Source of the DNA: Escherichia coli | GTDB taxonomy: Bacteria > Pseudomonadota > Gammaproteobacteria > Enterobacterales > Enterobacteriaceae | DNA: 64,000 bases | Assembly (NCBI RefSeq): GCF_003018255.1 | Contig: NZ_CP027440.1 | Reading direction: 5' to 3' (one strand) | Shown: positions 1 through 64,000 of the stretch, piece after piece | How the letters are laid out: each line of letters opens with the position of its first letter | Position numbering within the stretch: the stretch's first letter is position 1 | Program-made: the position numbers and the translations under genes | The notes under the pieces: generated by a model | What the model was told of the DNA's origin: nothing | The model's database searches: none | Seen by the model: only the letters and a program-made list of their open reading frames with translations

Positions 1-793
1 CCGTATCGTGCGCAAGGTTGCTGACATTCTCCTTCATCGCGTTAAAACGGTTTTGCAGTTCGCGACCTACCATCAGACGGACGATATCGTCATTTGACAC
101 ATCGCTCACCATGCCGCTGCAAACGCTGCTGCCGTCTTTCATCACCGTATAGCGGTCGCAAATACGGCGAATTTCCGCCAATTTATGCGAGATATAGACG
201 ATGGCCGTACCCTCCTTACGCAACTGATTCATGATCAGAAACAAATAGTCCACCTCTTTATTAGTGAGTGAGGAGGTGGGTTCATCCATGATGATGACTT
301 TGGCGTCGAGCATCAGCGTTTTGGCAATTTCCAGCATCTGCTTGTGGCTGATAGATAAATTCGCCACTTTCTCATCTAAATCAACTTTCAAGCCCACGCG
401 TAATAACATCATGGCGGCGCGGACACGCATTTCTCGCCAGTCGATAATATTGACGCCACAGATTTTTTTCGTCAGATGACGACCAATATATAAATTTTCC
501 AGTACGGTTAATTCATCAATAACGCTGAGTTCTTGATAAATAATCCCGATGCCGAGTTGTGCCGCTAATTTATGATCCAGTTTGTTATAGTTAATGTTAT
601 TAATGGTAATGGTGCCTTTGGTCGGCTCATGTATTCCGGATAAAACTTTCATTAGCGTGGATTTACCCGCGCCATTTTCTCCTAGTAATGCATGTATTTC
701 ACCAGGATAAACCGTTAAATTAACCGACTTTAATGCGTGAACCGGACCAAAGGACTTGCCGATCCCCGCCATCGATATATATGGCGTGGCCAT
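1..793 (-). CDS. alsA: D-allose ABC transporter ATP-binding protein, N-terminal part (gene runs off the window start)
   Basis: Minus-strand frame starting at 793 (MATPYISMAGIGKSF...) with Walker A GENGAGKST; sits upstream of alsB as in the E. coli als operon (recalled). Confidence 0.85.
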   Translation of the reverse strand, partial: MATPYISMAGIGKSFGPVHALKSVNLTVYPGEIHALLGENGAGKSTLMKVLSGIHEPTKGTITINNINYNKLDHKLAAQLGIGIIYQELSVIDELTVLENLYIGRHLTKKICGVNIIDWREMRVRAAMMLLRVGLKVDLDEKVANLSISHKQMLEIAKTLMLDAKVIIMDEPTSSLTNKEVDYLFLIMNQLRKEGTAIVYISHKLAEIRRICDRYTVMKDGSSVCSGMVSDVSNDDIVRLMVGRELQNRFNAMKENVSNLAHDT

Positions 794-920
794 AAATAAC
801 CTCTCTGCACGAAATATCGTATTATTGCCTGATGGGCTACACTTATCAGGTCTACGTTCAGGTTATTTTGTTGGCCGGATAAGACACTTCATTAGCATCA
901 CCATCCGGCATCATTTAGTT

Positions 921-1856
921 TTATTGAGTGACCAGGATTGAATCGACCAGTTTAAATTCCGGTGCTTTATCCAGCGGGATAACCTTGCCGGATTTTTCAG
1001 CGTCAACCATCAGCTTCAGACCCGTTGCGCCGATATCCGCCGGGTTCTGGGCAACCGTCGCGGTCATTTGTCCGGCTTCCACCATTTTGCGGGCTTCCGG
1101 AATGCCATCTGTACCGACGACCAGCACTTTTCCCGTTTTTCCGGCGTTTGCGACAGCCTGAGCAACACCCATTGCCATCGTGTCATTCGCGCAATAGATC
1201 GCTTTAATATTCGGATTACGTTGCAACACGTTAGTGGCGACATCCAGTGCTTTAATACGGTCCCAGTCGGCAGGCTGGCTGGCGACAAGCTTGATCTGGC
1301 TTGCTTTTTTGAAGGCTTCGGTGGCACCATTACGACGCGCTTCACCGGAGGCGTTACCGGCTTTACCCTCAATGATTGCGACTTCACCCCCTTCGGCACC
1401 CAGCTTGTCAATAATGAATGACGCGCCTTTCGCCCCGACGGCAACATTATCGGTGGTGACAAAACCTTCCACATTACCGCCTGCTTTTTTCAGATTATCC
1501 ATGTCGATTTTTTCATCGAGATTGACCAGATAAATGCCTTTTTTCCATGCGCGGGCGACAGGCATGACCAGGTTCACTGAGGATAATGGTGCGAAGGCGA
1601 TACCTTTGTAATTTTTATTACTGAGATCTTCAAATAACTGCAATTGAGATTGAAAATCGCCTTCTGAAGGAGAGGCAAAAATATCAACGCTGACGCCCAG
1701 CGTTTTTGCTTCATCTTCAATGCCTTTTTTCATATCTACCCAAAATGGATTGGAGAGTGTTTTCAATACGACGGCATATTCGGCGGCAGCAAAAGCGCTG
1801 GTTGACAACATTAAGCCCACGAGTGTGCCGCTGAAATATTTCAGATATTTATTCAT
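921..1856 (-). CDS. alsB: D-allose-binding periplasmic protein
   Basis: ORF track 921..1862; signal peptide then periplasmic sugar-binding fold; start taken at MNKYLKYF to give 311 aa. Confidence 0.9.
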   Translation of the reverse strand: MNKYLKYFSGTLVGLMLSTSAFAAAEYAVVLKTLSNPFWVDMKKGIEDEAKTLGVSVDIFASPSEGDFQSQLQLFEDLSNKNYKGIAFAPLSSVNLVMPVARAWKKGIYLVNLDEKIDMDNLKKAGGNVEGFVTTDNVAVGAKGASFIIDKLGAEGGEVAIIEGKAGNASGEARRNGATEAFKKASQIKLVASQPADWDRIKALDVATNVLQRNPNIKAIYCANDTMAMGVAQAVANAGKTGKVLVVGTDGIPEARKMVEAGQMTATVAQNPADIGATGLKLMVDAEKSGKVIPLDKAPEFKLVDSILVTQ

Positions 1857-1914
1857 AATCATGTTCTCACGGTAAGGGGATAGGTAACTCCGCGATGGCG
1901 GAATTACCTTTTTC

Positions 1915-2805
1915 TTATTTCAGCGCGCCTGGTGAGAAGAAATCAACAATTGCGCCGGTTTTTTGCATATTAATATTAGCTTGTTCAATGTTGAGCTGGG
2001 CGACAGAGACAAAAAACGCGTCCAGCAAAGTTAGTTGTAATATTCTTGCCGAGGCATTACGACCTAATAACGGTGTTTCCGGGGCCGGTGAGCAAATAAT
2101 ATAATCGGCCAGCTTCGCTATCGGTGAATGGTAGCTATGCGTTATACAAATAATCTTTGCCCCGTTCTTTTTTGCCAGTTCTACAGCCGCTTTTACATCA
2201 CTGGTTCGCCCGGAATGGGTCACCACCAGCACCACATCTCCTTCCTGTAACAACGAAGCAGACATCATCATGATGTGAGCGTCCGGATAGGCCTGGCAGC
2301 GTACGCCAATGCGCAAAAACTTGTGCTGTACATCAGCACAGATTGCATTTGATCCTCCGGCACCGTACAAATCCCGCTGTCTGGCCTGATAGAAAAAGCG
2401 GGCGGCACGGTGGATCTCATCAACGTTGACGATCGACTGACCTTCCATAATGGTGCGTAAAGTGATGTTAAATACCTTATTCACCACATCCTGCGGCGCT
2501 TCATCAAAAGCCAACTCGGAAGGCAATACTTGTTCTGACTGAGAAAAATAATCTTCCAGCGCACTGCGTAAGTTACGAAAGCCGCTAAACCCCAGCAGCT
2601 TTGATACCTTAACGATCATCGCTTCAGATACCGCCAGAGCTTCTGCGACATCTTTAATTGCGGGTGCACAACTCAGGTTACCGGGTTTGAGTAACCACTC
2701 CACGATGCGGCTTTCGTTTTCTGTCATTCCTTCCTGCTTCATTCGCAGGTAAGGCGCTAACCCGATACCGTTCGGAAGCGCTGAATCAAACTCTGACTGG
2801 CTCAT
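1915..2805 (-). CDS. rpiR: RpiR/AlsR-family transcriptional repressor (HTH plus SIS domain)
   Basis: ORF track 1915..2838; start taken at MSQSEFDS (296 aa); between alsB and rpiB. Confidence 0.85.
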   Translation of the reverse strand: MSQSEFDSALPNGIGLAPYLRMKQEGMTENESRIVEWLLKPGNLSCAPAIKDVAEALAVSEAMIVKVSKLLGFSGFRNLRSALEDYFSQSEQVLPSELAFDEAPQDVVNKVFNITLRTIMEGQSIVNVDEIHRAARFFYQARQRDLYGAGGSNAICADVQHKFLRIGVRCQAYPDAHIMMMSASLLQEGDVVLVVTHSGRTSDVKAAVELAKKNGAKIICITHSYHSPIAKLADYIICSPAPETPLLGRNASARILQLTLLDAFFVSVAQLNIEQANINMQKTGAIVDFFSPGALK

Positions 2806-3162
2806 CACGTTCTCTTGTCCTTGAATTGAAGACGCCACTATATCACCACAGCAAGAACAGAAAAGATGCTGGCAACTTCACAAAAAAATAAAATTTATAA
2901 AGTTTGTTTTGTTGTGAATAATGGAGAGTGGCTTAAAATTTCATTTCATTTAATCACTTTAAAAACATGATGTTATTGTTTTCCTGGTTTATTAGATGAT
3001 AGATGTTGCTGGATAGTGAGTGTCTTTAACGCTATTGCGCTGCCAGATGTAACTCTGTAAAACAGATCGGGAAGGCGGATTTCATCGATTTTGGGTGTTT
3101 TTAATTCATTTACATCACAAATGTTTTTTGATTGTGAAGTTTTGCGCGGGCGGGGAAGATGA

Positions 3163-3612
3163 ATGAAAAAGATTGCATTTGGCTGTGATCATGTCGGTTT
3201 CATTTTAAAACATGAAATAGTGGCACATTTAGTTGAGCGTGGCGTTGAAGTGATTGATAAAGGAACCTGGTCGTCAGAGCGTACTGATTATCCGCATTAC
3301 GCCAGTCACGTCGCACTGGCCGTTGCTGGCGGAGAGGCTGATGGCGGGATTTTGATTTGTGGCACTGGCGTCGGTATTTCGATAGCGGCGAACAAGTTTG
3401 CCGGAATTCGCGCGGTCGTTTGTAGCGAACCTTATTCCGCGCAACTTTCGCGGCAGCATAACGACACCAACGTGCTGGCTTTTGGTTCACGAGTGGTTGG
3501 CCTCGAACTGGCAAAAATGATTGTCGATGCGTGGCTGGGCGCACAGTACGAAGGCGGTCGTCATCAACAACGCGTGGAGGCGATTACGGCAATAGAGCAG
3601 CGGAGAAATTGA
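3163..3612 (+). CDS. rpiB: ribose-5-phosphate isomerase B / allose-6-phosphate isomerase
   Basis: 149-aa ORF, RpiB/LacAB-like sequence (CGTGVG motif), divergent from rpiR. Confidence 0.9.
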   Translation: MKKIAFGCDHVGFILKHEIVAHLVERGVEVIDKGTWSSERTDYPHYASHVALAVAGGEADGGILICGTGVGISIAANKFAGIRAVVCSEPYSAQLSRQHNDTNVLAFGSRVVGLELAKMIVDAWLGAQYEGGRHQQRVEAITAIEQRRN

Positions 3613-3680
3613 GATTCGTCCACTACTTGCATGGATGAGTAATGACTAATGTGGATAGAGTTTCTTTTTGAGGTTGGCTA

Positions 3681-4010
3681 ATGAAACGCTTTCCGCTATT
3701 TCTTTTATTCACCCTGCTCACGCTGTCCACCGTTCCGGCCCAGGCCGATATTATCGACGACACCATTGGCAATATTCAGCAGGCGATTAACGACGCTTAT
3801 AACCCTGACCGTGGGCGAGACTATGAAGATTCGCGCGACGACGGCTGGCAGCGTGAAGTGAGCGACGATCGGCGCAGACAATATGATGACCGCCGCCGCC
3901 AGTTTGAAGATCGCCGCAGGCAGCTGGACGATCGCCAGCGCCAGCTTGATCAGGAGCGTCGGCAACTGGAAGATGAAGAGCGGAGAATGGAAGATGAGTA
4001 TGGGCGTTGA
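3681..4010 (+). CDS. yjdP: small secreted protein with repeated DDRRRQ-type motifs
   Basis: 109-aa ORF with N-terminal signal peptide and charged repeats; position between rpiB and phnP. Confidence 0.7.
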   Translation: MKRFPLFLLFTLLTLSTVPAQADIIDDTIGNIQQAINDAYNPDRGRDYEDSRDDGWQREVSDDRRRQYDDRRRQFEDRRRQLDDRQRQLDQERRQLEDEERRMEDEYGR

Positions 4011-4037
4011 TATAGGGGCCGGCGCGGGTATTTTCCC

Positions 4038-4796
4038 TCACGCCACCTCAATCTCCATCCCATCAAACCCCGCCTCAAACCCCGATGGTAGCGCGTTTTC
4101 CATCAGCCACGCATCAAACTGATGGCTGATATGGGTCAGAATCACCCGCGGCGAGCGGATAACCTGATTCAGCGCAAGCACGGTATTTAAATCACAGTGA
4201 TTACGCGGTGCATCCTCGCGCGGCGGGTGGCTGCAATCAATCACCATTACCTGCGGCTGATTATTGCGTAAAAATTTCAGCGTTTTTTCCGGCAGGCCTG
4301 CGGTGTCAGATAGCCACGCCACCCGGCTGTGCGCCGTTTCCAGTAAATAGCCGAAAGTGAGTTTTGAGTGGTTGAGCGGTAGCGGCGTGACCTGTAATCC
4401 CTGCAAATCAAACATCACAAATGGCTCCACCGTGTGGCTGAAATCAAGCAGGCCCGAATGTTTGAATAGATCGTCGCAGCCCTGTTCATCCGGCGGGCCG
4501 TAGACCGGGATCTGATCGCCCACGCCCCAGCGCAGCGGAAACAGCCCCTGCACGTGATCCATATGGTAGTGCGTCAGCAAAAACTGCTGGAACGATCCGG
4601 GCGACCAGCGATCGGCGAGATCGTGCCGCCCGGCGTCGATCAGGGTGATCGCGTCGTTAAACTTCACGACGCCGCTGCATGGCTGGCGGCGATACTGCGG
4701 TGAGCGCCGCGCTCTGACGCAGGCCACGCACTCACAGCCCCATGCGGGAACGCCCTGTGCGCCGCCAGTGCCAGTAAGTGTGAGGGTCAGGCTCAT
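4038..4796 (-). CDS. phnP: phosphoribosyl 1,2-cyclic phosphate phosphodiesterase (metallo-beta-lactamase fold)
   Basis: 252-aa ORF with HYHMDH motif; last gene of the phn operon. Confidence 0.9.
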
Positions 4797-4797
4797 G

Positions 4798-5232
4798 TTA
4801 CAGCACCTTGGTGAAGCGGAAGTGGCTCTGCTCGTAGCCTTCGCGCAGGTAAAATCGGTGCGCGTCGTGGCGCTTCACGTTGGTGGAAAGCTCAGTCATT
4901 TCGGCCCCGGCCTGGCGGGCTTCTTCTTCTGCCCATGCCAGTAATTTGCTGCCGACATTCAGACCGCGCGCCTGCGGCATCACCACCAGTTCCTGAATTT
5001 CGCCGATCCAGTTGACATGATGCAGATGAAACTGCAAATGCAGGCCGATCATGCCGACAACTTCGCCATCCAGCAGCGCCAGTTGGTAGCGCATGTTCGG
5101 ATCGCGCAGATTGGCGTTAAACCCCACGCGAAACGCCTGGTGGTCAAACTCCGCCTGTTTTAGCTCACAAATCAGCGCGTAAACTGCGTCGGTGTCGTAC
5201 TGCGTAGCCGGGCGAAGCTCACAAGCAGGCAT
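4798..5232 (-). CDS. phnO: aminoalkylphosphonate N-acetyltransferase (GNAT)
   Basis: 144-aa ORF, GNAT-like, phn operon synteny. Confidence 0.85.
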
Positions 5233-5776
5233 GGTGTTTCTCCTTCTGATGAATCAGCGTCAGCAACTTGTCGACCGACTGGCGCAGGCTGCCGTCATTA
5301 TTGAGCGTAAGACAATCCTGAGGAGTATAGCGGGCAGCGCGCGCCAGCCGGGCGTTAATTTCACTGGCATTTTCACGACCACGGTTTTCCAGGCGCTGGC
5401 GCAGGATCTCTGGCGAAACCTGTAAACAAACGGGCAGCAGCGCCGATTGATAGCGCGCCCGCGCCTGCGGCAGATGGGCGCGTGAGCCGTTGACCACCAC
5501 GTCAAATCCAGCGTGCAGCCAGAGGTCAATCTCGACGCCGACGCCATAATACAGACCGTTAGCGTGCCAGCTTAAGGCCAGAAGGTTCTGCCCCGCGCGG
5601 GTAAAAAACTCCTGCTCGCTCAGGGCGATATGGTTTTCACTTCCGGCGCTGGCGGCGCGCGTGATGTAGCGATGCGCTACCAGTAGCTGAGTTTGTTCCC
5701 GCTGGCGGAGTTCCGTCAACAGACTGTCTTTTCCGGAGCCAGAGGCCCCCATTAACCAAATCAGTTTTCCCGTCAT
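5219..5776 (-). CDS. phnN: ribose 1,5-bisphosphate phosphokinase
   Basis: 185-aa ORF with P-loop GASGSGKDS; phn synteny. Confidence 0.9.
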
Positions 5777-6912
5777 CAGAACACCCTTTTACCCTGACGC
5801 CAGACGTGGTCGATATGAATGTGATTGCCCTTGCGATGCGCCAGCACCAGGTCGGCGCGTTTGCCCTCGCCAATCACCCCGCGATCCTGAAGATTAAGCG
5901 CCTGCGCCGGATTTTTAGTCACCAGCTTCACCGCCTGCGGCAGCGTAAAGCGGTTGCTCTCGTCATCGGCGACGCGAAATGCCGCATCGAGCAGGCTGGC
6001 GGGGTAGTAGTCGGAAGAGAGGATATCCAGCAGGCCAAGCTGCGCCAGTTCACTGGCCGCCACGTTGCCGGAGTGCGAACCGCCGCGCACGATATTCGGT
6101 GCGCCCATCAGCACGTTCATGCCATGCTTGCGCGAGGCTTCTGCCGCTTCGAACGTGGTGGGAAATTCGGCGATTACGCTGCCAAGTTGGTGAGATTCAG
6201 CAACGTGGGCGTGCGTGGCGTCATCGTGGCTGGCGAGCGCAATGTGTCGCGCGCGGCACATTGCGGCGATGGTTTCGCGATTTGGCTGCGACCAGCGTGC
6301 GGCGAGCGCCAGCTGCTCTTCTTCATACTGCTGCATCTGCGCTTCGGTGAGCGAGTATTTGCCCTGATAATATTCGCGATACTTCTCGCGGTTAGCGAAC
6401 TGGCGCTGGCCCGGCGAGTGATCCATCAGCGACACCAGCGTCACCGGTTCGCGCTGCACCAGTTTTTCAAACAGCGGCAGCGTGGTGTGATGCGGCAGTT
6501 CGCAGCGCAGATGCAGACGGTGCTCGGCGCGGTTGACGCCGCGTTTCTGCGTCTCTTCGATGGCGTTGATCATCTTCTCCAGATTCTCCAGCCGATCGCC
6601 GCCGTCGCGCACGTCGCCAATCGCCACCGCGTCCAGCACGGTGGTGATGCCGCTCGCCACCATCAGCGCGTCGTGGCTACTCATTGCCGAGTGGGCGGGC
6701 CAGTCCACTTTTGGACGCGGGGTGAAGAATTTATCCAGATTATCGGTATGCAGCTCAATCAGCCCCGGCAGCAGCCAGCCACCTTCGCCGTCCATCGCTT
6801 CCGGCTGGCGGCTCTGGCTTTCGGCAAAGGCGCGAATTTTGCCATCCTGTACTTCCAGTGAACCGTGCACCACTTCGTTTTCCAGCACCAGTTTGACGTT
6901 ATTGATAATCAT
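5776..6912 (-). CDS. phnM: amidohydrolase-family RPnTP diphosphatase
   Basis: 378-aa ORF, amidohydrolase-like; phn synteny. Confidence 0.9.
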
Positions 6913-7589
6913 GAAGAGACTCCCATTGGGTGCAGGCGGTCGGCGACGTCATTGCGTACGGCTTCGTCATGGAAGATACCGACGATGGCCGCGCCACGGG
7001 CTTTGGCTTCGCGAATTAATTCCACCACCGCGGCGCTGTTTTTAGCGTCCAGCGAGGCGGTGGGTTCATCCAGCAGCAGAATCGGATAGTCGACGATAAA
7101 GCCACGGGCGATGTTGACGCGCTGCTGTTCGCCGCCGGAGAAGGTCGATGGTGCCAGGTGCCACAGGCGTTCAGGCACGTTCAGGCGCGTCAGTAATCGG
7201 GCGGCTTTAGCGGCGCAGGCTTCACGCGGTACGCCGGTATCGAGCAGAGGCTGCATCACCACTTCCAGTGCCGAAATACGCGGGATGACGCGCAGAAACT
7301 GGCTCACCCAGCCGATGGTGGTTTTGCGGATCTCCACCACTTTGCGGGCTGGCGCGGTGACCAGGTCTACCCATTCCTCACCGTGTTTGATCTGGATTTG
7401 CCCTTCGTCGGGCAGATAGTTGGCGTACAGCGAGCGCAGCAGGGTTGATTTTCCGCTGCCGGAGTGGCCGTGAAGCACCACGCATTCGCCTGCGTTGACG
7501 GTGAGCGAGGCACGTTGTAAGACGGGCAGGCGCACGCCGTTTTGCTGATGCAGGATGAAGGTTTTACTGACGTTTTGTACGTTAATCAT
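6909..7589 (-). CDS. phnL: C-P lyase complex ABC-type ATPase
   Basis: ORF track 6909..7703; start taken at [11 protein letters not shown] (226 aa) because the upstream extension runs into a REP cluster; Walker [10 protein letters not shown]. Confidence 0.85.
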
Positions 7590-7609
7590 TTTTCGCCTCG
7601 TGGTTCGGG

Positions 7610-7696
<87 letters not shown>

Positions 7697-7699
7697 GGC

Positions 7700-8458
7700 T
7701 CAATTCTGCAAAACCGATGACACCAGCAGTTGTGTATACGGATGGTGCGGGTCGTCGAGCACGCGGTCGGTTAACCCACTCTCCACCACTTTCCCTTGCT
7801 TCATTACCAGCAAACGGTCCGCCAGCAGACGGGCGACGCCTAAATCGTGGGTGACAATCACTACCGCCAGGTTAAGCTCCATCACCAGACCGCGGAGCAG
7901 GTCCAGCAGGCGCGCCTGTACCGACACATCCAGCCCGCCAGTGGGTTCATCCATAAACACCAGCTTCGGATGCGTCACCAGGTTGCGGGCAATCTGCAAA
8001 CGTTGCTGCATGCCGCCGGAAAAGGTGGTCGGCAGGTCGTCGATCCGGTTGGCGGGAATCTCCACCTCTTCCAGCCATTTCTGCGCGGTGGCGCGAATAT
8101 CGCCGTAATGACGCGCTCCGGTTGCCATCAACCGTTCGCCGATATTGCCGCCTGCCGACACCTGGCGGCGCAGGCCGTCAAGCGGATGCTGATGCACCAC
8201 ACCCCATTCGGTGCGCAGCAGGCGACGGCGGTCGGCCTCGCTCATCGCGTACAGCGAACGGTTCTCGTAGCGAATTTCCCCTTGCTGTGGTGTCAGGCGG
8301 GCGGAAATTGATTTCAGTAGCGTGGTCTTCCCGGAACCGGACTCCCCAACAATGCCCAGAACTTCTCCCGGCCATAAATCAAAAGAGACATCGCTAAAGC
8401 CTTTGCCCGGCGCGTAAAGGTGGGTCAGGTTATTGACCGAAAGTAACGGTTGATTCAT
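7700..8458 (-). CDS. phnK: C-P lyase complex ABC-type ATPase
   Basis: ORF track 7700..8488; start at MNQPLLSV (252 aa); Walker [10 protein letters not shown]. Confidence 0.9.
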
Positions 8459-9300
8459 TGGTTTTTTGCCTCGCTCTGTTGGCGGCAATAATCGGTATCG
8501 GAGCAGACAAACATGCGGTTTCCGGCGTCATCCAGCACCACTTCATCAAGATAGCTGTGGGTCGATCCGCAGATGGCGCACGGCTCATTCCACTGCTGAA
8601 CGGTGAACGGGTGATCGTCGAAATCGAGGCTTTCCACGCGGGTAAACGGCGGCACCGCATAGATGCGCTTCTCGCGCCCCGCGCCGAACAGTTGCAGGGC
8701 GGGCATCATGTTCATTTTCGGGTTATCAAATTTCGGGATCGGCGACGGGTCCATTACGTAGCGCCCGTTTACCTTCACCGGATAGGCGTAGGTGGTGGCG
8801 ATATGACCGAAGCGGGCGATATCTTCATACAGCTTCACCTGCATCACGCCGTACTCCTCCAGCGCGTGCATGGTGCGGGTTTCCGTTTCGCGCGGCTCGA
8901 TAAAGCGCAGCGGTTCGGGGATCGGCACCTGGAAAATAATGATCTGATCTTCGGTCAGCGGCGTTTCGGGGATGCGGTGGCGCGTCTGGATAAGCGTCGC
9001 ATCGTCCGTACGTTCAGTGGTGTTTACCCCGGTCACGCGCTTAAAGAAGTTACGGATCGACACCGCGTTGGTGGTGTCGTCCGCGCCCTGGTCAATCACC
9101 TTCAGCACATCGCTTTCGCCAATCACGCTGGCGGTAAGCTGTATGCCGCCGGTTCCCCAGCCGTAGGGCATCGGCATCTCGCGCCCGCCAAACGGCACCT
9201 GATAACCGGGGATCGCCACCGCTTTTAAGATGGCGCGGCGGATCATGCGTTTGGTCTGCTCGTCGAGGTAGGCAAAGTTGTAGCCGCTCAGATTAGCCAT
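8455..9300 (-). CDS. phnJ: C-P lyase catalytic subunit (radical SAM-like, Cys-rich C-terminus)
   Basis: ORF track 8455..9489; start at MANLSGYNF (281 aa); C-terminal CxxCx..C cluster. Confidence 0.9.
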   Translation of the reverse strand: MANLSGYNFAYLDEQTKRMIRRAILKAVAIPGYQVPFGGREMPMPYGWGTGGIQLTASVIGESDVLKVIDQGADDTTNAVSIRNFFKRVTGVNTTERTDDATLIQTRHRIPETPLTEDQIIIFQVPIPEPLRFIEPRETETRTMHALEEYGVMQVKLYEDIARFGHIATTYAYPVKVNGRYVMDPSPIPKFDNPKMNMMPALQLFGAGREKRIYAVPPFTRVESLDFDDHPFTVQQWNEPCAICGSTHSYLDEVVLDDAGNRMFVCSDTDYCRQQSEAKNQ

Positions 9301-10357
9301 GGTTCTGCTCCTGTTGCAGACGTTTGAGTAGCTCCAGTTCGGCCTGGAAATCGACGTAGTGCGGGAGTTTAAGGTGCGAGACAAAGCCTGCGGCTTCGAC
9401 GTTGTCGGCATGCGCCAGCACGAACTCTTCATCCTGCGCCGGGCCTGTCGCGTGCTCGCCGTACTCCGGGGCTTGTAGAGCGCGGTCAACCAGCGCCATC
9501 GCCATCGCTTTGCGCTCGCTCATGCCGAACACCAGCCCGTAGCCGCGCGTGAAGTGCGGCGGCTCATCCGGCGGGTCGATAAAACCGTTGACCATTTCAC
9601 ATTCGGTCATCAGCAGTTCGCCGACGTTCACCGCAAATCCCAGCTCTTCCGGCACAATCGACACGTCGATATAGCCGCTGCGGATTTCGCCTGCGAACGG
9701 ATGATTGCGTCCGTAACCACGCTGGGTGGAGTAGGCCAGCGCCAGCAAATAGCCTTCGTCGCCGCGCATTAATTGTTGCAGGCGGGAGGAGCGTGAGCAG
9801 GGGTAAACCGGCGGCGTGCGGGTGATGTCGTCCGGCTGTGCGCCGCTATCTTCTTCAAACTTCGCCAGCCCCTGACGCGCCAGCAGGCTGAAAACGTGCG
9901 GCGACGGCTGTTGTTCGCTGTCGGCTGTGGTCAGCGTCGGCGCTTCGCCGTTTGCCAGCAGGGTGAAATCGAGCAGGCGATGGGTGTAGTCGTAGGTTGG
10001 GCCAAGCAGCTGGCCGCCGGGAATGTCTTTATAAACCGCCGAAATACGGCGTTCGAGCCGCATCTCCGTGGTGTCGAGCGGCTCGCTCACCGCCAGCTTT
10101 GCCAGCGTCGTGCGGTAGGCGCGCAACAGGAAAATCGCTTCAACGTTATCGCCGCTGGCCTGTTTCAGCGCCAGTGCCGCCAGCTCACGGTCGGCAATGC
10201 CGCCTTCGGTCATCACGCGATCTACCGCGAGGTTAAGCTGCTGTTCAATCTGGGCGACGCTCAGTTCGGGTAAATCGGTATCGCCCCGGCGTCGGCTCTC
10301 TTGCAGGGCGTGGGCGGCGTCGATCGCCTTCTCGCCCCCTTTCACGGCAACGTACAT
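9293..10357 (-). CDS. phnI: C-P lyase core complex subunit PhnI
   Basis: ORF track 9293..10477; start at MYVAVKGG (354 aa); ATGA overlap with the phnH stop. Confidence 0.9.
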   Translation of the reverse strand: MYVAVKGGEKAIDAAHALQESRRRGDTDLPELSVAQIEQQLNLAVDRVMTEGGIADRELAALALKQASGDNVEAIFLLRAYRTTLAKLAVSEPLDTTEMRLERRISAVYKDIPGGQLLGPTYDYTHRLLDFTLLANGEAPTLTTADSEQQPSPHVFSLLARQGLAKFEEDSGAQPDDITRTPPVYPCSRSSRLQQLMRGDEGYLLALAYSTQRGYGRNHPFAGEIRSGYIDVSIVPEELGFAVNVGELLMTECEMVNGFIDPPDEPPHFTRGYGLVFGMSERKAMAMALVDRALQAPEYGEHATGPAQDEEFVLAHADNVEAAGFVSHLKLPHYVDFQAELELLKRLQQEQNHG

Positions 10358-10941
10358 CAGCACACCTCCACATGAGTGGTTCGCGGGATAGCCAGCAGGC
10401 GCTCGCCGCAGGTCAGGATCAGGTCGATGCCGAGCGGGAACGGGTGCGGGCGCTCGGTAAGTTCGTGCAGAATGCACTCTGGCAGCTGCGGGGCGATCAT
10501 TCGTTCTTCGGCAATACCCGCGCCAGTAAGGCGCAGCATGCGCCCGCCGCTCAGGCTGACGACCTGTAAAATCAGCGTCGCGCCCGCTTCTGGCGCAACA
10601 GCGGTGCCGCTGGAAAGGGCGTTAAGCTGTTCGCTGGAAATCGCCTCATCCGTTACCGCGAAGGTCGCCAGTTCCGGCTGATTGACCAGCGGCGCGTTGG
10701 TATGAAAACGCAGGCTCTGGCTGACGATATCGTTACTTAATGGCGCAGAAAGCCACACCGGCGTGTCGTTATCGGCCAGCGTCAGCAGCACGCTGGTGGT
10801 GGCGATATTCAGCGGCTGCCAGCCGCGTTTGAGCTGATGCAGGGCGACAATCACGCCCGGCTCGCTCATGGCTTTTAACAGGCGACGAAAACTGTGCTGG
10901 GCATCCTGCACGGGAAGCATAAAAGCGGTTTCCAGGGTCAT
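10357..10941 (-). CDS. phnH: C-P lyase core complex subunit PhnH
   Basis: 194-aa ORF, phn synteny. Confidence 0.85.
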
Positions 10942-11390
10942 GCGTTATCTCCGCGAACCATCGTAAAGAAGTCGACCCGGCTGGCGTTTACTTCGGCCTG
11001 GCGTGCGGCAATGCGTGCCATACGGTCAGCGTTCAGCGGGGCAATAAGAGTTTCTGATAAGTTTTGAAAATGGCGGGTTTGCTGCATCAGCGCGTCAATC
11101 AGCGCGCAGCGTTCGGCGTGCTGTTTGTCGCGCCCCAGCACCCAGCTGTAGCCGAGCGTGCCGTCAGTCAGGCGTACGGCGGCGCGGGTGAGCGTGGCGT
11201 CGCCAGCAAAAAAGCGTTCGCCGGTGCCACCCATCCGCGCCTGAATCTGCACCAGGCCGGTTTCAGCGGCGCGGATTACTTCATAGTCGGCAGTGATGTT
11301 CAGCGCCTTCAGGCGGGCTGCCAGTTCAGCCGGTTGGCTGTGTGCCAGTATGGACATCCAGTGCTGGCGGGTCGCGGTATCTGCGTGCAT
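10938..11390 (-). CDS. phnG: C-P lyase core complex subunit PhnG
   Basis: 150-aa ORF, phn synteny. Confidence 0.85.
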
Positions 11391-12116
11391 TCAGTGCTCC
11401 ATAGTGAATTCAATCATGTCGGCGCGCGTCAGGCTGACGGAGTACTCCGCCGGGCTGCTTTCACCGTCACGGTGGTTAAGGGTGCGCACGCACAGCAGCG
11501 GCGACATATTCGGGATTTCAAGACGCTGGCACTCTTTGGCCTGGGCGCGGCGGGCGCTGATCCGCGTCTGGCTGCGGCGCAGCGCAATCCCCGTTTGCTC
11601 GCGCAGAAAATCGTGCAGCGAGCCGCTGTCGAAGCGTTGCAGCGTCGGCCAGAGGGTGAGGTCCGCAAAGTAGTGGTCGATTAAACAGAGCGCGACGCCG
11701 TTGACCCGGCGCAGGGTGCGCAGGTGGATAACGTTCTCGCCCTCGGTTATCCCCAGCGCGTCAGCGACGTGACCGGAGGCCGGGCGCAGCACAGACAGCA
11801 GTTTTTCGCTGGTGGGATGGCTGCCCTGATCCAGCAGGTTCTGGCTAAAACGCGCCTGGGCGTTGAGCGGGTAATCGAACGGGCGCATCAGCACCAGCAC
11901 GCCGACGCCCTGACGGCGCTGTACCCAGCCTTTTTCCACCAGTTGGTCGATGGCGCGGCGCAGGGTGTGGCGGTTCACCTCAAAGCGCGCCGCCAGTTGC
12001 TGCTCGGCGGGAAGATAGTCGCCGCAGCGGTAGTGTTGACGAAGCTCCTGCTCAAGTTTTGCGGCTATCTCCTGATAGCGTGTTGGGTAGCTGGTCGGAT
12101 GTGTAGACAAGTGCAT
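11391..12116 (-). CDS. phnF: GntR-family transcriptional regulator of the phn operon
   Basis: ORF track 11391..12125; start at MHLSTHPT (241 aa); N-terminal HTH. Confidence 0.85.
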   Translation of the reverse strand: MHLSTHPTSYPTRYQEIAAKLEQELRQHYRCGDYLPAEQQLAARFEVNRHTLRRAIDQLVEKGWVQRRQGVGVLVLMRPFDYPLNAQARFSQNLLDQGSHPTSEKLLSVLRPASGHVADALGITEGENVIHLRTLRRVNGVALCLIDHYFADLTLWPTLQRFDSGSLHDFLREQTGIALRRSQTRISARRAQAKECQRLEIPNMSPLLCVRTLNHRDGESSPAEYSVSLTRADMIEFTMEH

Positions 12117-12136
12117 AGATATCAATGCCTCGCTTA

Positions 12137-12916
12137 TCAGATAAAGTGCTTACGCAACCGTTGAGAGAGGAAATCCAGCAGGCTGACCGTGACGATAATC
12201 AGCACCATCAGGGCGCAGGTTTGCTGGAACTGGAAACCGCGAATCGCTTCCCACAGGGTGACGCCGATCCCGCCCGCGCCGACCATGCCAACAACGGTGG
12301 CCGAACGGACGTTGGATTCGAAGCGATAGAGGGAGTAGGAGATCAGCAGCGGCATCACCTGCGGCAGCACGCCGTAGAGGATCTCTTCGAGCTTGTTGGC
12401 ACCAGTGGCGCGAATACCTTCCACCGGGCCGGGTTCAATTGCTTCTACCGCTTCGGAAAGCAGTTTGGAGAGCACGCCGGTGGTGTGGATAAACAGCGCC
12501 AGTACGCCAGCGAACGGACCGAGACCGACGGCGACCACGAACAGCATGGCGAAGACCATCTCGTTAATGGCGCGGCAGGCGTCCATCAGGCGGCGAACGG
12601 GCTGATACACCCACCACGGCACCAGGTTTTCAGCGCTCATCAGGCCGAAGGGGATGGAGAGAACGACTGCCAGCGCGGTGCCCCAGACGGCGATTTGCAG
12701 CGTGACGGCCATTTCGGTGAGGTAATCCTGCCATTGGCTGAAATCGGGCGGGAAGAAGTCGGCGGCGAAGGTTGCCATGTTGCCGCCGTCTTTGATCAGC
12801 GTAAGCGGGGCCATTTCCGCGCCCTGCCACGAGACGACCAACACGGCGAGAACAATGGCCCAGCTCAGAAGCGAGAACCAGCTGCGCTTGGGTGGGGCGA
12901 TGGTGATGGTTTGCAT
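12137..12916 (-). CDS. phnE: phosphonate ABC transporter permease, uninterrupted reading frame
   Basis: ORF track 12137..12979, multi-TM protein; start taken at MQTITIAPP because the upstream extension runs into REP; no frameshift seen. Confidence 0.8.
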
Positions 12917-12929
12917 GTTTGGCTCCGGT

Positions 12930-13018
12930 CTGTAGGCCGGATAAGGTGCTTGCACCGCATCCGGCATCAACGTCTGCACATTGTCGGATGCGACGCCGGG
13001 GCGTCTTATCCGACCTAC
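12930..13018. repeat. REP pair between phnE and phnD
   Basis: tgtaggccggataaggtg...cggatgcgacgccggggcgtcttatccgacctac palindromic units. Confidence 0.7.
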
Positions 13019-13021
13019 GAT

Positions 13022-14038
13022 TTACTGCACCGCTTTACTCACCGAACTCATCGCGCTTAACGCGTTGTTCAGGCGGTCCAGGTCATCCAGTTGCGCCTGA
13101 ATGGCGCTGGTTTTTGCCAGCTTGTCCTGCTCATTCAGCCCTTTATTGCCTTTCACGCCCTGCATCTCTTTAAACAGCGCGAGCTGGCGAATCGGCACCA
13201 GTTGCAGGTCGCTGGAGGCGCGGAACGGGGCCCAGCCCAGGCGTTCCAGCACCGCTTTCTCTTCCGGCGTTTTGCCGTAGTTCATAAAGAAGTCGTAGAT
13301 CTTGTCTTTGGTGGTTTCGGACAGATTTTTGCGCCAGACGATCGGATCGCCTGGGATCAGCGGCGATTTCCAGATCACCTTCAGTTCTTTGAGCTTCTCC
13401 GGTGCGGAGGTTTTCAGCTTGTCGAGGTTTTCGGTGTTGTTGGTCGCCACATCCACCTGTTTGTTGGCGACGGCCAGCGCGTTGGTTTCATGCCCGGCGT
13501 TGACGGTGCGCTTGAAGTCGCTGGCGGAGATATTGTTTTTGGCGAAGACGTAGTAGCCGGGGACGAGGAAGCCAGAGGTGGAGTTAGGATCGCCATTGCC
13601 AAAGGTGAGATCTTTACGCTTCGCCAGCAGATCGTTCAGGTTGTTGATCGGACTGTCTTTGTTGACGATCAACACGCTCCAGTAACCTGGCGATCCATCC
13701 GCCGCGACCGTCTGGGCGAAGACCTGACCGTTGGCGCGATCCACCGCTTCCATCGCCGACAGATTGCCGTACCAGGCGATATCCACTTTGTTGAAGCGCA
13801 TTCCCTGGATAATGCCCGCGTAGTCCGGGGCAAAGAAGGCGTTGACCTTTACGCCCAGCTTCTTCTCCATATCCTGTAAGAACGGCGTCCATTGCGGTTT
13901 CAGGTTTTGCTGTGATTCCGTTGAAATAATGCCGAAATTCAGCGCCTTTTCCTGCTCTTCGGCGTGCGCCGGGCTTAACAGGGTGCTGAGGCTGAACATG
14001 CTGGTGAAGGCCAGCGAGGCAATTATCTTAGCGTTCAT
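13022..14038 (-). CDS. phnD: phosphonate ABC transporter periplasmic binding protein
   Basis: 338-aa ORF with signal peptide; phn synteny. Confidence 0.9.
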   Translation of the reverse strand: MNAKIIASLAFTSMFSLSTLLSPAHAEEQEKALNFGIISTESQQNLKPQWTPFLQDMEKKLGVKVNAFFAPDYAGIIQGMRFNKVDIAWYGNLSAMEAVDRANGQVFAQTVAADGSPGYWSVLIVNKDSPINNLNDLLAKRKDLTFGNGDPNSTSGFLVPGYYVFAKNNISASDFKRTVNAGHETNALAVANKQVDVATNNTENLDKLKTSAPEKLKELKVIWKSPLIPGDPIVWRKNLSETTKDKIYDFFMNYGKTPEEKAVLERLGWAPFRASSDLQLVPIRQLALFKEMQGVKGNKGLNEQDKLAKTSAIQAQLDDLDRLNNALSAMSSVSKAVQ

Positions 14039-14062
14039 TCGTTTTCCTCAATGATGGGGATG

Positions 14063-14851
14063 TCAGGCAGCTTTCGCGTTCTCTTCAATGCGATTAATGC
14101 TGCGGTAGAGATGGTCAAAACGTTCGTTATCAAACAGTTGGCTGCTGCCGTCGTAAAAGACGTGCCCCTGACGCAGGGCGACGATGCGTTCGCAGTAGCG
14201 CAGGGCGTAATCCACCTGATGTAGCGTGACGACCACGGTGATGCCGTCGTTCTGGTTGATGTCGCGCAGGGTGTCCATCACGATGCGCGCCGATTCCGGG
14301 TCCAGCGAGGCGATGGGTTCGTCCGCCAGAATCACCTTCGCCTGCTGCATCAGCGCGCGGGCAATCGCCACACGCTGTTGCTGTCCGCCGGAGAGGGTGG
14401 AAACGCGCTGATGGGCAAAGTGCACCATGCCAACGCGGGTCAGCGCCTGTAACGCGCGCTGTTTCTGCTCGCGGGTGAAGTAGCTAAAACAGGTGCGCCA
14501 GAATGGCGTGCTGCCGAGCGCGCCAATCAGCACGTTCTCCAGTACGCTCAGGCGATTCACCAGGTTGAATTGTTGGAAGATGTAGCCGGTATTGGCGCGG
14601 CTTTTGCGGATATCGCGGGCCAGGCGGCCTTCGCGCTGGACTGTGCGGCCCAGCAGCTCGATATGGCTACCGGCAGATTTATCGCCGGTAATCAAACCGC
14701 TTAAGTGACGTAAAAGGGTGGATTTGCCGGAACCCGACGGCCCAAGCAGAGCCACCATTTCACCGTGATGAATGTTCAGATCAACCGCGTGCAGCGCCTG
14801 ATGCTGATTGAAGGTTTTGGCGAGCTTCTCGACACGGATAATCGTTTGCAT
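14063..14851 (-). CDS. phnC: phosphonate ABC transporter ATP-binding protein
   Basis: 262-aa ORF, Walker [13 protein letters not shown] signature LSGGQQQR. Confidence 0.9.
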
Positions 14852-14983
14852 GATGCAGCCTCCCTAAAAAAGTGGCTCCATCGTGGCGGATTATTGTGAC
14901 GATTTTGTTAACTAAAAGTGACTAACGGATGAAGAGTTAACGAGATTTCGATGACAGTGCGGGAGGGCGGCCCTCCCGGCGGG

Positions 14984-15427
14984 TTAGTGCGTTGGTTGTT
15001 GTTTGACGACATTAATCATCCACGGTACGCCAAATTTATCGGTGACTTTGCCGAAGCCATGCGCCCAGAAAGTTTCCTGCCAGGCCATTTCGATTTTTCC
15101 GTTAGCTGCAAGGTTATCAAACCAGCGTTTTCCTTCTTCGACCTGTTGCGAATCGAGCACTAGCGTAAAGCCGGAGTAGCTGGCTTTTCCTGACGGTATA
15201 GCATCGCTCATCATGATGTCGCTTCCTGCAATGCGCACGTTGGCATGAGCGATGGCGGTATCGGGAAATTGCATTCCGGAAGGGCAGTTCTCGGCGCTGT
15301 CCTGCGCTGATTTCGGCATTTCGCCGAAGCTGATTTTATAGAGCAGTTCCGCGCCCAACGTACGTTGATAATAGGCAATCGCGTCGGAACAGTTACCGGC
15401 AAAAGAGAGGTAGGGACTTAACGGCAT
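14984..15427 (-). CDS. yjdN: glyoxalase/bleomycin-resistance-fold protein PhnB
   Basis: 147-aa ORF; position upstream of phnC. Confidence 0.8.
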   Translation of the reverse strand: MPLSPYLSFAGNCSDAIAYYQRTLGAELLYKISFGEMPKSAQDSAENCPSGMQFPDTAIAHANVRIAGSDIMMSDAIPSGKASYSGFTLVLDSQQVEEGKRWFDNLAANGKIEMAWQETFWAHGFGKVTDKFGVPWMINVVKQQPTH

Positions 15428-15492
15428 GATGGTGACCTCAGTTAAGAGAAGCCCGTTAAGTGTAGTTCGAAATTTATACAGATGAGAGGGAA

Positions 15493-15571
<79 letters not shown>

Positions 15572-15586
15572 CCGATCACAATACAA

Positions 15587-15922
15587 TCAGTTCTTTTTCA
15601 CAAACTCAGACTTCAGTTTCATCGGACCAAAACCGTCGATTTTGCAATCGATGTTATGGTCGCCTTCAACCAGGCGGATGTTTTTCACTTTGGTGCCAAT
15701 TTTCAGCATCGAAGAGCTACCTTTCACTTTCAGATCTTTAATGATGGTAACGCTGTCGCCGTCAGCCAGCAGATTGCCGTTAGCATCTTTAACGATCAGC
15801 TCGTCGCTTTCCTGTGCAGGTTCTGCGTCGTTCCATTCGTAGGCACATTCCGGGCAGATGTACATGCCGTTATCTTCGTAGGTGTATTCGGAGTTGCATT
15901 TTGGGCAGTGTGGTAATGACAT
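15587..15922 (-). CDS. yjdM: PhnA-family zinc-ribbon protein
   Basis: ORF track 15587..16069; start at [13 protein letters not shown] (111 aa), upstream extension crosses REP; CPxC..CPxC zinc ribbon. Confidence 0.85.
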
Positions 15923-16323
15923 GTGGATTTCCTCAAAAGTCAGCAGGGCAAAAGCGCCAAAAAACGGCAGATTGCCGAAAAAGGCCGCAATTATACACAA
16001 AATCCCTGAGTTTGTCGGGGGTACTGCTGATTTTAGACGACGATCGTTTTCATTTGAAAGGAAACGCAAAAAGAAAATAATCTTTTTGCCTCCATTTATT
16101 ATTTAAGATAAGGTTAATGCTCTACTCGTTCTTTTTTTAATTCACATGATGTTTTTATCTTTCTGACGTTTTAAACGTATTGGAAGATGTTATTTGTTCT
16201 AATAAAAAACAACACGCTAAATATAAAATTATTTCCTGCAGTAATTATAAAAGCCGAAAACAGAACTCAAAAACAATCTGGCTAAATAAAAGTAATAAAA
16301 TTTGCTTTAAGGAAGAATATTCT

Positions 16324-18552
16324 ATGTATACACAGACCCTGTATGAGTTAAGTCAGGAGGCTGAACGCCTGTTACAGCTTTCTCGCCAACAGTTGCAGTT
16401 ACTGGAAAAAATACCTCTCTCTGTACCCGGAGACGATACGCCACAACTGGCTTTACCCTGGAGTCAGCCTAATATCGCCGAACGTCACGCGATGCTGAAT
16501 AATGAGTTGCGTAAAATTTCCCGGCTGGAAATGGTGCTGGCGATTGTCGGTACCATGAAAGCAGGGAAATCAACCACCATTAATGCCATTGTTGGTACGG
16601 AGGTTCTGCCTAATCGTAATCGCCCAATGACTGCGCTGCCAACGCTTATTCGCCATACGCCCGGGCAAAAAGAACCGGTACTGCATTTTTCACATGTCGC
16701 GCCAATCGACCATTTAATTCAACAATTACAACAGCGCCTGCGTGATTGCGATATTAAGCATCTGACCGATGTGCTGGAAATAGATAAAGATATGCGTGCG
16801 CTTATGCAGCGGATTGAAAATGGCATCGCTTTCGAAAAATATTATCTGGGTGCTCAACCTATTTTTCATTGTCTGAAAAGTTTGAATGATTTGGTGCGAC
16901 TGGCGAAGGCGCTGGACGTCGATTTTCCTTTTTCTGCTTACGCCGCCATTGAGCATATTCCCGTGATTGAAGTGGAGTTTGTCCATCTGGCGGGGCTGGA
17001 GAGTTATCCCGGTCAGTTGACGTTACTGGATACCCCCGGGCCAAATGAAGCCGGGCAACCGCATCTGCAAAAAATGCTTAACCAGCAGCTGGCACGCGCC
17101 TCGGCGGTACTGGCGGTGCTGGATTATACGCAACTGAAATCGATCTCCGATGAAGAGGTCCGTGAGGCAATTTTGGCGGTGGGGCAATCGGTGCCGTTGT
17201 ATGTGCTGGTCAATAAGTTCGATCAACAGGATCGTAACAGTGACGACGCCGACCAGGTGCGGGCACTGATTTCCGGGACGCTGATGAAAGGTTGTATTAC
17301 GCCACAGCAGATATTTCCGGTGTCGTCGATGTGGGGCTACCTGGCGAATCGGGTGCGCCATGAGTTAGCCAACAACGGTAAGTTACCACCGCCAGAGCAA
17401 CAACGCTGGGTGGAAGATTTTGCCCATGCCGCGCTCGGCAGGCGCTGGCGTCATGCCGATCTGGCGGACCTCGAACATATTCGTCATGCTGCCGATCAGT
17501 TGTGGGAAGATTCGCTGTTCGCCCAGCCAATTCAGGCGTTGCTTCATGCCGCTTACGCTAACGCCTCGTTGTATGCTCTGCGATCTGCCGCGCATAAACT
17601 GTTGAATTACGCGCAGCAGGCGCGGGAATACCTGGATTTTCGTGCGCACGGGTTAAACGTCGCTTGTGAACAATTGCGGCAAAATATCCATCAGATCGAA
17701 GAAAGTTTGCAGCTATTGCAACTCAATCAGGCGCAGGTGAGCGGCGAGATTAAACATGAAATCGAGCTGGCCCTGACCTCCGCCAACCACTTTCTGCGTC
17801 AACAGCAAGATGCGCTGAATGCGCAGTTAGCCGCCTTGTTTCAGGATGATTCAGGGTCATTAAGCGAGATTCGTACCTGCTGTGAGACACTGTTACAGAT
17901 GGCGCAGAACACCATTAGTCGCGACTTTACGCTGCGTTTTGCCGAGCTGGAATCCACCCTTTGCCGGGTGTTAACCGATGTTATTCGCCCCATTGAGCAA
18001 CAAATCAAAATGGAATTGAGCGAGTCAGGGTTTCGTCCTGGGTTTCATTTTCCTGTTTTTCACGGCGTAGTTCCCCACTTCAACACTCGCCAGCTGTTCA
18101 GTGAAGTCATTTCGCGCCAGGACGCAATGGACGAGCAGAGCACGCGTTTAGGCGTTGTGCGTGAGACTTTTTCGCGCTGGTTGAATCAGCCCGACTGGGG
18201 ACGGGGAAATGAGAAATCCCCGATAGAGACGGTTGATTACAGTGCGTTGCAACGAGCATTAAGCGCAGAAGTCGATCTTTATTGCCAACAAATGGCTAAA
18301 GTTCTGGCAGAGCAGGTCGATGAATCTGTTACGGCAGGCATGAATACTTTTTTCGCTGAGTTCGCTTCATGTTTGACGGAATTACAGACGCGTTTACGCG
18401 AAAGTCTGGCTCTGCGTCAACAAAATGAATCGGTGGTCAGGCTGATGCAGCAGCAATTGCAGCAGACTGTGATGACTCATGGCTGGATTTACACCGACGC
18501 TCAGCTGTTACGCGATGATATTCAAACACTTTTCACGGCAGAACGATATTGA
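16324..18552 (+). CDS. crfC: dynamin-like large GTPase (CrfC/YjdA)
   Basis: ORF track 16180..18552; start at ATG 16324 (MYTQTLYEL, AAGGAAG RBS at 16310); P-loop GTMKAGKSTTINAIVG. Confidence 0.85.
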   Translation: MYTQTLYELSQEAERLLQLSRQQLQLLEKIPLSVPGDDTPQLALPWSQPNIAERHAMLNNELRKISRLEMVLAIVGTMKAGKSTTINAIVGTEVLPNRNRPMTALPTLIRHTPGQKEPVLHFSHVAPIDHLIQQLQQRLRDCDIKHLTDVLEIDKDMRALMQRIENGIAFEKYYLGAQPIFHCLKSLNDLVRLAKALDVDFPFSAYAAIEHIPVIEVEFVHLAGLESYPGQLTLLDTPGPNEAGQPHLQKMLNQQLARASAVLAVLDYTQLKSISDEEVREAILAVGQSVPLYVLVNKFDQQDRNSDDADQVRALISGTLMKGCITPQQIFPVSSMWGYLANRVRHELANNGKLPPPEQQRWVEDFAHAALGRRWRHADLADLEHIRHAADQLWEDSLFAQPIQALLHAAYANASLYALRSAAHKLLNYAQQAREYLDFRAHGLNVACEQLRQNIHQIEESLQLLQLNQAQVSGEIKHEIELALTSANHFLRQQQDALNAQLAALFQDDSGSLSEIRTCCETLLQMAQNTISRDFTLRFAELESTLCRVLTDVIRPIEQQIKMELSESGFRPGFHFPVFHGVVPHFNTRQLFSEVISRQDAMDEQSTRLGVVRETFSRWLNQPDWGRGNEKSPIETVDYSALQRALSAEVDLYCQQMAKVLAEQVDESVTAGMNTFFAEFASCLTELQTRLRESLALRQQNESVVRLMQQQLQQTVMTHGWIYTDAQLLRDDIQTLFTAERY

Positions 18553-19427
18553 CCAAGACGTTACTGGACGGCCCCGGTCGCGTGCTGGAGTCGATTCATC
18601 CCCGCTTTTTAGTGGATCTGGCGCAGGGCGATGATGCCCGCCATCCACAAGCCCATCAGCAGCAGTTTCGTGAACGACTGATGCAGGAACTTCTTGCGCG
18701 TGTGCAGCTTCAGGCATGGACGAACGGCGGGATGTTAAATGCGCCGCTTAGCCTGCGTCTGACATTGGTGGAAAAACTGGCGTCGATGCTGGATCCCGGT
18801 CATCTGGCGCTGACGCAGATCGCGCAACATCTGGCGCTGCTGCAAAAAATGGATCACCGCCAGCACTCTGCTTTCCCTGAGCTCCCCCAGCAAATTGCCG
18901 CCTTGTATGAGTGGTTTTCAGCCCGTTGTCGCTGGAAGGAAAAGGCGTTAACGCAACGAGGCCTACTGGTGCAGGCGGGTGAACAGAGCGAGCAAATTTT
19001 TACCCGCTGGCGTGCTGGGGCGTACAACGCCTGGTCGTTGCCTGGGCGCTGTTTTATCGTTCTGGAGGAGTTGCGTTGGGGGGCATTTGGCGATGCCTTT
19101 CGTCTGGGAAGCCCGCAAGCGGTGGCGTTGTTGCTGGGTGATTTGCGCGTGAAAGCGACACAACATCTGGCAGAGAGTATCAATGCGGCCCCGACCACGC
19201 GTCACTATTACCATCAGTGGTTTGCCTCTTCGACCATTCCGACGGGCGGGGATCATGCTGATTTTTTAAGTTGGCTGGGAAAGTGGTCCACGGCAGATAA
19301 ACAACCCGTTTGCTGGTCAGTGACCCAACGCTGGCGAACTGTCGCACTGGGGATGCCACGACTCTGTTCAGCGCAGCGTCTGGCGGGGGCAATGGTCGAG
19401 GAAATCTTCTCTGTAAATTTGGTGTAA
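18549..19427 (+). CDS. yjcZ: YjcZ family protein, overlapping partner of crfC
   Basis: 292-aa ORF overlapping the crfC stop (ATGA-type coupling). Confidence 0.8.
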   Translation: MTKTLLDGPGRVLESIHPRFLVDLAQGDDARHPQAHQQQFRERLMQELLARVQLQAWTNGGMLNAPLSLRLTLVEKLASMLDPGHLALTQIAQHLALLQKMDHRQHSAFPELPQQIAALYEWFSARCRWKEKALTQRGLLVQAGEQSEQIFTRWRAGAYNAWSLPGRCFIVLEELRWGAFGDAFRLGSPQAVALLLGDLRVKATQHLAESINAAPTTRHYYHQWFASSTIPTGGDHADFLSWLGKWSTADKQPVCWSVTQRWRTVALGMPRLCSAQRLAGAMVEEIFSVNLV

Positions 19428-19690
19428 ATAATCAGTTACATCAATGAGTCCTAAACGAAATCCATGTGTGAAGTTGATCACAAATTTAAACGCTGGTAGG
19501 GTAAAAAGGTCATTAACTGCCCAATTCAGGCGTCAACTGGTTTGATTGTACATTCCTTAACCGGAGAGTGTAAGCAAACCCGCTACGCTTGTTACAGAGA
19601 TTGCATCCTGCAATTCCCGCTCCCCTTTTGCGGCCGTCGCGCTGATTTTTCTGGCGTTTGCGGAAATGGGCCAACTCTGCGAGGAAAGCT

Positions 19691-21193
19691 ATGCTGAAAA
19701 GGAAAAAAGTAAAACCAATTACCCTTCGTGATGTCACCATTATTGATGACGGTAAACTGCGTAAAGCCATTACCGCAGCATCACTGGGTAATGCAATGGA
19801 ATGGTTTGATTTTGGTGTTTATGGTTTTGTTGCTTACGCATTAGGTAAAGTTTTTTTCCCGGGGGCTGACCCCAGCGTGCAGATGGTTGCTGCACTTGCC
19901 ACTTTCTCCGTTCCCTTTCTGATTCGACCGCTTGGTGGACTCTTCTTTGGTATGTTGGGCGATAAATATGGTCGCCAGAAGATCCTCGCTATCACTATTG
20001 TGATTATGTCGATCAGTACGTTCTGTATTGGCTTAATACCGTCCTACGACACGATTGGTATTTGGGCACCGATTCTGCTGTTGATCTGTAAGATGGCACA
20101 AGGTTTCTCGGTCGGCGGTGAATATACCGGGGCGTCGATATTTGTTGCGGAATACTCCCCTGACCGTAAACGTGGCTTTATGGGCAGCTGGCTGGACTTC
20201 GGTTCTATTGCCGGGTTTGTGCTGGGTGCGGGCGTGGTGGTGTTAATTTCGACCATTGTCGGCGAAGCGAACTTCCTCGACTGGGGCTGGCGTATTCCGT
20301 TCTTTATTGCTCTGCCGTTAGGGATTATCGGGCTTTACCTGCGCCATGCGCTGGAAGAGACCCCGGCGTTCCAGCAGCATGTTGATAAACTGGAGCAGGG
20401 CGACCGCGAAGGTTTGCAGGATGGCCCGAAAGTCTCGTTTAAAGAGATTGCCACCAAACACTGGCGCAGCCTGTTGACATGTATTGGTCTGGTAATTGCC
20501 ACCAACGTGACTTACTACATGTTGCTGACCTATATGCCGAGTTATTTGTCGCATAACCTGCATTATTCCGAAGACCACGGGGTGCTGATTATTATCGCCA
20601 TTATGATCGGTATGCTGTTTGTCCAGCCGGTGATGGGCTTGCTGAGTGACCGTTTTGGCCGTCGTCCGTTTGTGCTACTTGGTAGTGTTGCACTGTTTGT
20701 GTTGGCGATCCCGGCGTTTATTCTGATTAACAGTAACGTCATCGGCCTGATTTTTGCCGGGTTACTGATGCTGGCGGTGATCCTTAACTGCTTTACGGGC
20801 GTTATGGCTTCTACCTTGCCAGCGATGTTTCCGACGCATATCCGTTACAGCGCGCTGGCGGCGGCATTTAATATTTCGGTGCTGGTTGCCGGTCTGACGC
20901 CAACACTGGCGGCCTGGCTGGTCGAAAGCTCGCAGAATCTGATGATGCCTGCCTATTACCTGATGGTAGTGGCGGTGGTTGGTTTAATCACCGGCGTAAC
21001 CATGAAAGAGACGGCAAATCGTCCGTTGAAAGGTGCGACACCGGCGGCGTCAGATATACAGGAAGCGAAGGAAATTCTCGTCGAGCATTACGATAATATC
21101 GAGCAGAAAATCGATGATATTGACCACGAGATTGCCGATTTGCAGGCGAAACGTACTCGCCTGGTGCAGCAACATCCGCGAATTGATGAATAA
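19691..21193 (+). CDS. proP: proline/glycine betaine:H+ symporter (MFS, C-terminal coiled coil)
   Basis: ORF track 19658..21193; start at MLKRKKVKP (ATG 19691); 12-TM MFS. Confidence 0.9.
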   Translation: MLKRKKVKPITLRDVTIIDDGKLRKAITAASLGNAMEWFDFGVYGFVAYALGKVFFPGADPSVQMVAALATFSVPFLIRPLGGLFFGMLGDKYGRQKILAITIVIMSISTFCIGLIPSYDTIGIWAPILLLICKMAQGFSVGGEYTGASIFVAEYSPDRKRGFMGSWLDFGSIAGFVLGAGVVVLISTIVGEANFLDWGWRIPFFIALPLGIIGLYLRHALEETPAFQQHVDKLEQGDREGLQDGPKVSFKEIATKHWRSLLTCIGLVIATNVTYYMLLTYMPSYLSHNLHYSEDHGVLIIIAIMIGMLFVQPVMGLLSDRFGRRPFVLLGSVALFVLAIPAFILINSNVIGLIFAGLLMLAVILNCFTGVMASTLPAMFPTHIRYSALAAAFNISVLVAGLTPTLAAWLVESSQNLMMPAYYLMVVAVVGLITGVTMKETANRPLKGATPAASDIQEAKEILVEHYDNIEQKIDDIDHEIADLQAKRTRLVQQHPRIDE

Positions 21194-21304
21194 GCTGAAA
21201 CGGATGGCCTGATGTGACGCTGTCTTATCAGGCCAATTGAACTCTTAAGGTTCACTTAATCTCTGACGCGCATACTCTCCTCCAGGTTAACGGAGGAGAG
21301 TGCA

Positions 21305-21394
21305 ATGAAAAACCGTGTTTATGAAAGTTTAACTACCGTGTTCAGCGTGCTGGTGGTCAGCAGCTTTCTTTATATCTGGTTTGCCACGTTCTGA
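21305..21394 (+). CDS. pmrR: 29-aa membrane peptide PmrR, convergent with and overlapping the basS 3' end
   Basis: atg at 21305 to tga at 21392-21394 encodes MKNRVYESLTTVFSVLVVSSFLYIWFATF; not in ORF track because shorter than 60 aa. Confidence 0.7.
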   Translation: MKNRVYESLTTVFSVLVVSSFLYIWFATF

Positions 21395-22470
21395 TCTTTC
21401 TTCAGCCGTACCCAGGCCCGCGTGCCGGAAGTCTCTTGCCGGTTTTGCAGGAAAAACTGCCCGTGATGCAACTGTGTAATGCGGCTGACAATACTTAACC
21501 CCAGACCAATCCCGCCATAACGGCTGTCCATACGTACAAACGCTTTACTCAACTCCCCGCATTTACTCTCATCAATACCCGGTCCTTCATCTTCAACGGC
21601 CATGACCGCTCCGCCATCTTCTTGCAGCTTAATCATAATGTTGCTGCCTTGCGGGCTGTAACGATGGGCGTTTTCTACCAGGTTTCGCAATAACATCCGC
21701 AGCAGGGTTGCATCACCCTGAACGGTGATGTCGGCGGCGCTCTCTGGCAATAGCAGGTTTTGCTGTCGCTGGTCGAGCATGGTACTGAGTTCGTCATACG
21801 AGGGGAGAATGACATCTTCCAGCAGTTTTACATGTTGATAATTACCGGAAGAAAATGACTGTCCGGCACGCGCCAGTTGCAGCAGCTGGGAGACACTCTC
21901 CATCATCTGATCAAGTCGAGCCACTAACGGTGCTACATCAATGTGATGCGTTTTCGCCAGCAGTTCCAGATGCAAACGCACCCCCGCCAGTGGCGTTCGC
22001 AGTTCGTGCGCGACGTCAGCGGTAAACAACCTTTCGTTATCCAGCGTGCTGGTCAGGCGACTGACCAGATCGTTCAACGCCGAAACCACCGCTTCGATTT
22101 CGAGGGTGGCGCTGTGAATGGCAATAGGCGTTAAGTTGTCGGCGGTGCGCGCTTCCAGCTCTTTTTGCAGCTCCGCCAGCGGCCGGGTGATGCGGCGTAC
22201 CGCCTGATAGCAGATAAATAGCGTCAGGCTGACCATAAAGACGCCGGGGACGATCAGGCTGGCGACCGCCTCGCGGATCTCACGCATGATGTGGCGATCG
22301 TTGTTGCGATTGTCGCGTAGCGCCTGCTCAAACAGCTGAATCTGCTCGGTACTTTCATGCCATAGCCAGAAGACGCTGATCAGCTCAAACACCAACAAAA
22401 TGGCCCCAATGGTCAATATCAGCCGTTGGCGCAGCGATATTGGTCGGCGCAGAAAACGCATCAGATTCAA
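21370..22470 (-). CDS. basS: sensor histidine kinase BasS/PmrB
   Basis: 366-aa ORF with H-box HELRTPL and ATPase domain; upstream of basR. Confidence 0.9.
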   Translation of the reverse strand: MNLMRFLRRPISLRQRLILTIGAILLVFELISVFWLWHESTEQIQLFEQALRDNRNNDRHIMREIREAVASLIVPGVFMVSLTLFICYQAVRRITRPLAELQKELEARTADNLTPIAIHSATLEIEAVVSALNDLVSRLTSTLDNERLFTADVAHELRTPLAGVRLHLELLAKTHHIDVAPLVARLDQMMESVSQLLQLARAGQSFSSGNYQHVKLLEDVILPSYDELSTMLDQRQQNLLLPESAADITVQGDATLLRMLLRNLVENAHRYSPQGSNIMIKLQEDGGAVMAVEDEGPGIDESKCGELSKAFVRMDSRYGGIGLGLSIVSRITQLHHGQFFLQNRQETSGTRAWVRLKKDQNVANQI

Positions 22471-23139
22471 TTAGTTTTCCTCATTTGCGACCAGCATATA
22501 GCCAAAGCCGCGCACGGTGCGGATACGGGCTTTGCCCACTTTGTCGCGCAGATTGTGGATATGCACTTCCAGGGTGTTGGTCGAGGGTTCATTGTCCCAG
22601 TTATAGATGTCGTTGTAGAGAATTTCCCGATGCACCGGACTGCCTGCTTTGAGCATTAACCGTGACAGCAGAGCATATTCTTTGGGCGTCAGAATCAACT
22701 CTTCACCGCCCATCCATACCTGACGGCGACCCATATTCAGCGTCAGATTGCCAACAATCAGCTCACTTTCGCCCTGATTATTATGGCGTCGTAGCAGGGC
22801 GCGGATACGGGCGTGTAACTCTTCCAGCGCAAAAGGCTTCACCAGATAGTCATCGGCACCGACATCCAGCCCGGCGATTTTGTCGGTCAGCGTATCGCGA
22901 GCGGTGAGGATCAGTACCGGCAGGGTGTATTTTTTCTGCCGGATACGGGCGAGAAAATGCAGTCCATCTTCGTCGGGTAACCCTAAATCCAGTACCACCA
23001 GGCTGTAATGACCGGCCTCAAGGCTTTGTTCCGCCATCCGCGCGGTTGTCACGCCATCGCACGCGTAGCCTTCGGTTTGCGCCGCCAGAATTAATCCCTG
23101 CAATAACAGCGTATCGTCTTCAACAATCAGAATTTTCAT
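22471..23139 (-). CDS. basR: OmpR-family response regulator BasR/PmrA
   Basis: 222-aa ORF, receiver plus winged-helix domains. Confidence 0.9.
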
Positions 23140-24779
23140 TCACTCACTCTCCTGCAAGTTTGCAGAATATCATCCGCAGCCTGGTAATACTTCGTCTCAA
23201 CGCCAGTTAATCCCAATAGCGTGGAGAATAAATTATCTTGTGAATAGTGTTGCGTTTGCGCCTGTTTTTGCAGGCAGTTCTGGTCAACCTGATACCGTTT
23301 TTGATAATCCTCCGACAGCCACAGCAGCATCGGCACCTGTTTTTGGCTATCCGGGGCGATGGCATAAGGCAGACCGTGCAGATAGATGCCATTTTCACCT
23401 AACGACTCACCGTGGTCAGAAAGATAAACCAGGCTGGTGGTAAATTTATCCTGATGTTCTTTCAGCAGATTAATCGCTTTATCAACAATATAGTCGACGT
23501 AAACCAGCGTGTTGTCGTAAGTGTTCACCAGTTGCTCTTTGGTACAGGTCTGGATCTCGTTAGTGTCACAGGTTGGGGTAAATTTCCTGAACTGCGGCGG
23601 ATAGCGGTTGTAATAGGTCGGACCGTGGCTGCCGATGGTGTGTAAGACAATCACGCCATCACCCTGCAGGTTATTGATGTACTCTTCCAGCCCGTGGAAC
23701 AGCACTTCGTCATAGCATTCGCCGTTGATGCACTGACCTGGCAGATTCAGCGCGGTGACGTTCTGGTGAGGTACGCGATCGCAAACGCCTTTACAGCCGC
23801 CATCGTTGTCATTCCACAGCACGTTGATGCCCGCTCGCTGAATGATATCCAGCACGCCTTCCTGGTGCTGTGCCAGCTCTTCTTTGTAGTGCTCACGCGG
23901 CATATCCGAGAACATGCATGGTACTGAAACTGCCGTTGCCGTGCCGCAAGAGGCGGTATTAGGGAAATAGACCACGTTATCTTTTGCCAGACGAGGATTG
24001 GTTTCGCGTGGATAACCATTCAGCGAGAAATTCTCTGCGCGCGACGTTTCTCCGACGATCAAAATGGTCAGGTTTTTACGTTTCCCATTTTGCATTAATG
24101 GGTTGCGGTGAGCATCTTCACCAATGCGTATCAGTGGCAGGTTGGCTGACCGCTGGTGAGAGTACCACGACCAGCTAGCAACAATGCTGTTGGACGGGCT
24201 TAAGGATTTCACCAGCTCTTTGTTGTTGCGAAACAGCGAGGCATAGTCTTTGTAGAACAGTGCGGCAACCAGCAGAATCAGCAGTACAGAAATCAGGATG
24301 TTGGCCCCGCGGAAAAGAACGCTGCGCAGGCGTGAGGTGGTGGGGGTGATTTTGATCCAGCAGGCAATAATCGCGGCTAACACGCCACTTAACCCCAGCG
24401 TTAATAACATTCGTGGCGTCATCAGGGCATAACTTTCCGCCGGCGTAGTATCAATGATATTGGTGATCATTGAACGGTCGATGACGATGCCATAGGTCAT
24501 GATGAAATATTGTGCAGCCGCACCGACCAGAATAAACAGGCAGGCGAGTGGACGATTAAGCCATAAGAAAGAGCCTAGTGTCAGGACAATATTAATCACG
24601 CTGAATGCGACGACCGGCATCGACAAGAAAACCAGCACGTTATGCAGTGAATCCAGCGGTAACACCTGTAGCACCTGTTTAAAAAAGGCGATATTCAGGC
24701 AGACTGAGATATAAAAAGTAGCAAGTAATAACCAGGAGAATAAATTTAAAGAGGGTCTTTTTAGTAGGCGCTTCAACAT
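23136..24779 (-). CDS. eptA: lipid A phosphoethanolamine transferase
   Basis: ORF track 23136..24824; start at [14 protein letters not shown] (547 aa); N-terminal TM domain plus sulfatase-like domain. Confidence 0.9.
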
Positions 24780-24882
24780 CACGGTGTTTCCATCGAACAA
24801 AGTGCGCATATGCTCGCAAAGCAAAATTAAGCCAACCTTAAGTTCTTAAGGTTGGCTTTTATGTTTGCTTGATTAAGGGGAA

Positions 24883-26220
24883 TTAATCTTTGCTTATTGG
24901 TGCATCTAAGGGATACGGGTTTTTATGCAGCCGGTTGTAATTCAGCGCATACATGGCGGTGATTACCATCAGAGTGACAAATGACCACATAACCTCTTTC
25001 GCGCCGGACCCTACCACGGCCCAGATGCAGTAGAGGAAGGCAATGGTAGTCACTGCCAGGTATGCCGGGCGTGCTTTACCAAAGTGACCGTGGCCGAGCA
25101 GTAGTAACGCCGCACAGGTGTAAAGATATGGCACCAGTGTAAAGATGACCGACACGGAAGAAACCAGACCGAATTCTTTGGTCGCGTTTGGCGAAATGCT
25201 ACTGAGCTGGAAGATGGTCATCAAAATACCGACGATAATCAGCCCCGCCACTGGCGTGCCCGCTTTATTAACACGGGCAAAAATCGGTGGGAACAGTCCG
25301 TCATCGGCAGCGGCTTTCGCCGTTTGACCCGCCAGCAACGTCCAGCCGCCCAGTGAACCTAAGCAACCCGCAGCTGCGCAGAAGGAAACAATGGCCCCGG
25401 CGGTGTCACCCAACGCCATCCGTGCGGCATCACCGAATGGCGAAGCAGAAACGCGCAGTGCGGCATTAGGGATCATCCCCATAATCGCGGTGGTAGAAAG
25501 TACATAGCAAACGGCAGCAATCAATACCCCGCCAATGGTGGCGATAGGGACGTTGCGTTTCGGGTTTTTCACCACACCTGCGGCAACGGAGGCACTTTCC
25601 ACACCGATGAACGACCACAGCGTAACGTTAAGGGTACTTTGAATCGCACCGAAGGTGCCCAGACCGCTGACGTTCCATGCCGCCATATAGGTTTCACCAC
25701 GGAACCAGAACCAGCCAAATACGGCAATCCCGACGATGGGGATCAGCGCCAGCACGGTAGCAACGGCCTGTACGCGGGTGATCATTTTCGGACCGACAAT
25801 GTTCAGCAGGACGAAGATCCACAGCACCACGACGCAGGTGATGGTTAATACCAATGGGTCTTTCAGAATCGGGAAGAAGTAACTTAAATATCCTACGCCA
25901 ATGACCACCATGGCGATATTGCCGATCCAGCAGGCCAGCCAGTAGAGGACGTTGGTTTGATAACCGAGAAACGGGCCAAAGCAGCGGCGGGCGTAAGCGT
26001 AAGAACCACCAGGACTTGGGTCGAGGAACGACATTTTGGCGTATACCATCGAGAGCCCCAGCGCACCGATAATCGTCACCAACCATCCATAAATGGCAAT
26101 CCCGCCAGTGGAGGCCAGGTTTGCAGGTAACAGAAAAACACCTGACCCCATAATATTCCCCGACACCATCAGGGTGACGGGGATTAAGCCCACTTTGTGA
26201 GCATCAGCATCCGAAGACAT
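24883..26220 (-). CDS. adiC: arginine:agmatine antiporter (APC family)
   Basis: 445-aa polytopic ORF; adi locus synteny. Confidence 0.9.
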
Positions 26221-26356
26221 AATTAAACTCCTGCGAAGGCGAGCTTCGTGACAATAAATTACGTCGTATCATACGCCTGCATTCGATAGTTGAATTATTA
26301 TCGGCCGGGTTATCGCTGATGCCGTTATTAATATAGCTCTTCGTTAAGGTTAAAAA

Positions 26357-27118
26357 TCAGGCGACAGTGCGTTCTCTGTGCTGACTAACATAATGCAGCG
26401 GCGTCATACCGTAGAAGTCTTTAAAGACAGAAATAAAGTACGACGTACTGTTGTAGCCGCAGGACTGTGATACCTGAGAGATATTTTTACCGTCCATCAT
26501 TAATTCATTTACGGCATAGCGCATGCGGCAGGTGGTGATTATTTGGCTATAACTGGTGTTTTCGCTTTTCAGCTTTTTCTTTAACAGACTTGGGCTAAGA
26601 CATAAACAACTGGCTACCATACTAAGATTCCAGTCTTTGTGGATATCGCTTTCAATAATTTGATAAACGCTGTCACTTACACAATTACGTAACATATACA
26701 TCATTAGTGAAAGGAATTTTTTACTGTCGAGAAAACGGGATAGCACAGTGAATAATAATGCACGTGTTCGTTCCTTTTCTGACTCAGTTTCAGCGGGCAT
26801 CATGCTATGTTGCGCGGCAACGCGAAAGACGTCTGGCGTCAGGCATGGAAGGGTGAGGATGGGCGTAGCGCTACGTTGCCATACTGGTATTTGCGAGAGA
26901 TCTTTATTCAGAAACCGGAGGTAATCTTTGATGATGTCGTGACTAATATGAGCAACCAAAGTGTTATTAAGAGAGGAGACGTCGATAATATTATTTTCAC
27001 AATTTAATAACGCCATATGGTTAGCTTTAAGGCTAATAGGTTCTTTCCCATTCACCCTTATCCAGACATCTTTTTCAGTCAATAAAACAATACAAGGTTG
27101 GTCGCTGCAAATCCTCAT
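26357..27118 (-). CDS. adiY: AraC-family regulator AdiY
   Basis: 253-aa ORF with C-terminal AraC HTH. Confidence 0.85.
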   Translation of the reverse strand: MRICSDQPCIVLLTEKDVWIRVNGKEPISLKANHMALLNCENNIIDVSSLNNTLVAHISHDIIKDYLRFLNKDLSQIPVWQRSATPILTLPCLTPDVFRVAAQHSMMPAETESEKERTRALLFTVLSRFLDSKKFLSLMMYMLRNCVSDSVYQIIESDIHKDWNLSMVASCLCLSPSLLKKKLKSENTSYSQIITTCRMRYAVNELMMDGKNISQVSQSCGYNSTSYFISVFKDFYGMTPLHYVSQHRERTVA

Positions 27119-27454
27119 ACATGTACTCCTGAGTGCGAATAAAAGACCAGTTCTCGCTAAAGCGAAGCGATACCGGGAAATGGTTATATAATTGTATGAT
27201 GAATATAAACATGCATAAAAATAACGAGTTTTACTAATATTACAAATTTTTATAGTAATTTCTCATGTACATATTTTTTTACAGGCTAAAAAAAGGATAA
27301 ATAACAGGCAAAAAAAAAGCGCGGGGTGGGACCGCGCAAAAAGTATGACATTTTTTGTTTGCAGCAATTTTTATGAAAACGTTGCCATACTTAAAAGGCC
27401 TCAAGCCAGGCGGCGTAATGTTATTTAACAATTACGCCTTCAGCGGAATAGTGG

Positions 27455-29725
27455 TTACGCTTTCACACACATAACGTGGTAAATACCGTCAATAATTTCT
27501 GTCCCTTCTGTTTCGTGTTCAAATCCAGGGAAATGATGGTCCCAGGATTGCAGCGAGCGTAAATAACTTACTTGCGGACTGTTTTTATCGCCGAAGTTTT
27601 CACCAGACAGCAGCATCGGGATTCCTGGCGGATACGGGATAACTGAGTTTGCCGCGATACGTCCTGGCAGATTTTCAATGGATACCAGTTCGACATTGTT
27701 GTCGACAATCGCGTTGTACGCTTCACGCGGGGTGATTTCCGCCACCGGCAGGCCGGAATAGGCTTCGTTCAACCGTGCGCCAGGGTTGTTTTCTTTCAGC
27801 CAGGCAAACATGGTGTCACCCAGATCGTGAATCCCCATGTTCGCGTAAGTGTCAGGATATTGTTCAACAAGTTCCGGCATCACCTGCGCCAGCGGTGTGT
27901 TGGCGTCATAGTGGCGTTTGAAGGAGCAAAGGGTGTTAACCAGAGTCCCCCATTTCCCACGGGTTACGCCCATAGAGAACAGGAACATAATTTGGAAGTC
28001 AGTGGTGCGGGTAGGCACAATGCCGTGGCGACCAAGCCAGGCAGTGACCAGCGCCGCCGGAACACCGGTTTCTTCCAGTTCACCATCTTCACCCATTCCC
28101 GGAGCAAGGATGCTGACTTTAATCGGGTCGAGCATACTCCAGTTATCCGGAATATCTTTGAAGCCGTGCCAGCTTTCGCCCGGATGCATTACCCAGCAGT
28201 CCTGAACGGTGGTCAGCAGTTTGGTTGGTGCGTCAGCAAAGTCATAGGTTTTGCCGGTTTGTGGGTCGGTGACGACTTCTTTGTTCCACGGTTTGAAGAA
28301 CCAGCTACCGTCAGCGGTGAACTCTTTATACAGCCGCGCCATCGCCTGACGAAAATCAACCGCTTCGTCGATCACTTCCTGCGTCAGTGACAGGCCGCTG
28401 TTGCCGTCCATCATCGACACCGCCACGTCGTTGGATGCGCAGATGGCATACAGCGGGGAGGTGGTGGCATGCATCATGTAGGCCTGGTTGAAGCGGGAGA
28501 AGTTAATCGCCCCACGACCTTCACGTACATGAATATAAGAGGCCTGTGACAGTGCATTCAGCAGTTTGTGGGTGGAGTGGGTGGCGAAAACGGTAGGACC
28601 GTTGTGATCGCCAGGTTCGCCGCGCATGGCATAGTGATCGGCATAGATCGGGTTGAAACGTGCATAGCCGTACCAGGCTTCGTCAAAGTGCAGACGATCG
28701 GAGGTTTTTTCCAGCAGATCCTGCGCTTCTTTAGCGTTATAACACACGCCGTCATAAGTACAGTTGGTCACCACGCAGTAAGACGGTTTTTGCCCGGCTT
28801 TGTCTTTAGTCAGCGGGCTTTCACTGATTTTCTTCTGCAAGGTTTCAGGTTGCATTTCCTGCGGATAGATTGGCCCGATAATGCCGTAGCGGTTGCGGCT
28901 TGGCACCATGTAGACCGGTTTCGCGCCTGTCAGCATCAAGCCTTGTTCGATGGATTTATGGCAGTTACGGTCAACGACCACGACATCGTTATCGGTCATG
29001 CAAGCCTGCATGATAGTGCGGTTAGAGCCGGAAGTACCGACGACTACCGACCAGGAGCGATCGGCACCAAATACGCGTGCGGCATATTTTTCGCTTTCGC
29101 CAAATGCGCCAGTATGGTCAAGCAAAGAACCGAGGGAAGTGCGTTCGATGCCCATGTCGGTGCGGAACAGATTTTCACCATAGTAGTCATGGTAGAAACG
29201 TCCGGCGGGTGTTTTGGTAAAACCAACGCCACCCTGGTGGCCTGGCGCTGCCTAGGAATATTCATGGATGTCGCTATATTTCATCAGCGCGCTGAACAGT
29301 GGCGGCAACAGTTGCTGGCGGTAGCGGGTCATCGCGGCAACGGCGCGTCCGGCGATAAAGTCGGCGGTATCTTCCAGAATCCAGGCGAATTCATCGACAA
29401 GCTCCAGCAGATCCCGGTCCATTGCGGCGAGGGCTTTTTCCCGATCGCCCAACAGGAAGACCGGCACGTTTTGTTGGCGCTCATGAAGCTTACCGATCAA
29501 TTGTCTGACGTTTTGATGTTCGTCCGGATGTTCCATTTGATAGCTGAACATCAGGCAGTCAATGGCTTCGTTTGAAGAGAGAATGGCAAAACCATCATCA
29601 AAGGAGGTGGATTTAATCACGGTAACATTTTGCTGGCTTAAAGCATCTGCCAGACGCTCAACGGCGTTACCGACCCAGGTGTCTTGATGGAGAAACTCGC
29701 TTTCAACAATTAATACTTTCATCAT
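27455..29725 (-). pseudogene. adiA: biodegradative arginine decarboxylase interrupted by one in-frame amber codon (plus-strand cta at 29252-29254)
   Basis: ORF track splits the gene into 29252..29725 (N-terminal 157 aa) and 27455..29155; both lie in the same frame with only TAG between ...SDIHEYS and AAPGHQGG... Confidence 0.7.
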
Positions 29726-29920
29726 TGCTTACCCGGTTATGAAGGAATCTTCGTTGCGGGCAAGTATCTTCCGGCCTTTTCGGGCTGTAAAGCGCGTGAA
29801 AAACAAACATTTTTGAAATATTTGTTTTTATAAACAATATGTTATGTGATTATTTTAAATTATTTCCACTGCTTATTATCGACGGCTAAACTATTTTTTT
29901 GGCTGATACTGATATCGTCT

Positions 29921-30829
29921 TTAGCCGGGAAACGTCTGGCGGCGCTGTTGGCTAAGTTTGCGGTATTGTTGCGGTGACATGCCGACATATTTGCCGAACG
30001 TGCTGTAAAAACGGCTACTCGAACGAAAGCCTGCCGTCAGGGCAATATCGAGAATACTTTTATCGGTATCGCTCAGTAACGCGCGAACGTGGTTGATGCG
30101 CATCGCGGTAATGTACTGTTTCATCGTCAATTGCATGACCCGCTGGAATATCCCCATTGCATAGTTGGCGTTAAGTTTGACGTGCTCAGCCACATCGTTG
30201 ATGGTCAGTGCCTGATCATAGTTTTCGGCAATAAAGCCCAGCATCTGGCTGACATAAAATTGCGCATGGCGCGAGACGCTGTTTTTGTGTGTGCGCGAGG
30301 TTTTATTGACCAGAATCGGTTCCCAGCCAGAGAGGCTAAATCGCTTGAGCATCAGGCCAATTTCATCAATGGCGAGCTGGCGAATTTGCTCGTTCGGACT
30401 GTTCAATTCCTGCTGCCAGCGGCGCACTTCAAACGGGCTAAGTTGCTGTGTCGCCAGTGATTTGATCACCATGCCGTGAGTAACGTGGTTAATCAGGTCT
30501 TTATCCAGCGGCCAGGAGAGAAACAGATGCATCGGCAGATTAAAAATCGCCATGCTCTGACAGGTTCCGGTATCTGTTAGTTGGTGCGGTGTACAGGCCC
30601 AGAACAGCGTGATATGACCCTGATTGATATTCACTTTTTCATTGTTGATCAGGTATTCCACATCGCCATCGAAAGGCACATTCACTTCGACCTGACCATG
30701 CCAGTGGCTGGTGGGCATGATATGCGGTGCGCGAAACTCAATCTCCATCCGCTGGTATTCCGAATACAGCGACAGCGGGCTGCGGGTCTGTTTTTCGTCG
30801 CTGCTGCACATAAACGTATCTGTATTCAT
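29921..30829 (-). CDS. melR: AraC-family melibiose operon regulator
   Basis: 302-aa ORF, C-terminal AraC HTH; divergent from melA. Confidence 0.9.
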   Translation of the reverse strand: MNTDTFMCSSDEKQTRSPLSLYSEYQRMEIEFRAPHIMPTSHWHGQVEVNVPFDGDVEYLINNEKVNINQGHITLFWACTPHQLTDTGTCQSMAIFNLPMHLFLSWPLDKDLINHVTHGMVIKSLATQQLSPFEVRRWQQELNSPNEQIRQLAIDEIGLMLKRFSLSGWEPILVNKTSRTHKNSVSRHAQFYVSQMLGFIAENYDQALTINDVAEHVKLNANYAMGIFQRVMQLTMKQYITAMRINHVRALLSDTDKSILDIALTAGFRSSSRFYSTFGKYVGMSPQQYRKLSQQRRQTFPG

Positions 30830-31111
30830 GGATGGCTCTCTTTCCTGGAATATCAGAATTATGGCAGGAGTGAGGGAGGATGACTGCGAGTGGGAGCACG
30901 GTTTTCACCCTCTTCCCACAGCGGCGAGGGGAGCGTCCGAGCATCATGAGGCCGAAAACTCTGCTTTTCAGGTAACTTATTCCCATAAACTCAGATTTAC
31001 TGCTGCTTCACGCAGGATCTGAGTTTATGGGAATGCTCAACCTGGAAGACGGAGGTTTTCTGCAGATTCGCCTGCCATGATGAAGTTATTCAAGCAAGCC
31101 AGGAGATCTGC

Positions 31112-32164
31112 ATGATGTCTGCACCCAAAATTACATTTATCGGCGCTGGTTCGACGATTTTCGTTAAAAATATTCTTGGTGATGTGTTCCATCGCGAGGC
31201 GCTGAAAACGGCGCATATTGCCCTGATGGACATTGATCCCACCCGCCTGGAAGAGTCGCATATTGTGGTGCGCAAGCTGATGGATTCAGCAGGGGCCAGC
31301 GGCAAAATCACCTGCCACACCCAACAGAAAGAAGCCTTACAGGATGCCGATTTTGTCGTGGTGGCATTTCAGATTGGCGGTTATGAACCTTGCACGGTGA
31401 CTGATTTCGAGGTCTGTAAGCGGCATGGTCTGGAACAAACCATTGCCGATACGTTGGGGCCGGGCGGTATTATGCGCGCGCTACGTACCATTCCGCATCT
31501 GTGGCAAATTTGCGAGGACATGACGGAAGTCTGCCCCGATGCCACCATGCTCAACTACGTTAACCCAATGGCGATGAATACCTGGGCGATGTATGCCCGC
31601 TATCCGCATATCAAACAGGTAGGGCTGTGCCATTCGGTGCAGGGAACGGCGGAAGAGCTGGCGCGTGACCTCAATATCGACCCGGCTACGCTGCGTTACC
31701 GTTGCGCAGGTATCAACCATATGGCGTTTTACCTGGAACTGGAGCGCAAAACCGCCGACGGCAGTTACGTGAATCTCTACCCGGAACTGCTGGCGGTTTA
31801 TGAAGCAGGGCAGGCACCGAAGCCGAATATTCATGGCAATACTCGCTGCCAGAATATTGTGCGCTACGAAATGTTCAAAAAGCTGGGCTACTTCGTCACG
31901 GAATCGTCAGAACATTTTGCTGAGTACACGCCGTGGTTTATTAAGCCAGGTCGTGAGGATTTGATTGAGCGTTATAAAGTACCGCTGGATGAGTACCCGA
32001 AACGCTGCGTCGAGCAGCTGGCGAACTGGCATAAAGAGCTGGAGGAGTATAAGAACGCCTCCCGGATTGATATTAAACCGTCACGGGAATATGCCAGCAC
32101 AATCATGAACGCTATCTGGACTGGCGAGCCGAGTGTGATTTACGGCAACGTCCGTAACGTATAG
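31112..32164 (+). pseudogene. melA: alpha-galactosidase, 5' fragment (about 349 codons) truncated by prophage insertion
   Basis: GH4 N-terminus MMSAPKITFIGAGS; the frame ends ...IYGNVRNV* exactly where prophage-end sequence begins; full-length MelA is recalled as about 451 aa. Confidence 0.8.
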
Positions 32165-32260
32165 CGCGGCGATTTTTTTGATACCGATTTGCATTTCATT
32201 TGATACCGCTGAAAAACGCCGATACGCAACTTATTTGATACTAAATCGGCGCTTTTCTTT
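32165..32260. repeat. prophage right-end terminal region with three direct TTTGATAC(C/T) repeats; candidate transposase-binding sites
   Basis: Repeats at 32177, 32199 and 32234 plus a GAAAAACGC motif, immediately inside the melA junction. Confidence 0.45.
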
Positions 32261-32287
32261 TGAGTTTTAGAATGAGTTTTTAAGCGC

Positions 32288-33025
32288 TCATTCACTCTCT
32301 TTCAAACCAGTTTTAACTGTTTGTGGTTTTGGGTAAGGCTGGACTTTGAATAGCTTTGTGTTGAGGCGTTTTCTGGCCCTCTTGTTCAGAAACCGGATGT
32401 AACGAAACTGTCGGAACTTATGCACACTGGCTCTGTCGATATTAGCCCTCAGATGTTCACCTCGTTGTCCGCCTCGTTTAATGGCACTCCTGCAAATCTC
32501 GTGATACCACTCGCCATCAAGTTCATAGAATGTTGATTCATGGCTGCCTACATAATCAAAATTGCTTGCCTGATACACGACACCAAGACAGCCACAACGC
32601 TCATCTGCAAACGACTGAACCCACTGTACCTGCGGATAAAGCTGCCTGATTAGCTTGAGCGCGTAACTGATTGCCCTTGATTCGGAGTTTCTCGGCATAC
32701 AGTCATGCATCCATAGCCGGTTAAGCTCCATATATTCTCGGTTCTGCGTACCCGTTACGACGCGTGCACCACTGTTTGGGTTAAGGGCGTAACCCCATTG
32801 CATTACGCCAACAAGTTCCCGTTCTGAAAATATACCCAGATGAAGGTAGGAATTATTTACGAAACGGTGGCTGTAATGTTTATTGACGATAACCAGTCTG
32901 GCCAGCCAGCAACTTATTGTCTCAACCCGCAACTCACGGGAGCCATAACCAACGATATTGTCGTTATAGCGAATAAGTTCAGGCGTGCTGATGATACGGG
33001 ATGTGACTTGCTTTCTGTTCCCCAC
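32288..33025 (-). CDS. mom: Mom-like DNA modification (adenine carbamoylmethylation) protein
   Basis: 245-aa ORF overlapping the 3' end of a com-like gene, last gene before the prophage end as in Mu; true start probably internal. Confidence 0.6.
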
Positions 33026-33179
33026 GACAGGATTTCCTTGTGTATGTGGGGTGCTCTGTGGCGCTCGGAGATGTGATTTGATTGAGGGTTTTACAGCGCG
33101 GACATTTTACTTCCAGATAACTGAAACTGGCCCGTGCCAGTAGCTTATTGCAGTGTCGGCACCGTATGTTTCGATACAT
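32979..33179 (-). CDS. com: Com-like zinc-finger translational activator of mom
   Basis: [14 protein letters not shown]...EVKCPRCKT... aligns with Mu Com (IRCKNCNKLL...IRCPRCK) from memory; overlaps the mom start. Confidence 0.7.
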
Positions 33180-33585
33180 GGCCGCATAACCTCCTGCTTT
33201 GTTGTTGATGCCTTTCTCATGCAATCGATCGACAAAAACGATCGATTCGATTTGTTTAATTGATACAACAAATAGATTTAAAAGTCATCAACAATGATTC
33301 AGGGCGGTGATTATTTACTTAAAGAAACGAAGAGTTAGGTGGTGAAAACGATCATAAAATGATCATTTTATTGACTTTTTATACAGTGAAGGTAGGATCG
33401 CGCGTATATGTAGTATGTTTCAAATCAACAGGATACTACATAAAAGGGAAACCCAGCATAGCTGGAACTATGCTGGGTCAATCTGTAAAAACTTGCATCA
33501 ATGCTTTACTTCGAGCTCGTGGCGTATCCTATGATATTCCCCGGTCTCCTGTAAAGCAGAGATGCATAAAAAGGAGATCTTTATC
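33180..33585. promoter_or_regulatory. AT-rich divergent control region upstream of com-mom with five GATC sites (33227, 33240, 33350, 33361, 33396)
   Basis: GATC density well above the roughly 1 per 256 bp expected by chance; position matches the methylation-sensitive region upstream of mom in Mu. Confidence 0.45.
33452..33477 (-). terminator. 10-bp-stem hairpin followed on the minus strand by a T-rich run
   Basis: cccagcatag ctggaa ctatgctggg; minus-strand downstream sequence tttcccttttta. Confidence 0.45.
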
Positions 33586-33756
33586 ATGGATAAAGAGCCT
33601 GTTTGCCCTGCCTGTAAGACTCCCTTACAGCTCATCTATCGCCGTTCTCGATCTCAAAATGGCAAGACATACAAACCAAAAAATGCTTCCTGTTTCAGGA
33701 TGCTGATATGTCCTGCCTGTTCTCCCCGGAGGGAAAATACACAAAACGTGCATTAA
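33586..33756 (+). CDS. small zinc-ribbon protein (CPAC...CPAC), the only plus-strand gene in the prophage part
   Basis: ATG 33586 preceded by AAGGAG at 33571-33576; MDKEPVCPACKTPL...MLICPACSP; ORF track 33562..33756. Confidence 0.45.
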   Translation: MDKEPVCPACKTPLQLIYRRSRSQNGKTYKPKNASCFRMLICPACSPRRENTQNVH

Positions 33757-33794
33757 CAAATTCACCCGGCAGGGAAACCTGCCGGTCGGTATTG

Positions 33795-34040
33795 TTACAT
33801 CATAGTACCGTCAGTTCCGGGTTGAACCGGCTCTGGTTGCTCTACGGGTTGAGGCTCATTTTCCGTGCTGTTTTCAGCCGGAGAACGACCAACCATTCGG
33901 GCCAGCACTTCATCAACATATGCGTCGATTTGTGCCTCAAAATCCTTGCGAACCTGCGCCTTCAGCACGCGGTTCACTTCTTCAGAATAAAGTGCCTGTT
34001 TGACAAGCTCTTCAGTAACCGTGCCTTTAATCTCTGGCAT
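33795..34040 (-). CDS. hypothetical acidic 81-aa protein
   Basis: ORF with AGGAG RBS upstream of ATG; no recognisable motif. Confidence 0.45.
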   Translation of the reverse strand: MPEIKGTVTEELVKQALYSEEVNRVLKAQVRKDFEAQIDAYVDEVLARMVGRSPAENSTENEPQPVEQPEPVQPGTDGTMM

Positions 34041-34075
34041 GAATATTCTCCTTTCCTTTTCTGGTTCACAAAAAA

Positions 34076-34255
34076 TTAAATCTGACCGGAGTCTTTCGGC
34101 TGCGGCATTACAGCACCGCTTTTTATCTTTTCCTCGGCAGCTGCATCAATTTTATTTCGAAAATAATTGCGAATAATTTTATAACCACCGCTGACAAGCA
34201 ACAGACAACAAACCACCGTGCAGAAATACAGCAGGCAGACGTTTATATATGTCAT
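34076..34255 (-). CDS. hypothetical 59-aa single-pass membrane protein
   Basis: MTYINVCLLYFCTVVCCLLLVSGGYKIIRNYF... read from the minus strand, GAGG RBS; below the ORF-track length cutoff. Confidence 0.4.
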   Translation of the reverse strand: MTYINVCLLYFCTVVCCLLLVSGGYKIIRNYFRNKIDAAAEEKIKSGAVMPQPKDSGQI

Positions 34256-34312
34256 ATAAGCCTCACTCTTATTAACTGATGTTACAGCCGGATAAATTCC
34301 CGGCCGTCACGA

Positions 34313-36361
34313 TTATGCCGCAGGGGTATTAACCTCAAGGACAACGCTCTCAAAAGACACGCCATAAGTTGCCCCTTTGGTGACATCTGTCAGTGTCAGC
34401 GTATCTTTGGCAGGGGAAAGTGCATCTTTCACCATCTGGAATGCCTGGCCCGGAGTGCCATCCAGCACAGGCGTTACCTGGGCACTTCCCGCCGTAAACT
34501 TCAGGACAAGTGTATGCCACTGGTTATTGTAGGCTCCAAATGATCCCAGTTTCGTATTCCCCCCTGTTTTATGGTGCATCAGATTTAACTGGCCGCCTGT
34601 TGTCTGGAGATAATACGCCATCAGGAACGGTGTGCCTGTACCACTCATGGTTACACCTTCCGGGACCGTATCGGTGTGGAGGTAAATACCCAGAGCAAAC
34701 TGGCCTTCTTTTACTTCACCTGACAGACGGAATTTACAGGTCAACTGACCACCATGCTTCAGAAGTTCACCGGCTGCATCAGTTCCATGGGTAAGCGTCC
34801 AGGTTTTTCCGCTTTGTTTGGATACGGTCAACGCTTTACCTTCGTCCGTCAGCTGGATTGTACCATCTGTAATTTTCCAGCCCTGAGCCGGGGCTTCTCC
34901 TGCTGATGCTTTAAGTGAAAGCAGCGTACGGAGTGACGGGGATGTCGGATGGGGGGACTCACTGCCTCCTGGCTGACTACCTGTCGGCGCTTCCGGTTTC
35001 CCACCCGGCGCGGGCTGAGGCAGGGCTTCACCATCAGGGGCCACACCGGCAATAAATGCAGAGGTCAGACCTGCATATTTAAGAATTGCTGATGCAAAAC
35101 GATCTGAGACCAGAAAACGGCGCGCCCAGGAGCTAAAATGGGTTGCCCTGGATGCTGTTGTCCAGTTGCCATCTCCCCGTGATTCCGCACCATAATACCC
35201 GGCAGAAGCGATATCCGGGTCGTGCTCCGGCAGGTTGGTCGCGGTTTTATTACCGAACTCATCGTGCATCAGTGGAACAAAGTGAATGTTCTCGGAAGCC
35301 CGGTTTTTATATCCGCTATAAATGGTTTCATATGCCGCCGGGTTCTTCTCTTTCCAGTCATAGGTTGTGTCACCACATAACCACGGCACACTGTCTGATG
35401 AACCACCAATACACTGACCGGAGAAAGCACCAAGATCCGCACGGAATTTTTTCACCATCGCAGTAAACTGGGCACCATGCTGGGCCGGGGTCGCTTTAAG
35501 GTCTCCTTCCCCCTGAATCCATACGACAGATAACAGCACATTCTTTGGATTCGCCTCAAGTGCCGCTTTAGTTCGACTGACAAGATCCTGATACAGTGGG
35601 GTATCCACTCCCCAGCGTAGTGACGCCTCGGCTGCACCACTTGCCGGATCGAATGAGCCAACTGCGCCGGTTGTAAAAGCAGAGCCGCCACGGGCACAGG
35701 GAACCAGTAAAATCCCGGCATCAGCAGGAATCACCGGTAATACTTTTTTCGCAATATGAAGTCCCTGCCCCACACAACCATACTGCCCTTTTTTCAGGTC
35801 TGCTTTTGGATGGTTCAGCAGACTCATATTCTGAACATCATGAAGGCAGTGATCTGCTGGAATGATTTCATTGTATTTGCAGGGAATACCTCCGGGGGTT
35901 TGTGTATTCCTGCGTGCCAGCTGCATAATACGTGGATCAGGACGATCATAAGAATCCGGAAGGGGCAACCCTTCACCATAAGATGAAGCATTGGACTGGC
36001 CGGCTATAACAATCACGTAATACCAGGAAGGGGAGCTGGAAGCAGTTTCATTTCCTGACGGACGGGTATGTGTTTCAGCATTATCCCAGTCTGACGGTTC
36101 AGCAGTACCGGCAACATCAGCACTTAACGGAATGACCGCACCAATACCCGCTCCGGTAATTTCCACACTCGGATCACCGGATACTGGCCTTACCCACAGG
36201 CAATCCCGTGTATTAAAACTGATGAGACAGTCAGCAAATGTCATTCCTCCTTTTGTTTCGGCCGGAGGAAAGGGAGCCTCAAGAAATGCCGCTGTACCAC
36301 CGGAAACTTTAACAGTAAAGTTTCCGGGCATTGATGATAGTTGAACCCATTTGGACGTCAT
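34313..36361 (-). CDS. SGNH/SASA-type sialate O-acetylesterase-like protein with C-terminal beta-rich putative carbohydrate-binding domain (resembles prophage NanS-p family)
   Basis: 682-aa ORF; IAGQSNASSYG esterase signature, Pro-rich linker, about 200-aa C-terminal domain; no signal peptide. Confidence 0.55.
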   Translation of the reverse strand: MTSKWVQLSSMPGNFTVKVSGGTAAFLEAPFPPAETKGGMTFADCLISFNTRDCLWVRPVSGDPSVEITGAGIGAVIPLSADVAGTAEPSDWDNAETHTRPSGNETASSSPSWYYVIVIAGQSNASSYGEGLPLPDSYDRPDPRIMQLARRNTQTPGGIPCKYNEIIPADHCLHDVQNMSLLNHPKADLKKGQYGCVGQGLHIAKKVLPVIPADAGILLVPCARGGSAFTTGAVGSFDPASGAAEASLRWGVDTPLYQDLVSRTKAALEANPKNVLLSVVWIQGEGDLKATPAQHGAQFTAMVKKFRADLGAFSGQCIGGSSDSVPWLCGDTTYDWKEKNPAAYETIYSGYKNRASENIHFVPLMHDEFGNKTATNLPEHDPDIASAGYYGAESRGDGNWTTASRATHFSSWARRFLVSDRFASAILKYAGLTSAFIAGVAPDGEALPQPAPGGKPEAPTGSQPGGSESPHPTSPSLRTLLSLKASAGEAPAQGWKITDGTIQLTDEGKALTVSKQSGKTWTLTHGTDAAGELLKHGGQLTCKFRLSGEVKEGQFALGIYLHTDTVPEGVTMSGTGTPFLMAYYLQTTGGQLNLMHHKTGGNTKLGSFGAYNNQWHTLVLKFTAGSAQVTPVLDGTPGQAFQMVKDALSPAKDTLTLTDVTKGATYGVSFESVVLEVNTPAA

Positions 36362-36460
36362 AATAATCAGCCTGTTCCTGAATAAACTGAATTATCATAT
36401 CCACAGACCGATAAACGCCATTTTGCGTTAATTCAGTAAAGGCCCAACAAAGAGAGCGTC

Positions 36461-37021
36461 TTATTTTTCCGAAACGCTCGCAGGATAATAACGATAAAGG
36501 GTTGAAAGACCGATATCAAAAATAAGTGCCACCTGTCTTCGACTGACACCCCCGGCCAGTAAACGCCCGACCTGCTCGTATTGTTCCTGCGTGAGACGGC
36601 GGGGTCTGCCGCCGGTTCGTCCCCTTTCACGGGCAGCTGCAAGACCAGCCCGTGTCCGTTCGACAATTAATTCACGCTCCATTTCTGCCAGCGCACCCAT
36701 TATGTGAAAAAAGAAACGCCCCATGGGGGTTGACGTATCAATGTTGTCAGTAAGACTACGAAAATTTATCCCCTGTTGCTGTAATTCATCTGTCAGCGCA
36801 ACAAGGTGGCGCATACTGCGCCCCAGCCTGTCCAGTTTCCAGACCATCAGTGTGTCACCGGGTTTTAGTTTCTTCAGTGCCCGCTTCAGTCCCGGCCGCT
36901 GTGTCGTTTTACCACTCATTTTGTCTTCAAAAATCTGCTCACATCCTGCACATTCCAGCGCATTTCTTTGTAAACCGGTGTTCTGGTCATTTGTTGATAC
37001 GCGTATATAGCCAATCAGCAT
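36461..37021 (-). CDS. gin: serine DNA invertase of the Gin/Hin/Cin/Pin family
   Basis: MLIGYIRVSTNDQNTGLQRNAL...GRFFFHIMGALAEMERELI aligns closely with Mu Gin (recalled); adjacent to the invertible segment. Confidence 0.9.
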   Translation of the reverse strand: MLIGYIRVSTNDQNTGLQRNALECAGCEQIFEDKMSGKTTQRPGLKRALKKLKPGDTLMVWKLDRLGRSMRHLVALTDELQQQGINFRSLTDNIDTSTPMGRFFFHIMGALAEMERELIVERTRAGLAAARERGRTGGRPRRLTQEQYEQVGRLLAGGVSRRQVALIFDIGLSTLYRYYPASVSEK

Positions 37022-37076
37022 GTATTTACCTTCCTTAAAAAGAGGTGAAAATGCCTTTTAAAACAGATATACGGTA

Positions 37077-37102
37077 TCCCTGAAAACCTCGGTTTACGGG
37101 AA
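37077..37102. promoter_or_regulatory. gix-like recombination site, gin-proximal (crossover core TC at 37089-37090)
   Basis: tccctgaaaacc tc ggtttacgggaa matches the gix/hix consensus TTATCCAAAACC TC GGTTTACAGGAA (recalled). Confidence 0.65.
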
Positions 37103-37471
37103 ACGGTAAATAAGGCTGCTGATGCCCTGCCATCGGGTGGAACCGCCGTGGCAGCAAACAGACTCGCCACCCCAAGAAATATTAATGGCGTTCCTTTTGA
37201 CGGAACGCAGGATATCAACATCACGTCAGGAATGACGCAGTCAACCGCAGATGGCCGGTATGTACAGAATGTTCAGCTTGGAGCACAGAGCTATCATTCA
37301 CCCGGAGGCAATGAAATATCATGGAATTACAGCGCACCTTCCGGTTGTATGCTTTCCGGTATTAACGTGCAGGAAACCGGCTCCCGGTCTGCGGACAATA
37401 TCGGTGGGGTCTATTATCGCCCGGTTCAGATTTATATTAATAATGCCTGGAGAACGGTAAGTTCAGTGTAA
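37091..37471 (+). CDS. promoterless alternative tail-fibre C-terminal cassette (S'v-like) inside the invertible segment
   Basis: Open frame from the gix core: GLRETVNKAADALPSGGTAVAANRLATPRNINGVPFDGTQDINITSGMTQS... shares its first 50 codons with the expressed fibre then diverges; ORF track 37148..37471. Confidence 0.6.
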   Translation, partial: GLRETVNKAADALPSGGTAVAANRLATPRNINGVPFDGTQDINITSGMTQSTADGRYVQNVQLGAQSYHSPGGNEISWNYSAPSGCMLSGINVQETGSRSADNIGGVYYRPVQIYINNAWRTVSSV

Positions 37472-37505
37472 ACCACAGAAAAGGGTGCTGAATGCACCCT
37501 CTGAA

Positions 37506-38027
37506 TTATTCCGGTTTTTCCGGCCAGGGAATCGCCTGGTAATGCCCCTCACTGGCAATATCATTAAAGTGCATTTCTTTAAGCTGTCGGATATACGCCA
37601 TCCAGCGCGTCAGCTGTAATTTATTTTCATCGCTAATCATGTCCAGTTTTAATTCTGTTTTCCAGTCATCCACGGTTTCGTTGGCTTCCTGGAGCAGCGA
37701 TGAGCGACGCTTTTCAGCAACCGTCTTCCAGTTTACCGGCACCTTTGATATCAGGCCATCAGAAAACTGCCAGTTACCGTCAATATTCACACCTTCCGGC
37801 AGTTCGTCCACTTCAACAACAGTAAAACCTGCCGGATATAAAGCAGAGACATCTTCAGCAACAGAGCAGATAATACCCGTTACAGGCGAAATACAGAGTT
37901 TGTATTTCTTTGTGAAAAGCGGGATAGATTCATAAAAATCCCTTCCGTCCTCACTCTGGAAATACTGAACATCCTCACCATAGGGTTTGTGTTCCGGGTA
38001 ATATCGTTTTACGTTAATAAGCTCCAT
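37506..38027 (-). CDS. tail fibre assembly (chaperone) protein, U-like
   Basis: ORF track 37506..38138; start at MELINVKRYYPEH (AAGGTG RBS); downstream of the fibre gene. Confidence 0.7.
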   Translation of the reverse strand: MELINVKRYYPEHKPYGEDVQYFQSEDGRDFYESIPLFTKKYKLCISPVTGIICSVAEDVSALYPAGFTVVEVDELPEGVNIDGNWQFSDGLISKVPVNWKTVAEKRRSSLLQEANETVDDWKTELKLDMISDENKLQLTRWMAYIRQLKEMHFNDIASEGHYQAIPWPEKPE

Positions 38028-38106
38028 TATTTCACCTTGTTTTTGTTGAAAAGACAAAATCATCATATATTTATTCAGATAATCTGTTTTTTGAACTACT
38101 GCACTT

Positions 38107-38994
38107 TTATGCGCTGGAAGCTGTTTTCCACGAACCATCTATCAGAAACTGAACAGGTCGATAATATGCGGTTACCGTTGCATTACCATCACCAGCGACA
38201 TCAAGCCCTGTAAGTACGCATCCGTCAGGAACTTCAAAAATATTATATTGCATTCCAATCGTTGACCTTGAACCTCTTCGAATGCTTTGAACATAACGTG
38301 AGTCAGCCACAGACTGCGTCATCCCCGATGTAATATTTATATCCTGCGTTCCGTCAAATGGGACACCATTAATATTTCTTGGAGTGGCGAGTTTATTCGC
38401 TGCAACAGCCGTTCCGTTCGATGGCAGGGCATTCGCCGCCTTATTTACCGTTTCCCGTAAACCGACGTTATCGATAAAAGCGCCTTTATCCGGAATGTCT
38501 GCGCCGTTCTGCTCCCTGCGCAGGTAACGGTTATCACCTTCGCTTTTGCTGTAAACATCCAGATTATTACGGGCGGTTCCCGCATTCTCCAGGTCGGCAA
38601 GGTTCTGATCCTTCGCCAGAGCATTAACGTCACCGGGACCAAGACTGTTTTTTGTGGCAAGCGCCCCAAGACCAAGATAACCACGGGCAAGACGCTGGGC
38701 TTCCGCACCGGCATCAGCAATTTCTTTCAGGTTGTTTTTCCGGGAAAAGGCATTCGCAGCGATAATGGCTTTAATGGACAGCGTAAGCTGGTTTAACTGC
38801 GCCTTATCCGGCTGAATACTGGCTTCAGCCAGAATATTCAGCAGTTCGGCCTGGAGAATATTCAGCCAGTCCTGACCAATCCAGCTGATACCTTTTTGTC
38901 CGTCACCTTCGGTAAACCAGGTGGTGGTATTACTCTGCGCCGGTGCCAGCGCAGGCATATTCGCCACGCCGGAATTATTATCAACATGAAACAT
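38107..38994 (-). CDS. tail fibre protein (S-like); constant part outside and variable C-terminus inside the invertible segment
   Basis: 295-aa ORF; the gix site at 38452-38477 lies in-frame inside the coding sequence (codons FIDNVGLRE). Confidence 0.75.
   Translation of the reverse strand: MFHVDNNSGVANMPALAPAQSNTTTWFTEGDGQKGISWIGQDWLNILQAELLNILAEASIQPDKAQLNQLTLSIKAIIAANAFSRKNNLKEIADAGAEAQRLARGYLGLGALATKNSLGPGDVNALAKDQNLADLENAGTARNNLDVYSKSEGDNRYLRREQNGADIPDKGAFIDNVGLRETVNKAANALPSNGTAVAANKLATPRNINGVPFDGTQDINITSGMTQSVADSRYVQSIRRGSRSTIGMQYNIFEVPDGCVLTGLDVAGDGNATVTAYYRPVQFLIDGSWKTASSA
38452..38477. promoter_or_regulatory. gix-like recombination site, distal (core GA at 38464-38465), inside the tail-fibre gene
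   Basis: ttcccgtaaacc ga cgttatcgataa; same left half and core as the inverted site at 37077-37102. Confidence 0.65.
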
Positions 38995-39554
38995 TAAATA
39001 GTCTCCTCTTCATGGCTGTTTGCATACACGTAAATAAACGTCTGCCATGCAGGCTTATAACGGTTCAGAATACATTCCAGCGCACCGCCTTCATAAATAC
39101 GCAGCGGCGTGAGAATATCATCCAGCACATTCATATTCCGGTAGCCGGTTTCACTGTTAATCGTGACAATACTGACCCACTGTGAATCCGGTGATGGCTG
39201 AATATCTATTTCATAACCAAACTCTGCCGCAAACCGGATATAAAATTCACGGTTAAGAGAGGGTTTCATCCGGTATTTATTCCCGGCATAACGCTGACGC
39301 TCCTGAATGGTTGCGCCGGTCATATCACATTCCGGTAACCCCAGATAACGCTCCCAGTCTTCCAGCAGCAGACGGGATGAATCAGGAAAACGTTCTGCCA
39401 GCATCTGGTTACCGGTCCAGGAAACACGCTCCGTGGAATGACTGAGGCCCAGGCACAAAGCCGCAAGAACGGATGACGGCCGCTTATCCCATGCCAGCCC
39501 GTCAGGCAGCAACTGCAACAGGGCACGCTGATGCGGGGTCAGGGTTACAGCCAT
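38994..39554 (-). CDS. tail protein (Mu gp48 / YmfQ-like)
   Basis: 186-aa ORF between the baseplate J-like gene and the tail fibre, Mu order. Confidence 0.6.
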   Translation of the reverse strand: MAVTLTPHQRALLQLLPDGLAWDKRPSSVLAALCLGLSHSTERVSWTGNQMLAERFPDSSRLLLEDWERYLGLPECDMTGATIQERQRYAGNKYRMKPSLNREFYIRFAAEFGYEIDIQPSPDSQWVSIVTINSETGYRNMNVLDDILTPLRIYEGGALECILNRYKPAWQTFIYVYANSHEEETI

Positions 39555-40630
39555 GTGATTTCCCCCACGGTCAGCAACTCTGTATCTCCGGCCATCACGG
39601 ACTTCAGCGGGCTGCGAACTTCAAAATCCTCCAGTCCTTTCACCCCTGCAACAGCCCGCCAGAATGATGAAGGCAATACAAGTCCACCCGGCCGCGATTC
39701 GTTATAAAGCAGGTCCGTTAATGCCTGTTTTACGGCAGCCTGATTTTCCGGCGTTTTGGGTACAATCCTGATCTCAAACGCCACCGGCTTATTGGTCAGC
39801 TTAAACACGCTGATTGTCGGCCCAAGTGGCTGACCAACGGGCTGGCCCGTCGCCGGATCATCATGACTGCGGATATAATCCGCCACCCGCTTCACATCAC
39901 CTTCTCCGGGGAAAATGTCAGGGTTATTATCCTGAACAAAAGTCACACCAACACTACCCGCCTCAGGCCATTCAGGCTTACACCATGCCCGCGTCACGCC
40001 CGGTACTTCCCGTGCCCAGCGTTCAAAATCATACTGTGTTCCCCCTGATGGCGGGTTCTGTACCCGGAATACCAGCCTGGACAGCAACTCCGGCACCGTT
40101 TCCACATCCGCACCACCGGTGAGTCCCGTGCCGGTGACCGTGGCTGTCTGGTTGATGCCCGCCTGTGGCGTGATAAAGGACAGGCGGGTTCCGGTCGGGG
40201 TATTTCCAGCGCGCCCCGCACTTTCCGCCTCCACATTAACATTCAGTGTTCCGGCTTTTCCGGTCGCAGAGCCGGTGATGCGGTACACAACACCATCGCT
40301 TCGCTGAAGGAGTACGCCTTCCGTGATCCCTGCATCCGTGGTCAGCATCAGTTGTACCGGTCCGTCAGCGCGGGAAGCCGGTTTACGGATGACACCCCAG
40401 AATGCGCAGTGTTTCAGGAGTTCGGCTTCATCAGCTTCTGTCGGAATTATCTGCCGGGAGATCCAGGCCAGATGTTCATGCTCCTGTGCTGACAGACCCG
40501 CCAGTGCATACGCAATGGCATTCAGGGTGGTTTCATTCACGCCCGGCTGCGAACCGGGCAGGCGCTGGCTGATATCCTGTTGTGTCTGTGTGATCAGTTG
40601 CGCCAGTGGTAAGGGCTGATAAGGCATCAT
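39545..40630 (-). CDS. baseplate J-like protein (Mu gp47)
   Basis: 361-aa ORF, position and size in Mu order. Confidence 0.65.
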   Translation of the reverse strand: MMPYQPLPLAQLITQTQQDISQRLPGSQPGVNETTLNAIAYALAGLSAQEHEHLAWISRQIIPTEADEAELLKHCAFWGVIRKPASRADGPVQLMLTTDAGITEGVLLQRSDGVVYRITGSATGKAGTLNVNVEAESAGRAGNTPTGTRLSFITPQAGINQTATVTGTGLTGGADVETVPELLSRLVFRVQNPPSGGTQYDFERWAREVPGVTRAWCKPEWPEAGSVGVTFVQDNNPDIFPGEGDVKRVADYIRSHDDPATGQPVGQPLGPTISVFKLTNKPVAFEIRIVPKTPENQAAVKQALTDLLYNESRPGGLVLPSSFWRAVAGVKGLEDFEVRSPLKSVMAGDTELLTVGEITWL

Positions 40631-41064
40631 TCCCCCTTCATATCAGCATAAAAAATCATCGGATGTCTGCTTCCGTCCGGCAGGGTGATTTTCACGGAAA
40701 GCGAAAGGCGAGCATGCCCCACACGCATGGCATGGCATACCACGGATGTGGCAGCACCGCTTTTATGCAGCCACGCCAGCGCTTCATCAGCATAGGCCTG
40801 TGCACGGCTGACCACGGAGGACAGCGTCTTTTCACGGCTTAACAGCCAGAGACGGGAGCCAACGGGGCGCTCCCGGAAACTGTCTCCCCACCATCCCCGA
40901 CGGTCACGGGTGCCGTCAGGGATTTCATCGGAATCCAGCGCCCGCCTGTCCGTAAACAGTGAAATAATGACCGCAGTCAGCAGGCTGTTATCCGTCAGAA
41001 GATCTGCGCCGTTCAGTTGCAGGGAACCGCAACCCTGATCCCAGACGACAGCAATATCAGCCAT
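40627..41064 (-). CDS. baseplate protein (Mu gp46 / GPW-like)
   Basis: ORF track 40627..41277; start taken at MADIAVVWDQG to avoid a long overlap with the upstream gene. Confidence 0.55.
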   Translation of the reverse strand: MADIAVVWDQGCGSLQLNGADLLTDNSLLTAVIISLFTDRRALDSDEIPDGTRDRRGWWGDSFRERPVGSRLWLLSREKTLSSVVSRAQAYADEALAWLHKSGAATSVVCHAMRVGHARLSLSVKITLPDGSRHPMIFYADMKGE

Positions 41065-41671
41065 TCTCTGGTCCTCCCGTTTTGCTGCCTTCACCGTTAT
41101 CGTGATGCACATGACCTGAATAGGTGATCCCGGCAATAACCGCTTCGGACATCGTGAACGTCCCCTGTGATCTTCCGGTGCCGTCAATGGACACATTGCC
41201 TTTGACATGCAGGTTCTTATCCACTGTGACATTACCGGTAAAGTGAGCCTCCGGTGTATCCACCTGAACACCTTCATCGGCGTAAATCTCCAGCGTCTTA
41301 CAGGTCACAATGATCCGGCCGTTCTTTGTCAGACGTATACGGTGCCCCTCATGGTGATACACGCCGGTATCTCCGGCGGTAAGTCCGGTCGGGCGACTGC
41401 GGCGGTCTTCCACCACAAGCACCACGGCCTGATCCCGTTGTCCGCCAGCACAGGCCAGAAAAACTTCCGCACCAGGCAGGGGGACGCTGATTTGCCCGTA
41501 CTGCTGGGGGCGTTCAACGTCATCAAAGGTTTCACCATCCATACCGGTGATTTGCACATTCTGGATTTTTAGCGTGTCCGTTGTGCCGGTCAGTACACCA
41601 CGCCCGAACAGCAGACGAACACCCCGCATTACGGGGGCCAGAAGGCGGCTGATGACTTCGTCATTCATCAT
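41057..41671 (-). CDS. baseplate assembly / spike protein V-like (Mu gp45)
   Basis: 204-aa ORF, position in Mu order. Confidence 0.6.
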   Translation of the reverse strand: MMNDEVISRLLAPVMRGVRLLFGRGVLTGTTDTLKIQNVQITGMDGETFDDVERPQQYGQISVPLPGAEVFLACAGGQRDQAVVLVVEDRRSRPTGLTAGDTGVYHHEGHRIRLTKNGRIIVTCKTLEIYADEGVQVDTPEAHFTGNVTVDKNLHVKGNVSIDGTGRSQGTFTMSEAVIAGITYSGHVHHDNGEGSKTGGPENG

Positions 41672-42785
41672 TGAATTTAATCCCCTGTTTTTTCATCTGT
41701 GCCCGCACGAAGGCGTCCACGTCACCCGCATTTCCGCTTCCGCTGTTTCCCGGCTCTGCCGGAACAATAAAGCCGTCACGGGGTGCCAGAATCAGACGGG
41801 TGGTTTCGCCGTGATTTGCATCCAGCGAAAACTCCACCTGACAGACAAGAAGATCACGCTCTTCCACTCCGGTGCGGGGAGCCGTGACAGCCGTCAGCAG
41901 GTTGATATCCCACAACTGGCCGTTCTCCCGAAACCAGTGCCGCACGGTGGCTGTCAGGCGCACAGAGCGGGCAACCGCCCGGCGCATTTCTCGGACAGCC
42001 CTCTGGCGTGCACCGTCTGCATCAACAGCATGATCCGCCAGCACAATTTTCGGTCTGTAACGGTGGATGGCACTGTCTGTCACCGTACCAACGGGTGCGG
42101 CCAGCGTTCCGGCTGTCAGTGCATCCCCGGCATGACCACCACCACGCCCGTGCCCCCGTACACGGTATTCACTGTGGCGCAGACGGTGATCCACGTTGTG
42201 ATCCAAATCCAGCAGATTTTCGCCCAGCGTCAGCGTGTCGCCACGCTGACTGCCGGCCTGAGTGAAAACCAGTTCACCGGCGGCATTACTGGTTACCAGG
42301 ACGCCTCTGTGTCTCGCGGCCCGTGTCAGCGCATCTGCCACGGTTTCTGAGTTTTCCAGTGTGAAGGTGGAAAAGGGCCGGGCTGCCGTTGCATCATTTA
42401 CCTGCCAGCGCACCGTGACCCCGAACGGAGCACACAAATCTGAAGCAATGTGCTCCAGCGTGCGGTTCCTCCACTGGCTGCCCGGATGAATGGCTGAACA
42501 GTCCACCAGGTCACCGGTTTTATCCCGTCCGCTGAGCGTGATCTGAAAACGCGTGGCGCTGATGCGCTGCCGGACCTGATCCAGCCAGCCAGTGATCACA
42601 GGCTGACCGTCAATGCGCAATTCCAGAGACTGACCGGCACGGACGGATGACGGAAGGCGTACACCGGGCATCATTACCCCCAGTTCAAAGGAGCCCGCCA
42701 GATGTTCAAGAGAGCGACGAACACTCACCGTCAGCCAGCCGGAAAAAATCTCACCGCCCAGATACAGTTCAACCCTGCTGCTCAC
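41661..42785 (-). CDS. tail protein P-like (Mu gp44)
   Basis: 374-aa ORF, Mu order. Confidence 0.6.
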   Translation of the reverse strand: MSSRVELYLGGEIFSGWLTVSVRRSLEHLAGSFELGVMMPGVRLPSSVRAGQSLELRIDGQPVITGWLDQVRQRISATRFQITLSGRDKTGDLVDCSAIHPGSQWRNRTLEHIASDLCAPFGVTVRWQVNDATAARPFSTFTLENSETVADALTRAARHRGVLVTSNAAGELVFTQAGSQRGDTLTLGENLLDLDHNVDHRLRHSEYRVRGHGRGGGHAGDALTAGTLAAPVGTVTDSAIHRYRPKIVLADHAVDADGARQRAVREMRRAVARSVRLTATVRHWFRENGQLWDINLLTAVTAPRTGVEERDLLVCQVEFSLDANHGETTRLILAPRDGFIVPAEPGNSGSGNAGDVDAFVRAQMKKQGIKFNDE

Positions 42786-44139
42786 TAATCACCTCCACTG
42801 AATGGCCTCCGGGAATGAACAGCGGATCAACAATACCGTTACGGCGCACAAAACGTTGCCAGCCGGTACTGTTCCCGGTGGCACGGTACAGGGTCACCAG
42901 TGCAGGCTCGGTGGTACGTACAGTCACTACTGTTGCACCGGGTAGCTGAACTCCCCGTGTATTCAGATCCTCTGTCAGTGCCAGTCTGGCATCACGAAGC
43001 GTCAGCGCCGTGGCGGTATACCCCTGCCCGGACAGTGTCATCACCTGCCGTTCGAGCGCTTCGCTTAAGTCACGGTTAATGCGCTGAAGATCAACTGAAC
43101 TTTCCAGCCAGACAGGCCAGGTACGGTGGGCTGCGTCACTGTCCGGCAGGGTTTCCTGACTGAGAACCTGATCCAGCAGTTTTCCCACGGTCTGTGCCTG
43201 GGCCACCACGGCAGCACTCTGCATTACCGCCCGTATCAGACGAATATTCTTTTGTGCTGCCGGTGTCAGACCGATGAGAGTCTGCGGATTATCCTGCTCA
43301 TCCAGCACGTAACGCAGGGAAGATAATGTCCTGTACAGTTGCGGCATTCCCTGAGAGACGGCGGATGTCGTCCGGCCGATACTGCCACCGGGCCGGGTAT
43401 TCAGGCCTCCTGAAGACAGTGACGGCAGCGATGGCAGGGTGATCAGGGCACTGAAAAGCCCCGCAAAAGATGAGGCCATGCGGGAAGGTGCTGTCAGTAA
43501 TGCCGTGGCATTCCCTTTCAGCGCCGTGAACGTGGCAGTAAAGGCACTGATATCCTGTACAATCCCCATGCCGGAAACGGCATTTTCCAGGGCGGACACC
43601 TTATCGCTGATGGTTTCGGTCATTGCCTGGACATCGTGCATTCCGTCAGAAATCACCGTCCAGCCCGCTTCCAGGGTTTCAAAAACCTTCCCGAGCGCGG
43701 TGGTACTCTTCTGCTCCAGAATGGCGGCCGTGTCCTGTGTGACAGCAGGTGCGGTATCATCACTTACCGGCGTGACATTAATGGTGAACTCAACCACGCC
43801 CTGTTCAGCAGCGTTATAACGACTTTCAAAGCTGTTTATCAGCACATTTAACGTGCCGTAATCCGGGTGAAGCAGCTCCCCGGCACCGGGAGCACGAAGG
43901 GCATCACGCAGACGATTTCGCTGTGTCTGAACATCATCCCCCATCACAAGTACACTGAACGTAAATTCAGCCAGTTTAGGTCCCAGATCGTCTGCACCAC
44001 CGGTTTCCCGTAACGGATATTCCCGACGGACAATGTTTCGCCCGCCACGTTCGCGCTGCTCACGCCAGACGAGGAACGGCACACCACGGAACGCACCACG
44101 ACCGTCACCAGAGGCCATAATTCCCTCCGTTCCAGACAT
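42769..44139 (-). CDS. DNA circularisation protein N-like (Mu gp43)
   Basis: 456-aa ORF directly downstream of the tape measure gene, Mu order. Confidence 0.6.
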   Translation of the reverse strand: MSGTEGIMASGDGRGAFRGVPFLVWREQRERGGRNIVRREYPLRETGGADDLGPKLAEFTFSVLVMGDDVQTQRNRLRDALRAPGAGELLHPDYGTLNVLINSFESRYNAAEQGVVEFTINVTPVSDDTAPAVTQDTAAILEQKSTTALGKVFETLEAGWTVISDGMHDVQAMTETISDKVSALENAVSGMGIVQDISAFTATFTALKGNATALLTAPSRMASSFAGLFSALITLPSLPSLSSGGLNTRPGGSIGRTTSAVSQGMPQLYRTLSSLRYVLDEQDNPQTLIGLTPAAQKNIRLIRAVMQSAAVVAQAQTVGKLLDQVLSQETLPDSDAAHRTWPVWLESSVDLQRINRDLSEALERQVMTLSGQGYTATALTLRDARLALTEDLNTRGVQLPGATVVTVRTTEPALVTLYRATGNSTGWQRFVRRNGIVDPLFIPGGHSVEVISEQQG

Positions 44140-46180
44140 TCACATCCAGTCCGTGACCGGACGTGTCATCAATATCAATACTGCGAGCCTGCCACCCTTC
44201 CGGGGCAACCAGCTCCACACGGGCAGAGGCTTTTTGTACCGCCTGTCCACTGCTTTCATCATCACTGCCCCGTAATTTCTGCCAGGCTTCAGTCAGCCAT
44301 CCCCCCAGATAGTTACCGAGATAGCTGCCCACCGTAGAACCAATGGCAATCCCCACAGGTCCGGCTGCCGCCCCCAGCGCACCACCGGCAATACTGCCTG
44401 CAAGAGAGCCGACCGCTTCTCCCTTGTCTGTGGCACTGGCGCTGCCATCCAGCAGAACCGGGGCTGCCATCGCGCCAGCCCACAGGGCACCTCCACCCAG
44501 CCGGCCGGCCAGTCCACCGGCACTGCGGAAAAAGCCGGAGAAACGCCCCAGCCCCATGCGGCTACCGACAGACGAAAGTAACCCACCGGCGCGCCCCATC
44601 ATGCGCCCCCAGAACCCTGCCCCACCAGAAGAGGGAGACGGTGGCACTGGGGACGGTGGCAGGGGAGGCGTGACCGGTCTTCCGCGCCCCGGTCCGCGTT
44701 TCCTGCGGCCCCGCCCCTGACGTCCGCCTGAGGATGTATCGGTCGCGCCGGTGCCGGACAGTCCTCCTGTGGGCCAGTTTGTTACAAGTACTGGCTGAAC
44801 GGCTGCCGGATTTACCCCGGTAAGAAAGTTTATAAAACGTTGCCCTCGTCCCTGAGATGTGCCTGGTGGTGTTCCGGCCGGAGGAGAGCGCCGGAAAGGT
44901 GAAGTCAGGAAGGCCGCCGCTGATAATCCGTATCCCAGCAATGCAGCACCCGGACGTATAATCCCCGTTCCGACAGCCCGCGCCATTTTCAGGGCACGGG
45001 TGGCGAGATACATGTACAGCAGGTATTTCGCGGCAGTCTGTGCCCCCTGACCAATGCGATCCAGCGCATCACCATAGCCCGCATCCCGCAGAGCCTGAAG
45101 CGTGTCGCGTACCTTTCTGATCGCCTGATAAAACCCTGTCACTGCATCACGGGCATACTCAAAGCCCTGGTTCATGGCTGATGCCGTGCTTTCCGCCAGG
45201 GAATGGTAACTGCCATCAGATTTGGCACTGTCAACCCATGAAAGAAATCCCCTGAGATTACCCTTCAGTTTTTCAAATGGCCCACTGTCCATCACATCCC
45301 GGGCAAACTGGTCCCAGACGTCACCCATCATGGCCGTCAGGCCACTCCAGGAATTCATTGCGTCCTTTTGTGCTCCCCTGGCCTGTTCCGCCAGCGTCTG
45401 AAATAACAGGCGAATACTGTCCGGCCCAAGCAGCCCTTTTTCACCAAGTTTTCTGACCACTTTCTGGTCCACACCCAGACGATCAGCCAGCACGCGGTAG
45501 GCATTAATGCCGTAGGTGGCAAGAATATTTGCATCCGCCGCCTGAATACTGCCTCTTGCATACATCTGTTTCAGTTGCAGGGATGCCCCCTGTGCATCGG
45601 ACAGTGACCAGCCGCCCACGGCCCCCTGATCCTGAAGCATGGTGACAAAATTTCGGGCCTCCCTGTCACTCATACCAAAGCCCAGACTGGACGTATATTC
45701 CTGCATGACGCCAGCCAGCCCCCAGGTGGTTTCCTTCGCATTCTGTATTGCCCACCTGCGGACATCATCCGTTTTCGCCCGATCCCCTTTGTAAAGGGAG
45801 TTCAGGCGAATCATATAGGTTTCCATCTCCGCTGCCGGGCGAATAAATCCCCGGTTAAAGCCATATACAGCAGCACCACCGGCCAGCATTCCGTAAAGAT
45901 TGCTGATCCGCCCGATGGTGCCGGTAATACTGCCCTGAAGACGGTCAAAATCAGAAGTGACATGGCGGATACTGCCCCGCACCCCGGCCAGCGTGCGCTG
46001 CATCCTGCTTCCGAGTACATCTGTTTCCTGCCCGGCACGGCGGGCAGCATTTCCCAGGCCACCCAGCCCCGCCTGGCCGGAGCGTGAGAATGCCCCCAGC
46101 TCCTGTGACCACTGGCGGGATTTGGCTGAGATATTGCCGAGCAAATCAACTATCAGAGATGCTCTGAGATTTCGGGCCAT
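44105..46180 (-). CDS. tail tape measure protein
   Basis: 691-aa ORF with Gly/Ala-rich and Pro-rich low-complexity stretches, between chaperone and N. Confidence 0.75.
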   Translation of the reverse strand: MARNLRASLIVDLLGNISAKSRQWSQELGAFSRSGQAGLGGLGNAARRAGQETDVLGSRMQRTLAGVRGSIRHVTSDFDRLQGSITGTIGRISNLYGMLAGGAAVYGFNRGFIRPAAEMETYMIRLNSLYKGDRAKTDDVRRWAIQNAKETTWGLAGVMQEYTSSLGFGMSDREARNFVTMLQDQGAVGGWSLSDAQGASLQLKQMYARGSIQAADANILATYGINAYRVLADRLGVDQKVVRKLGEKGLLGPDSIRLLFQTLAEQARGAQKDAMNSWSGLTAMMGDVWDQFARDVMDSGPFEKLKGNLRGFLSWVDSAKSDGSYHSLAESTASAMNQGFEYARDAVTGFYQAIRKVRDTLQALRDAGYGDALDRIGQGAQTAAKYLLYMYLATRALKMARAVGTGIIRPGAALLGYGLSAAAFLTSPFRRSPPAGTPPGTSQGRGQRFINFLTGVNPAAVQPVLVTNWPTGGLSGTGATDTSSGGRQGRGRRKRGPGRGRPVTPPLPPSPVPPSPSSGGAGFWGRMMGRAGGLLSSVGSRMGLGRFSGFFRSAGGLAGRLGGGALWAGAMAAPVLLDGSASATDKGEAVGSLAGSIAGGALGAAAGPVGIAIGSTVGSYLGNYLGGWLTEAWQKLRGSDDESSGQAVQKASARVELVAPEGWQARSIDIDDTSGHGLDVNVWNGGNYGLW

Positions 46181-46306
46181 ACTTACTGCTTCGTTCTGAT
46201 GATTTTTTCTGTCTGTCGGCAGTGCCGGTAAAGTTGCGACAGGGGGAGGTTAAGCGCCCATTCCGGACCGCTTTTTGTCACCATCCCCAGGATAATTGCC
46301 GCTTCT

Positions 46307-46801
46307 TCAATCTGATCCCGACACTGCGCCTGATCGCCCCCGGTCAGCTGCCAGCTTTCCGGCAAGCGCGGTATCCAGCAGGCTGACCGCTGCCATCAGG
46401 CGGGAGAGATCGCGCTCGCTTAACTGTCCAATCTGACGGGGTGACAACGGACCTTCAATGTCTCCCACTGCGGCAATCTGACGGCGCAGCAGTGCAACAC
46501 CGCGTAACGACGGAGACGCTATCAGCATCGGGCCATTGTTTGTCTCCACCACGCGCTCGGCTTCTGCTTCTGCGTCAATACTGTCTTTCGCTGTCAGTTC
46601 CCGGAACGTGACACGATATTCACGGGTCTCACCAAACGGCAGACCATCAAGCAGATCCACATATCCCTTTGCCAGTTGCTCTGTCAGCCCGGCAGTGCGT
46701 GGATCAGCCCCCTCAAGTGCTTCCCGGATTGCCTCCATCACGGCTGCCTCGGAAACTGCCGTTTTTTTCTTACGTGTGGTCATTTTATTTTTCCTGATCA
46801 C
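46307..46801 (-). CDS. tail assembly chaperone-like protein (Mu gp41), with a 60-codon overlapping alternative frame 46183..46365
   Basis: 164-aa ORF between tube and tape measure; the overlapping ORF ends 3 nt before the tape measure start. Confidence 0.55.
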   Translation of the reverse strand: MIRKNKMTTRKKKTAVSEAAVMEAIREALEGADPRTAGLTEQLAKGYVDLLDGLPFGETREYRVTFRELTAKDSIDAEAEAERVVETNNGPMLIASPSLRGVALLRRQIAAVGDIEGPLSPRQIGQLSERDLSRLMAAVSLLDTALAGKLAADRGRSGAVSGSD

Positions 46802-47163
46802 TGAACACGGGTACTGGTGGCGCTGGCGAACTTCACGGAGATCTCCCCGCCACCGTCAAGCGAGGCCGGTTCACTGCTCCAGGCCTTCGTCATCATGTGG
46901 ACTTCGCCGGTATCCGCCACAAACTCGATAGTGACCGCAGTCCAGTTGTTGATTTCATCAGCGGCTGGTGAGCCTTCTCCGCCTGCCGGAAATTTGCAGT
47001 CCAGCGTCGCTTCACGTGGTTTCTGGCGGTAACCATAGACTTTCGCGCCTTTCACCACTTCACGTTCAAAACCTGACGGAGAAAATGTAGCCCCCTCAAG
47101 CGTCTCGTATTCCTGACCGTTCACACGGATAGTGGCCGTGCCCTGATACTGTTTTCCGCTCAT
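46798..47163 (-). CDS. tail tube protein (Mu M-like)
   Basis: 121-aa ORF directly downstream of sheath. Confidence 0.7.
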   Translation of the reverse strand: MSGKQYQGTATIRVNGQEYETLEGATFSPSGFEREVVKGAKVYGYRQKPREATLDCKFPAGGEGSPAADEINNWTAVTIEFVADTGEVHMMTKAWSSEPASLDGGGEISVKFASATSTRVQ

Positions 47164-47171
47164 GCCTTACC

Positions 47172-48674
47172 TCACAAAATGAAACGGATCTGTGCTGCCA
47201 GGAAGCGGAACTGGTTAACCAGATCCGGCGTGCATAACACGTCAAGACGGTTTCGATCTGACGCATTACGCTCCACAAGCAGATTCTTTTTAAAGGTGTC
47301 CAGATTTTCGACCAGCCCGAGTTCCACCCACTCTTCACCCAGCGAAATTAACTGAAGCTTCATGATCTCCGGCGTCACGATATTCTGACCGGCACGAACG
47401 GGCGTCCCGTCATCAGCCAGTTTATGGCGCGGAAAACGTTGTGTGATAAAAGTACGCAGGGAATAACGCAGCCAGGAGAGGGTGTAGATGGTTTCCACAT
47501 CCAGATAGCTGGGATCACTTTCGCCGTACACGTTCTGGCGATACATGGTCACCTGACGTTCGATCTGAACCACATCACCGGCAGCCACACTGACCGTGGC
47601 AATCCCTCCCCACAGCAGACTGTTACGCTCTTCACGCGTCAGACGATCGGCCGGAGCCGGGGCCATGCGTGACGGAAGCGCCAGCGTCTGAAGCGGACGC
47701 GCAGGATCTGCTCCCAGAGAGGGTGCACAGGTGGCACAGACCGCCGCTGCCCAGAGGTAATCCGGTTCAGGGGCTTTGGGAATGGATGTGCAGGTCGCCA
47801 GAAAATCATTGCGTTTTGCCCCGAATGCCTGCACCTCACCAAACGTGCCGGTATGTGCCAGCCACAGCACGCCGTCAGACATTTTGGCCGGTCCCCAGCG
47901 TTTCAGAAGCTCATCACTGATGATTTTCAGGTTTGCATCATCCTTATAGGGCATGACGACATAGTTGTACTGGCGATCGCCCATCCCCGCCACGCTTCGG
48001 GTGATATCCGGGTTAGCCGCTTTTTGTTTCGGATAGGCTATAGCGACCTGTATTCCTTCCGGGGTTGCTTCCCCGTCGTGATAGTTCAGGCGCACATCAT
48101 GAACGGAGCATTCACCGGTAAAGCGGGCGGTGATCCCCAGAGACCCTTTCAGACCTGCGCCATTATCACCACTTCCTGCACCAGAGGAGGCCGTGAAGGG
48201 CGCGTCAGGATCGGCATTGATCAGCGCGGCCAGCTCGTCGGTCAGTTCTTTGCCTTTCTTACCTTTTGGTGCCGGGAGTGTATAACGCCGCCCCCCCACG
48301 CAGGCATAAACAATCCCGTCACGGGTGACCGTTCCGGTCAGATTCATGGCCGCAGCCGTTGCCTGTCCGGTGCCGTTCCCCTGAGCAATGGCATACAGTT
48401 CAGCATCAGGATTGATGGCGATAAATTCCGCCACCATCAGGGCAATCATGGAACCGCGCCCCCAGAGTTCTGTTGCCTGAGACGCACGGGTGATCCTGAC
48501 CGGAACATCCAGAACACCGGCACCGTCCACGGCATTCTCTTTCATTCTCGCCTGACCAAACAGCAGCACACACTGACGCTGTGCCGGAGTGCCGGTGACA
48601 GCCATGGAGTTATTAAACTCAACCTCAATCAGCGGTATACGGCGGTCATTACCGATCCCGTCAAAATTAATCAT
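47172..48674 (-). CDS. contractile tail sheath protein (Mu L-like)
   Basis: 500-aa ORF, Mu order. Confidence 0.75.
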   Translation of the reverse strand: MINFDGIGNDRRIPLIEVEFNNSMAVTGTPAQRQCVLLFGQARMKENAVDGAGVLDVPVRITRASQATELWGRGSMIALMVAEFIAINPDAELYAIAQGNGTGQATAAAMNLTGTVTRDGIVYACVGGRRYTLPAPKGKKGKELTDELAALINADPDAPFTASSGAGSGDNGAGLKGSLGITARFTGECSVHDVRLNYHDGEATPEGIQVAIAYPKQKAANPDITRSVAGMGDRQYNYVVMPYKDDANLKIISDELLKRWGPAKMSDGVLWLAHTGTFGEVQAFGAKRNDFLATCTSIPKAPEPDYLWAAAVCATCAPSLGADPARPLQTLALPSRMAPAPADRLTREERNSLLWGGIATVSVAAGDVVQIERQVTMYRQNVYGESDPSYLDVETIYTLSWLRYSLRTFITQRFPRHKLADDGTPVRAGQNIVTPEIMKLQLISLGEEWVELGLVENLDTFKKNLLVERNASDRNRLDVLCTPDLVNQFRFLAAQIRFIL

Positions 48675-48916
48675 TGCGGTTTCTCCTTATCGGATGCCGG
48701 TTGGGCGACCGGTTTTTCTGTCGCAGTCGTTGCATCCGCAGATACAGCCGGAGCCTCTTCAGCGGCTTTTTCAGCCTGAATGACATCGCCGTCATCAAGA
48801 CGCCGACACCAGAACGGCGTAAAGGGCTTTTCCTCCCCCTCCTGTGCCAGCGGGCGCATTGTGTCGGGATCACGAATCAGGCGTCCCGGCGCGGGTTTGA
48901 TAAAGATGGTTTTCAT
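48671..48916 (-). CDS. hypothetical protein (Mu gp38-like)
   Basis: 81-aa ORF, Mu order. Confidence 0.45.
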   Translation of the reverse strand: MKTIFIKPAPGRLIRDPDTMRPLAQEGEEKPFTPFWCRRLDDGDVIQAEKAAEEAPAVSADATTATEKPVAQPASDKEKPQ

Positions 48917-49477
48917 TTACAGTTCCTCCGGCGGTTCGACCGCCGTTGTCGTGTTCCCCGGCAAATCAATATGTGCCTCAAACGGCGGCGTACCGGGCGG
49001 CTCCACAAAGGTTTCGTAATGACGCAGGAAGTCGTCCAGCGAGCTGGTATCGGTCAGCGGTGCGATCATTTCCTCGCAGGAGAAATAAAGCGCATACATC
49101 ACCGCACCACTGTCCGCCTGGGTTTCGGTGTAACCGTTGACCGCCTTTTCAAAGTAAAGCGGTGAGGTTTTTTCTGTTCTGAAGCCGTTAAGCACGGCAA
49201 TCAGCCGGGCCACAATCTGATACAGTCCGGGACGGCTGGCCTCACGCCCGTTGAGCATGTCGCCGATGACGTAGAACACCCAGTGACTGACCAGGCGACC
49301 ACGGGTACGGCCTTCACCGGCACCCAGCCAGGCAACGTAGATCGCCGGGGCGTTAATCAGCATGGTGCGCAGTACGCTGTCGCTCCAGTCGCCGGGATGC
49401 GTGTCAACAGACACCAGTTCATTCCCGAAATACTCACGGATACGGGCGATGTATGCCTGTTCGGTTTCCGTAATCAT
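48917..49477 (-). CDS. virion protein (Mu gp37-like)
   Basis: 186-aa ORF, Mu order. Confidence 0.5.
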   Translation of the reverse strand: MITETEQAYIARIREYFGNELVSVDTHPGDWSDSVLRTMLINAPAIYVAWLGAGEGRTRGRLVSHWVFYVIGDMLNGREASRPGLYQIVARLIAVLNGFRTEKTSPLYFEKAVNGYTETQADSGAVMYALYFSCEEMIAPLTDTSSLDDFLRHYETFVEPPGTPPFEAHIDLPGNTTTAVEPPEEL

Positions 49478-49893
49478 ATGAAGCCCTTCTGGTTGCGCCC
49501 GAATACCGCTGCATCAGACTGAACCTGTGGTAAATCCCCGGATTCAGGGGCCGCACCGTTCGTATCCACACCGACCGGCACATTGCCGTTCATGACATCT
49601 TTCAGCCAGGCCAGCGCTTCACGGTAACGGTCACGCGCCTGATCGGAGGCTCGCTGATCGCACAGGTAATAAAAGGCAATCGCGCAACAGTGCTGAACAA
49701 GAACGGCCGGAATAACCTCCAGCGGCAACGTGTAACGGGCGGACAGATAGCTGTCGATAAGGGCTGACGCATCTGTCAGCGCCCGGTTCAGCTTGCGCGT
49801 GTCCGGCTCATCCGAACGGGGCACAGCCAGTAACGGCCTGAGCAAATCCTCGCGGTAACGCGCCCGCATATCGGTTTCAGTGGCGTAATTCAT
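49474..49893 (-). CDS. virion protein (Mu gp36-like)
   Basis: 139-aa ORF, Mu order. Confidence 0.5.
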   Translation of the reverse strand: MNYATETDMRARYREDLLRPLLAVPRSDEPDTRKLNRALTDASALIDSYLSARYTLPLEVIPAVLVQHCCAIAFYYLCDQRASDQARDRYREALAWLKDVMNGNVPVGVDTNGAAPESGDLPQVQSDAAVFGRNQKGFI

Positions 49894-50243
49894 GCGCGGG
49901 CCTTTTTCGCCTGTTTCGCTTTGTTACCGGTCTTTTTCCGGGGAGTATCCTGTCCGGCTTCGGCTAAATCTGTACCGGCCACTGCATGAACCACACCCGC
50001 CACGCTCCCCGCATCATCAGCAGGCGTCTGTAGTATTCGCACAGTGAGGCATGGCTCCGCCTCCAGTCGGGCAAGCTGCTCCGGGGAGACCTCAACCTGC
50101 TGACGTCCACGCGTGAACAGGAACCCCGCACGACGAAACGCCGAACGACTGCAACGCACTTCTGCCAGCACTGTGACAGAATTGTCACCACTGACCTGAA
50201 GACCTGAATCATCTGTTGCTGCCACAGTGTGATGTTCATTCAT
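49890..50243 (-). CDS. hypothetical protein downstream of major head gene (Mu gp35-like)
   Basis: 117-aa ORF. Confidence 0.4.
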   Translation of the reverse strand: MNEHHTVAATDDSGLQVSGDNSVTVLAEVRCSRSAFRRAGFLFTRGRQQVEVSPEQLARLEAEPCLTVRILQTPADDAGSVAGVVHAVAGTDLAEAGQDTPRKKTGNKAKQAKKARA

Positions 50244-50286
50244 ATTTGCCCTCCGCAGGGGCCGGGCCGTAAGCCCGGCTCACCGT

Positions 50287-51234
50287 TTACAGATAATCCG
50301 CGACAACCAGCTCCAGCTTGCCCTTCATCTCGTTAGAGACGGTTGCGTTTCCGTCTGCGAACAGTTCACGCTCCAGCAGCTGCACCGCCTGTTTTTCCAG
50401 CGAGGTGGGGACAACAATATGGGTGGGTTTGATGCCGAGTTTGCGGCCACCGTCAGCGGTAAATTCGCGCATGGCTGACCAGCCGTGCCACAGTGCATCC
50501 AGCGTCAGCGGTGACTGCATCATGTAGGCCATCTGCCAGAAGCCGTAGCCCACATTGCGACGGGCGGATGCACCAAACACAAATTCGTTATCGGTGAATG
50601 CGCGACCTTCATCGACTTTGGTCTGGGCAACCAGTTCAGCCTTACGGCGATCCTGATAAATCAGCGGTTTGATTGCGCGTGAACAGTCGAGCAGATACCA
50701 GGCAGGACCGCTGTAATCCGCTTGTGCACCGACAGAGCCGGTTTTTGCCACAAACATATTGCTGACCATCTGCGCATCCCCGGAGCCATCCACTTTGGGG
50801 TAAACAGGATGTTCGGTATCAAAGAAGTTCTGGCCGTCATAGCAGGCCGCATTAATCCCGTCACGAAGAGCAGCAAAGACCAGTTCATCCGGTTGTGCCG
50901 CAGCAGCGCGCCCCATCTCCTGGAACAACGGGGAATAAATACCGAGGTTATCGTCTTCGAAGTCATCGCGGTTAATGGCGACGGTGCCTTCAAAGGTTTT
51001 GTTCACGATGGCATAGCCATAGGCCTTCATCTTCTCGATGACGCGGGAGCCGATCCACTCACGGAACTGCGGGAACTGCCCCAGCCAGCCGTAGGTGTTG
51101 GATTTCGACGTGGACGGTACGGTCATCGCAATTTTTTTGTACTGCGACGGGGCCATGGACATCCCGGCCTGAAAATCAGAACGGTAGCCCGTCATCAGGG
51201 CGGTGATCATCGCCGGTGTAATCGGGGTAGGCAT
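50287..51234 (-). CDS. major head subunit (Mu T-like)
   Basis: 315-aa ORF directly downstream of protease/scaffold gene. Confidence 0.75.
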   Translation of the reverse strand: MPTPITPAMITALMTGYRSDFQAGMSMAPSQYKKIAMTVPSTSKSNTYGWLGQFPQFREWIGSRVIEKMKAYGYAIVNKTFEGTVAINRDDFEDDNLGIYSPLFQEMGRAAAAQPDELVFAALRDGINAACYDGQNFFDTEHPVYPKVDGSGDAQMVSNMFVAKTGSVGAQADYSGPAWYLLDCSRAIKPLIYQDRRKAELVAQTKVDEGRAFTDNEFVFGASARRNVGYGFWQMAYMMQSPLTLDALWHGWSAMREFTADGGRKLGIKPTHIVVPTSLEKQAVQLLERELFADGNATVSNEMKGKLELVVADYL

Positions 51235-52358
51235 TATTGCATTTCCTCTTTCATTTTCAGGAACTCGGCTTCGGTTTTACCCAGCAGTTTGGCGGCCGCG
51301 ATATCTTCAGCCGACAGCACAGCGGTGGCAGTCTTTTTATCCGGCACGGTCACGGTGTCGGTCTGAAGGCCGGTCAGGGCCGCAACCGGCTGGCGGGCGT
51401 CAAGCTGTGCAGAAAGTGCCGCAACGCCAATCTGCCCGCCCAGTTGTTCCAGATAGCCGCGTTCGCTTTTGAAGATGCGCCCTTCGGATTCAGCCTTGTC
51501 CAGCACCTGCTCCAGCGTGGTGCTGCCGTGCTGCGCCGACAGCGCAACGTATTCGGTACGCAGGGCGTTATACGTTTCAACGGGCACGTATTTCGTCAGA
51601 TCAATACTGCCGCCAGCCGGTGTGCCTTTTGCGGTTTCCAGCTCTGCCGACAGACTGGCGACCTGTGTTTTCAGGTTGTCGTGTGCATCCGCACGGGTTT
51701 TGATCCCGGTGAGGGCAGACAGCGCCGCCGTGCCCAGCTCCGGCGTAAATTCGTCACCGTCAGCCACGGTCAGACCGAGCGCCGTCAGCAACTGGCGTAA
51801 TTGCTCATTCATGGAGGTATCCTTTAAAGGAGGGTTTAAGGCGTTATAAAGGTCATCCGCCGACAGTGCGGCGACAGGATTCATGCCGGTCAGACCGGGG
51901 TCACCGGTAATAGCCAGCATCCGAAGTTCGACAGGTTCGCCGGTGCTCTCGTCATAGCCAATCACCGGTGAAAACCAGGGGAATTCGTTATTACGCAGAT
52001 GTTCAAGGGCCGGAGGGTTCCACTTCGGGCGCACCTCGAAACCTCGCTCTTCACTGAAGCGAAAATTCTCCGGTGAGGCCATCACAAAACCGGCAGCCGG
52101 TGCCGGATGTCCCTCAATCAGGGTCTGGTGGTTGTAGTCAATTTTCACCGGCTGATTGAGCGCCACAACACGGGAGACCATGCGCTCAACGGCTGCATGG
52201 TTGATCAGCCAGCCCTCGGCCGGTTTTTCCGGGCGACCGTCACGGGCCTTTACCCGACCGGCTGGCATGATCTGACACCAGTCACCGTCCCCGTCTGCGG
52301 ACAGGCTGATGGCATTCAGAATGGCATAAGCAAGTTTGGGCGTGTTTTTCGTCTTCAT
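51234..52358 (-). CDS. head maturation protease with nested scaffold (Mu I/Z-like)
   Basis: 374-aa ORF, Ala-rich coiled C-terminal half. Confidence 0.7.
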   Translation of the reverse strand: MKTKNTPKLAYAILNAISLSADGDGDWCQIMPAGRVKARDGRPEKPAEGWLINHAAVERMVSRVVALNQPVKIDYNHQTLIEGHPAPAAGFVMASPENFRFSEERGFEVRPKWNPPALEHLRNNEFPWFSPVIGYDESTGEPVELRMLAITGDPGLTGMNPVAALSADDLYNALNPPLKDTSMNEQLRQLLTALGLTVADGDEFTPELGTAALSALTGIKTRADAHDNLKTQVASLSAELETAKGTPAGGSIDLTKYVPVETYNALRTEYVALSAQHGSTTLEQVLDKAESEGRIFKSERGYLEQLGGQIGVAALSAQLDARQPVAALTGLQTDTVTVPDKKTATAVLSAEDIAAAKLLGKTEAEFLKMKEEMQ

Positions 52359-52534
52359 TCCGGCAGCATAGGCCGGGAATTTTCAGGGCGGGTTTTGCGG
52401 GATTTCAGGAAGTGCTTCCAGGGGAAAAATACAAAGGCGCTTCACGCAGATTTTAAAGCCCGTTAAATACAGGTTAGAAAATCACGACACGCGCCTGAAG
52501 GGGGTAAGGTAATGCATTTGCATACCTTAAACAA
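52359..52534 (-). promoter_or_regulatory. 176-bp non-coding gap upstream of the protease gene with imperfect palindrome aggtaatgcatttgcatacctt; candidate activator-dependent late promoter
   Basis: The only sizeable gap inside the otherwise tightly packed head operon. Confidence 0.3.
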
Positions 52535-53008
52535 TTAAGGCGTTTCTGTGGCCTTTTTAAAGCGTTTTCTGATTTCGTCCATGATCTCCTGCTCTGCCAC
52601 CTGATCAAAGCCCATATACGGACGTGCACCAATGGCCGCCGGTCCCGGCGGCATACCTGGCAGGCCACCCCACTGATGAATGGCCGCATAAGGCTCATTT
52701 GATCCAATCAGCGCCCAGGTGTCGCCATAATCCGTGGTCAGGCGTCGGGCCAGATCGCCGTTCAGCGTCAGGATTTTGCCGGGCATGTATCCCTTACGGG
52801 TACGCCACTTGCGGTAAGGATCTGACCAGTCATGCCAGCGTTCGCCGTCCGGCTCTTTTTCCTGTTCAAACGCCATTTCTGACGATGACAGAAGGCTGGA
52901 CGCCACACTGCGGGCCAGGTCTTTTCCGCCACCCACAAACTGAAGCCGGGCAAAGACCCGCTGGAGACGCGTAACGTCAACAACGACGGCGGCATCAATG
53001 GATGACAT
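52535..53008 (-). CDS. virion morphogenesis protein (Mu G-like)
   Basis: 157-aa ORF between F-like and I-like genes. Confidence 0.6.
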   Translation of the reverse strand: MSSIDAAVVVDVTRLQRVFARLQFVGGGKDLARSVASSLLSSSEMAFEQEKEPDGERWHDWSDPYRKWRTRKGYMPGKILTLNGDLARRLTTDYGDTWALIGSNEPYAAIHQWGGLPGMPPGPAAIGARPYMGFDQVAEQEIMDEIRKRFKKATETP

Positions 53009-53129
53009 ATTGCCTCCGTATAAAATATGAATATAAAATAAGCAGGCGGTCAGTGTACGCTTAACTGGTAAAGTCGGTGCCTGCCTCCGGGTGGATCATG
53101 TATGCGGGTTCGACCCCCGCCACTGACCG

Positions 53130-54461
53130 TTAATCAATATCTCCTTCCAGTACCTCAAGCATTCCGCCCCGGATATCCGATTTCAGCTTATCCATATTGA
53201 TAACCCGGTAAGCATTAACAATCACATCCAGTTTATCCGGCTGACGCTTCAGGCTGTACGGTGCATTAACGGCAATCTGCACACTGCCATCCTGATTTTC
53301 CACGATATACATCAGATTGTTGTGCCGTTTGTCCCACAGTACCGCTTTTGGCCTTGCCAGCATTGCCGGTAAGCGCCCGAAATCCTCCGGTGTCAGGGCG
53401 ATACCGTCATTCTGATGTTTCATGCTGTCCGCATGGAGCACATTTTTACCGCTCATCGCCAGCAGGCGGGCCGGTGGCGTTCCCGTCCGGCTTTCCACCG
53501 CCTGCGCAATGCTTTCGGTCATAAAGCCCAGCGTGCGGATATCGTTACCGCCTCGCCGGGTTTTCATGATGTTTTTTGCCCAGATGCGGAACGCCAGCTG
53601 CCGCTCCGGGCTGTTGTTCATCTCCTGAACCACCATTTCCCGTAACGCCGGGCTTTTCACCTCGATCAACTTGCGGAGCAGCGCCTGGTCTGTGCCGAAC
53701 GCCGCCGAACCGGGGTTATATGACCAGCCCACATCCGGTGTCATGGTTCTGGTGCCATCTGAATATGTGGTCACCGGCATTTCTCTGACTTCTCCGGTCT
53801 GCTTATCCACGCCAGCCTCAACATTGCGGGTGGAAAGATGATCCTGACCGGATGAAACGGATAACCCCATTGCATCCAGACGGGTCTGAGACAATGGCCG
53901 GACACGGCAGCGGCAGTTCCAGCCATTGGGTGGGTAGTGTGTATTCCAGAACGGATCGTCATAGCGGAATACCAGACCGTTAAGGGCGGAATGCGCCGGG
54001 CGGGTGCGGCTGTCCATCACCGCCACATACTGCCAGAACGGATGCGTGTCCGTGTTGTTCATCATCTGCGTGTAACGCCCGGCATTGTAAGCCACGCGGG
54101 TGTTCACGTTGTAAATCAGCGCCAGACGGCGGGGACAGCCCAGCTGCACTTCTTCTGCGTTACCGGCGCTGTCCACCACAATCTGCTTTCCCCACCATCC
54201 CAGCTTTTGCAGGCGGGGGGTCAGTGTGCGGATAAATGCTTTCTGTGAAATCCCCTCATCAATGGCCCGTTGCACTTCCGCCTGTAGTGTGGTCAGTACG
54301 TCCAGGCGTGCCACTTTTGCCGCCGTGAACGAACGGGCATGAACATCCGCGTCTGTTTCGAACCAGTTCCAGCTGATATGCGCCCCTTTGGCGCGGAAGT
54401 ATGCCACCGCCTCTTTTGAGGGAAGCGTGGCGGCATAACCTAAATCAATCCCCTGTGCCAT
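53130..54461 (-). CDS. head morphogenesis protein (Mu F-like)
   Basis: 443-aa ORF downstream of portal. Confidence 0.65.
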   Translation of the reverse strand: MAQGIDLGYAATLPSKEAVAYFRAKGAHISWNWFETDADVHARSFTAAKVARLDVLTTLQAEVQRAIDEGISQKAFIRTLTPRLQKLGWWGKQIVVDSAGNAEEVQLGCPRRLALIYNVNTRVAYNAGRYTQMMNNTDTHPFWQYVAVMDSRTRPAHSALNGLVFRYDDPFWNTHYPPNGWNCRCRVRPLSQTRLDAMGLSVSSGQDHLSTRNVEAGVDKQTGEVREMPVTTYSDGTRTMTPDVGWSYNPGSAAFGTDQALLRKLIEVKSPALREMVVQEMNNSPERQLAFRIWAKNIMKTRRGGNDIRTLGFMTESIAQAVESRTGTPPARLLAMSGKNVLHADSMKHQNDGIALTPEDFGRLPAMLARPKAVLWDKRHNNLMYIVENQDGSVQIAVNAPYSLKRQPDKLDVIVNAYRVINMDKLKSDIRGGMLEVLEGDID

Positions 54462-56043
54462 CCAGCATCCCCTTCATTTCCGCAGCAAACATGGCATCAC
54501 TGAGCAGCGTCATCAGGCGGGAATCATCCATTTCACGGTAAAGGGCAGGCAGGTCTGCCAGTGCCTCCGCCAGCCCCCGCGTTCTGATGGCATCAATGAC
54601 CGGCTCCAGTACCGGGTCGATGGCCTCCTGTAACCGGCGGGCAGGCACCGCATCCCCCATGTCGTCCAGTTCATCTCGGGGGCTGCTTTTCGCTTCCGGC
54701 AGTCTGGCAGCCAGCGCTGTCTGCTCTGTCTTCTCCTGTTTTTCCGGTGGCATCTCTTTGTCTGTCTGAGCAGGTTCATTGCCACTCTGACGGACACGGA
54801 AGATGGCTTCACCGGGGGCAGGCTGTGGAATACCGGTCTGCTCCCGTACCCAGGGATCAGGAATATCCATCCCCGTACTGAGCTGCATCACCGCACTGGT
54901 GATTTTGGTGATATCCCCCGGCTCTTTTGTCTGGAAACAGATACGCGGCAGGCGACGGATATCAATGGCGTGGGCGGTGTTCAGGGCATACAGCGGATAC
55001 ACCAGATCGCGGTTCAGCGTGGCGGCCAGCTGACGTAAATCAGAATCCCTGATTTCCCGGCGCACCTCGTTATGCACTTCACCCAGCGAACGTGCGCCCT
55101 TGTCTCCGGCTTCCGTGGTCAGCGTGCCGCCGAGGATAGCTTTGGAGATGGAACGCTCCCCCCACGAAATCATGGTTTCAAACGGATCGGCCTGACCGTT
55201 CGCTGCCGCCTGAAACTCCAGCGACATCCCGGCCGGGATGATCCCGCCTGTACGTCGCCCGATATCCATCACCGCCCGCATCAGGGCGCTTTTCTGCTCC
55301 GGTGTTGCCCCGGAGGGGTATTTACCGACCTTCATCGGCAGGCCGTACACCTCCAGAAATTCAGCCAGATCGCGCACGGAATAGTTTTTGAAAATGAACG
55401 GCCAGATAAGCGTTCTGACAAGCCCCGTCGCACCACCGTAGCCGGTGCGTGAACGTGACTGATGCACTATCCAGCCAAAGGGCTGAAACGCCACCCCGGC
55501 ATGGCTGCCGTCACGCAGCCGCAGTTCGCTCAAATCATCCGGGTTAAGGCAGAAATGCCCGCTGTCACGCCAGCGGATGGCGCGGATGATGTGCATTTTA
55601 CCGAGCATCCCGTGCTCAATCTCCATGCAGGAATAGCCTTTCAGGATGGCATCGGTGGCATCAAACAGCATGGCATCAAACCAGTCGGCGGAATGCAGAT
55701 ATTCGTCGAGCATTTCCGCGTCCTTTTTCTCATTCGCGCTGGCGTTCGGGGGCGGCTCAATACTCCAGGGCACGCCCTGAATGGCAAGACGTCGCTTGCC
55801 CAGCTCTGCAAAAAGGTGGGTATCCTTTTCTTCAATGTCAGCGGCCAGATCGGACTGGGCAATCAGATCGCCACGTTCAGCCCCGCGAAGGCACTGTGCC
55901 GCCCGGTTCGGGGTGATACCCGAGGCCGGATGTTCAATATAACGGCTGGCAATCTGCGGAATATCCAGCGCGGCGCTCTGCATCTCCGGGTCAAAGGAGA
56001 AAGGTTTTCCGTCAAGATCAATTATACGTCCCACTACCAGCAC
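54445..56043 (-). CDS. portal protein (Mu gp29-like)
   Basis: 532-aa ORF directly downstream of terminase large subunit. Confidence 0.7.
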   Translation of the reverse strand: MLVVGRIIDLDGKPFSFDPEMQSAALDIPQIASRYIEHPASGITPNRAAQCLRGAERGDLIAQSDLAADIEEKDTHLFAELGKRRLAIQGVPWSIEPPPNASANEKKDAEMLDEYLHSADWFDAMLFDATDAILKGYSCMEIEHGMLGKMHIIRAIRWRDSGHFCLNPDDLSELRLRDGSHAGVAFQPFGWIVHQSRSRTGYGGATGLVRTLIWPFIFKNYSVRDLAEFLEVYGLPMKVGKYPSGATPEQKSALMRAVMDIGRRTGGIIPAGMSLEFQAAANGQADPFETMISWGERSISKAILGGTLTTEAGDKGARSLGEVHNEVRREIRDSDLRQLAATLNRDLVYPLYALNTAHAIDIRRLPRICFQTKEPGDITKITSAVMQLSTGMDIPDPWVREQTGIPQPAPGEAIFRVRQSGNEPAQTDKEMPPEKQEKTEQTALAARLPEAKSSPRDELDDMGDAVPARRLQEAIDPVLEPVIDAIRTRGLAEALADLPALYREMDDSRLMTLLSDAMFAAEMKGMLDGTGD

Positions 56044-57698
56044 CCCCGATCAAATTCATGATATGCCTCATCGTCATCACGATAACCGCCCTCCATGGCC
56101 CGCGACCGCTCCGGCAGCGCCTGACAGGCTGATTCATCCAGGATGAAGCCCTCCATGTATGACGCCCGGTTTGCCATACAGAGCGCCACGGCAAAATCGC
56201 CATGGCGGCGGGCGTTCACAGCCGTTGCGTTCTGGTCCTTCGTACGCCCCTTGTCAATTTGCGGGATACCGTTCACCACCTTCACATGGCGCAAATCATC
56301 AAGCGTGGTCTGATGGCGGGCGACGAGGATATTCTGATCCTCAAACTCGGCCTTCAGTTTTGGCATCCACTCGCCGTACCACTTCGGCGATAACATCACG
56401 CAGTCGATGATGTCCGGGCCAAAGGCCAGCAGCGCGGCTTCGGCCAGATAGCCGCCGTTACCGGTGGCGTCGAACGCCGCACCGACCAGCGCCGGAACGC
56501 GGGTCAGGATGTACATCATCACCTGCTCCTGCTGGGCATACGGCAGGTTGCGCAGCTCCACGCGAAACACCTCGCGTTTTGCCAGGGATTCAGTGATTTC
56601 CAGCAGCACAAAGCAGGAGAGGTCACCGATGCGGGCAAAGTCTTCCCCGAAGCTGAAGCGGGAACGGGGATTTAACGCCTCTAAAAGCGGTTTTAAATGT
56701 TCTTCACACCAGGTTAAAACCTCCGATTCACGCAGCCATGCGGCACGGCTGATGAAGTCGTCCGGGGCTTCAAACGTCAGAATCGGGATGTCGCGGAGCA
56801 TCGCCATTTCAATAAGCGCGTGAGGAATATAGGCACCGCCGGATTTTTTCGGGATACAGCCGTATTCCTCGTCGGCATCCTCACGGGTCGGGGCGTTTTT
56901 GTAGAGATCATCACGCCACTTCTGCTCGCTTTCCGGTGACCATTCGCGGCCGGTGACATAACAGATACGACGGTACAGCCCGTCCGCAATGGCATCATCC
57001 AGGGTAATGCGGTGGACGCTGTAATCCTTGCGCCCCTCGCGGGCTTCCTGAATGTACTGATTAAACAGATTATCGACGCCGTTATGCGTGGAGATAATAC
57101 GCACGCGCGCGCCCCACATGGTGAGCGCCATTGCCGCCTTGAGAAGCTCATCCAGTGACTCGTGGAACGCGGCTTCATCAATCACCACATCCCCCTGAAG
57201 GCCGCGCAGGTTTGACGGACGGGAAGACAGTGCCTGAATTTTGAATCCACTGTTCGGAAAGCGGATCATGTAGGTCAGAATTTCTTCTTTTTTATCCCGA
57301 TCCCAGAAGGTCTGCTCATACACATCAGCATCTGCCAGCTGGTTAAAGGCACGGGAGAACAGTGCGCAGGCAGAAATATATTCCAGCGCCATCTCCTGCT
57401 TTGACCCCACATAAAACACATTGCGGCCACCACGCCGCTTAGGCTTTGCGGCGGTAATGACGTTACGCCCGGCTTCCGCCCAGGTAAGCCCGGTGCGGCG
57501 GGATTTTTCCGCGATGCAGACCTCGCTTTCATCCTCAAACCAGCGGGCCTGATAATCCAGAAATACCGGCATATCACCGGGCAAATCAAGGCTGTCCGGC
57601 ACATCCACGCCCAGCAGGGCTTTTTCACCGGCCAGATCAATTTTGCGGGTGGAGACGGTATTCGTCAGTAAGGGGGAGAGTTCTTCGGCGTTATTCAT
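56034..57698 (-). CDS. terminase large subunit (Mu gp28-like)
   Basis: 554-aa ORF; size and position upstream of portal. Confidence 0.75.
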   Translation of the reverse strand: MNNAEELSPLLTNTVSTRKIDLAGEKALLGVDVPDSLDLPGDMPVFLDYQARWFEDESEVCIAEKSRRTGLTWAEAGRNVITAAKPKRRGGRNVFYVGSKQEMALEYISACALFSRAFNQLADADVYEQTFWDRDKKEEILTYMIRFPNSGFKIQALSSRPSNLRGLQGDVVIDEAAFHESLDELLKAAMALTMWGARVRIISTHNGVDNLFNQYIQEAREGRKDYSVHRITLDDAIADGLYRRICYVTGREWSPESEQKWRDDLYKNAPTREDADEEYGCIPKKSGGAYIPHALIEMAMLRDIPILTFEAPDDFISRAAWLRESEVLTWCEEHLKPLLEALNPRSRFSFGEDFARIGDLSCFVLLEITESLAKREVFRVELRNLPYAQQEQVMMYILTRVPALVGAAFDATGNGGYLAEAALLAFGPDIIDCVMLSPKWYGEWMPKLKAEFEDQNILVARHQTTLDDLRHVKVVNGIPQIDKGRTKDQNATAVNARRHGDFAVALCMANRASYMEGFILDESACQALPERSRAMEGGYRDDDEAYHEFDRGCW

Positions 57699-58279
57699 CA
57701 GGCTTTACCCAACAGAATCCCCTTAATACGGGACTCAAGCTGTTCACTCATCCCGTCCACGCCGCGCAGCTCGTCGGTGACGGCGTTTGCCATCTCTTCA
57801 GCAAATGCAGCCCGGATTTCTTTTTCACGCTTAATGCTGCGCTCGGCGGCACTTTCCGCACGCTGTGCTGACAGGAGGATGTCCTTAATAAGACGCATAT
57901 CCACGTCGCTGTCACTGTTCAGGGATTCGGTCGCGGCACGCAGACGGCGGTACATCAGGGCGCGGGACATCTCCAGAATCAGCGCTGTGGTTTCACCGGT
58001 TGGCTTGTCTCCCAGTTCGGCCATCATGGCTTTTGTCTGCTCGCGTAAATCACGCAGGTTACGGGCAATCAGCTCATTACGGGAGGCTTCCCGGCTGATG
58101 GCCGCCGGTGAAAGCTGCTGCTCTTCCGGCAGGCCCGCCTCACGGATCAGACGGTTGATTTCCTCGCGTATCTGGACCTGCGTCAGACGTTTTTCACGCA
58201 GCATTTCCAGCAGTGGCTTACGGATGCTGTCGGGGAGCAAATCCACCTTGCGCACGCGTCCACGCGTCGGCTTGTCCAT
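57698..58279 (-). CDS. terminase small subunit-like / DNA-binding protein (Mu gp27-like)
   Basis: 193-aa charged helical ORF immediately upstream of the large terminase. Confidence 0.5.
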   Translation of the reverse strand: MDKPTRGRVRKVDLLPDSIRKPLLEMLREKRLTQVQIREEINRLIREAGLPEEQQLSPAAISREASRNELIARNLRDLREQTKAMMAELGDKPTGETTALILEMSRALMYRRLRAATESLNSDSDVDMRLIKDILLSAQRAESAAERSIKREKEIRAAFAEEMANAVTDELRGVDGMSEQLESRIKGILLGKA

Positions 58280-58281
58280 CG

Positions 58282-58572
58282 TTACCCCCTTGCGCGTGGT
58301 TTCTTCACACCCGGAACGCTGGCGCGACCTTCCGCCACATCCTGACCCCGGCCGGTCAGTTCGGCGATGAAATAACCGTTAACGAGCGTGCGCTTACGCA
58401 CCAGTCCCTGCTCGGCAAGCCAGGCAATGTGGGTGTGAACGGTGTCGCGGGACACGCGGTGGCCGTAATCATCCAGACAGTCCTGGAGCACGGATTCACC
58501 CAGTTCACCGTTGTAATCTGCCAGCGACCGCAGAATGACCAGACGCTGATCTTCAGTAATGAAATCACTCAT
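58282..58572 (-). CDS. hypothetical protein (Mu gp26-like)
   Basis: 96-aa ORF. Confidence 0.4.
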   Translation of the reverse strand: MSDFITEDQRLVILRSLADYNGELGESVLQDCLDDYGHRVSRDTVHTHIAWLAEQGLVRKRTLVNGYFIAELTGRGQDVAEGRASVPGVKKPRARG

Positions 58573-58877
58573 TGCGTTTTTTTCCTTACAGCCTGCTCCA
58601 GCAGCAGTTCGTTCTGATAGGAGACAGAGCGGAGCGTGGCGTTCGTGGTTTTCAGTTCACCCCGCAGGGTCACGATTTCCACATTCAGACGGTTGACCTC
58701 GGCTTCTGTCGGCAGTGACGACAGGCGGGTTTCCACCTTCTCAACGCGGTCGGAGAGTTTTTCAAAGGCCTCGCGGGGGACAAACGTTTTGCGCATCAGC
58801 GCCATGAATATCCCGCCAGCGGTTGCCGTCGCCGAAAGGATCGGCACAACATAATCTTTAACGATGCTGACCCACAT
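58569..58877 (-). CDS. membrane protein with one TM helix and coiled coil; candidate endolysin-release (releasin-like) lysis factor
   Basis: 102-aa ORF, N-terminal hydrophobic segment ILSATATAGGIFMALM, sits in the lysis-proximal block. Confidence 0.35.
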   Translation of the reverse strand: MWVSIVKDYVVPILSATATAGGIFMALMRKTFVPREAFEKLSDRVEKVETRLSSLPTEAEVNRLNVEIVTLRGELKTTNATLRSVSYQNELLLEQAVRKKTQ

Positions 58878-59085
58878 GACGGGCCTCCATGATGTTCTGG
58901 CAGTTCACACAACGGATGGCATCCGGCACAGCAACAAGACGTGCGGCGGGGATCTCTCCGCCACAGTCCGCGCAGACACGTCTGCCCGGAGCATCCATTG
59001 CCCGGCGCTTACGTGTCAGCCGGTTACAAAGGGCGCGTTCTGATCCCCGCTCCATCACAGCCTGAGCACGATCTGAATCATCCAT
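58858..59085 (-). CDS. TraR/DksA-family C4 zinc-finger protein
   Basis: CADCGGEIPAARLVAVPDAIRCVNC motif (CxxC-17-CxxC); start taken at MDDSDRAQ. Confidence 0.6.
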   Translation of the reverse strand: MDDSDRAQAVMERGSERALCNRLTRKRRAMDAPGRRVCADCGGEIPAARLVAVPDAIRCVNCQNIMEARHVGQHR

Positions 59086-59095
59086 ACCTTTTTCC

Positions 59096-59467
59096 TTACT
59101 TCGTCTTTCCTGCCGGAACAGCAGGCGTTCCGGCCATATCAGTAAATTCATGTTGTCGCCGCGCCTCCAGACGACGAATACTGGCCTTGTCCACGTTGCA
59201 GTTCTTGATCACCGCCAGCAGTTGCAGGTTGTAAGTGACCGATGCCCCAAACGTGAACGGCTCCGGCGCAGGAGGGACCAGGCAGTCAGCCAGCCATTCA
59301 GCGGGGATCGGCACCGGCTTCACAGGCACGTATTTCACAGACGGCCCGGCGCACCCGATCAGCCACATCATCAGGAACAGGGGCAGAGGCCGCAGGCACT
59401 GCCGCCAGCGACCGGCGGACAACGCTCTGCTGCCCCTCGCTGTGCTGAATGTTCTGTTGTTTTTCAT
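59096..59467 (-). CDS. o-spanin (Rz1-like) lipoprotein, out of frame within and beyond the Rz-like gene
   Basis: Lipobox LIGC followed by a proline-rich mature region; read from the alternative frame of ORF 59096..59662. Confidence 0.5.
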   Translation of the reverse strand: MKNNRTFSTARGSRALSAGRWRQCLRPLPLFLMMWLIGCAGPSVKYVPVKPVPIPAEWLADCLVPPAPEPFTFGASVTYNLQLLAVIKNCNVDKASIRRLEARRQHEFTDMAGTPAVPAGKTK

Positions 59468-59648
59468 TCGTGGCCGCCTCACTGATTTGTGAAATGAGTT
59501 GCAGGGTGTGCTGCTGATTTGCCAGCACCTGACGCGCCTCATCCCGCTCACGCACAAGCACCTGATTATTGTCTTCAAGGCGCTGCGTCTTCTGGTGCAT
59601 TCCCCATATAGCGGCAACCAGTACAGCGATAATCCCCAGCGCCGCCAT
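59298..59648 (-). CDS. i-spanin (Rz-like), start uncertain
   Basis: N-terminal TM helix then charged coiled coil; ORF track 59298..59819 overlaps lys, so an internal start was chosen. Confidence 0.5.
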   Translation of the reverse strand: MAALGIIAVLVAAIWGMHQKTQRLEDNNQVLVRERDEARQVLANQQHTLQLISQISEAATNEKQQNIQHSEGQQSVVRRSLAAVPAASAPVPDDVADRVRRAVCEIRACEAGADPR

Positions 59649-59760
59649 GCACGCCCCGGCAATCAGGGCCGGTAAGGCATTATTCACCGCAGCCACAGGA
59701 CACCCCGTAACAGCAGTACCGCACACAGCAGCGCTATCATGAGCGGTCGCCAGAAGCGGT

Positions 59761-60261
59761 TCAGACTTTCGGCAAGTCGTAGCGACATAACCATTCATCC
59801 GCCGAACGGCGGGCCTCAAGGCCGGGGAGTTTCACCCCCTTTGAATAAATCCAGCGGATATACTGCTTACAGGACGCGGGCATCTGCCCGGCATTGATCA
59901 GGCGCAGAAGCGTGGAGTTGCGAAAGTTCGTTTCACCGGCCCAGAAGATCCACGAAGCCAGCGCCACCGTCTGACCACGGGTAAGCGGCACCTGAACACG
60001 CCGATCAATGGCCGCAAAGGCCCATTTCATGTCCTTTTCCAGTAGTTCCAGGCATTCTTCATCTGTCAGGGTCATACCCGGTTTCACATCCGGGCCGGTA
60101 TGGCCGTAACAGATGGTGGGTGTACCGGAGGGATCGATATACGTGGAGTTTTCTTTCCCTTCCCAGTAACCGGTGTAATGCGTGGCAATCGTGAACGTCC
60201 CGGCACCGGCCAGAACAAGGGCAATCAGCTTTTTACGCAGTGGTGCGGGGAGTTTTGGCAT
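59761..60261 (-). CDS. SAR endolysin (T4-lysozyme-like, GH24)
   Basis: N-terminal Gly/Ala-rich weak TM (LIALVLAGAGTFTIA) then E...D...T catalytic spacing (YWEGKE..YIDPSGTPTICYG). Confidence 0.7.
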   Translation of the reverse strand: MPKLPAPLRKKLIALVLAGAGTFTIATHYTGYWEGKENSTYIDPSGTPTICYGHTGPDVKPGMTLTDEECLELLEKDMKWAFAAIDRRVQVPLTRGQTVALASWIFWAGETNFRNSTLLRLINAGQMPASCKQYIRWIYSKGVKLPGLEARRSADEWLCRYDLPKV

Positions 60262-60332
60262 TGTTACGCTGTCTCATGATGTTCTCTGAGTCAGCGTAAC
60301 GGTGAAGGAGAGGCGGCAGGCTTTGCGGAATA

Positions 60333-60758
60333 TCAGAAAAGTGGCGGTTGCGTTCTTGCCAGATGCAGACGGCGCTGTTCGCGTATGACGGTATAAATCT
60401 GGGTTTCTGACATCCGGTAATGGCGGCGAAGGGATTCAATTTTCTCGCCCCGGTCCCAGCGCGAAAATATCTCATTGTTTCGCAGCTCGGCAAAGAGAGA
60501 TTCCCCGACCGGCAGGTAATAACCCCGTCCGCCCATATAGGCTGCCTGAGCCGCAGCCACCTTGCGTGCCAGTTTACCGGCCAGTACCGGCTCAATCCCC
60601 TGACGCTGAAGTTCTGCGCCGGTGACTTCAACCAGTTCTGACAGGGTCCGCGGCCAGTTCTTTTTGAGAACATCATCAGGGATGTCATCAAGGCGGTCGA
60701 TAAGGGCGTGCAGTTGCTCACTGTCACCACCAAACATGCTCATCTGAGTTTCTGCCAT
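60333..60758 (-). CDS. Mor/C-family transcriptional activator
   Basis: C-terminal region GGRGYYLP...IYTVIREQRRL resembles Mu Mor (GGGQVYIP...VYKAIRRMRRL, recalled); immediately upstream of the lysis gene. Confidence 0.65.
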   Translation of the reverse strand: MAETQMSMFGGDSEQLHALIDRLDDIPDDVLKKNWPRTLSELVEVTGAELQRQGIEPVLAGKLARKVAAAQAAYMGGRGYYLPVGESLFAELRNNEIFSRWDRGEKIESLRRHYRMSETQIYTVIREQRRLHLARTQPPLF

Positions 60759-60827
60759 ATCAGCCTCCGGTTCTCGCGTTCCCGGTAAGTTTAAAATAAA
60801 AATCCCGCGTTGTGGCGGGATTTGGAG

Positions 60828-61337
60828 TTAACGGGGAAGTGATTTTTCATACTGCCTGCAAACGGCGTCATACCCCATCAGCGTGCGTTCGGGCATTCCC
60901 ATCGCGGCCAGCATTTTGCGGCGGTGCCATCGCTTGAGACGCTCCAGCACATCTGAGGCCAGGGCGGGGTGTTGCTCCAGCCACTGCCAGTTTGCCACAC
61001 CTTCGCCGCCGTTTTGCGCGGCCGTCTGCGATTTCACCCAGCGGTTAAGGGCGGTTTCCGCACCATCGGTGATAAAGCCCTGCCGGTGCATCACCTTCCA
61101 GATGGCGCGAATTTTGGCGGTCACCGTACCCGGTTTTAAGGCCCGGTTAACCGGGTTCTGACGCACTTTAAAACCGCGTTTTTTGAAAACATCCAGCACG
61201 CGGGATAACTCATCCGGTGACATATCCCGGCAGCTGGTTTTGCCGGTGGCTGCCAGCAGCGCGGATGTATAAGTCTCATCATCCAGGGCAAGCTCGCGCT
61301 TTGCCACATGAATGGCGGATATCAGTTTTCCTCTCAT
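60828..61337 (-). CDS. GemA-like (DUF1018) early regulatory protein
   Basis: 169-aa ORF with N-terminus LISAIHVAKRELALDDETY typical of the family; position before Mor/C as in Mu. Confidence 0.55.
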   Translation of the reverse strand: MRGKLISAIHVAKRELALDDETYTSALLAATGKTSCRDMSPDELSRVLDVFKKRGFKVRQNPVNRALKPGTVTAKIRAIWKVMHRQGFITDGAETALNRWVKSQTAAQNGGEGVANWQWLEQHPALASDVLERLKRWHRRKMLAAMGMPERTLMGYDAVCRQYEKSLPR

Positions 61338-61630
61338 ACCGTATTTACCTTTTTACGGACATGGAAAGCCTTTTCTGCCTCATCCCACCGGGCATGGTGT
61401 GTTGGTGGAATAATCATTATGTGCCAGCCATCTCTGGTTGTTATCCGGCAGAAAAATTCACCGCTATATAACACAATGGCCTGCTGAATGAGCGCATCAG
61501 CCGCCCGTTCAACCGGATGTCTTTTATCAAAAAAGCAGATGATTTTTCGACATAACCACCGGGTAATAACAAATGCGCCGAAAAAGGATGTGATATATAA
61601 GCACCAGAACAACAGAGAACTATTGTCCAT
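61334..61630 (-). CDS. hypothetical early-region membrane protein
   Basis: 98-aa ORF with hydrophobic N-terminus. Confidence 0.35.
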   Translation of the reverse strand: MDNSSLLFWCLYITSFFGAFVITRWLCRKIICFFDKRHPVERAADALIQQAIVLYSGEFFCRITTRDGWHIMIIPPTHHARWDEAEKAFHVRKKVNTV

Positions 61631-61817
61631 TATCTTTCTCCTTATTCAGTCTTCTGCGACATTCGGCACAGTCATCAGGGCTTTCAAATGTATCCGGCTC
61701 GCGATTATGAGCCAGATATAACCACCGCCTACATATACTGATATTATCGCCAGTTTTAAAAAAATGATGCTTCTTAGCCATCAGAGGGCGCGCCCATCCA
61801 GCGGGTAGACTATTCAT
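61620..61817 (-). CDS. hypothetical early-region protein
   Basis: 65-aa ORF. Confidence 0.3.
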   Translation of the reverse strand: MNSLPAGWARPLMAKKHHFFKTGDNISICRRWLYLAHNREPDTFESPDDCAECRRRLNKEKDNGQ

Positions 61818-62184
61818 TTGCTTTATCCTCCATACTGGACAAAATCATCTGTATTAATGTCGGGCGTGGAGATATACGCATTTCATTAAGCGTCTGAAGG
61901 GCAGCAACAGCTGCCTGTTTATCGGTGCCTTTGGCAATTTCCGCAAGAGAATGCACAATCCATAACGGACTTAACGCCACGACTGAATCCAGAATCATGT
62001 CATCCATAATAATTTCTGACACATCCCGCTTATCACATTCCTTATCCATAAAAGAAACGATTTTTTCCACATCTTCCGGTTTCATGCCTCCGGCGATAAG
62101 AAATTTGCGATACTCATAAGACGATCTTAATTCAATACTCATATTCATCTCCTGTAACTCTGACAAGGACGTGATTTTTCTCAT
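61810..62184 (-). CDS. hypothetical early-region protein
   Basis: 124-aa ORF, overlapping start/stop with neighbours. Confidence 0.4.
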   Translation of the reverse strand: MRKITSLSELQEMNMSIELRSSYEYRKFLIAGGMKPEDVEKIVSFMDKECDKRDVSEIIMDDMILDSVVALSPLWIVHSLAEIAKGTDKQAAVAALQTLNEMRISPRPTLIQMILSSMEDKANE

Positions 62185-62366
62185 TTATGTTTTCCAGTAA
62201 TACGGATATATATGTCGATAAGAAGATTCATAATAAACAGGAAGAGCGACATCCTGATAAAGAACCAAATATCTGGCATCATGGACAGGTTTCCTGTAAT
62301 CGCAAATATAACCCCCCCCCCCAACACCGGAACGAAAATTGCGAAAAATACAAGTCTCTTTATCAT
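62181..62366 (-). CDS. hypothetical small membrane protein
   Basis: 61-aa ORF with two hydrophobic segments. Confidence 0.35.
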   Translation of the reverse strand: MIKRLVFFAIFVPVLGGGVIFAITGNLSMMPDIWFFIRMSLFLFIMNLLIDIYIRITGKHK

Positions 62367-62914
62367 GGCGTTAACTCCCGTAATACAGCGTCCTCGGCAG
62401 TCCGGCGATGGTGATAAATAAAATTCACCGTACTCTCGGATAATTCAAATTTCTCGCCTATTTCCCGGAAGGTAAGACGTCGTGGTGATTCAGCATCCCG
62501 TAATTCACGAATAAGATGAACATCATCGTCAGGTATACGGGTGAAGGGCAGCAATTCTCCGTATTTTTTCATGCTTACGCCAATATATCGCGCCCGATTG
62601 TGGACAGAATCCCGGTCTCGCCCCAGATATTCTCCTATTTGCTTACCGGTCATCGTTCTGGCATTTTTTCGGATAAATTTATCTTCATCATGTTTAAATC
62701 TTGGACGTTTGCATTTGAGCAACTCCGGGTAAGTACCGCGTAATAAAACAATCCGGTTATGTACACCCCAGAAACTTCTTTTTACCCTGACAGCAATATC
62801 CTTAACCGGGGTGGATGGATAAAGCGCAATCAGCAGCGCATCTTCTTCAGGTGTCCACGCACGGACATGAGCAGGTGCCTGACCTTTTCGCCCCATGGGT
62901 TGTAAAATCATCAT
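62363..62914 (-). CDS. hypothetical early-region protein with several helix-turn-helix-like segments
   Basis: 183-aa basic ORF with HTH-like stretches (TGKQIGEYLGRDRDSVHNRARYIG, LTFREIGEKFELSESTVNFI). Confidence 0.4.
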   Translation of the reverse strand: MMILQPMGRKGQAPAHVRAWTPEEDALLIALYPSTPVKDIAVRVKRSFWGVHNRIVLLRGTYPELLKCKRPRFKHDEDKFIRKNARTMTGKQIGEYLGRDRDSVHNRARYIGVSMKKYGELLPFTRIPDDDVHLIRELRDAESPRRLTFREIGEKFELSESTVNFIYHHRRTAEDAVLRELTP

Positions 62915-62917
62915 ACA

Positions 62918-63433
62918 TCACCCCCTGACTCGCTTTTCAGCAGCATAAAACTCATCAGACAGAATTTCGGTCATTTTCTGATTTGCGGGTTTTACGCCGC
63001 ACTCAAGGTAAATCACATCGTCAACGCAGAACCACTTCACAGGGCCAAACATGATTGCCGAGAAATCAATACCCAGCCAGAACAACAGTGCATCGGTTCT
63101 GGCATACGTGACGGGCGAATATTCACGCCACAGACTGTTAAGTTCGTCAGAGGCAACGCGCAGGGCTTTGGGAATACGTGATGTGCGCGGTGTGCAGCTC
63201 CAGCCATTCGACGCAGTCGGTTTTCGCCATAAGTCGCGATGAAAAGGATATTTGTCATCCATAAAGCGCAGCCCTTTAAAACAAAAGCCACTGATACCGG
63301 ATACAAATACCGACCGGCACGCAACATTCAGCACGGCCTCAAGGCGTTTTGCCTCATCCTTAACTTTCTGGCAGTCCTGCTGATATTTTTGCCACGCGGC
63401 CAGCGCGGAAGGGTTTGATGTTTTAAAGAACAT
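62918..63433 (-). CDS. hypothetical early-region protein
   Basis: 171-aa ORF. Confidence 0.4.
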   Translation of the reverse strand: MFFKTSNPSALAAWQKYQQDCQKVKDEAKRLEAVLNVACRSVFVSGISGFCFKGLRFMDDKYPFHRDLWRKPTASNGWSCTPRTSRIPKALRVASDELNSLWREYSPVTYARTDALLFWLGIDFSAIMFGPVKWFCVDDVIYLECGVKPANQKMTEILSDEFYAAEKRVRG

Positions 63434-63966
63434 TACGCCACCTCCGCAGATATCCCGGCAGGCGCGGCCGTCCGGTCAACAATCAGGTAACGCAGAACGC
63501 GCGAGGTGATATTCCAGCCGCTTAAACCGCAGATAATGACACCCAGGCGTATGTCGATATACGCCATCACAAACTGGGGCACGCCTTCTTTCATGGCCTG
63601 CTCATCAACTTCAGCCACCACATAAACGGTTTCACAGGTCAGAACGCCCTGAGCAAATTCCCACGCCATTGACGGAATATCATGCCCCTCAATCCACGGC
63701 AGGGATTTTCTGAAGCTGCACCACTGAACATCATCAGCCGCACCTTCCTGGCTGCATTTGCGACGAACCGGCTGCACCGGGCGGGGACGCGGAATATCAT
63801 AAAAACCGTTACATTCCGTCAGCACCCCGGCATCGACCGCATCACGCAGAAAATAAACCATCGAGGATGGCGGCATATTCATTTTTTCAGCCAGAATGCC
63901 GCAGGTCAGACGCCCGTAAATACTCAGCCAGTTTTTAACCCCTTCAAGCACTTTTGCATCAATCAT
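63433..63966 (-). CDS. hypothetical early-region protein with N-terminal winged-helix-like segment
   Basis: 177-aa ORF. Confidence 0.4.
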   Translation of the reverse strand: MIDAKVLEGVKNWLSIYGRLTCGILAEKMNMPPSSMVYFLRDAVDAGVLTECNGFYDIPRPRPVQPVRRKCSQEGAADDVQWCSFRKSLPWIEGHDIPSMAWEFAQGVLTCETVYVVAEVDEQAMKEGVPQFVMAYIDIRLGVIICGLSGWNITSRVLRYLIVDRTAAPAGISAEVA

Positions 63967-64000
63967 GAATTATTCCTCCGTCAGCGCCACATATTCAGAA

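Follow-up and report, generated by a model that had tools for sequence, protein, structure and literature searches.

The analyzed stretch of DNA, 64,000 nucleotides of the Escherichia coli contig NZ_CP027440.1 (hereafter the window), contains a Mu-like transposable prophage of the Sp18 type, with the operon on the minus strand. As shown in Table 1, an untranslated spacer separates a Mu G-like virion morphogenesis gene, with 71.5% DNA identity to Mu G, from a Mu I-like head protease/scaffold gene located directly downstream. An earlier note on this DNA had given both the extent of this gap and its position ahead of a head protease gene, and both were confirmed, respectively by the list of open reading frames (ORFs) and by the Pfam match of the downstream gene. 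The imperfect palindrome that it described, aggtaatgcatttgcatacctt, was also found inside the gap, at 52507-52528 on the plus strand. Its description of the operon as otherwise overlapping did not hold, given that further gaps of 121 bp between F and G (53009-53129) and of 43 bp between T and gp35 are present. No ORF longer than 23 codons was found in the gap, except for two spurious ones that share sequence with I or G in a different reading frame. The gap ORFs (those of 20-23 codons and those of 119 and 77 amino acids overlapping I and G in other frames) were dismissed as mechanical. A search of positions 52200-52700 with the Rfam 15 covariance models gave no match at E <= 1, a terminator scan of the gap detected no terminator-like site, and neither the IHF consensus nor GATC sites were found in the gap.

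Table 1. Position of the genes and of the observed or predicted elements in the window.
Feature	Position	Strand	Basis
Mu I-like head protease/scaffold gene, 374 aa, downstream of the spacer	51234-52358	-	Pfam Mu-like_Pro, E = 2e-76
Untranslated G-I intergenic spacer	52359-52534 (176 bp)	.	ORF list
Inverted repeat CCGGC-ctatgct-GCCGG bracketing the -10 hexamer and abutting the start codon	52360-52376	-	RNA fold
-10-like hexamer TATGCT of P_I	52365-52370	-	Match to lys, conservation
Predicted binding box CCTGAAATCCCGCAAA of the late activator (C homologue)	52394-52409	-	Motif recurrence, conservation
Near-invariant 72-bp right arm of the predicted gyrase site	52434-52505	.	4 variable columns among 14 distinct variants
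27-nt block CGTGATTTTCTAACCTGTATTTAACGG also present in the Mu strong gyrase site's right arm	52460-52486	-	Local alignment
Imperfect palindrome AAGGTA-N11-TACCTT, predicted gyrase-site core (G-segment)	52506-52528	.	Register with Mu
Mu G-like virion morphogenesis gene, 157 aa, upstream of the spacer	52535-53008	-	Pfam Phage_tail_S, E = 1e-33
P_lys, comparison promoter (box CTGATATTCCGCAAA, 60322-60336; -10 TACGCT, 60293-60298)	60293-60336	-
Late transcription activator, Mu C homologue	60333-60758	-	PHROG 532 'late transcriptional activator', E = 3e-45

The earlier note equated the gap, by its position, with the activator-dependent late promoter that precedes gene I in Mu, and pointed to the regions upstream of lys and com as the places where a shared motif could be sought. 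The gap does match the G-I spacer of Mu, inside which P_I is located, and a good candidate promoter was found in it, but the palindrome lies outside of this promoter. A box, CTGAAATCCCGCAAA, recurs before lys and before one more gene, in such a way that a TAYGMT hexamer follows all three copies at 23-24 nt. When the 64 kb were searched for the 18-nt motif at 52391-52408, allowing up to 3 mismatches, only the gap and the C-lys junction were found, with 0.37 matches expected, and the spacing to the -10-like hexamer is equal at both places (GCAA-N24-TATGCT at P_I and GCAA-N24-TACGCT at lys); the palindrome, by contrast, is absent before lys and com. The TATGCT hexamer ends 6 nt before the ATG of I and is invariant in close variants. 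In relatives the box is conserved at both P_I and P_lys, the box-N24-hexamer architecture is also present at both promoters in a second lineage, and in phages whose C protein is 84% identical the box and the hexamer of P_lys are invariant while the sequence between them varies. Regarding the -35 hexamer, no match was detected at P_I, where positions -35 to -30 read ACCCGC, and a scan of the gene strand with the sigma-70 consensus gave no complete promoter. Motif sharing, spacing and conservation thus point to a P_I that would occupy the I-proximal ~52 bp of the gap, 100-150 bp downstream of the palindrome.

This arrangement is similar to that of the C-dependent P_I of Mu (Margolin, Rao & Howe 1989; PMC4461284), which also occupies the I-proximal part of the G-I spacer and has a -10 element without a -35, with the box ending 24 nt upstream of the hexamer; the Mu fragment used for C-dependent transcription in vitro corresponds to the I-proximal 86 bp of the spacer. 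The Mu C protein protects positions -30 to -55 (PMC2582627), and its sites are 16-bp elements centred at -43.5, accompanied by a -10 but not by a -35. The box in the window would have this same geometry (16 bp, centre at -43.5) with +1 at the A of the ATG; provided that transcription starts there, it would span -51 to -36, and the family-wide start of the box is at -51/-50. As in the Mu C system, a Mor/C-family activator is encoded just upstream of lys. The two systems differ in the sequence recognized, with TTAT-N5-6-ATAA in the Mu C sites versus CTGAWWTNNCGCAAA in the window box, the Mu C consensus being absent from the gap and from the region upstream of lys; the dyad symmetry of the box is weak. 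P_I is therefore predicted to work like a C promoter without being a Mu-C-specific site. The C homologue, which presumably acts on the boxes, shows 39% identity to Mu C and carries changes in three of the six residues by which Mu C contacts the DNA (R98E, Q116T and R120E), and the departure of the box from the Mu consensus fits with such divergence. Alignment of the boxes of the window and Mu through the shared AATCCC or CCCGCA gave inconsistent spacings (N28 vs N20), and for this reason the register of the box was set by the box-to-hexamer spacing common to the promoters of the window itself. The regions preceding com/mom and the P homologue gave no copy of the box.

The activity of P_I would follow from these elements. 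A C-family activator would bind the box CCTGAAATCCCGCAAA (52409-52394) and help the sigma-70 RNA polymerase to open, at TATGCT (52370-52365), a promoter devoid of -35, in such a way that the first base transcribed would be the A of the I start codon (52358) or one within a few nt of it.

The palindrome itself could be thought of as the operator of the late promoter, bound as a repeat by a dimeric late activator that switches on I, having in mind that activators of the Mor/C family bind imperfect dyads, that the palindrome is in the correct spacer and that its outer 6-bp arms are kept in close variants. We regard this as highly improbable. At its centre (around 52517, offset 17 from the G stop codon) the palindrome is 159 bp away from the I ATG on the upstream side, compared to -43.5 for the C sites, and a -10-like hexamer is missing at the distance that such a site would need; the whole repeat lies 148-170 bp upstream of that ATG, with the promoter at the I-proximal end of the gap. 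Before lys and com it is absent, and the motif that P_I and lys have in common, correctly placed in both, is a different one. Taken as an inverted repeat of DNA, the palindrome does not exceed chance, since a perfect arm of equal or greater length was found in 143 of 1000 dinucleotide shuffles of the gap and its 8 symmetric pairs out of 11 were matched in 337 of 1000. Finally, distant relatives keep the promoter box and have unrelated sequence at the position of the palindrome. The first reading was therefore partly right, as a late-promoter candidate is present but the palindrome is not its activator site.

The palindrome coincides instead in position with Mu's strong gyrase site (SGS), an element absent from the earlier note. 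In both Mu and FluMu a gyrase site has been located between gpG and gpI (PMC2628397), and the Mu sequence record annotates the gyrase cut 20 nt past the G stop. The cleavage overhang of Mu, AATC, is at offsets 16-19 from this codon, and at identical offsets the window has AATG, which corresponds to the centre of a palindrome whose symmetric form starts 6 nt past the G stop; from the Mu register, a 4-nt cleavage overhang would be expected around 52515-52518. The likeness to the Mu SGS (Pato, Howe & Higgins 1990) includes its location in the G-I spacer, a core at ~17 nt past the G stop, a position near the prophage centre (47.1% along Sp18 for the spacer and 48.6% along Mu for the Mu G stop), and phased A/T tracts in the right arm, among them a 27-nt block (Table 1) that both phages carry at offset 48-75 counted from the G stop. 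The local alignment between the spacers of the window and Mu scored 34, compared to 16.7 +/- 2.3 in 1000 shuffles, none of which reached this value. The layout of this block recurs in the relatives L026-L033, and relatives with a G of only 61-74% identity show an irregular, GC-containing core followed by phased tracts of the TTTTTGAAA type from ~48 nt past the G stop. There are also differences with Mu, in such a way that its core, GGCATAAAATCAGCCGCAC, lacks a palindrome whereas that of the window, GGTATGCAAATGCATTACC, is palindromic, the first A-tract of the Mu right arm, ATTTTTTAAAA, is missing in the window, and the two spacers do not align beyond the 27-nt block.

In Mu the right arm of the SGS is essential and the left arm dispensable. 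The right arm predicted in the window contains the A/T tracts ATTTTCTAA, TATTTAA and TTTAAAAT, phased every ~12 bp, and a fourth one, TTTGTATTTTT (52435-52425), that extends beyond the downstream edge of the 72-bp block. For A/T periodicity it ranks in the top 1.1% of 64-nt windows, compared to 1.75% for the Mu right arm within Mu. Conservation is seen in the gap as such, and the 72-bp block is conserved more strongly than the adjacent coding sequence. From the 130-bp footprint of gyrase (PMC6379681), the last ~50-60 bp of the G-like gene would form the left arm.

The motif obtained by Topo-Seq for the E. coli gyrase (Sutormin et al. 2019, PMC6379681) likewise extends over 130 bp, its arms showing a G/C-A/T periodicity of ~10.75 bp on both sides of a symmetric core, as in the site predicted here. 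Its consensus core, GGTAT-N4-ATACC, is palindromic, and the palindrome of the window contains GGTAT and TTACC, although the half-sites are separated by 9 nt instead of the 4 nt of the consensus. A crude S/W proxy for the gyrase motif, built from the consensus, gave a local maximum exactly at 52517 (z = 2.3, top 1% of the window positions), but this score has little power because the true Mu SGS ranked only 8th among the separate peaks in 27.7 kb. Matching to the core consensus (GGCGGTAT-N4-ATACCGCC) and the search for a common palindrome centre across relatives were noisy and were dropped, as even the true Mu core is a poor match to this consensus.

Mu replication has been reported to be promoted by a single heterologous site, the SGS found in the Mu-like prophage of E. 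coli O157:H7 Sakai (PMC10052514), and this strong gyrase site is also cited in PMC3820752. Positions 52330-52570 of the window, which include the gap and 30-35 bp of flank on either side, are identical to the G-I spacer of the Sakai prophage Sp18 (241/241), so that a gyrase site of identical sequence has been reported to be able to replace that of Mu. The likeness to Sp18 comprises the whole spacer with its flanks, the genes on either side and the location within the prophage, with no detectable difference in the spacer. The window itself belongs to another strain; its best 20-kb match is to E. coli strain War, and the 60 best matches do not include Sakai. From the wording of the review, the PCR fragment tested from Sakai probably equals the present spacer. 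Specific cleavage of the Sakai site, both in vitro and in vivo, was reportedly described by Oram & Pato in 2004 (J Bacteriol 186:4575).

From the position, the right arm and the identity to Sakai we infer that the palindrome and the right arm make up a Mu-type strong gyrase site, which in the present prophage would operate by analogy to Mu. The 176-bp gap is thus probably formed by two adjacent and independent cis elements, this gyrase site and the late promoter P_I, with the palindrome in the gyrase element. According to this proposal the whole 176 bp are accounted for, with ~100 bp of G-proximal gyrase site, ~25 bp of variable linker and ~52 bp of I-proximal promoter, and the assignment of the palindrome is corrected from promoter to core of the gyrase site. 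Both elements are expected from phage Mu and the main feature was already known, in such a way that what was flagged amounts to finding again two elements of a Mu-like prophage, P_I and the central strong gyrase site, and as such it matters little.

It could be argued that the spacer is a promoter region only, in which the similarity to the Mu gyrase site is vestigial and has no gyrase function in the prophage, as the proxy score is unremarkable, one of the Mu A-tracts is missing and many prophages of the Sp18 type may be defective. This seems very unlikely to us, because the 72-bp block is conserved beyond the adjacent coding sequence, the site is central in the prophage, and the Sakai site has been reported to promote Mu replication (PMC10052514).

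A different role for the palindrome would be that of an RNA hairpin at the 3' end of the G cistron, which would stabilize or process the late transcript, or would terminate it weakly, making I dependent on P_I. When folded as RNA the palindrome gives -10 kcal/mol (z = -3.3, a value found in 1 of 200 shuffles) and the hairpin begins 5-6 nt past the G stop; at the equivalent place the Mannheimia phage 3927AP2 has an annotated rho-independent terminator, and several relatives show a T-run soon after the core. With regard to intrinsic termination, the hairpin is A/U-rich and is followed by ACCCCCUUC, with no U-tract, and, as indicated above, the terminator scan of the gap was empty. Close relatives show variation at the inner bases of the palindrome, whose inner pairs are broken in L009, L015 and L016, and no compensatory double changes were detected. 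We consider this role unlikely, though it could coexist with the gyrase site. The invariance of the outer arms of the palindrome is uninformative about RNA structure, either way.

For the strong gyrase site, the mechanism demonstrated for Mu can be transferred to the coordinates of the window. DNA gyrase would bind with the cleaved G-segment at the palindrome or within a few bp of it (centre ~52517), and the conserved, A/T-phased right arm (52505-52434) would wrap around one GyrA C-terminal domain and present the T-segment, which would result in unusually processive supercoiling. From a site near the middle of the prophage, this would generate a plectonemic loop joining both prophage ends, and the pairing of these ends would allow transpososome assembly and an efficient replicative transposition after induction.

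The start of gene I shows additional features. No Shine-Dalgarno sequence precedes this gene, and its duplex with the anti-Shine-Dalgarno, -2.6 kcal/mol, is among the three weakest of 15 phage genes (lys, -2.7; tape measure, -1.4). The inverted repeat that brackets the -10 hexamer (Table 1) folds as RNA with -8.7 kcal/mol (z = -2.3), and analogous stems of different sequence are present at the I start in other lineages, in such a way that a perfect stem of at least 5 bp ending at most 2 nt from the ATG was found in 56% of 54 Mu-like family members, compared to 4.4% of the shuffles. This hairpin was judged by fold z-scores calculated per lineage and by this stem-length test; an ungapped alignment gave no single consensus helix, as the registers of the hairpin differ among lineages. 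A NANNNT hexamer with its last base exactly at -7 from the ATG was found in 30 of 54 diverse Mu-like I genes, and the window shows it as well. Mu itself is different, having a ~27-nt leader and an AGGA Shine-Dalgarno sequence before I, whereas in the window the hexamer ends 6 nt ahead of the ATG.

A second -10 candidate, GAAAAT, is located upstream, at 52384-52379, and resembles the arrangement in one related subgroup. If it were the one used by P_I, the transcript would have a leader of ~14 nt without Shine-Dalgarno and the box would overlap the -35 region. The string CTGAAA-18 nt-GAAAAT resembles a weak sigma-70 promoter, and (G/T)AAAAT-GG is found just 5' of the hairpin in L177, L178, L180 and L192. 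Against its use, many close variants no longer have the final T (with GAAAAA in L009, L014 and L016) whereas TATGCT is invariant, P_lys has no hexamer at the equivalent spacing, and the family-wide NANNNT peak is at -12 to -7 from the ATG. It is thus quite unlikely that GAAAAT serves as the -10 of P_I.

With TATGCT as the -10 of P_I, we tentatively propose that in many Mu-like phages, including those of the Sp18 type but not Mu, I may be expressed from a leaderless mRNA, with the -10 of its promoter in the loop of a G+C-rich repeat abutting the AUG. Transcripts started at P_I would have the AUG as their first bases and would thus be devoid of the 5' arm of the hairpin, while in RNA reading through from upstream the hairpin would fold over an I start without Shine-Dalgarno. 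As the hairpin would be formed only in the read-through RNA, translation of I would depend on the point where the RNA starts. Leaderless mRNAs are found in temperate phages, an example being that of lambda cI from P_RM. The likeness to it is in the -10 placed for a +1 at the A of the AUG and in the lack of Shine-Dalgarno; the P_I of the window would differ in being an activator-dependent promoter of a late structural gene, with its hexamer inside an inverted repeat. In the literature searched we found no description of a leaderless gene I with the -10 embedded in a hairpin; this arrangement, suggested by the family-wide survey, is possibly new. An analogous hairpin containing the -10 may govern lys, where the hairpin over the ribosome binding site is strong in the window (z of -6.0) and only weak to moderate (-0.6 to -2.8) in a second lineage.

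The third copy of the activator box, a relaxed one, is at 36421-36436, in the intergenic spacer upstream of a 682-aa esterase-like ORF, and its spacer to the hexamer is 1 nt shorter than those at P_I and lys. A box for a diverged C-family activator, CTGAWWTNNCGCAAA, is predicted at three sites of the prophage, and the one that precedes this NanS-p-like esterase gene would tie an accessory gene to the late lytic programme.

Most of a Mu-like prophage occupies the minus strand of the window, and the coordinates of the relevant genes and elements are collected in the table. The untranslated gap described in the earlier note was borne out with its exact extent (52359-52534), but the head operon is not otherwise overlapping, as had been stated, since it has further gaps of 121 bp (F-G) and 43 bp (T-gp35). 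The closest 20-kb match to the window is E. coli strain War, and positions 52330-52570 are identical (241/241) to the G-I region of Sp18, the prophage of E. coli O157:H7 Sakai annotated as 'Mu-like phage' (NC_002695.2 5040971-5079729). The G-I spacer with its flanks was found in 227 of 5426 complete E. coli genomes. The whole gap is accounted for by three elements, a gyrase-site core with its right arm, a linker, and P_I, the late promoter of gene I.

Genes of the Mu-like prophage and elements of the G-I gap
Feature	Coordinates	Strand	Remark
C homologue	60333-60758	-	directly upstream of lys
lys	59761-60261	-	
gp27-like	57698-58279	-	
Large terminase	56034-57698	-	
Portal	54445-56043	-	
MuF	53130-54461	-	
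Mu G-like	52535-53008	-	Phage_tail_S
Gyrase-site core + right arm	about 52528-52434		
Variable linker	52433-52410		
P_I	52409-52358		
Mu I-like protease/scaffold	51234-52358	-	Mu-like_Pro
Major head protein T	50287-51234	-	

The main feature of this gap is already known, and others have shown the function of the gyrase site, for Mu and for this sequence, and the mechanism of C-dependent promoters. The fragment tested by Oram and Pato in 2004 is one that we take to be this G-I spacer. In Mu and FluMu alike, gpG and gpI flank the strong gyrase site (SGS) (PMC2628397), which the Mu RefSeq record annotates as a 'gyrase cut site' at 17879/17880, between the end of G (17859) and the start of I (18056); in Mu, the right arm is the part of the site that is essential. 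When the 176-bp gap was aligned locally with the 196-bp Mu spacer, a single shared block resulted, CGTGATTTTCTAACCTGTATTTAACGG in the window and CGGGATTTTTAAACCGGTATTTAACGG in Mu, located at the identical offset from the G stop codon (48-75), with a score of 34 versus 16.7 +/- 2.3 (maximum 26) in 1000 shuffles. When the Mu overhang was placed through the 133-bp Mu SGS fragment (Topo-Seq supplement) and the motif coordinates, its four nucleotides, AATC, fell at offsets 16-19, where the window has AATG. The right arm is well preserved, in such a way that only four columns vary between 52434 and 52505 among 14 distinct close variants, so that the block varies less than gene I does over its first 30 nt. 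Its A/T tracts (ATTTTCTAA, TATTTAA, TTTAAAAT, TTTGTATTTTT) are spaced about every 12 bp, a periodicity within the top 1.1% of the 64-nt windows, the Mu right arm being at 1.75% within Mu. Relatives whose G protein is only 61-74% identical retain the same plan, with an irregular core directly after the G stop followed by TTTTTGAAA-type tracts, and with the conserved block likewise beginning about 48 nt past the stop. The position of the spacer corresponds to 47% of Sp18.

The palindrome quoted in the earlier note is present on the plus strand at 52507-52528. Its gene-strand sequence, AAGGTATGCAAATGCATTACCTT (52528-52506), has its first base 6 nt past the G stop and its centre at offset 17 (52517). 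An S/W proxy of the gyrase motif, used in place of the published matrix, has its local maximum exactly at 52517 but places the site only in the top 1% (z = 2.3), and it ranks the real Mu SGS only 8th among separate peaks in 27.7 kb. The published gyrase consensus core, GGTAT-N4-ATACC, is palindromic itself, and the window palindrome has GGTAT and TTACC, but 9 nt apart instead of 4. As a DNA inverted repeat, the palindrome is not in excess over chance in dinucleotide shuffles of the gap, 14% of which had a perfect arm of the same length and 34% an 11-pair palindrome as good as this one. As RNA it folds with -10 kcal/mol (z = -3.3), and a terminator scan of the gap gave no match, the palindrome having no U-tract 3' of it. 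Among the 14 close variants its outer arms are constant and five inner positions vary, disrupting inner pairs in several of them, and no compensatory double changes were detected. From these sequence comparisons we conclude that the palindrome marks the predicted G-segment core of the gyrase site, the cut position that we infer being uncertain by a few bp. The proposal that the gap corresponds to the activator-dependent late promoter preceding I holds in part, since the gap does contain a candidate late promoter, but the palindrome belongs to another element than the one proposed.

In Mu, late promoters are without a -35 and combine a -10 with an imperfect dyad of 16 bp whose centre is at -43.5 (PMC2582627), the consensus for the activator C being TTAT-N5-6-ATAA (PMC12867686). 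ATAA-N24-hexamer was found in all four Mu promoters read (hexamers TAGACT, CAAACT, TATCCT and TAAGAT). The C homologue of the prophage, which shares 39% identity with Mu C, matches the PHROG 'late transcriptional activator'. Over the 64 kb of the window, only CTGAAATCCCGCAAAACC (52408-52391) and CTGATATTCCGCAAAGCC (60336-60319) match their common pattern with up to 3 mismatches (0.37 expected), and at both sites a hexamer, TATGCT or TACGCT, follows GCAA exactly 24 nt downstream. The suggested search for a motif shared with the regions upstream of lys and com thus succeeded for lys, with the motif at the gap end opposite the palindrome; no such box was found upstream of com/mom or of the P homologue. 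At the lys promoter of phages with a C protein 84% identical, box and hexamer are invariant and the 24-nt spacer varies, and in a second lineage (82% identity in lys, 73% in G) the promoter of I reads ACTGATTTACCGCAAA-N-TAAGCT and that of lys ACTGAACTACCGCAAA-N-TACTCT, both with N24. The box does not match the Mu C consensus, which fits with the changes in the homologue at three of the six DNA-contacting residues (R98E, Q116T, R120E). In many Mu-like promoters, among them Mu P_lys and those of viral-contig loci L182, L198, L213, L214 and L216, the -10-like hexamer is preceded at 20 nt by AATCCC; in the window AATCCC lies 31 nt upstream (52407-52402), in a shifted register, and it is degenerate at the window's P_lys. 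The region upstream of com and mom (33177-33290, minus strand; com start 33179, mom 32288-33025) has a GATC cluster, as in Mu.

A competing, less probable -10 hexamer for P_I, GAAAAT (52384-52379), is not conserved in the close variants. With TATGCT as the predicted -10, which ends 6 nt 5' of the I ATG, the normal start would be the A of this ATG, and the predicted box would then span -51 to -36, in full agreement with the geometry of Mu. No Shine-Dalgarno (SD) sequence precedes gene I, whose anti-SD duplex has -2.6 kcal/mol, whereas the rest of the head operon has duplexes of -3.8 to -11.9. The arrangement was surveyed through I-protein alignment in 80 diverse Mu-like contigs (loci L173-L252), giving 54 distinct upstream sequences. 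The last base of a NANNNT hexamer is exactly at -7 in 30 of the 54 and at -8 in 8, with at most 6 at any other offset, and many have the box cTGAAcCCcTTC starting at -51/-50, where the window has CTGAAATCCCGC. Perfect inverted repeats of at least 5 bp, with the 3' arm ending within 2 nt of the ATG, are found in 56% of them versus 4.4% of shuffles, typically as GCCGCC-TAATCT-GGCGGC-ATG, and fold z-scores were negative in the ten lineages tested (-0.4 to -4.6; window -2.3). Family-wide, the hexamer is within a G+C-rich inverted repeat adjoining the ATG, without SD. Mu itself differs, its I having an AGGA SD and a leader of 27 nt that contains a hairpin (z = -4.4). These patterns suggest that I mRNAs may be leaderless in many Mu-like phages, and that RNAs begun at late promoters would be translatable and read-through RNAs occluded. 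We found no description of this leaderless and hairpin arrangement, a model proposed here, in the literature searched.

Between the lys promoter and the lys start (60262-60300, minus strand) the RNA is predicted to fold into a strong hairpin (-20.1 kcal/mol, z = -6.0) that pairs GUUACGCUG, containing the predicted -10 TACGCT, with CAGCGUAAC, just 5' of the lys ATG, also without SD. In transcripts reading through from the C gene, the start of lys could be occluded in this way, RNA begun at P_lys being without the 5' arm, whereas Mu has a terminator-like hairpin after C instead. The equivalent hairpin in the second lineage gave z-scores of -0.6 to -2.8, a weak support.

Within gene I, an in-frame ATG preceded by AAGGA was observed at codon 183 (about 51810-51812, minus strand), the position where in Mu the scaffold protein Z has its internal start. 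The weak, SD-less start of the full-length protease would be in keeping with a scaffold gene nested here and having a ribosome-binding site of its own.

A relaxed search detected a third box, CTGAATTAACGCAAAA-N-TATGAT with N23 (36394-36436, minus strand), in the 99-bp spacer between an invertase (36461-37021) and the ORF 34313-36361. This ORF is an esterase-like accessory gene, similar to NanS-p, whose 682-aa product has a SASA (sialate O-acetylesterase) and a DUF6645 domain. Having a copy of the late box upstream, it would therefore be expected to be expressed late in the lytic cycle.

The F-G gap (53009-53129) contains a tRNA-like sequence at 53049-53128 on the plus strand, antisense to the head operon. 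Its variable region is long, and its score with Rfam RF00005 is 31 bits (E = 5e-5), the gathering score being 29; ARAGORN gave no match for it. In RefSeq, copies identical to it are labelled 'tRNA-OTHER', and a single diverged one 'tRNA-Tyr'.

Follow-up and report, generated by a model that had tools for sequence, protein, structure and literature searches.

A Mu-like and probably holin-independent lysis cassette in an Sp18-type prophage of Escherichia coli

The late operon of an Sp18-type prophage

The DNA analysed here is a stretch of 64,000 nucleotides from Escherichia coli (contig NZ_CP027440.1), which is called the window in the following. It carries a Mu-like prophage of the Sp18 type that is integrated in ydeE. 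The start of the prophage late operon occupies positions 58,282-60,758 (minus strand) and follows genes 21-27 of phage Mu gene by gene, in synteny as well as in homology (Table 1). An initial annotation, made from the sequence without database searches, had described a lysis cassette consisting of an endolysin gene, an Rz-like gene with an out-of-frame Rz1-like gene, and a gene for a 102-aa membrane protein. All these parts were found on the minus strand where they had been placed; the list was incomplete in that two further genes lie inside the cassette, one for a zinc-finger protein and one small, unannotated open reading frame (ORF). From the endolysin gene through the TerL gene, the genes abut or overlap, and no convincing terminator was found between them. 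A "tRNA-OTHER" annotated by RefSeq within the prophage was not reproduced by ARAGORN.

Table 1. Features of the lysis region, in the direction of transcription.
Feature	Position in the window	Strand	Evidence
Mor/C-family late transcription activator, orthologue of Mu C (gp21)	60333..60758	-	PF08765 (E 3e-32); phrog_532 (E 3e-45)
Intergenic region, putative (inferred) C-dependent late promoter, Plys-like	60262..60332	-	position of Mu Plys
GH24 muramidase with SAR-type N-terminal domain (endolysin)	59761..60261	-	PF00959 (E 8e-37)
Small unannotated ORF (34-36 aa/codons)	59684..59794	-	conservation, coding-type substitution pattern
i-Spanin (Rz-like), one N-terminal TMD	59298..59696	-	phrog_214 (E 6e-32)
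o-Spanin (Rz1/LysC-like outer-membrane lipoprotein), +1 frame	59096..59467	-	PF23793 LysC (E 5e-16); phrog_3001 (E 4e-42)
TraR/DksA C4 zinc-finger protein, slot of Mu gp24	58858..59085	-	PF01258 (E 8e-12); phrog_54 (E 1e-19)
DUF2730 protein (102 aa), homologue of the Mu releasin gp25	58569..58877	-	PF10805 (71.4 bits; cutoff 24.9)
gp26-like winged-helix protein, downstream boundary of the cassette	58282..58572	-	62.5% identity to Mu gp26
gp27, TerS, after the gp26-like gene	57698-58279		PF11985 match

The activator gene is located directly upstream of the endolysin gene, as in Mu, and its product shares 39% identity with Mu C (E 3e-34) versus 27% with Mu Mor. In the interval between the two genes, ATATTCCGCAAAGCCTGCCGCC is similar to ATAATCCCGCACCTGCCACC of Mu, and blocks of this interval are kept in the Salmonella and Citrobacter relatives; a sigma-70 consensus promoter was not found in it.

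The Mu cassette (AF083977; PMC9239132) has the same order: C, endolysin, overlapped spanins, a small zinc-finger-like gene, DUF2730, gp26 and TerS. Alignment with the Mu lysis proteins, which had been proposed earlier as a check, revealed significant similarity for C, gp22, gp23, gp23.1, gp25 and gp26, and every component reported here as homologous has 27-62% identity to its Mu counterpart. The similarity in the gp24 slot is not significant (E 0.22): both proteins possess a CxxC...CxxC pattern, but only the one encoded here is recognisable as a TraR/DksA zinc finger. Furthermore, unlike Mu, the prophage has no Mor/middle operon and no homologues of gp19 and gp20, whereas Mu has no counterpart of the small ORF found here between the endolysin and Rz genes.

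The endolysin and the spanins

The endolysin is homologous to the proven SAR endolysins Mu gp22 (39% identity) and R21 (37% identity) over its whole length, N-terminus included. Its catalytic triad, as read from the sequence, is E34-x8-D43-x5-T49. The closest solved structures are those of phage 21 R21 (PDB 3HDE/3HDF) and DLP12 RrrD (4ZPU), which have the same triad spacing (E35 versus E34 here); the match to R21 (3HDE, E 2e-24) is full-length and takes in the N-terminal SAR region. The protein starts with MPKLPAPLRKK (basic residues K3, R9, K10 and K11; four versus three in Mu), followed by a 22-residue uncharged, weakly hydrophobic stretch, 50% of which is Gly, Ala, Ser or Thr. The E-x8-D-x5-T muramidase, the basic N-terminus and the Gly/Ala-rich hydrophobic stretch are common to Mu and the prophage, although the SAR domain has two Gly here versus a run of six in Mu. 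Composition and geometry as in Mu gp22 and R21 are compatible with a SAR-like N-terminus, which the initial annotation had described, and no sign of a cytoplasmic or cleaved N-terminus was seen in the sequence.

The Rz-like protein has 27% identity to Mu gp23 (E 1e-6), and for the Rz1-like protein and Mu gp23.1 the identity is 42% (E 1e-13). The Rz1-like protein has the lipobox LIGC with Cys39 and a mature part of 85 aa with 13% Pro. The earlier description of an Rz gene with an out-of-frame gene for a Pro-rich Rz1 lipoprotein therefore stands, but the two genes are overlapped rather than embedded, as Rz1 continues for 202 nt after the Rz stop codon; Mu gp23.1 likewise extends beyond the gp23 stop. 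The RefSeq starts of both genes look wrong. The most likely start of Rz is GTG 59696 (alternatives, 59726 [RefSeq], 59687 and 59648): this codon lines up with the ATG start of Rz in Salmonella, Citrobacter and Serratia, and the region upstream of it evolves non-conservatively in the Rz frame (pN/pS 2.1). For Rz1, the ATG start ("MKNN") is kept in Citrobacter. The corrected starts are relevant to annotation pipelines.

The DUF2730 protein is a homologue of the Mu releasin

In phage Mu, release of the endolysin gp22 requires gp25, an experimentally defined releasin (Chamblee 2022, PMC9239132). Other SAR endolysins are released by gp25 as well, and none of the Mu proteins acts like a holin (PMC9239132). 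The 102-aa DUF2730 protein of the prophage is 34% identical to gp25 over 93 aa (BLASTP, E 5e-18), and its tblastn match in the Mu genome (AF083977) is the CDS annotated as "releasin". The DUF2730 family motifs (RK junction, LPT, LRGE, LLLEQ) were found, and the protein belongs to the type-I DUF2730 subgroup, which is paired with Mu-type SAR muramidases. The gene has a strong GGAGG ribosome-binding site, overlaps its neighbours and is the fourth annotated gene downstream of the endolysin gene (the fifth, if the small ORF is counted).

The protein possesses a single hydrophobic segment (residues 9-27) followed by RK, and positive-inside reasoning predicts an N-out/C-in topology with a cytoplasmic C-terminus. 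This predicted orientation of the TMD and the R/K junction pair are common to Mu and the prophage, as is the lack of a recognisable holin family. The AF2 model (pLDDT 86.7) is all-helical, with helices 2-31, 35-54 and 58-101, the last of which has a clean a/d heptad; a Foldseek comparison of the model with the PDB gave no meaningful match. The earlier proposal that this single-TM coiled-coil protein is a candidate release factor gains from its homology to gp25 and from its occupying the same slot in a cassette that matches gene for gene. Nevertheless, the endolysin/DUF2730 pair is only 34-39% identical to Mu gp22/gp25, and the cytoplasmic domain of the DUF2730 protein has a net charge of +3 and no His, in contrast to -1 and two His in Mu gp25.

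Search for a holin and the probable mode of lysis

Canonical holins have three TMDs (class I), two TMDs (class II/pinholins), or one TMD and a large periplasmic domain (class III). We used as queries 69 ORFs, taken from all six frames of the whole prophage, that contain a hydrophobic segment; NZ_CP028695, which is near-identical, supplied the early prophage region beyond the window. Holin families were absent from the Pfam matches of these ORFs (E<=0.05) and from the best 25 of their 43 PHROG families (which reach down to E 3.6e-10), and the individual membrane-protein candidates had no holin match in Pfam or PHROG even at E<=1. No candidate is a late, endolysin-adjacent gene with a holin-family match or holin topology: the sole two-TMD candidate is the product of an early, dispensable accessory gene, and the small ORF inside the cassette encodes a single TMD without a periplasmic domain. 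The profile search of the prophage ORFs thus agrees with the earlier statement that no class I or class II holin is evident, and it revealed no holin nearby. A novel holin may lie beyond the reach of profile searches, for which Lcc6 of LambdaSo is a precedent. In phage 21, the two-TMD pinholin S21, encoded just upstream, triggers the endolysin, whereas here there is no such gene but a DUF2730 gene.

What can be observed at this locus is homology and synteny, together with the domain features, the tight packing of the operon and the lack of holin-family matches. Judged by its sequence, the cassette appears to be built like that of Mu, with a membrane-tethered lysozyme, two spanins, a releasin helper and no recognisable holin, which is essentially known biology. 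The Mu-style, holin-independent lysis suggested in the initial annotation is supported by the gp25 homology, the cassette synteny and the lack of a holin match, and we consider it probable (roughly 75%) that the lysis module of the Sp18-type prophage acts as in phage Mu. Two elements of this proposal, the releasin dependence of endolysin release and the true lack of a hole-forming or depolarising factor, are taken over by analogy from the experiments with Mu. In the proposed sequence of events, the late transcript would be switched on by the C-type activator. The muramidase would be exported via Sec and then remain inactive, its weakly hydrophobic SAR domain tethering it to the inner membrane, where the basic cluster on the cytoplasmic side (RKK) would help to keep it. 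The DUF2730 protein would be anchored N-out/C-in with a helical cytoplasmic domain. The freed muramidase would refold and degrade murein, after which the Rz/Rz1 spanin complex would fuse inner and outer membranes. Timing would be achieved without a holin.

A conserved small ORF inside the cassette

The small ORF between the endolysin and Rz genes is the only new item in this cassette, the rest being essentially known biology. Its predicted product has a basic N-terminal segment and one strongly hydrophobic C-terminal TMD (KD19 2.3). The ORF has the same length throughout 36 related loci, which represent 18 unique sequences. Length and frame are kept in relatives from at least four named genera (Escherichia/Shigella, Salmonella, Citrobacter and Serratia), even where endolysin identity is as low as 55%, and the ORF is also present in a relative whose endolysin is 68% identical. 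Substitutions are of the coding type, with pN/pS 0.39 in its own frame versus 2.12 and 0.97 in the other two. Variable columns amount to 15 of 20 at third codon positions versus 19 of 41 at positions 1 and 2, a marginal difference (p 0.054). The ORF overlaps both the 3' end of the endolysin gene and the start of Rz, and a part of its conservation is therefore forced by these overlaps. One relative (L028) lacks the ORF owing to a deletion.

No Pfam or PHROG family matched the small ORF. An exact look-up retrieved only "Uncharacterised protein" entries, in some Shigella sonnei records, and a degenerate DNA pattern had a single match among the GTDB species genomes, in Citrobacter braakii. A relationship to Mu gp19/gp20 was rejected, as a local alignment with gp19 (raw score 36) was lost with the family HMM (hmmsearch against 217 segments of the Mu region, best E 0.19). 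The distant DUF2730 phages Klebsiella Kp4866-3 and Shewanella MuM16-2 proved uninformative on this point, for they have soluble endolysins and other neighbours. To our knowledge, the 34-36-aa peptide is smaller than any known holin.

Tiny single-pass proteins of this kind are present in other temperate phages with SAR endolysins, namely Lcc6 of LambdaSo (65 aa; bioRxiv 10.1101/2024.01.23.576932) and gp20 of Mu (39 aa), neither of which has sequence similarity to the small ORF. Lcc6 is required for lysis (bioRxiv 10.1101/2024.01.23.576932), whereas Mu gp20 is the product of a dispensable middle gene. The TMD of Lcc6 is N-terminal and its gene lies far from the cassette, in contrast to the C-terminal TMD and the position inside the cassette of the ORF described here.

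The small ORF could be an extra lysis regulator. We put forward, as a tentative suggestion, that it is a fifth component of releasin-type cassettes in enterobacterial Mu-like prophages, acting on the membrane as a minimal trigger, or else as a timer of an "anti-releasin" kind. As a conserved gene for a TMD peptide lies inside the cassette, the designation "holin-less" is not fully secure. The peptide may even be the depolarising or hole-forming trigger, or its timer or antagonist, with or instead of the DUF2730 protein. The conserved length and frame, the coding-type substitutions, the strong hydrophobicity and the classical lysis-gene position overlapping both neighbours fit such a role; single-TMD small proteins can be essential lysis factors, as in the case of Lcc6, and membrane depolarisation is known to release SAR endolysins (PMC9239132). 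However, the peptide resembles neither a holin nor any other family, Mu lyses without such a gene, and the ORF is missing from the relative with the deletion. In addition, the codon-position test is marginal, the overlaps account for some of the conservation, and the ORF may serve merely for translational coupling of Rz. We regard a cassette that is not holin-less as unlikely.

Other explanations

Another possibility is that the SAR endolysin escapes spontaneously, timed by accumulation alone, and that the DUF2730 protein has some other role, e.g., in head assembly or packaging near gp26/gp27, which may also be the case in Mu-like phages with soluble endolysins. Indeed, its gene lies at the boundary to the packaging genes, its cytoplasmic domain is not acidic, unlike that of Mu gp25, and most characterised SAR endolysins free themselves at some rate (PMC9239132). 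In other Mu-like phages, DUF2730 proteins are encoded together with non-SAR endolysins as well (PMC9239132), and we found them beside non-SAR/soluble endolysins in two of the loci compared (L047 and L048), so that membership of this family alone is no proof of releasin activity. Nor can releasin dependence be read from the sequence, since R21 also has adjacent basic residues and yet needs no releasin. Nevertheless, the protein of the prophage is significantly similar to gp25 and of type I, the subgroup paired with Mu-type SAR muramidases; the endolysin has more N-terminal basic residues than gp22, which should stabilise its anchoring; and Mu without gp25 lyses late, at ~3 h (PMC9239132). This explanation appears quite improbable.

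It is most improbable that another part of the prophage encodes a holin, although lysis factors can be located far from the cassette (Lcc6), the 61-aa (62181-62366), 98-aa and DUF1378 (34076-34255) proteins have no known function, and the 61-aa protein has a class-II-like topology with two predicted TMDs and short charged termini (the other two have a single TMD): none of the three matches a holin family at E<=1; the 61-aa and 98-aa genes, rejected as obligate holin genes, are missing from the Mu-like element in LC727895 with its 99.1% identical cassette and, as part of the early operon, precede a terminator-like hairpin, whereas confirmed holins are late genes; and the DUF1378 gene lies in a lambdoid-type accessory module near com/mom, with no holin after it.

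Distribution and significance

The prophage family occurs in 230 of the 5,426 complete E. coli genomes, with O157:H7 among its hosts, and relatives in Salmonella, Citrobacter and Serratia carry the design too. The releasin-type, apparently holin-less design is thus not peculiar to Mu and is carried here in a diverged form (34-39% identity). The divergent homologue constrains models of the releasin mechanism, as it retains neither of the two His of gp25 and has a cytoplasmic domain that is not acidic. If the DUF2730 protein is a working releasin, these features argue against the serine-protease and acidic-microenvironment ideas. As a candidate for the timing element that is missing, the small ORF is concrete and can be tested cheaply; an "anti-releasin" timer, if the suggestion is true, would give the temporal control that is otherwise missing in a holin-less system.

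A Mu-type lysis cassette

The endolysin of phage Mu, gp22, is of the SAR type, with gp23/gp23.1 as the spanins (Chamblee et al., PMC9239132). No membrane protein of Mu acts as a holin when tested for triggering by DNP, and timely release of gp22 requires gp25, hence the name "releasin" (PMC9239132). The order of the genes in the curated Mu record AF083977 (C, Plys, gp22 SAR endolysin, gp23 i-spanin, gp23.1 o-spanin, gp24, gp25 "releasin", gp26, gp27 TerS) is also that of the window, and the endolysin, Rz, Rz1 and 102-aa proteins all match their Mu counterparts in pairwise BLASTP (27-42% identity). In the place of gp24 lies a gene for a TraR/DksA zinc finger; the pattern CxxC...CxxC occurs in Mu gp24, but the two proteins are not significantly similar. 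From the endolysin through the large terminase the genes abut or overlap, and no convincing terminator was found between these two genes. The homology of this cassette to that of Mu is close to certain. The features listed in the initial annotation of positions 58569-60261 were all recovered where it had placed them.

Components of the lysis cassette, neighboring membrane proteins and their phage Mu counterparts (identities from pairwise BLASTP)
Feature	Position	Strand	Profile match or other detail	Mu counterpart
C orthologue				C, 39%, E 3e-34
GH24 phage lysozyme (endolysin), 166 aa	59761-60261	-	PF00959 E 8e-37; phrog_7 E 5e-51	gp22, 39%, E 3e-34
Unannotated single-TMD peptide ORF, 34-36 codons	59684-59794	-	translation MVMSLRLAESLNRFWRPLMIALLCAVLLLRGVLWLR	
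i-spanin, Rz-like	ends 59298	-	phrog_214 E 6e-32	gp23, 27%, E 1e-6
o-spanin, Rz1/LysC-like lipoprotein, +1 frame	59096-59467	-	PF23793 E 5e-16; phrog_3001 E 4e-42	gp23.1, 42%, E 1e-13
DUF2730 protein, 102 aa	58569-58877	-	71 bits vs cutoff 25	gp25, 34%, E 5e-17
gp26-like protein				gp26, 62.5%, E 3e-41
Two-TMD protein, 61 aa	62181-62366	-	phrog_19804; early operon	
One-TMD protein, 98 aa	61334-61630	-	phrog_17269; early operon	

The endolysin possesses the catalytic triad E34-x8-D43-x5-T49. The proposal that it carries a SAR-type N-terminal segment is in line with a basic N-terminus (MPKLPAPLRKK) followed by 22 uncharged residues (LIALVLAGAGTFTIATHYTGYW), half of which are Gly, Ala, Ser or Thr; this stretch has a lower mean hydropathy than the SAR domains proven for Mu gp22 and R21. 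The nearest solved structures are the SAR endolysin R21 (3HDE/3HDF, E 2e-24) and RrrD, and the alignment with R21 covers the N-terminal segment as well. The 71 nt upstream of the gene contain no sigma-70 consensus and appear to resemble the C-binding part of Mu Plys.

The Rz-like gene and the out-of-frame, Pro-rich Rz1-like lipoprotein predicted downstream were confirmed by profile matches and a lipobox (LIGC, Cys39 numbered from ATG 59467; mature part 85 aa, 13% Pro). The spanin pair is "overlapped", i.e., Rz1 begins within Rz and ends 202 nt beyond the Rz stop, exactly the layout of the Mu spanins. The RefSeq start sites of both genes (positions 15033-15663 in L003, the near-identical RefSeq record NZ_CP028695) look wrong. 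For Rz, named "endopeptidase", PGAP chose GTG 59726 (59298-59726); the frame evolves non-conservatively 5' of GTG 59696, and this latter codon lines up with the ATG at which Rz begins in Salmonella, Citrobacter and Serratia. The RefSeq start of Rz1 (lysC), GTG 59338, lies five codons past the lipobox Cys, so that the lipoprotein signal would be lost, whereas the alternative ATG 59467 ("MKNN") has GAGG 9 nt upstream and is kept in Citrobacter.

The prophage and its setting

The cassette belongs to a Mu-like prophage of ~38.8 kb, transcribed from the minus strand, which reaches from ~32.25 kb past the right end of the window and is inserted in ydeE (MFS transporter), splitting this gene into two pseudogene halves. 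The window differs from the chromosome of E. coli strain 107 (NZ_CP028695) by 7 mismatches in 19.7 kb, and the repressor, transposase and remaining early region, located outside the window, were taken from this near-identical record. The prophage carries c/ner/A/B/gam/gemA early genes, Mu-type head and tail genes, a Gin-type invertible tail-fibre segment and com/mom. The C orthologue is present, but a separate Mor, a middle operon and homologues of gp18-20 are not; a strong terminator-like hairpin followed by a T-run (60823-60800) is located within 60759-60828 (minus strand), between gemA and the single Mor/C-family gene. Window positions 1-32200 are host chromosome (mar operon, eamA, lsr operon, a frameshifted autotransporter, truncated hipA). 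RefSeq places a "tRNA-OTHER" at ~53049-53128 (plus strand) between head-morphogenesis genes; ARAGORN found no tRNA or tmRNA in the whole window, so this annotation was not reproduced.

The same lysis region is present in 230 of 5,426 complete E. coli genomes, O157:H7 among them; two Stx-phage records contain it as well, under the label "inserted Bacteriophage Mu-like phage". O157 Sakai has one Mu-like prophage, Sp18, called apparently intact (PMC2669165); we infer from the O157:H7 matches, rather than from an alignment with Sakai, that our prophage is of the Sp18 type.

Search for a holin

All six-frame ORFs of 30-260 aa with a hydrophobic 19-mer (69 in all, those of the early region beyond the window among them) were each scanned against Pfam and PHROGs. 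Endolysin and spanin were the only lysis families matched, and no holin family reached E<=0.05 in Pfam or was among the 25 best-scoring of 43 PHROG families; nor did the genuine small membrane-protein genes, scanned singly at E<=1, match a holin. Within this scope, the earlier statement that no class I or II holin is evident holds. The 61-aa and 98-aa membrane proteins are encoded upstream of the hairpin at 60823-60800. Both are replaced by unrelated soluble ORFs in the Mu-like element of LC727895, which elsewhere is nearly identical and has a cassette of 99.1% identity, and therefore they cannot be obligatory lysis partners. The DUF1378 protein (59 aa, 34076-34255) was rejected as a holin, as it is part of a block of lambdoid/Stx-phage late-region type (DUF6645, 682 aa; DUF1378; DUF826) at ~34076-36361 on the minus strand (10651-13187 of locus L004). 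This block, located between the Gin-type invertase and com/mom and having a lower GC content (0.46-0.50), looks like an acquired accessory (moron) module.

The DUF2730 protein as a candidate releasin

The 102-aa protein had been proposed as a release factor, and it is indeed a gp25 homologue in the same gene order. Describing it as a single-TM coiled-coil protein is reasonable. It has one hydrophobic segment (residues 9-27, followed by RK), and an AF2 model built from 51 family members consists of helices only (2-31, 35-54 and 58-101; mean pLDDT 86.7). In the last helix, 9 of 11 successive a/d positions read from the sequence are hydrophobic (V61, L64, I68, L71, L75, T78, L82, V85, N89, L92, A96). 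Its gene is preceded by the ribosome-binding site GGAGG, and the family motifs (junction MRKTF, LPT, LRGE, LLLEQ) are retained. Of the three types of DUF2730 proteins, only type I has gp25-like sequence (PMC9239132); judged by this criterion of Chamblee et al., the protein is type I.

The Mu-style, holin-independent lysis is the best-supported account of how this cassette may work, and we estimate the probability that the DUF2730 protein acts as a releasin and no holin controls timing at roughly 75%. Unrelated SAR endolysins are also helped in release by gp25 (PMC9239132). Three points argue against a simple carry-over from Mu. First, the cytoplasmic domain has a net charge of +3, no His and 5 Ser, whereas that of Mu gp25 has a net charge of -1, two His and 9 Ser; the two His are replaced by Asn and Tyr. 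Second, K6 and K7 are what makes gp22 dependent on gp25 (PMC9239132), and R21 has adjacent basic residues yet needs no releasin. Third, DUF2730 proteins are also found with endolysins without SAR domains (PMC9239132), in agreement with their location beside soluble lysozymes in Klebsiella Kp4866-3 and Shewanella MuM16-2. The cassette is a diverged example of the kind of system described in 2022, and the initial annotation's reading of it by analogy with holin-independent Mu lysis is supported. Should its DUF2730 protein indeed work as a releasin, the lack of His and of an acidic cytoplasmic domain would speak against the protease and acidic-microenvironment models discussed for gp25.

A conserved small ORF between endolysin and Rz

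A small ORF lies between the stop of the endolysin (59761) and the transmembrane segment of Rz, overlapping both the 3' end of the endolysin gene and the start of Rz. The encoded peptide is basic in its N-terminal part and has a single, strongly hydrophobic TMD in its C-terminal part. The ORF is probably a real gene. In 36 related loci (18 distinct sequences in two clades with endolysins ~82% identical and different Rz N-termini), the distance from the endolysin stop to its stop is always exactly 80 nt, without indel or stop codon. The ORF further occurs in Citrobacter braakii and in two other relatives, one from Serratia and one metagenomic (endolysins 55% and 68% identical, respectively), and the coding-type pattern spans Escherichia/Shigella, Salmonella, Citrobacter and Serratia relatives. 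In the part overlapping neither neighbor, pN/pS (summed Nei-Gojobori) is 0.39 in this frame, versus 2.12 in the upstream Rz extension and 0.97 in the endolysin frame, which has stops. Variable columns (15 of 20 third positions vs 19 of 41 first and second positions; Fisher p 0.054, tree-independent) are suggestive of coding but marginal. One relative lacks the internal ATG, while the WRP motif upstream of it is kept via synonymous changes; the likely product is therefore the 34-36-aa form starting within the endolysin 3' end.

Pfam and PHROG profile scans at E<=1 gave no family match, Mu has no counterpart, and a relationship to Mu gp19 or gp20 was rejected for lack of similarity; its only annotation, in a small number of Shigella sonnei records, is "Uncharacterised protein". 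In the relative L028 (IMG/VR UViG_2526164665_000023), a deletion at ~3900-3990 fuses the 3' end of the endolysin gene directly to the start of Rz (…GTGAATAAC…), with loss of the ORF; either this prophage has decayed, or it is a natural test of whether the ORF is dispensable. The peptide could regulate or trigger lysis, or the ORF could merely serve for coupling of Rz. Lcc6 of Shewanella LambdaSo is a precedent for a small single-TMD protein being essential to lysis yet overlooked by annotation (bioRxiv 10.1101/2024.01.23.576932). This small conserved ORF is the sole part of the cassette that could alter the picture.

Follow-up and report, generated by a model that had tools for sequence, protein, structure and literature searches.

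TraR of the F plasmid is documented to bind in the secondary channel of RNA polymerase (RNAP), and the same holds for five of its phage homologs, lambda Orf73 among them (PMC9239242, PMC6970531), as the original prediction for the gene described here had stated for phage and plasmid TraR-like proteins. The phage homologs tested were lambda Orf73, P2 Orf82, VHML Orf8, VP882 Orf61 and X. bovienii Gp34 (PMC9239242). TraR (73 aa; PDB 5W1S, 6N57/6N58) consists of an N-terminal helix (residues 2-27), a globule (28-57) and a C-terminal helix (58-73), with S2 sitting 4.3 Å from the catalytic Mg2+ (PMC6970531). Its DxxDxA motif approaches the RNAP active site and is critical for the function of both TraR and Orf73, R48 contacts the beta' rim helices (PMC9239242), and the substitution P45A weakens RNAP binding (PMC6970531). 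Three further residues, E46, R49 and K50, form an interface with beta' Si3 and contribute to activation; alanine at these contacts approximately halves activation of thrABC, with little effect on binding and inhibition (PMC6970531). Gopalkrishnan et al. tested six proteins, each of which has the equivalent of R49, and found that Orf73 increases the burst size of lambda (PMC9239242). The residue roles in TraR referred to below are taken from these two studies (PMC6970531, PMC9239242).

In phage Mu, which has no holin, gp25 (DUF2730) is a lysis protein, termed releasin, that frees the SAR endolysin, and it is the basic residues in the SAR segment of gp22 that make it depend on gp25 (PMC9239132). 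In Burkholderia phage KS10, a dksA/traR finger protein (gp7) encoded between the endolysin and terminase genes was described in 2008 (PMC2628397). No experimental characterisation of the protein described here, or of its homologs in Mu-like phages, was reported in the literature searched.

The present gene was found in a 64,000 nt stretch of E. coli DNA (the window), and codes for a protein of 75 aa. A TraR/DksA label for this exact protein, its family and the mechanism of that family are already known. The differences from the tested homologs are modest, and consist of a late position within a lysis cassette and the replacement of the Si3 contacts.

The Mu-like prophage and its late gene block

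The element carrying the gene is a Mu-like transposable E. coli prophage, which spans from about position 32160 to beyond 64000 of the window. Position ~32160 is its right end, and to the left of it lies core E. coli chromosome (the adiA/adiC, eptA, proP and crfC region). All the phage genes described in this section are on the minus strand. GemA (60828-61337) is followed by a Mor/C-family late transcription activator (60333-60758; PF08765, E=2.8e-32) and then by the gene for a phage lysozyme (59761-60261; PF00959, E=8e-37), the first gene of a tightly packed late block. Next are an i-spanin candidate (59298-59726), annotated as 'endopeptidase' in RefSeq and without a Pfam match, and the o-spanin, an Rz1-like LysC protein (59096-59338; PF23793, E=2.5e-13, and RefSeq), the gene for which ends 10 nt before the ATG of the TraR-like gene. 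On the other side, the next gene codes for a member of DUF2730, the family of the Mu 'releasin' gp25 (58569-58877; PF10805, E=7e-20, and RefSeq), and its start and the TraR-like stop overlap by 20 nt. The block continues with a gp26-like gene (58282-58572), a Mu gp27 small-terminase-like gene (57698-58279), the large terminase (56034-57698) and the Mu portal (54445-56043), as given by RefSeq annotation and Pfam, with PF11985 and PF06074 listed for the stretch from gp26 to the portal.

The gene had been predicted to lie between the lysis and packaging genes, and this is borne out, since it follows the lysozyme and spanin genes and precedes those for gp27, terminase and portal. More exactly, it lies inside the lysis cassette, because its downstream neighbor, DUF2730, belongs to the family of Mu gp25, the releasin, which is a lysis protein (PMC9239132). 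Genes of the late block are separated by gaps of no more than 10 nt or overlap by 4-20 nt, and a terminator scan of the region found no convincing terminator between the lysozyme and terminase genes. Since a promoter scan found no sigma-70-like site 5' of either the lysozyme or the TraR-like gene, late expression is something that we infer, from gene order and the Mu paradigm.

Two details of the neighboring genes may be mentioned here. The first residues of the lysozyme are MPKLPAPLRKK, and the Gly/Ala-rich segment after them is weakly hydrophobic, so that this N-terminus looks SAR-like with basic residues. Together with the downstream DUF2730 gene, this would fit a dependence on releasin of the kind described for Mu gp22. 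Between gemA and lysozyme there is a single activator gene of the Mor/C family, compared to two in Mu (Mor and C), and a terminator-like hairpin (60800-60823) is found directly after gemA; the cascade that regulates middle and late genes is perhaps less complex in this prophage than in Mu.

The TraR-like gene and its start codon

The CDS for the 75 aa protein occupies 58858-59085 on the minus strand, including the stop, with an ATG at 59085-59083 and a stop codon at 58860-58858, and the inferred protein sequence is MDDSDRAQAVMERGSERALCNRLTRKRRAMDAPGRRVCADCGGEIPAARLVAVPDAIRCVNCQNIMEARHVGQHR. The coordinates given in the original prediction of a small C4 zinc-finger protein of the TraR/DksA type were exact. 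The CDS is supported by the open reading frame and its translation, by matches to PF01258 and TIGR02419 that exceed the cut-offs (see below), by an identical 228 nt CDS that RefSeq annotates as TraR-like from the same start, and by its dN/dS ratio. A Shine-Dalgarno sequence, AAGGA (59093-59097, minus strand, read from the sequence), lies 7 nt 5' of the ATG, where it shares bases with the o-spanin stop codon, and is kept in all variant loci of the gene.

An alternative reading of 97 aa from an ATG at 59151 is open in the window and is used by some gene callers; for example, a protein cluster of 337 members has the 97 aa form (58858-59151, minus strand) and NCBI the 75 aa form. The longer form overlaps the o-spanin gene. 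We reject the 97 aa start on two grounds. In two near-identical variants (L011 and L014), a 1 nt indel in an A-run brings in a stop three codons 5' of the ATG, closing the longer frame and leaving the 75 aa frame intact. In addition, homologs begin at the position of the MDD sequence: in the alignment of 132 homologs (taken from the best-scoring HMMER matches of 60-85 aa), the aligned Asp is residue 2-3 of the protein's own N-terminus in 123. An N-terminal extension of 22 residues would also not fit, because S2 of TraR lies so close to the catalytic Mg2+ (PMC6970531). The Shine-Dalgarno sequence, the N-termini of the homologs, the stop in L011/L014 and the RefSeq annotation together show that this is a real gene of 75 residues and that the 75 aa start is the correct one. 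The indel site in L011/L014 is the A-run between the Shine-Dalgarno sequence and the ATG. The four-cysteine motif, the loss of which on correct start assignment was of concern in the original prediction, is present under both starts.

Three plus-strand ORFs over the gene (58864-59043, 58889-59065 and 58941-59234) have nothing to support them and were set aside as shadow ORFs. A terminator-like hairpin within the CDS (58965-58942, minus strand) has a poor T-tract and was attributed to chance; the region contains 7 such hairpin sites, compared to 3.7±2.5 expected.

Family membership

The protein belongs to the TraR family (TIGR02419/PF01258). It matches Pfam PF01258 (zf-dskA_traR) with E=5.4e-12 and 45.9 bits (cut-off 24.9), and NCBIfam TIGR02419 (C4_traR_proteo), the phage/plasmid TraR family, with E=6.8e-22 and 77.8 bits (cut-off 59.7), the latter match spanning residues 2-67 and model positions 1-64 of 64. 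PHROG 54, a group of DksA-like zinc-finger proteins, was matched at E=9e-20, and all three matches are much too strong to be due to chance. DksA proper can be dismissed as its identity, both by length and by the scores for the DksA equivalog models, which are far under their cut-offs (TIGR02420, 25.5 versus 115.5 bits; NF008045, 23.2 versus 289).

When the PDB sequences were searched with phmmer, chains of F plasmid TraR were on top (5w1s_M, E=2.3e-5, and 6n57_M), with DksA and YbiI ranking behind, and the similarity to TraR that had been anticipated from profile searches was thus found by both types of method. Residues 2-69 of the 75 aa protein align with TraR 3-68, that is, from end to end, and BLASTP gives 35% identity over 66 residues; DxxDxA, the C4 finger, a C-terminal helix (predicted) and an Arg corresponding to R48, determinants named in the TraR and Orf73 studies (PMC9239242, PMC6970531), are all kept. 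The proposed alignment with lambda Orf73 held for one part of the protein: BLASTP matched the finger (33% identity over 30 residues) and left the rest unmatched.

Homologs were sought in several ways. A word-index search with the 75 aa protein returned near-identical E. coli proteins only, and a locus search with this single protein gave almost exclusively E. coli variants. An exhaustive HMMER search, on the other hand, recovered 820 representatives at E≤0.001, and reached distant relatives.

Conserved residues and predicted structure

The DxxDxA motif is encoded at 59065-59082 (minus strand) as D2-D3-S4-D5-R6-A7 and makes up the tip of the N-terminal helix. Both phmmer and BLASTP align D2, D5 and A7 with TraR D3, D6 and A8. 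Among the 132 homologs, these residues are present in 123 (D2), 123 (D5) and 112 (A7), values that are somewhat inflated by a selection effect, as the ranking of the homologs depended on their similarity to the 75 aa query, which itself bears the motif. The zinc finger, C38-x2-C41-x17-C59-x2-C62 (58900-58974, minus strand), is placed by the Pfam match and by the TraR alignment, in which the CxxC-x17-CxxC cysteines line up with the four of TraR; three of them are invariant in the homologs and C62 occurs in 130/132. I45-P46 align with TraR I44-P45, the site of the P45A substitution, R49 corresponds to TraR R48 and is invariant (132/132), and E67 corresponds to TraR E66 (conserved in 119/132).

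An AlphaFold2 model built from the 132-homolog alignment has a helix at residues 3-29 (58999-59079, minus strand), a zinc globule, and a helix at residues 60-73 that includes E67 (58867-58908, minus strand). It is a model of moderate confidence, with a mean pLDDT of 74.5 and a TM-score to TraR of about 0.48. A Foldseek search of the PDB with this model gave TraR as the best match (6n57_M; TM-score 0.48, probability 1.00), ahead of DksA, DksA2 and YbiI. The predicted structure thus matches the three-element fold of TraR.

The 75 aa protein and F TraR are similar in length, and have in common the N-terminal DxxDxA, the CxxC-x17-CxxC spacing, the I-P pair before the finger helix and the equivalents of R48 and E66. 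They differ at TraR P43, which is E44 in the 75 aa protein, and in genetic context, since traR is part of a conjugative transfer operon and the present gene is part of a phage late lysis/packaging operon. The five tested phage homologs are likewise short and phage-borne, come from gamma-proteobacterial hosts and possess both DxxDxA and a C4 finger, and the role expected of the 75 aa protein is the same, the reprogramming of host transcription during lytic growth. However, the genes for Orf73, Orf82, Orf8 and Orf61 are in early/regulatory regions (PMC9239242), whereas the TraR-like gene is in the late block; the tested homologs also possess the TraR R49 equivalent, which the 75 aa protein lacks. 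E. coli DksA (151 aa) shares the zinc-finger globule, and binds in the RNAP secondary channel, as predicted for the 75 aa protein, which lacks both the DksA coiled-coil hairpin and the ppGpp site-2 context. Past the finger turn is an R-L pair, which we take to be the counterpart of DksA R125-L126.

Proposed function and the Si3 contacts

We consider the 75 aa protein to be, most probably, a TraR-type RNAP-binding factor carried in the late block of a Mu-like prophage, with promoter inhibition of the kind exerted by TraR and Orf73. It would be made together with the coupled late block (lysozyme, spanins, TraR-like protein, releasin, gp26 and terminase), and would bind host RNAP via the secondary channel without contacting DNA. 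The N-terminal helix would go down the channel, bringing the DxxDxA tip beside the active-site Mg2+, while the zinc globule would rest on the beta' rim helices via R49 and the C-terminal helix would contact the beta lobe/Si1. Promoters for rRNA and ribosomal proteins, which have short-lived open complexes, would as a result be inhibited with no need for ppGpp, as they are by F TraR and Orf73. Polymerase and nucleotides would then be freed for phage late transcription, and phage yield would rise. Polymerase binding, promoter effects, late timing and a benefit to the phage are what we infer for this protein by analogy with its characterised relatives.

One departure from TraR is at the Si3 contacts. 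The phmmer alignment places A47, L50 and V51 at the positions of TraR E46, R49 and K50, and among the 132 homologs position 50 is Leu in 84 and Arg in 25. As alanine at these contacts only halves activation (PMC6970531), they appear to modulate function rather than to define the family. With A47, L50 and V51 in their place, binding and inhibition by the 75 aa protein are therefore expected to be normal, and Si3-dependent activation to be weaker.

The same replacements could be read differently, namely that the protein acts mainly as a competitor that keeps DksA/ppGpp and GreA/GreB out of the secondary channel, and neither inhibits nor activates promoters in the manner of TraR. In this way, late transcription would escape host stringent control, or replication and transcription could coexist free of it while the phage transposes replicatively. 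The presence of the binding determinants alongside the absence of the Si3 activation contacts (PMC6970531) would suit such a role, and other secondary-channel binders, e.g., Rnk, do work by competition (PMC9239242). Nevertheless, mere occupancy of the channel does not need DxxDxA, and the tip that confers inhibition on TraR and Orf73 is intact here; moreover, inhibition by TraR was left nearly intact when its Si3 contacts were changed to alanine (PMC6970531). We therefore regard a purely competitive role as improbable, and favor a protein that binds and inhibits as TraR does.

The gene 24 position in phage Mu and other Mu-like phages

Phage Mu has, at the corresponding site and flanked by the genes for spanin and gp25, gene 24 (NC_000929, 11524-11718; L002:3025-3219), which codes for a 64 aa 'hypothetical protein' (NP_050628). 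Mu gp24 shares with the 75 aa protein the CxxC-x17-CxxC spacing and a conserved Pro before the second CxxC. It differs in having ExxNxA in place of DxxDxA and Val at the position equivalent to TraR R48, and in ending four residues past the last Cys, so that the C-terminal helix is absent. Mu gp24 fails to match both PF01258 and TIGR02419. When aligned by hhalign to the homolog alignment from which gp24 had been left out, the probability was 77% (E=2e-5), and the match covered only the finger; a value of 96.8% was set aside as circular, because gp24 was itself a row of that alignment. From its sequence, Mu gp24 looks like a degenerate TraR relative, and this slightly weakens the assumption that the gp24 position always encodes an RNAP-competent protein. 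Gene 24 is not mentioned in the Mu lysis paper (PMC9239132).

The late position in the lysis cassette is conserved in distant Mu-like phages. In Vibrio phage martha 12B12, the TraR-like gene (VPCG_00028) is directly 5' of DUF2730, and is followed by gp27 and terminase. Among the contigs of 8 diverse TraR-like representatives, DUF2730 is immediately downstream in four to five, and Gp27 and/or Portal_Mu genes follow in 5/8, the remaining contigs being too short. On the short metagenomic contigs L030, L035, L036 and L037, the genes downstream of the TraR-like homolog matched no significant Pfam family, DUF2730 included. KS10 gp7 and genes at the gp24 position such as that of martha 12B12 resemble the present gene in specifying a C4 finger protein of about 72-76 aa in the interval between endolysin and terminase. 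They differ in sequence, being 39-54% identical to the 75 aa protein, and the local gene order in KS10 is slightly different, as a gene for a 102 aa protein precedes gp7.

This arrangement raises the question of whether the protein serves lysis or packaging rather than transcription. It could be a zinc-ribbon accessory that, for instance, pairs with the DUF2730 releasin or gp26/gp27 or regulates them, the TraR-like fold being ancestral. The gene is found immediately 5' of DUF2730, and often overlapping it, in the prophage, in Mu, in martha 12B12 and in the four to five metagenomic contexts out of 8; Mu gp24 retains the zinc finger without any of the RNAP-contact motifs; and the lack of a holin in Mu leaves room for an additional control of lysis timing (PMC9239132). 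Set against this, the strongest conservation is at the residues with which TraR contacts RNAP (the N-terminal DxxDxA, R49 and E67), and the 75 aa sequence has no sign of membrane association. The genes of phage late operons are commonly linked this tightly, with no need for their products to be physical partners. Reportedly, gp22 and gp25 supplied from separate plasmids in the Mu lysis study released the SAR endolysin without gene 24, which also argues against such a role; constructs of this kind appear in the legend to Fig. 2 of that study. An accessory function has, in our view, only a small chance of being correct, and binding to RNAP remains the preferred interpretation.

The genes at the gp24 position form a natural set of TraR variants, presumably late, mostly with Leu for the Si3-contacting Arg, and with Mu gp24 as a degenerate extreme. 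They bear on whether secondary-channel factors also act at the end of the phage cycle, and on whether inhibition and activation are naturally uncoupled through the Si3 contacts. One may speculate that Mu-type phages as a group carry a conserved late TraR clade that is translationally coupled to the releasin gene and lacks the Si3-activating contacts, although we think this rather unlikely. If true, the clade could be a dedicated factor for shutting off host RNAP in the late phase, and could also tune Mor/C-dependent late transcription, and hence the timing of lysis, in phages that have no holin clock. The Mu-type TraR would then be a timing device, unlike lambda Orf73 with its early diversion of resources.

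Distribution, variants and selection

Of 5426 complete E. coli genomes, 230 contain DNA identical (100%) to the TraR-like gene, O157:H7 strains being among them, and in these RefSeq names the product 'TraR/DksA family transcriptional regulator' (WP_000342749.1). The same block is found in two records of Stx-converting phages, in which it is labeled 'inserted Bacteriophage Mu-like phage'. The Mu-like element occurs inserted in Stx1a- and Stx2c-converting phages, plus another prophage in strain 2018-166, and such varied insertion sites agree with recent transposition.

Compared to variants that are 83-87% identical, the dN/dS ratio of the gene is 0.17-0.29 (Nei-Gojobori method, from small counts), which indicates purifying selection. 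The possibility that the gene is a decaying passenger without current function is very remote given these values, the intact state of all the motif residues, and the retention of the ORF in the 230 E. coli genomes as well as in distant Mu-like phages. The observations in favor of decay are the degenerate look of Mu gp24 and a frameshift in one of 25 viral-contig variants (L028, 6001-6226), which destroys the second CxxC. The group of variants with 83-87% identity carries the substitution R6C within DxxDxA, giving D-D-S-D-C-A.

Other features of the window

A tRNA-like element (53049-53128) is present on the plus strand, antisense to the phage late genes, in a 121 nt gap between a G-like gene (52535-53008) and a MuF-like gene (53130-54461). 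A local search with the Rfam tRNA model scored the element at 31.0 bits, compared to a gathering score of 29. Its acceptor, D and T arms look good and the anticodon region is oversized; RefSeq annotates the element as 'tRNA-OTHER', and ARAGORN finds nothing. The host flank contains STnc630, an sRNA, together with two REP-type elements of the naRNA4 kind, all at the Rfam gathering score (listed jointly at 21236-21401, plus strand; 12935-13015, plus strand; and 15492-15569, minus strand), all of which are ordinary chromosomal features.

Follow-up and report, generated by a model that had tools for sequence, protein, structure and literature searches.

A single gene of the Mor/C family of transcriptional activators was found in the Mu-like prophage carried by the window (the whole stretch of Escherichia coli DNA that was analysed, 64,000 nucleotides), and the protein that it encodes is, by sequence, the counterpart of the late activator C of phage Mu rather than of Mor or of a generic Mor/C protein. 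With no Mor and no middle operon, transcription would run in two tiers (early and late) against three in Mu. The activator is predicted to bind a box of ∼20 bp centred near -43.5, which would stand in for a -35 element as at the promoters of Mu C, and to turn on sigma-70 promoters before the lysis genes (box at 60339-60320) and the head gene I (box at 52411-52392). A 682-aa accessory ORF is probably driven in the same way through a box at 36439-36420. The whole explanation for Sp18-type prophages (a sole Mor/C protein that is the C counterpart, two tiers and box-driven late promoters) was given a probability of about 0.8.

The prophage occupies approximately 32160-64000 of the window, with its genes on the minus strand, and shares 97-99.5% identity with Sp18, a prophage of E. 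coli O157:H7 Sakai. Prophages with 99% identity or more over the queried region occur in 156 records of complete E. coli genomes, and of 5426 complete genomes of this species 230 contain an Sp18-type region. Insertion sites of the prophage are sorM in Sakai and betT in strain KS 470-1, and it was also found inside Stx phages. Sp18 has been described as apparently intact, with its DNA efficiently packaged (PMC2669165), and the O157 Mu-like prophage was rated as transposition-capable with strain-specific integration sites (PMC7430833). In the window the mom-side prophage end lies near 32159, and the flanking host sequence is unlike both the sorM (Sakai) and the betT (KS 470-1) sites. The invertible tail-fibre segment (37082-38465) is in the opposite orientation to that in Sakai Sp18 and KS 470-1. 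The order of elements in the region of interest is gemA, hairpin, activator and lys, and its three genes are as follows:

60828..61337, minus strand: GemA-like gene, last recognisable gene of the early operon (PF06252, E 3e-30)
60333..60758, minus strand: sole Mor/C-family activator gene, 141 aa, ATG start, C-type (Pfam Mor)
59761..60261, minus strand: endolysin (phage lysozyme) gene, first late gene (PF00959, E 8e-37)

Between the gemA stop codon (60828) and the activator ATG (60758) lie 69 bp, which hold the hairpin as their sole content and no ORFs. The gap from the activator gene to the lysozyme ATG (60262-60332) is non-coding; the initial annotation had given these coordinates correctly, with a length of 72 bp that was amended to 71 bp.

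The initial annotation had also reported a single Mor/C-family ORF between the GemA-like gene and the lysis gene, which was borne out by a match of 60333-60758 to the Pfam Mor profile (PF08765) with E 2.8e-32, the one match in a Mor-family profile search of the early-region ORFs. A second Mor/C homologue among the ORFs of 61334-63966, which by its own terms would have contradicted it, was not found there by Pfam (no Mor match at E<=0.1), phmmer or a family HMM. Phmmer was run with --max, starting from the two Mu proteins Mor and C and from the activator of the window, against all six-frame ORFs of at least 25 aa from the window and from the related O157 genome L001, and returned the activator alone, the next hit having E 0.28. 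The family HMM was built from 146 members obtained by an exhaustive search of 1.84 billion representatives. Over the six-frame ORFs of the window and L001 it gave E 4e-49 for the activator and E>=7.9 for everything else, and exactly one match each was obtained in L001 and in complete Sakai Sp18. Both activators of Mu were found with the same HMM as a positive control (C 4.5e-48, Mor 9.5e-34). Past base 64000 the early region continues for ∼7 kb, a part that was judged through L001 (99.65% identical over the shared 14 kb) and Sakai Sp18 (97.1%).

Two alternatives had been offered at the outset, a cascade reduced to one Mor/C step or a second activator lying outside the recognisable ORFs. The first was supported and the second was not, since six-frame profile searches of the whole prophage returned nothing further. 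By these searches the Sp18-type prophage does not contain the two paralogous Mor/C activators of a Mu-type three-tier cascade, and the middle operon (gp18-20 and C behind a Mor-dependent promoter) is absent from it.

The sole other HTH protein of the early region is encoded by a 183-aa ORF at 62363-62914 (minus strand) and matches PHROG 323 ('transcriptional regulator, D5-like') with E 6e-59. This ORF was considered as a distant Mor/C homologue and rejected (hhalign probability 3.8%, from generic HTH similarity only; family HMM E 12). The protein contains three HTH-like repeats, and the 183-aa ORF is kept in an 84%-identity lineage from E. coli and Shigella (L004-L006). Mu gp9 carries the same RefSeq product name as PHROG 323, a comparison at the level of names.

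The assignment of the activator to C was based on several comparisons. Residues 34-140 were aligned to positions 2-107 of the 107 positions of the Pfam Mor profile with a score of 111.3 bits (cut-off 24.9), and the protein matched PHROG 532 ('late transcriptional activator') with E 3e-45. BLASTP gave 39% identity and 105 bits against Mu C, and 27% identity and 51.6 bits against Mu Mor. The best tblastn matches of the activator on phage genomes were the C genes of Mu, D108 and SfMu. In a search of solved structures the best matches were 9L0X and 9VW8 ('Late transcription activator C', E 1e-26), with residues 15-141 aligned to chain 9L0X_G; Mor (1RR7) was matched with E 2e-9. A distance analysis gave Mu C and the window activator common neighbours and left Mu Mor with none close (nearest at 0.61), an isolation that is suggestive at most as the sample was seeded with a C-like query. 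The activator protein is identical to ECs_4961 of Sakai Sp18, which is annotated as 'positive regulator of late transcription protein'; the gene is thus an annotated C homologue already.

Members of the Mor/C family are small proteins of about 100-150 aa in which the N-terminal half is acidic and the C-terminal half basic (PMC2582627). The net charges of the two halves are -4/+4 for the activator (141 aa), -3/+5 for Mu C and -9/+8 for Mor. The linker GGRxxYxP is present in the activator; across 60 sequences G76, Y81 and P83 do not vary, and among the 12 closest sequences this holds for G76, G77, R78, Y81 and P83. The beta-strand linker and the C-terminal helix-turn-helix of the family can both be recognised at the sequence level in the predicted protein. 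[quoted passage not shown] Two stretches of the translated activator resemble them, in sequence only:

60732..60746, minus strand: N-terminal clamp-binding-motif-like QMSMF (aa 5-9)
60336..60350, minus strand: C-terminal clamp-binding-motif-like QPPLF (aa 137-141)

Each is one position off the consensus (S for D/E in QMSMF; P for D in QPPLF), and the aligned family members hardly vary at Q137 and L140. The two motifs may add a replication-dependent gate to late transcription, as reported for MuC (PMC12867686). With the activator taken as the C counterpart, the elements missing relative to Mu are mor, Pm and gp18-20.

Predicted late promoters were located by comparing the sequences upstream of lys and gene I. 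The best ungapped match between the lys upstream sequence and the gap between genes G and I was TTTCTGATATTCCGCAAAGC against TTCCTGAAATCCCGCAAAAC, with 16 of 20 bases identical; this was equalled in 0 of 200 shuffles. A motif common to the gaps, for which the initial annotation had suggested a search, was in this way found for 60262-60332 and 52359-52534 as a 20-bp box. The predicted promoter elements, including those of a weaker third site, are as follows:

60320..60339, minus strand: predicted activator box of the lysis promoter (TTTCTGATATTCCGCAAAGC) at -53..-34, overlapping the activator stop codon (match to the gene I box)
60293..60298, minus strand: predicted -10 of the lysis promoter, TACGCT, with a putative TSS near 60286 (spacing as at gene I)
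52392..52411, minus strand: predicted activator box of the gene I (protease/scaffold) promoter (TTCCTGAAATCCCGCAAAAC) (match to the lys box)
52365..52370, minus strand: predicted -10 of the gene I promoter, TATGCT, with a putative TSS on or beside the start codon of I (52358) (spacing)
36420..36439, minus strand: weaker third box (TTACTGAATTAACGCAAAAT) with TATGAT after it, at 78 nt from the start of the 682-aa ORF, as at lys (PWM)

The -10-like hexamers at lys and I both start 41 nt after the start of the box and both have A as the second and T as the sixth base. The two are weak as -10 elements, TACGCT matching the consensus at 3 of 6 positions. When the TSS was set 7 nt past the -10, the box fell at -53..-34 with its centre at -43.5. 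This geometry agrees with that published for the promoters of Mu C, where the site is a 16-bp element centred at -43.5 and Plys needs -52..-34 (PMC2582627). From this arrangement we infer both the start sites and the binding of the activator to the boxes. At the position of the box Mu Plys has TTTCCTGTCACCATAATCCCGCA; Mu PI contains TTTTCCCGCA. Each of these resembles the TTYCTG start and WWATYCCGCA core of the window boxes. GAGAAT was considered as the -10 of Mu Plys and dropped; TAGACT alone puts -52..-34 on TTTCCTGTCACCATAATCC, which aligns with the window box. The 71-bp gap before lys appears to be fully occupied by a predicted C-type promoter and is not too short, because this promoter fills it.

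The arrangement was followed through related lineages. In the 84%-identity lineage the lys box is kept and its spacer to the -10 varies, while GTTACGCTG at the lys -10 is conserved in L005 and L006, as are the gene I box and -10. At the place equivalent to the gene I -10, L007 and L009 (of a 57%-identity lineage) have CACACT. The 57%-identity lineage and L010 have another box sequence, still common to lys and I. Across four lineages the box begins 76-78 nt ahead of the lys start codon and 51-54 nt ahead of that of I. A box of this kind, specific to its lineage yet fixed in position, would fit an activator site co-evolving with its activator.

A PWM was built from four boxes, and the coding strand of the prophage was scanned for a box with a suitably placed -10. 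The third site (36439-36420) scored 14.0 bits with a -10, against a null of 0.025 per shuffle (at least one such site in 5 of 200 shuffles), and its box is identical in L003. The 682-aa ORF behind it (34313-36361, minus strand; DUF6645, PHROG 143) lies between the invertase gene and com-mom, at a place that is empty in Mu, and may be a late-controlled accessory gene. No box was found by the PWM upstream of the tape-measure gene, upstream of gene P (best 2.0 bits) or upstream of com-mom (best 3.8 bits), and the shared motif that the initial annotation had suggested upstream of com was thus not recovered. At com-mom and P there are either fewer late promoters than in Mu or divergent ones that the model misses. 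Upstream of com (32979-33179), positions 33180-33300 on the minus strand contain a GATC cluster (AATCGATCG...GTCGATCGATT) reminiscent of the Dam sites that precede Mu Pmom; the segment bearing the C site and -10 of Mu seems to be absent or rearranged here.

In three lineages (window 52356-52370, minus strand; L009 about 15080-15093; L010 about 18200-18216) the putative TSS of gene I coincides with the A of the start codon or is adjacent to it, which is unusual, and no Shine-Dalgarno sequence is visible. Either the gene I mRNA is leaderless or the call of the start codon or of the -10 is off.

Between the F-like and G-like genes, the plus strand at 53049-53128 resembles the T-arm and acceptor end of a tRNA (GGTTCGACCCCCGCC), and RefSeq has 'tRNA-OTHER' at the equivalent place in NZ_CP038309. 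ARAGORN and Rfam searches over 52300-61400 gave no tRNA and no RNA family match. The element is probably a tRNA-like remnant.

The gap between gemA and the activator gene contains the following element, called by a terminator scan:

60800..60823, minus strand: terminator-like hairpin AAATCCCGC-CACAAC-GCGGGATTT, followed by TTATTTT (to about 60793)

The hairpin has a 9-bp stem and an RNA folding energy of -13.5 kcal/mol (z -5.1); 0 of 200 shuffles folded as well. On its predicted fold it is a canonical intrinsic terminator. A promoter scan of the gemA-activator gap called no sigma-70 promoter. The hairpin is kept in L004-L006 and L009 and is present twice in L010 (9376-9420 and 9935-9975), each time as AAATCCCGC...GCGGGATTT followed by a T-run and TATACT. 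One of the L010 copies stands after gemA and the other after an unrelated 140-aa ORF directly before the activator gene, and the hairpin behaves there like a portable boundary element. The 140-aa ORF was considered as a cryptic Mor and rejected (hhalign probability 0.19%; unlike Mu gp19). As the simplest account, which is preferred, we infer that the activator gene is fed by read-through of this conserved terminator, which would make synthesis of the activator low and delayed.

Alternatively, positive autoregulation could take the place of Mor. The hairpin would then be an early terminator and also a weak Mor/C-type promoter of the activator gene, so that a trickle of activator would turn on its own gene and then the late promoters. 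This was judged rather unlikely. The core of the gene I box recurs as the hairpin arm AAATCCCGC, as autoregulation would have it, but the distal half of the box is missing at the hairpin, so that the complete 20-bp model gives a score of only 1.2 bits there. In five hairpins, including that of the window (TATTTT, 60798-60793), that of L009 and both of L010, a TAnnnT hexamer lies 21-23 nt after the first C of the core, and the same core-to--10 spacing is found for the AAWYCC core in the lys and I promoters of the window, Mu Plys and Mu Pm (TTAATCC to TATCCT). Such hexamers arise readily by chance in the T/A-rich tracts after terminators, however, the lineages compared are related, and Pmp9 breaks the spacing. 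At Mu Pm the Mor site does overlap a terminator-like hairpin after mor, but the hairpin sequence studied here is constant across lineages with differing late boxes, which suits a plain terminator. In the Mu-like prophage L019, three opposite-strand genes (8312-9887), one with a weak TIR-domain match, lie between gemA and the activator gene, an insert that may be a defence-type island. The L019 activator is cut off from the early operon by these genes and hence needs its own promoter, a point in favour of autoregulation.

Placement of the hairpin dyad centre at -43.5 was tried and rejected; it implies a -10 at 60780-60775 (AACGCG) and a TSS inside the Shine-Dalgarno sequence. The L005 lineage has TGTAAT at the spot of the AACGCG of the window. 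In an extended form of autoregulation, the hairpin would double as a weak promoter, a self-amplifying and possibly clamp-gated activator would give a Mor-like delay, and mor and Pm of Mu would be a later duplication of an ancestral self-activating unit; this is speculative and was considered quite unlikely.

It is more doubtful still that a non-homologous early regulator does the work of Mor, with three tiers kept. The 183-aa multi-HTH protein of 62363-62914 would be a candidate on its C-terminal HTH (weak Pfam HTH matches), its PHROG 323 match (E 6e-59) and its retention in L004-L006, and such a regulator would supply a trigger for activator expression. The protein is nevertheless no relative of Mor/C (hhalign 3.8%; HMM E 12), and Mu, whose gp9 bears the same 'D5-like' product name (a name-level comparison), still needs Mor. 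No promoter or binding site for such a regulator was found between gemA and the activator gene.

Among the elements sampled, a layout with one activator is the common state of Mu-like phages, and ten Mu-like elements besides the Sp18 type were counted as carrying one copy. One family-HMM match was obtained in each of L004-L006 (the 84%-identity lineage) and L007-L009 (the 57%-identity lineage), in L010-L011, whose activator is 57% identical to Mu C, and in L012-L013, a metagenomic element that is a weak example with little sequence upstream of the gene. One match each was likewise obtained in Pseudomonas phage B3, Burkholderia phage BcepMu, Pasteurella phage Pmp9 and Shewanella phage MuM16-1, and L019 has one Pfam Mor gene. 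The loci L004-L006, L007-L008, L010-L011 and L019 span the full early region back to the repressor. Annotation tables of KS10 and of the D3112 group list a single Mor after GemA. A literature search gave no explicit statement that one Mor/C gene is usual for Mu-like phages, which the annotation tables imply. Two Mor/C activators were found in Mu alone among the sampled elements, and the relay from Mor to C appears to be confined to Mu and its closest relatives.

The initial annotation had offered a 'collapsed' cascade as one alternative, a word that is apt for the one step and less so for the suggestion of something unusual, since every Mu-like element examined outside Muvirus has one copy. 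Insertion differences between strains, together with the published description of Sp18 as apparently intact and packaged, make a simple loss-of-function deletion unlikely. That the prophage is a deletion derivative crippled in its regulation by loss of mor and the middle operon was taken to be highly improbable: ∼0.8 kb (mor, Pm, gp18-20) is indeed absent between gemA and the C-type gene relative to Mu, but the same layout recurs in the 230 of 5426 complete E. coli genomes, in the 84%- and 57%-identity lineages and in others, Sp18 is reported to be intact and efficiently packaged (PMC2669165), and the prophage sits at different sites in different strains.

For annotation, a pair of Mor and C is not to be expected in Mu-like prophages, one C-type gene after gemA being the norm among those sampled, and the textbook three-tier cascade is, within the same sample, specific to Mu's own genus. 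For the Sp18-type prophages of EHEC O157, predicted promoter coordinates are provided for the lysis and head genes, together with a possible late-controlled accessory gene. These additions, namely the promoter boxes and the question of timing for a single activator behind a terminator, are modest and would not surprise a specialist.

The closest named system is Mu C (gp21; PDB 9L0X, 9VW8), which belongs to the same Pfam family, has 140 aa against 141 here and is 39% identical over the whole protein. The GGRxxY(L/I)P linker and the C-terminal HTH region are common to Mu C and the activator, and the Q..(L/M)F pentapeptides at both termini resemble each other in sequence. Both genes stand directly upstream of the endolysin gene. 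The predicted target promoters have no -35 element and a box at about -53..-34, whose TTYCTG start and WWATYCCGCA core are like those of Mu Plys (ATAATCCCGCA) and PI (TTTTCCCGCA). In contrast to Mu C, whose gene lies in the order gemA-mor-gp18-gp19-gp20-C-lys, the activator gene is preceded by neither a Mor-dependent middle promoter nor gp18-20 and follows gemA and a terminator hairpin. The box sequence also differs in detail from the Mu C promoters, and none was found at com-mom or P.

Mu Mor (gp17; PDB 1RR7, 9L0Y) is of the same family and fold class and, like the activator, is encoded by the first Mor/C gene after gemA. In Mu, mor overlaps gemA by 4 nt and lies in the early operon, whereas 69 bp and a terminator intervene here. 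The single target of Mor is Pm, upstream of C, and the Sp18-type prophage has no downstream C. In Mor the N-terminal motif has no Q and the last residues are QPSLL, where the activator has QMSMF and QPPLF.

The gene itself does not differ from ECs_4961 of Sakai Sp18. The two prophages are inserted at different sites, and a 1.8-kb segment (35433-37242) that takes in gin and the first part of the 682-aa ORF has only 88% identity to that of Sakai Sp18 and KS 470-1. B3 ORF1, BcepMu gp01, KS10 gp27, ORF14 of the D3112 group and MuM16-1 p13 are, as here, each present in one copy directly after GemA and before the late genes. In B3, BcepMu and MuM16-1 the activator gene abuts or overlaps gemA like Mu mor, with no terminator between them. 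The single Mor/C proteins of these other Mu-like phages are far more distant (HMM E 1e-15 to 6e-41).
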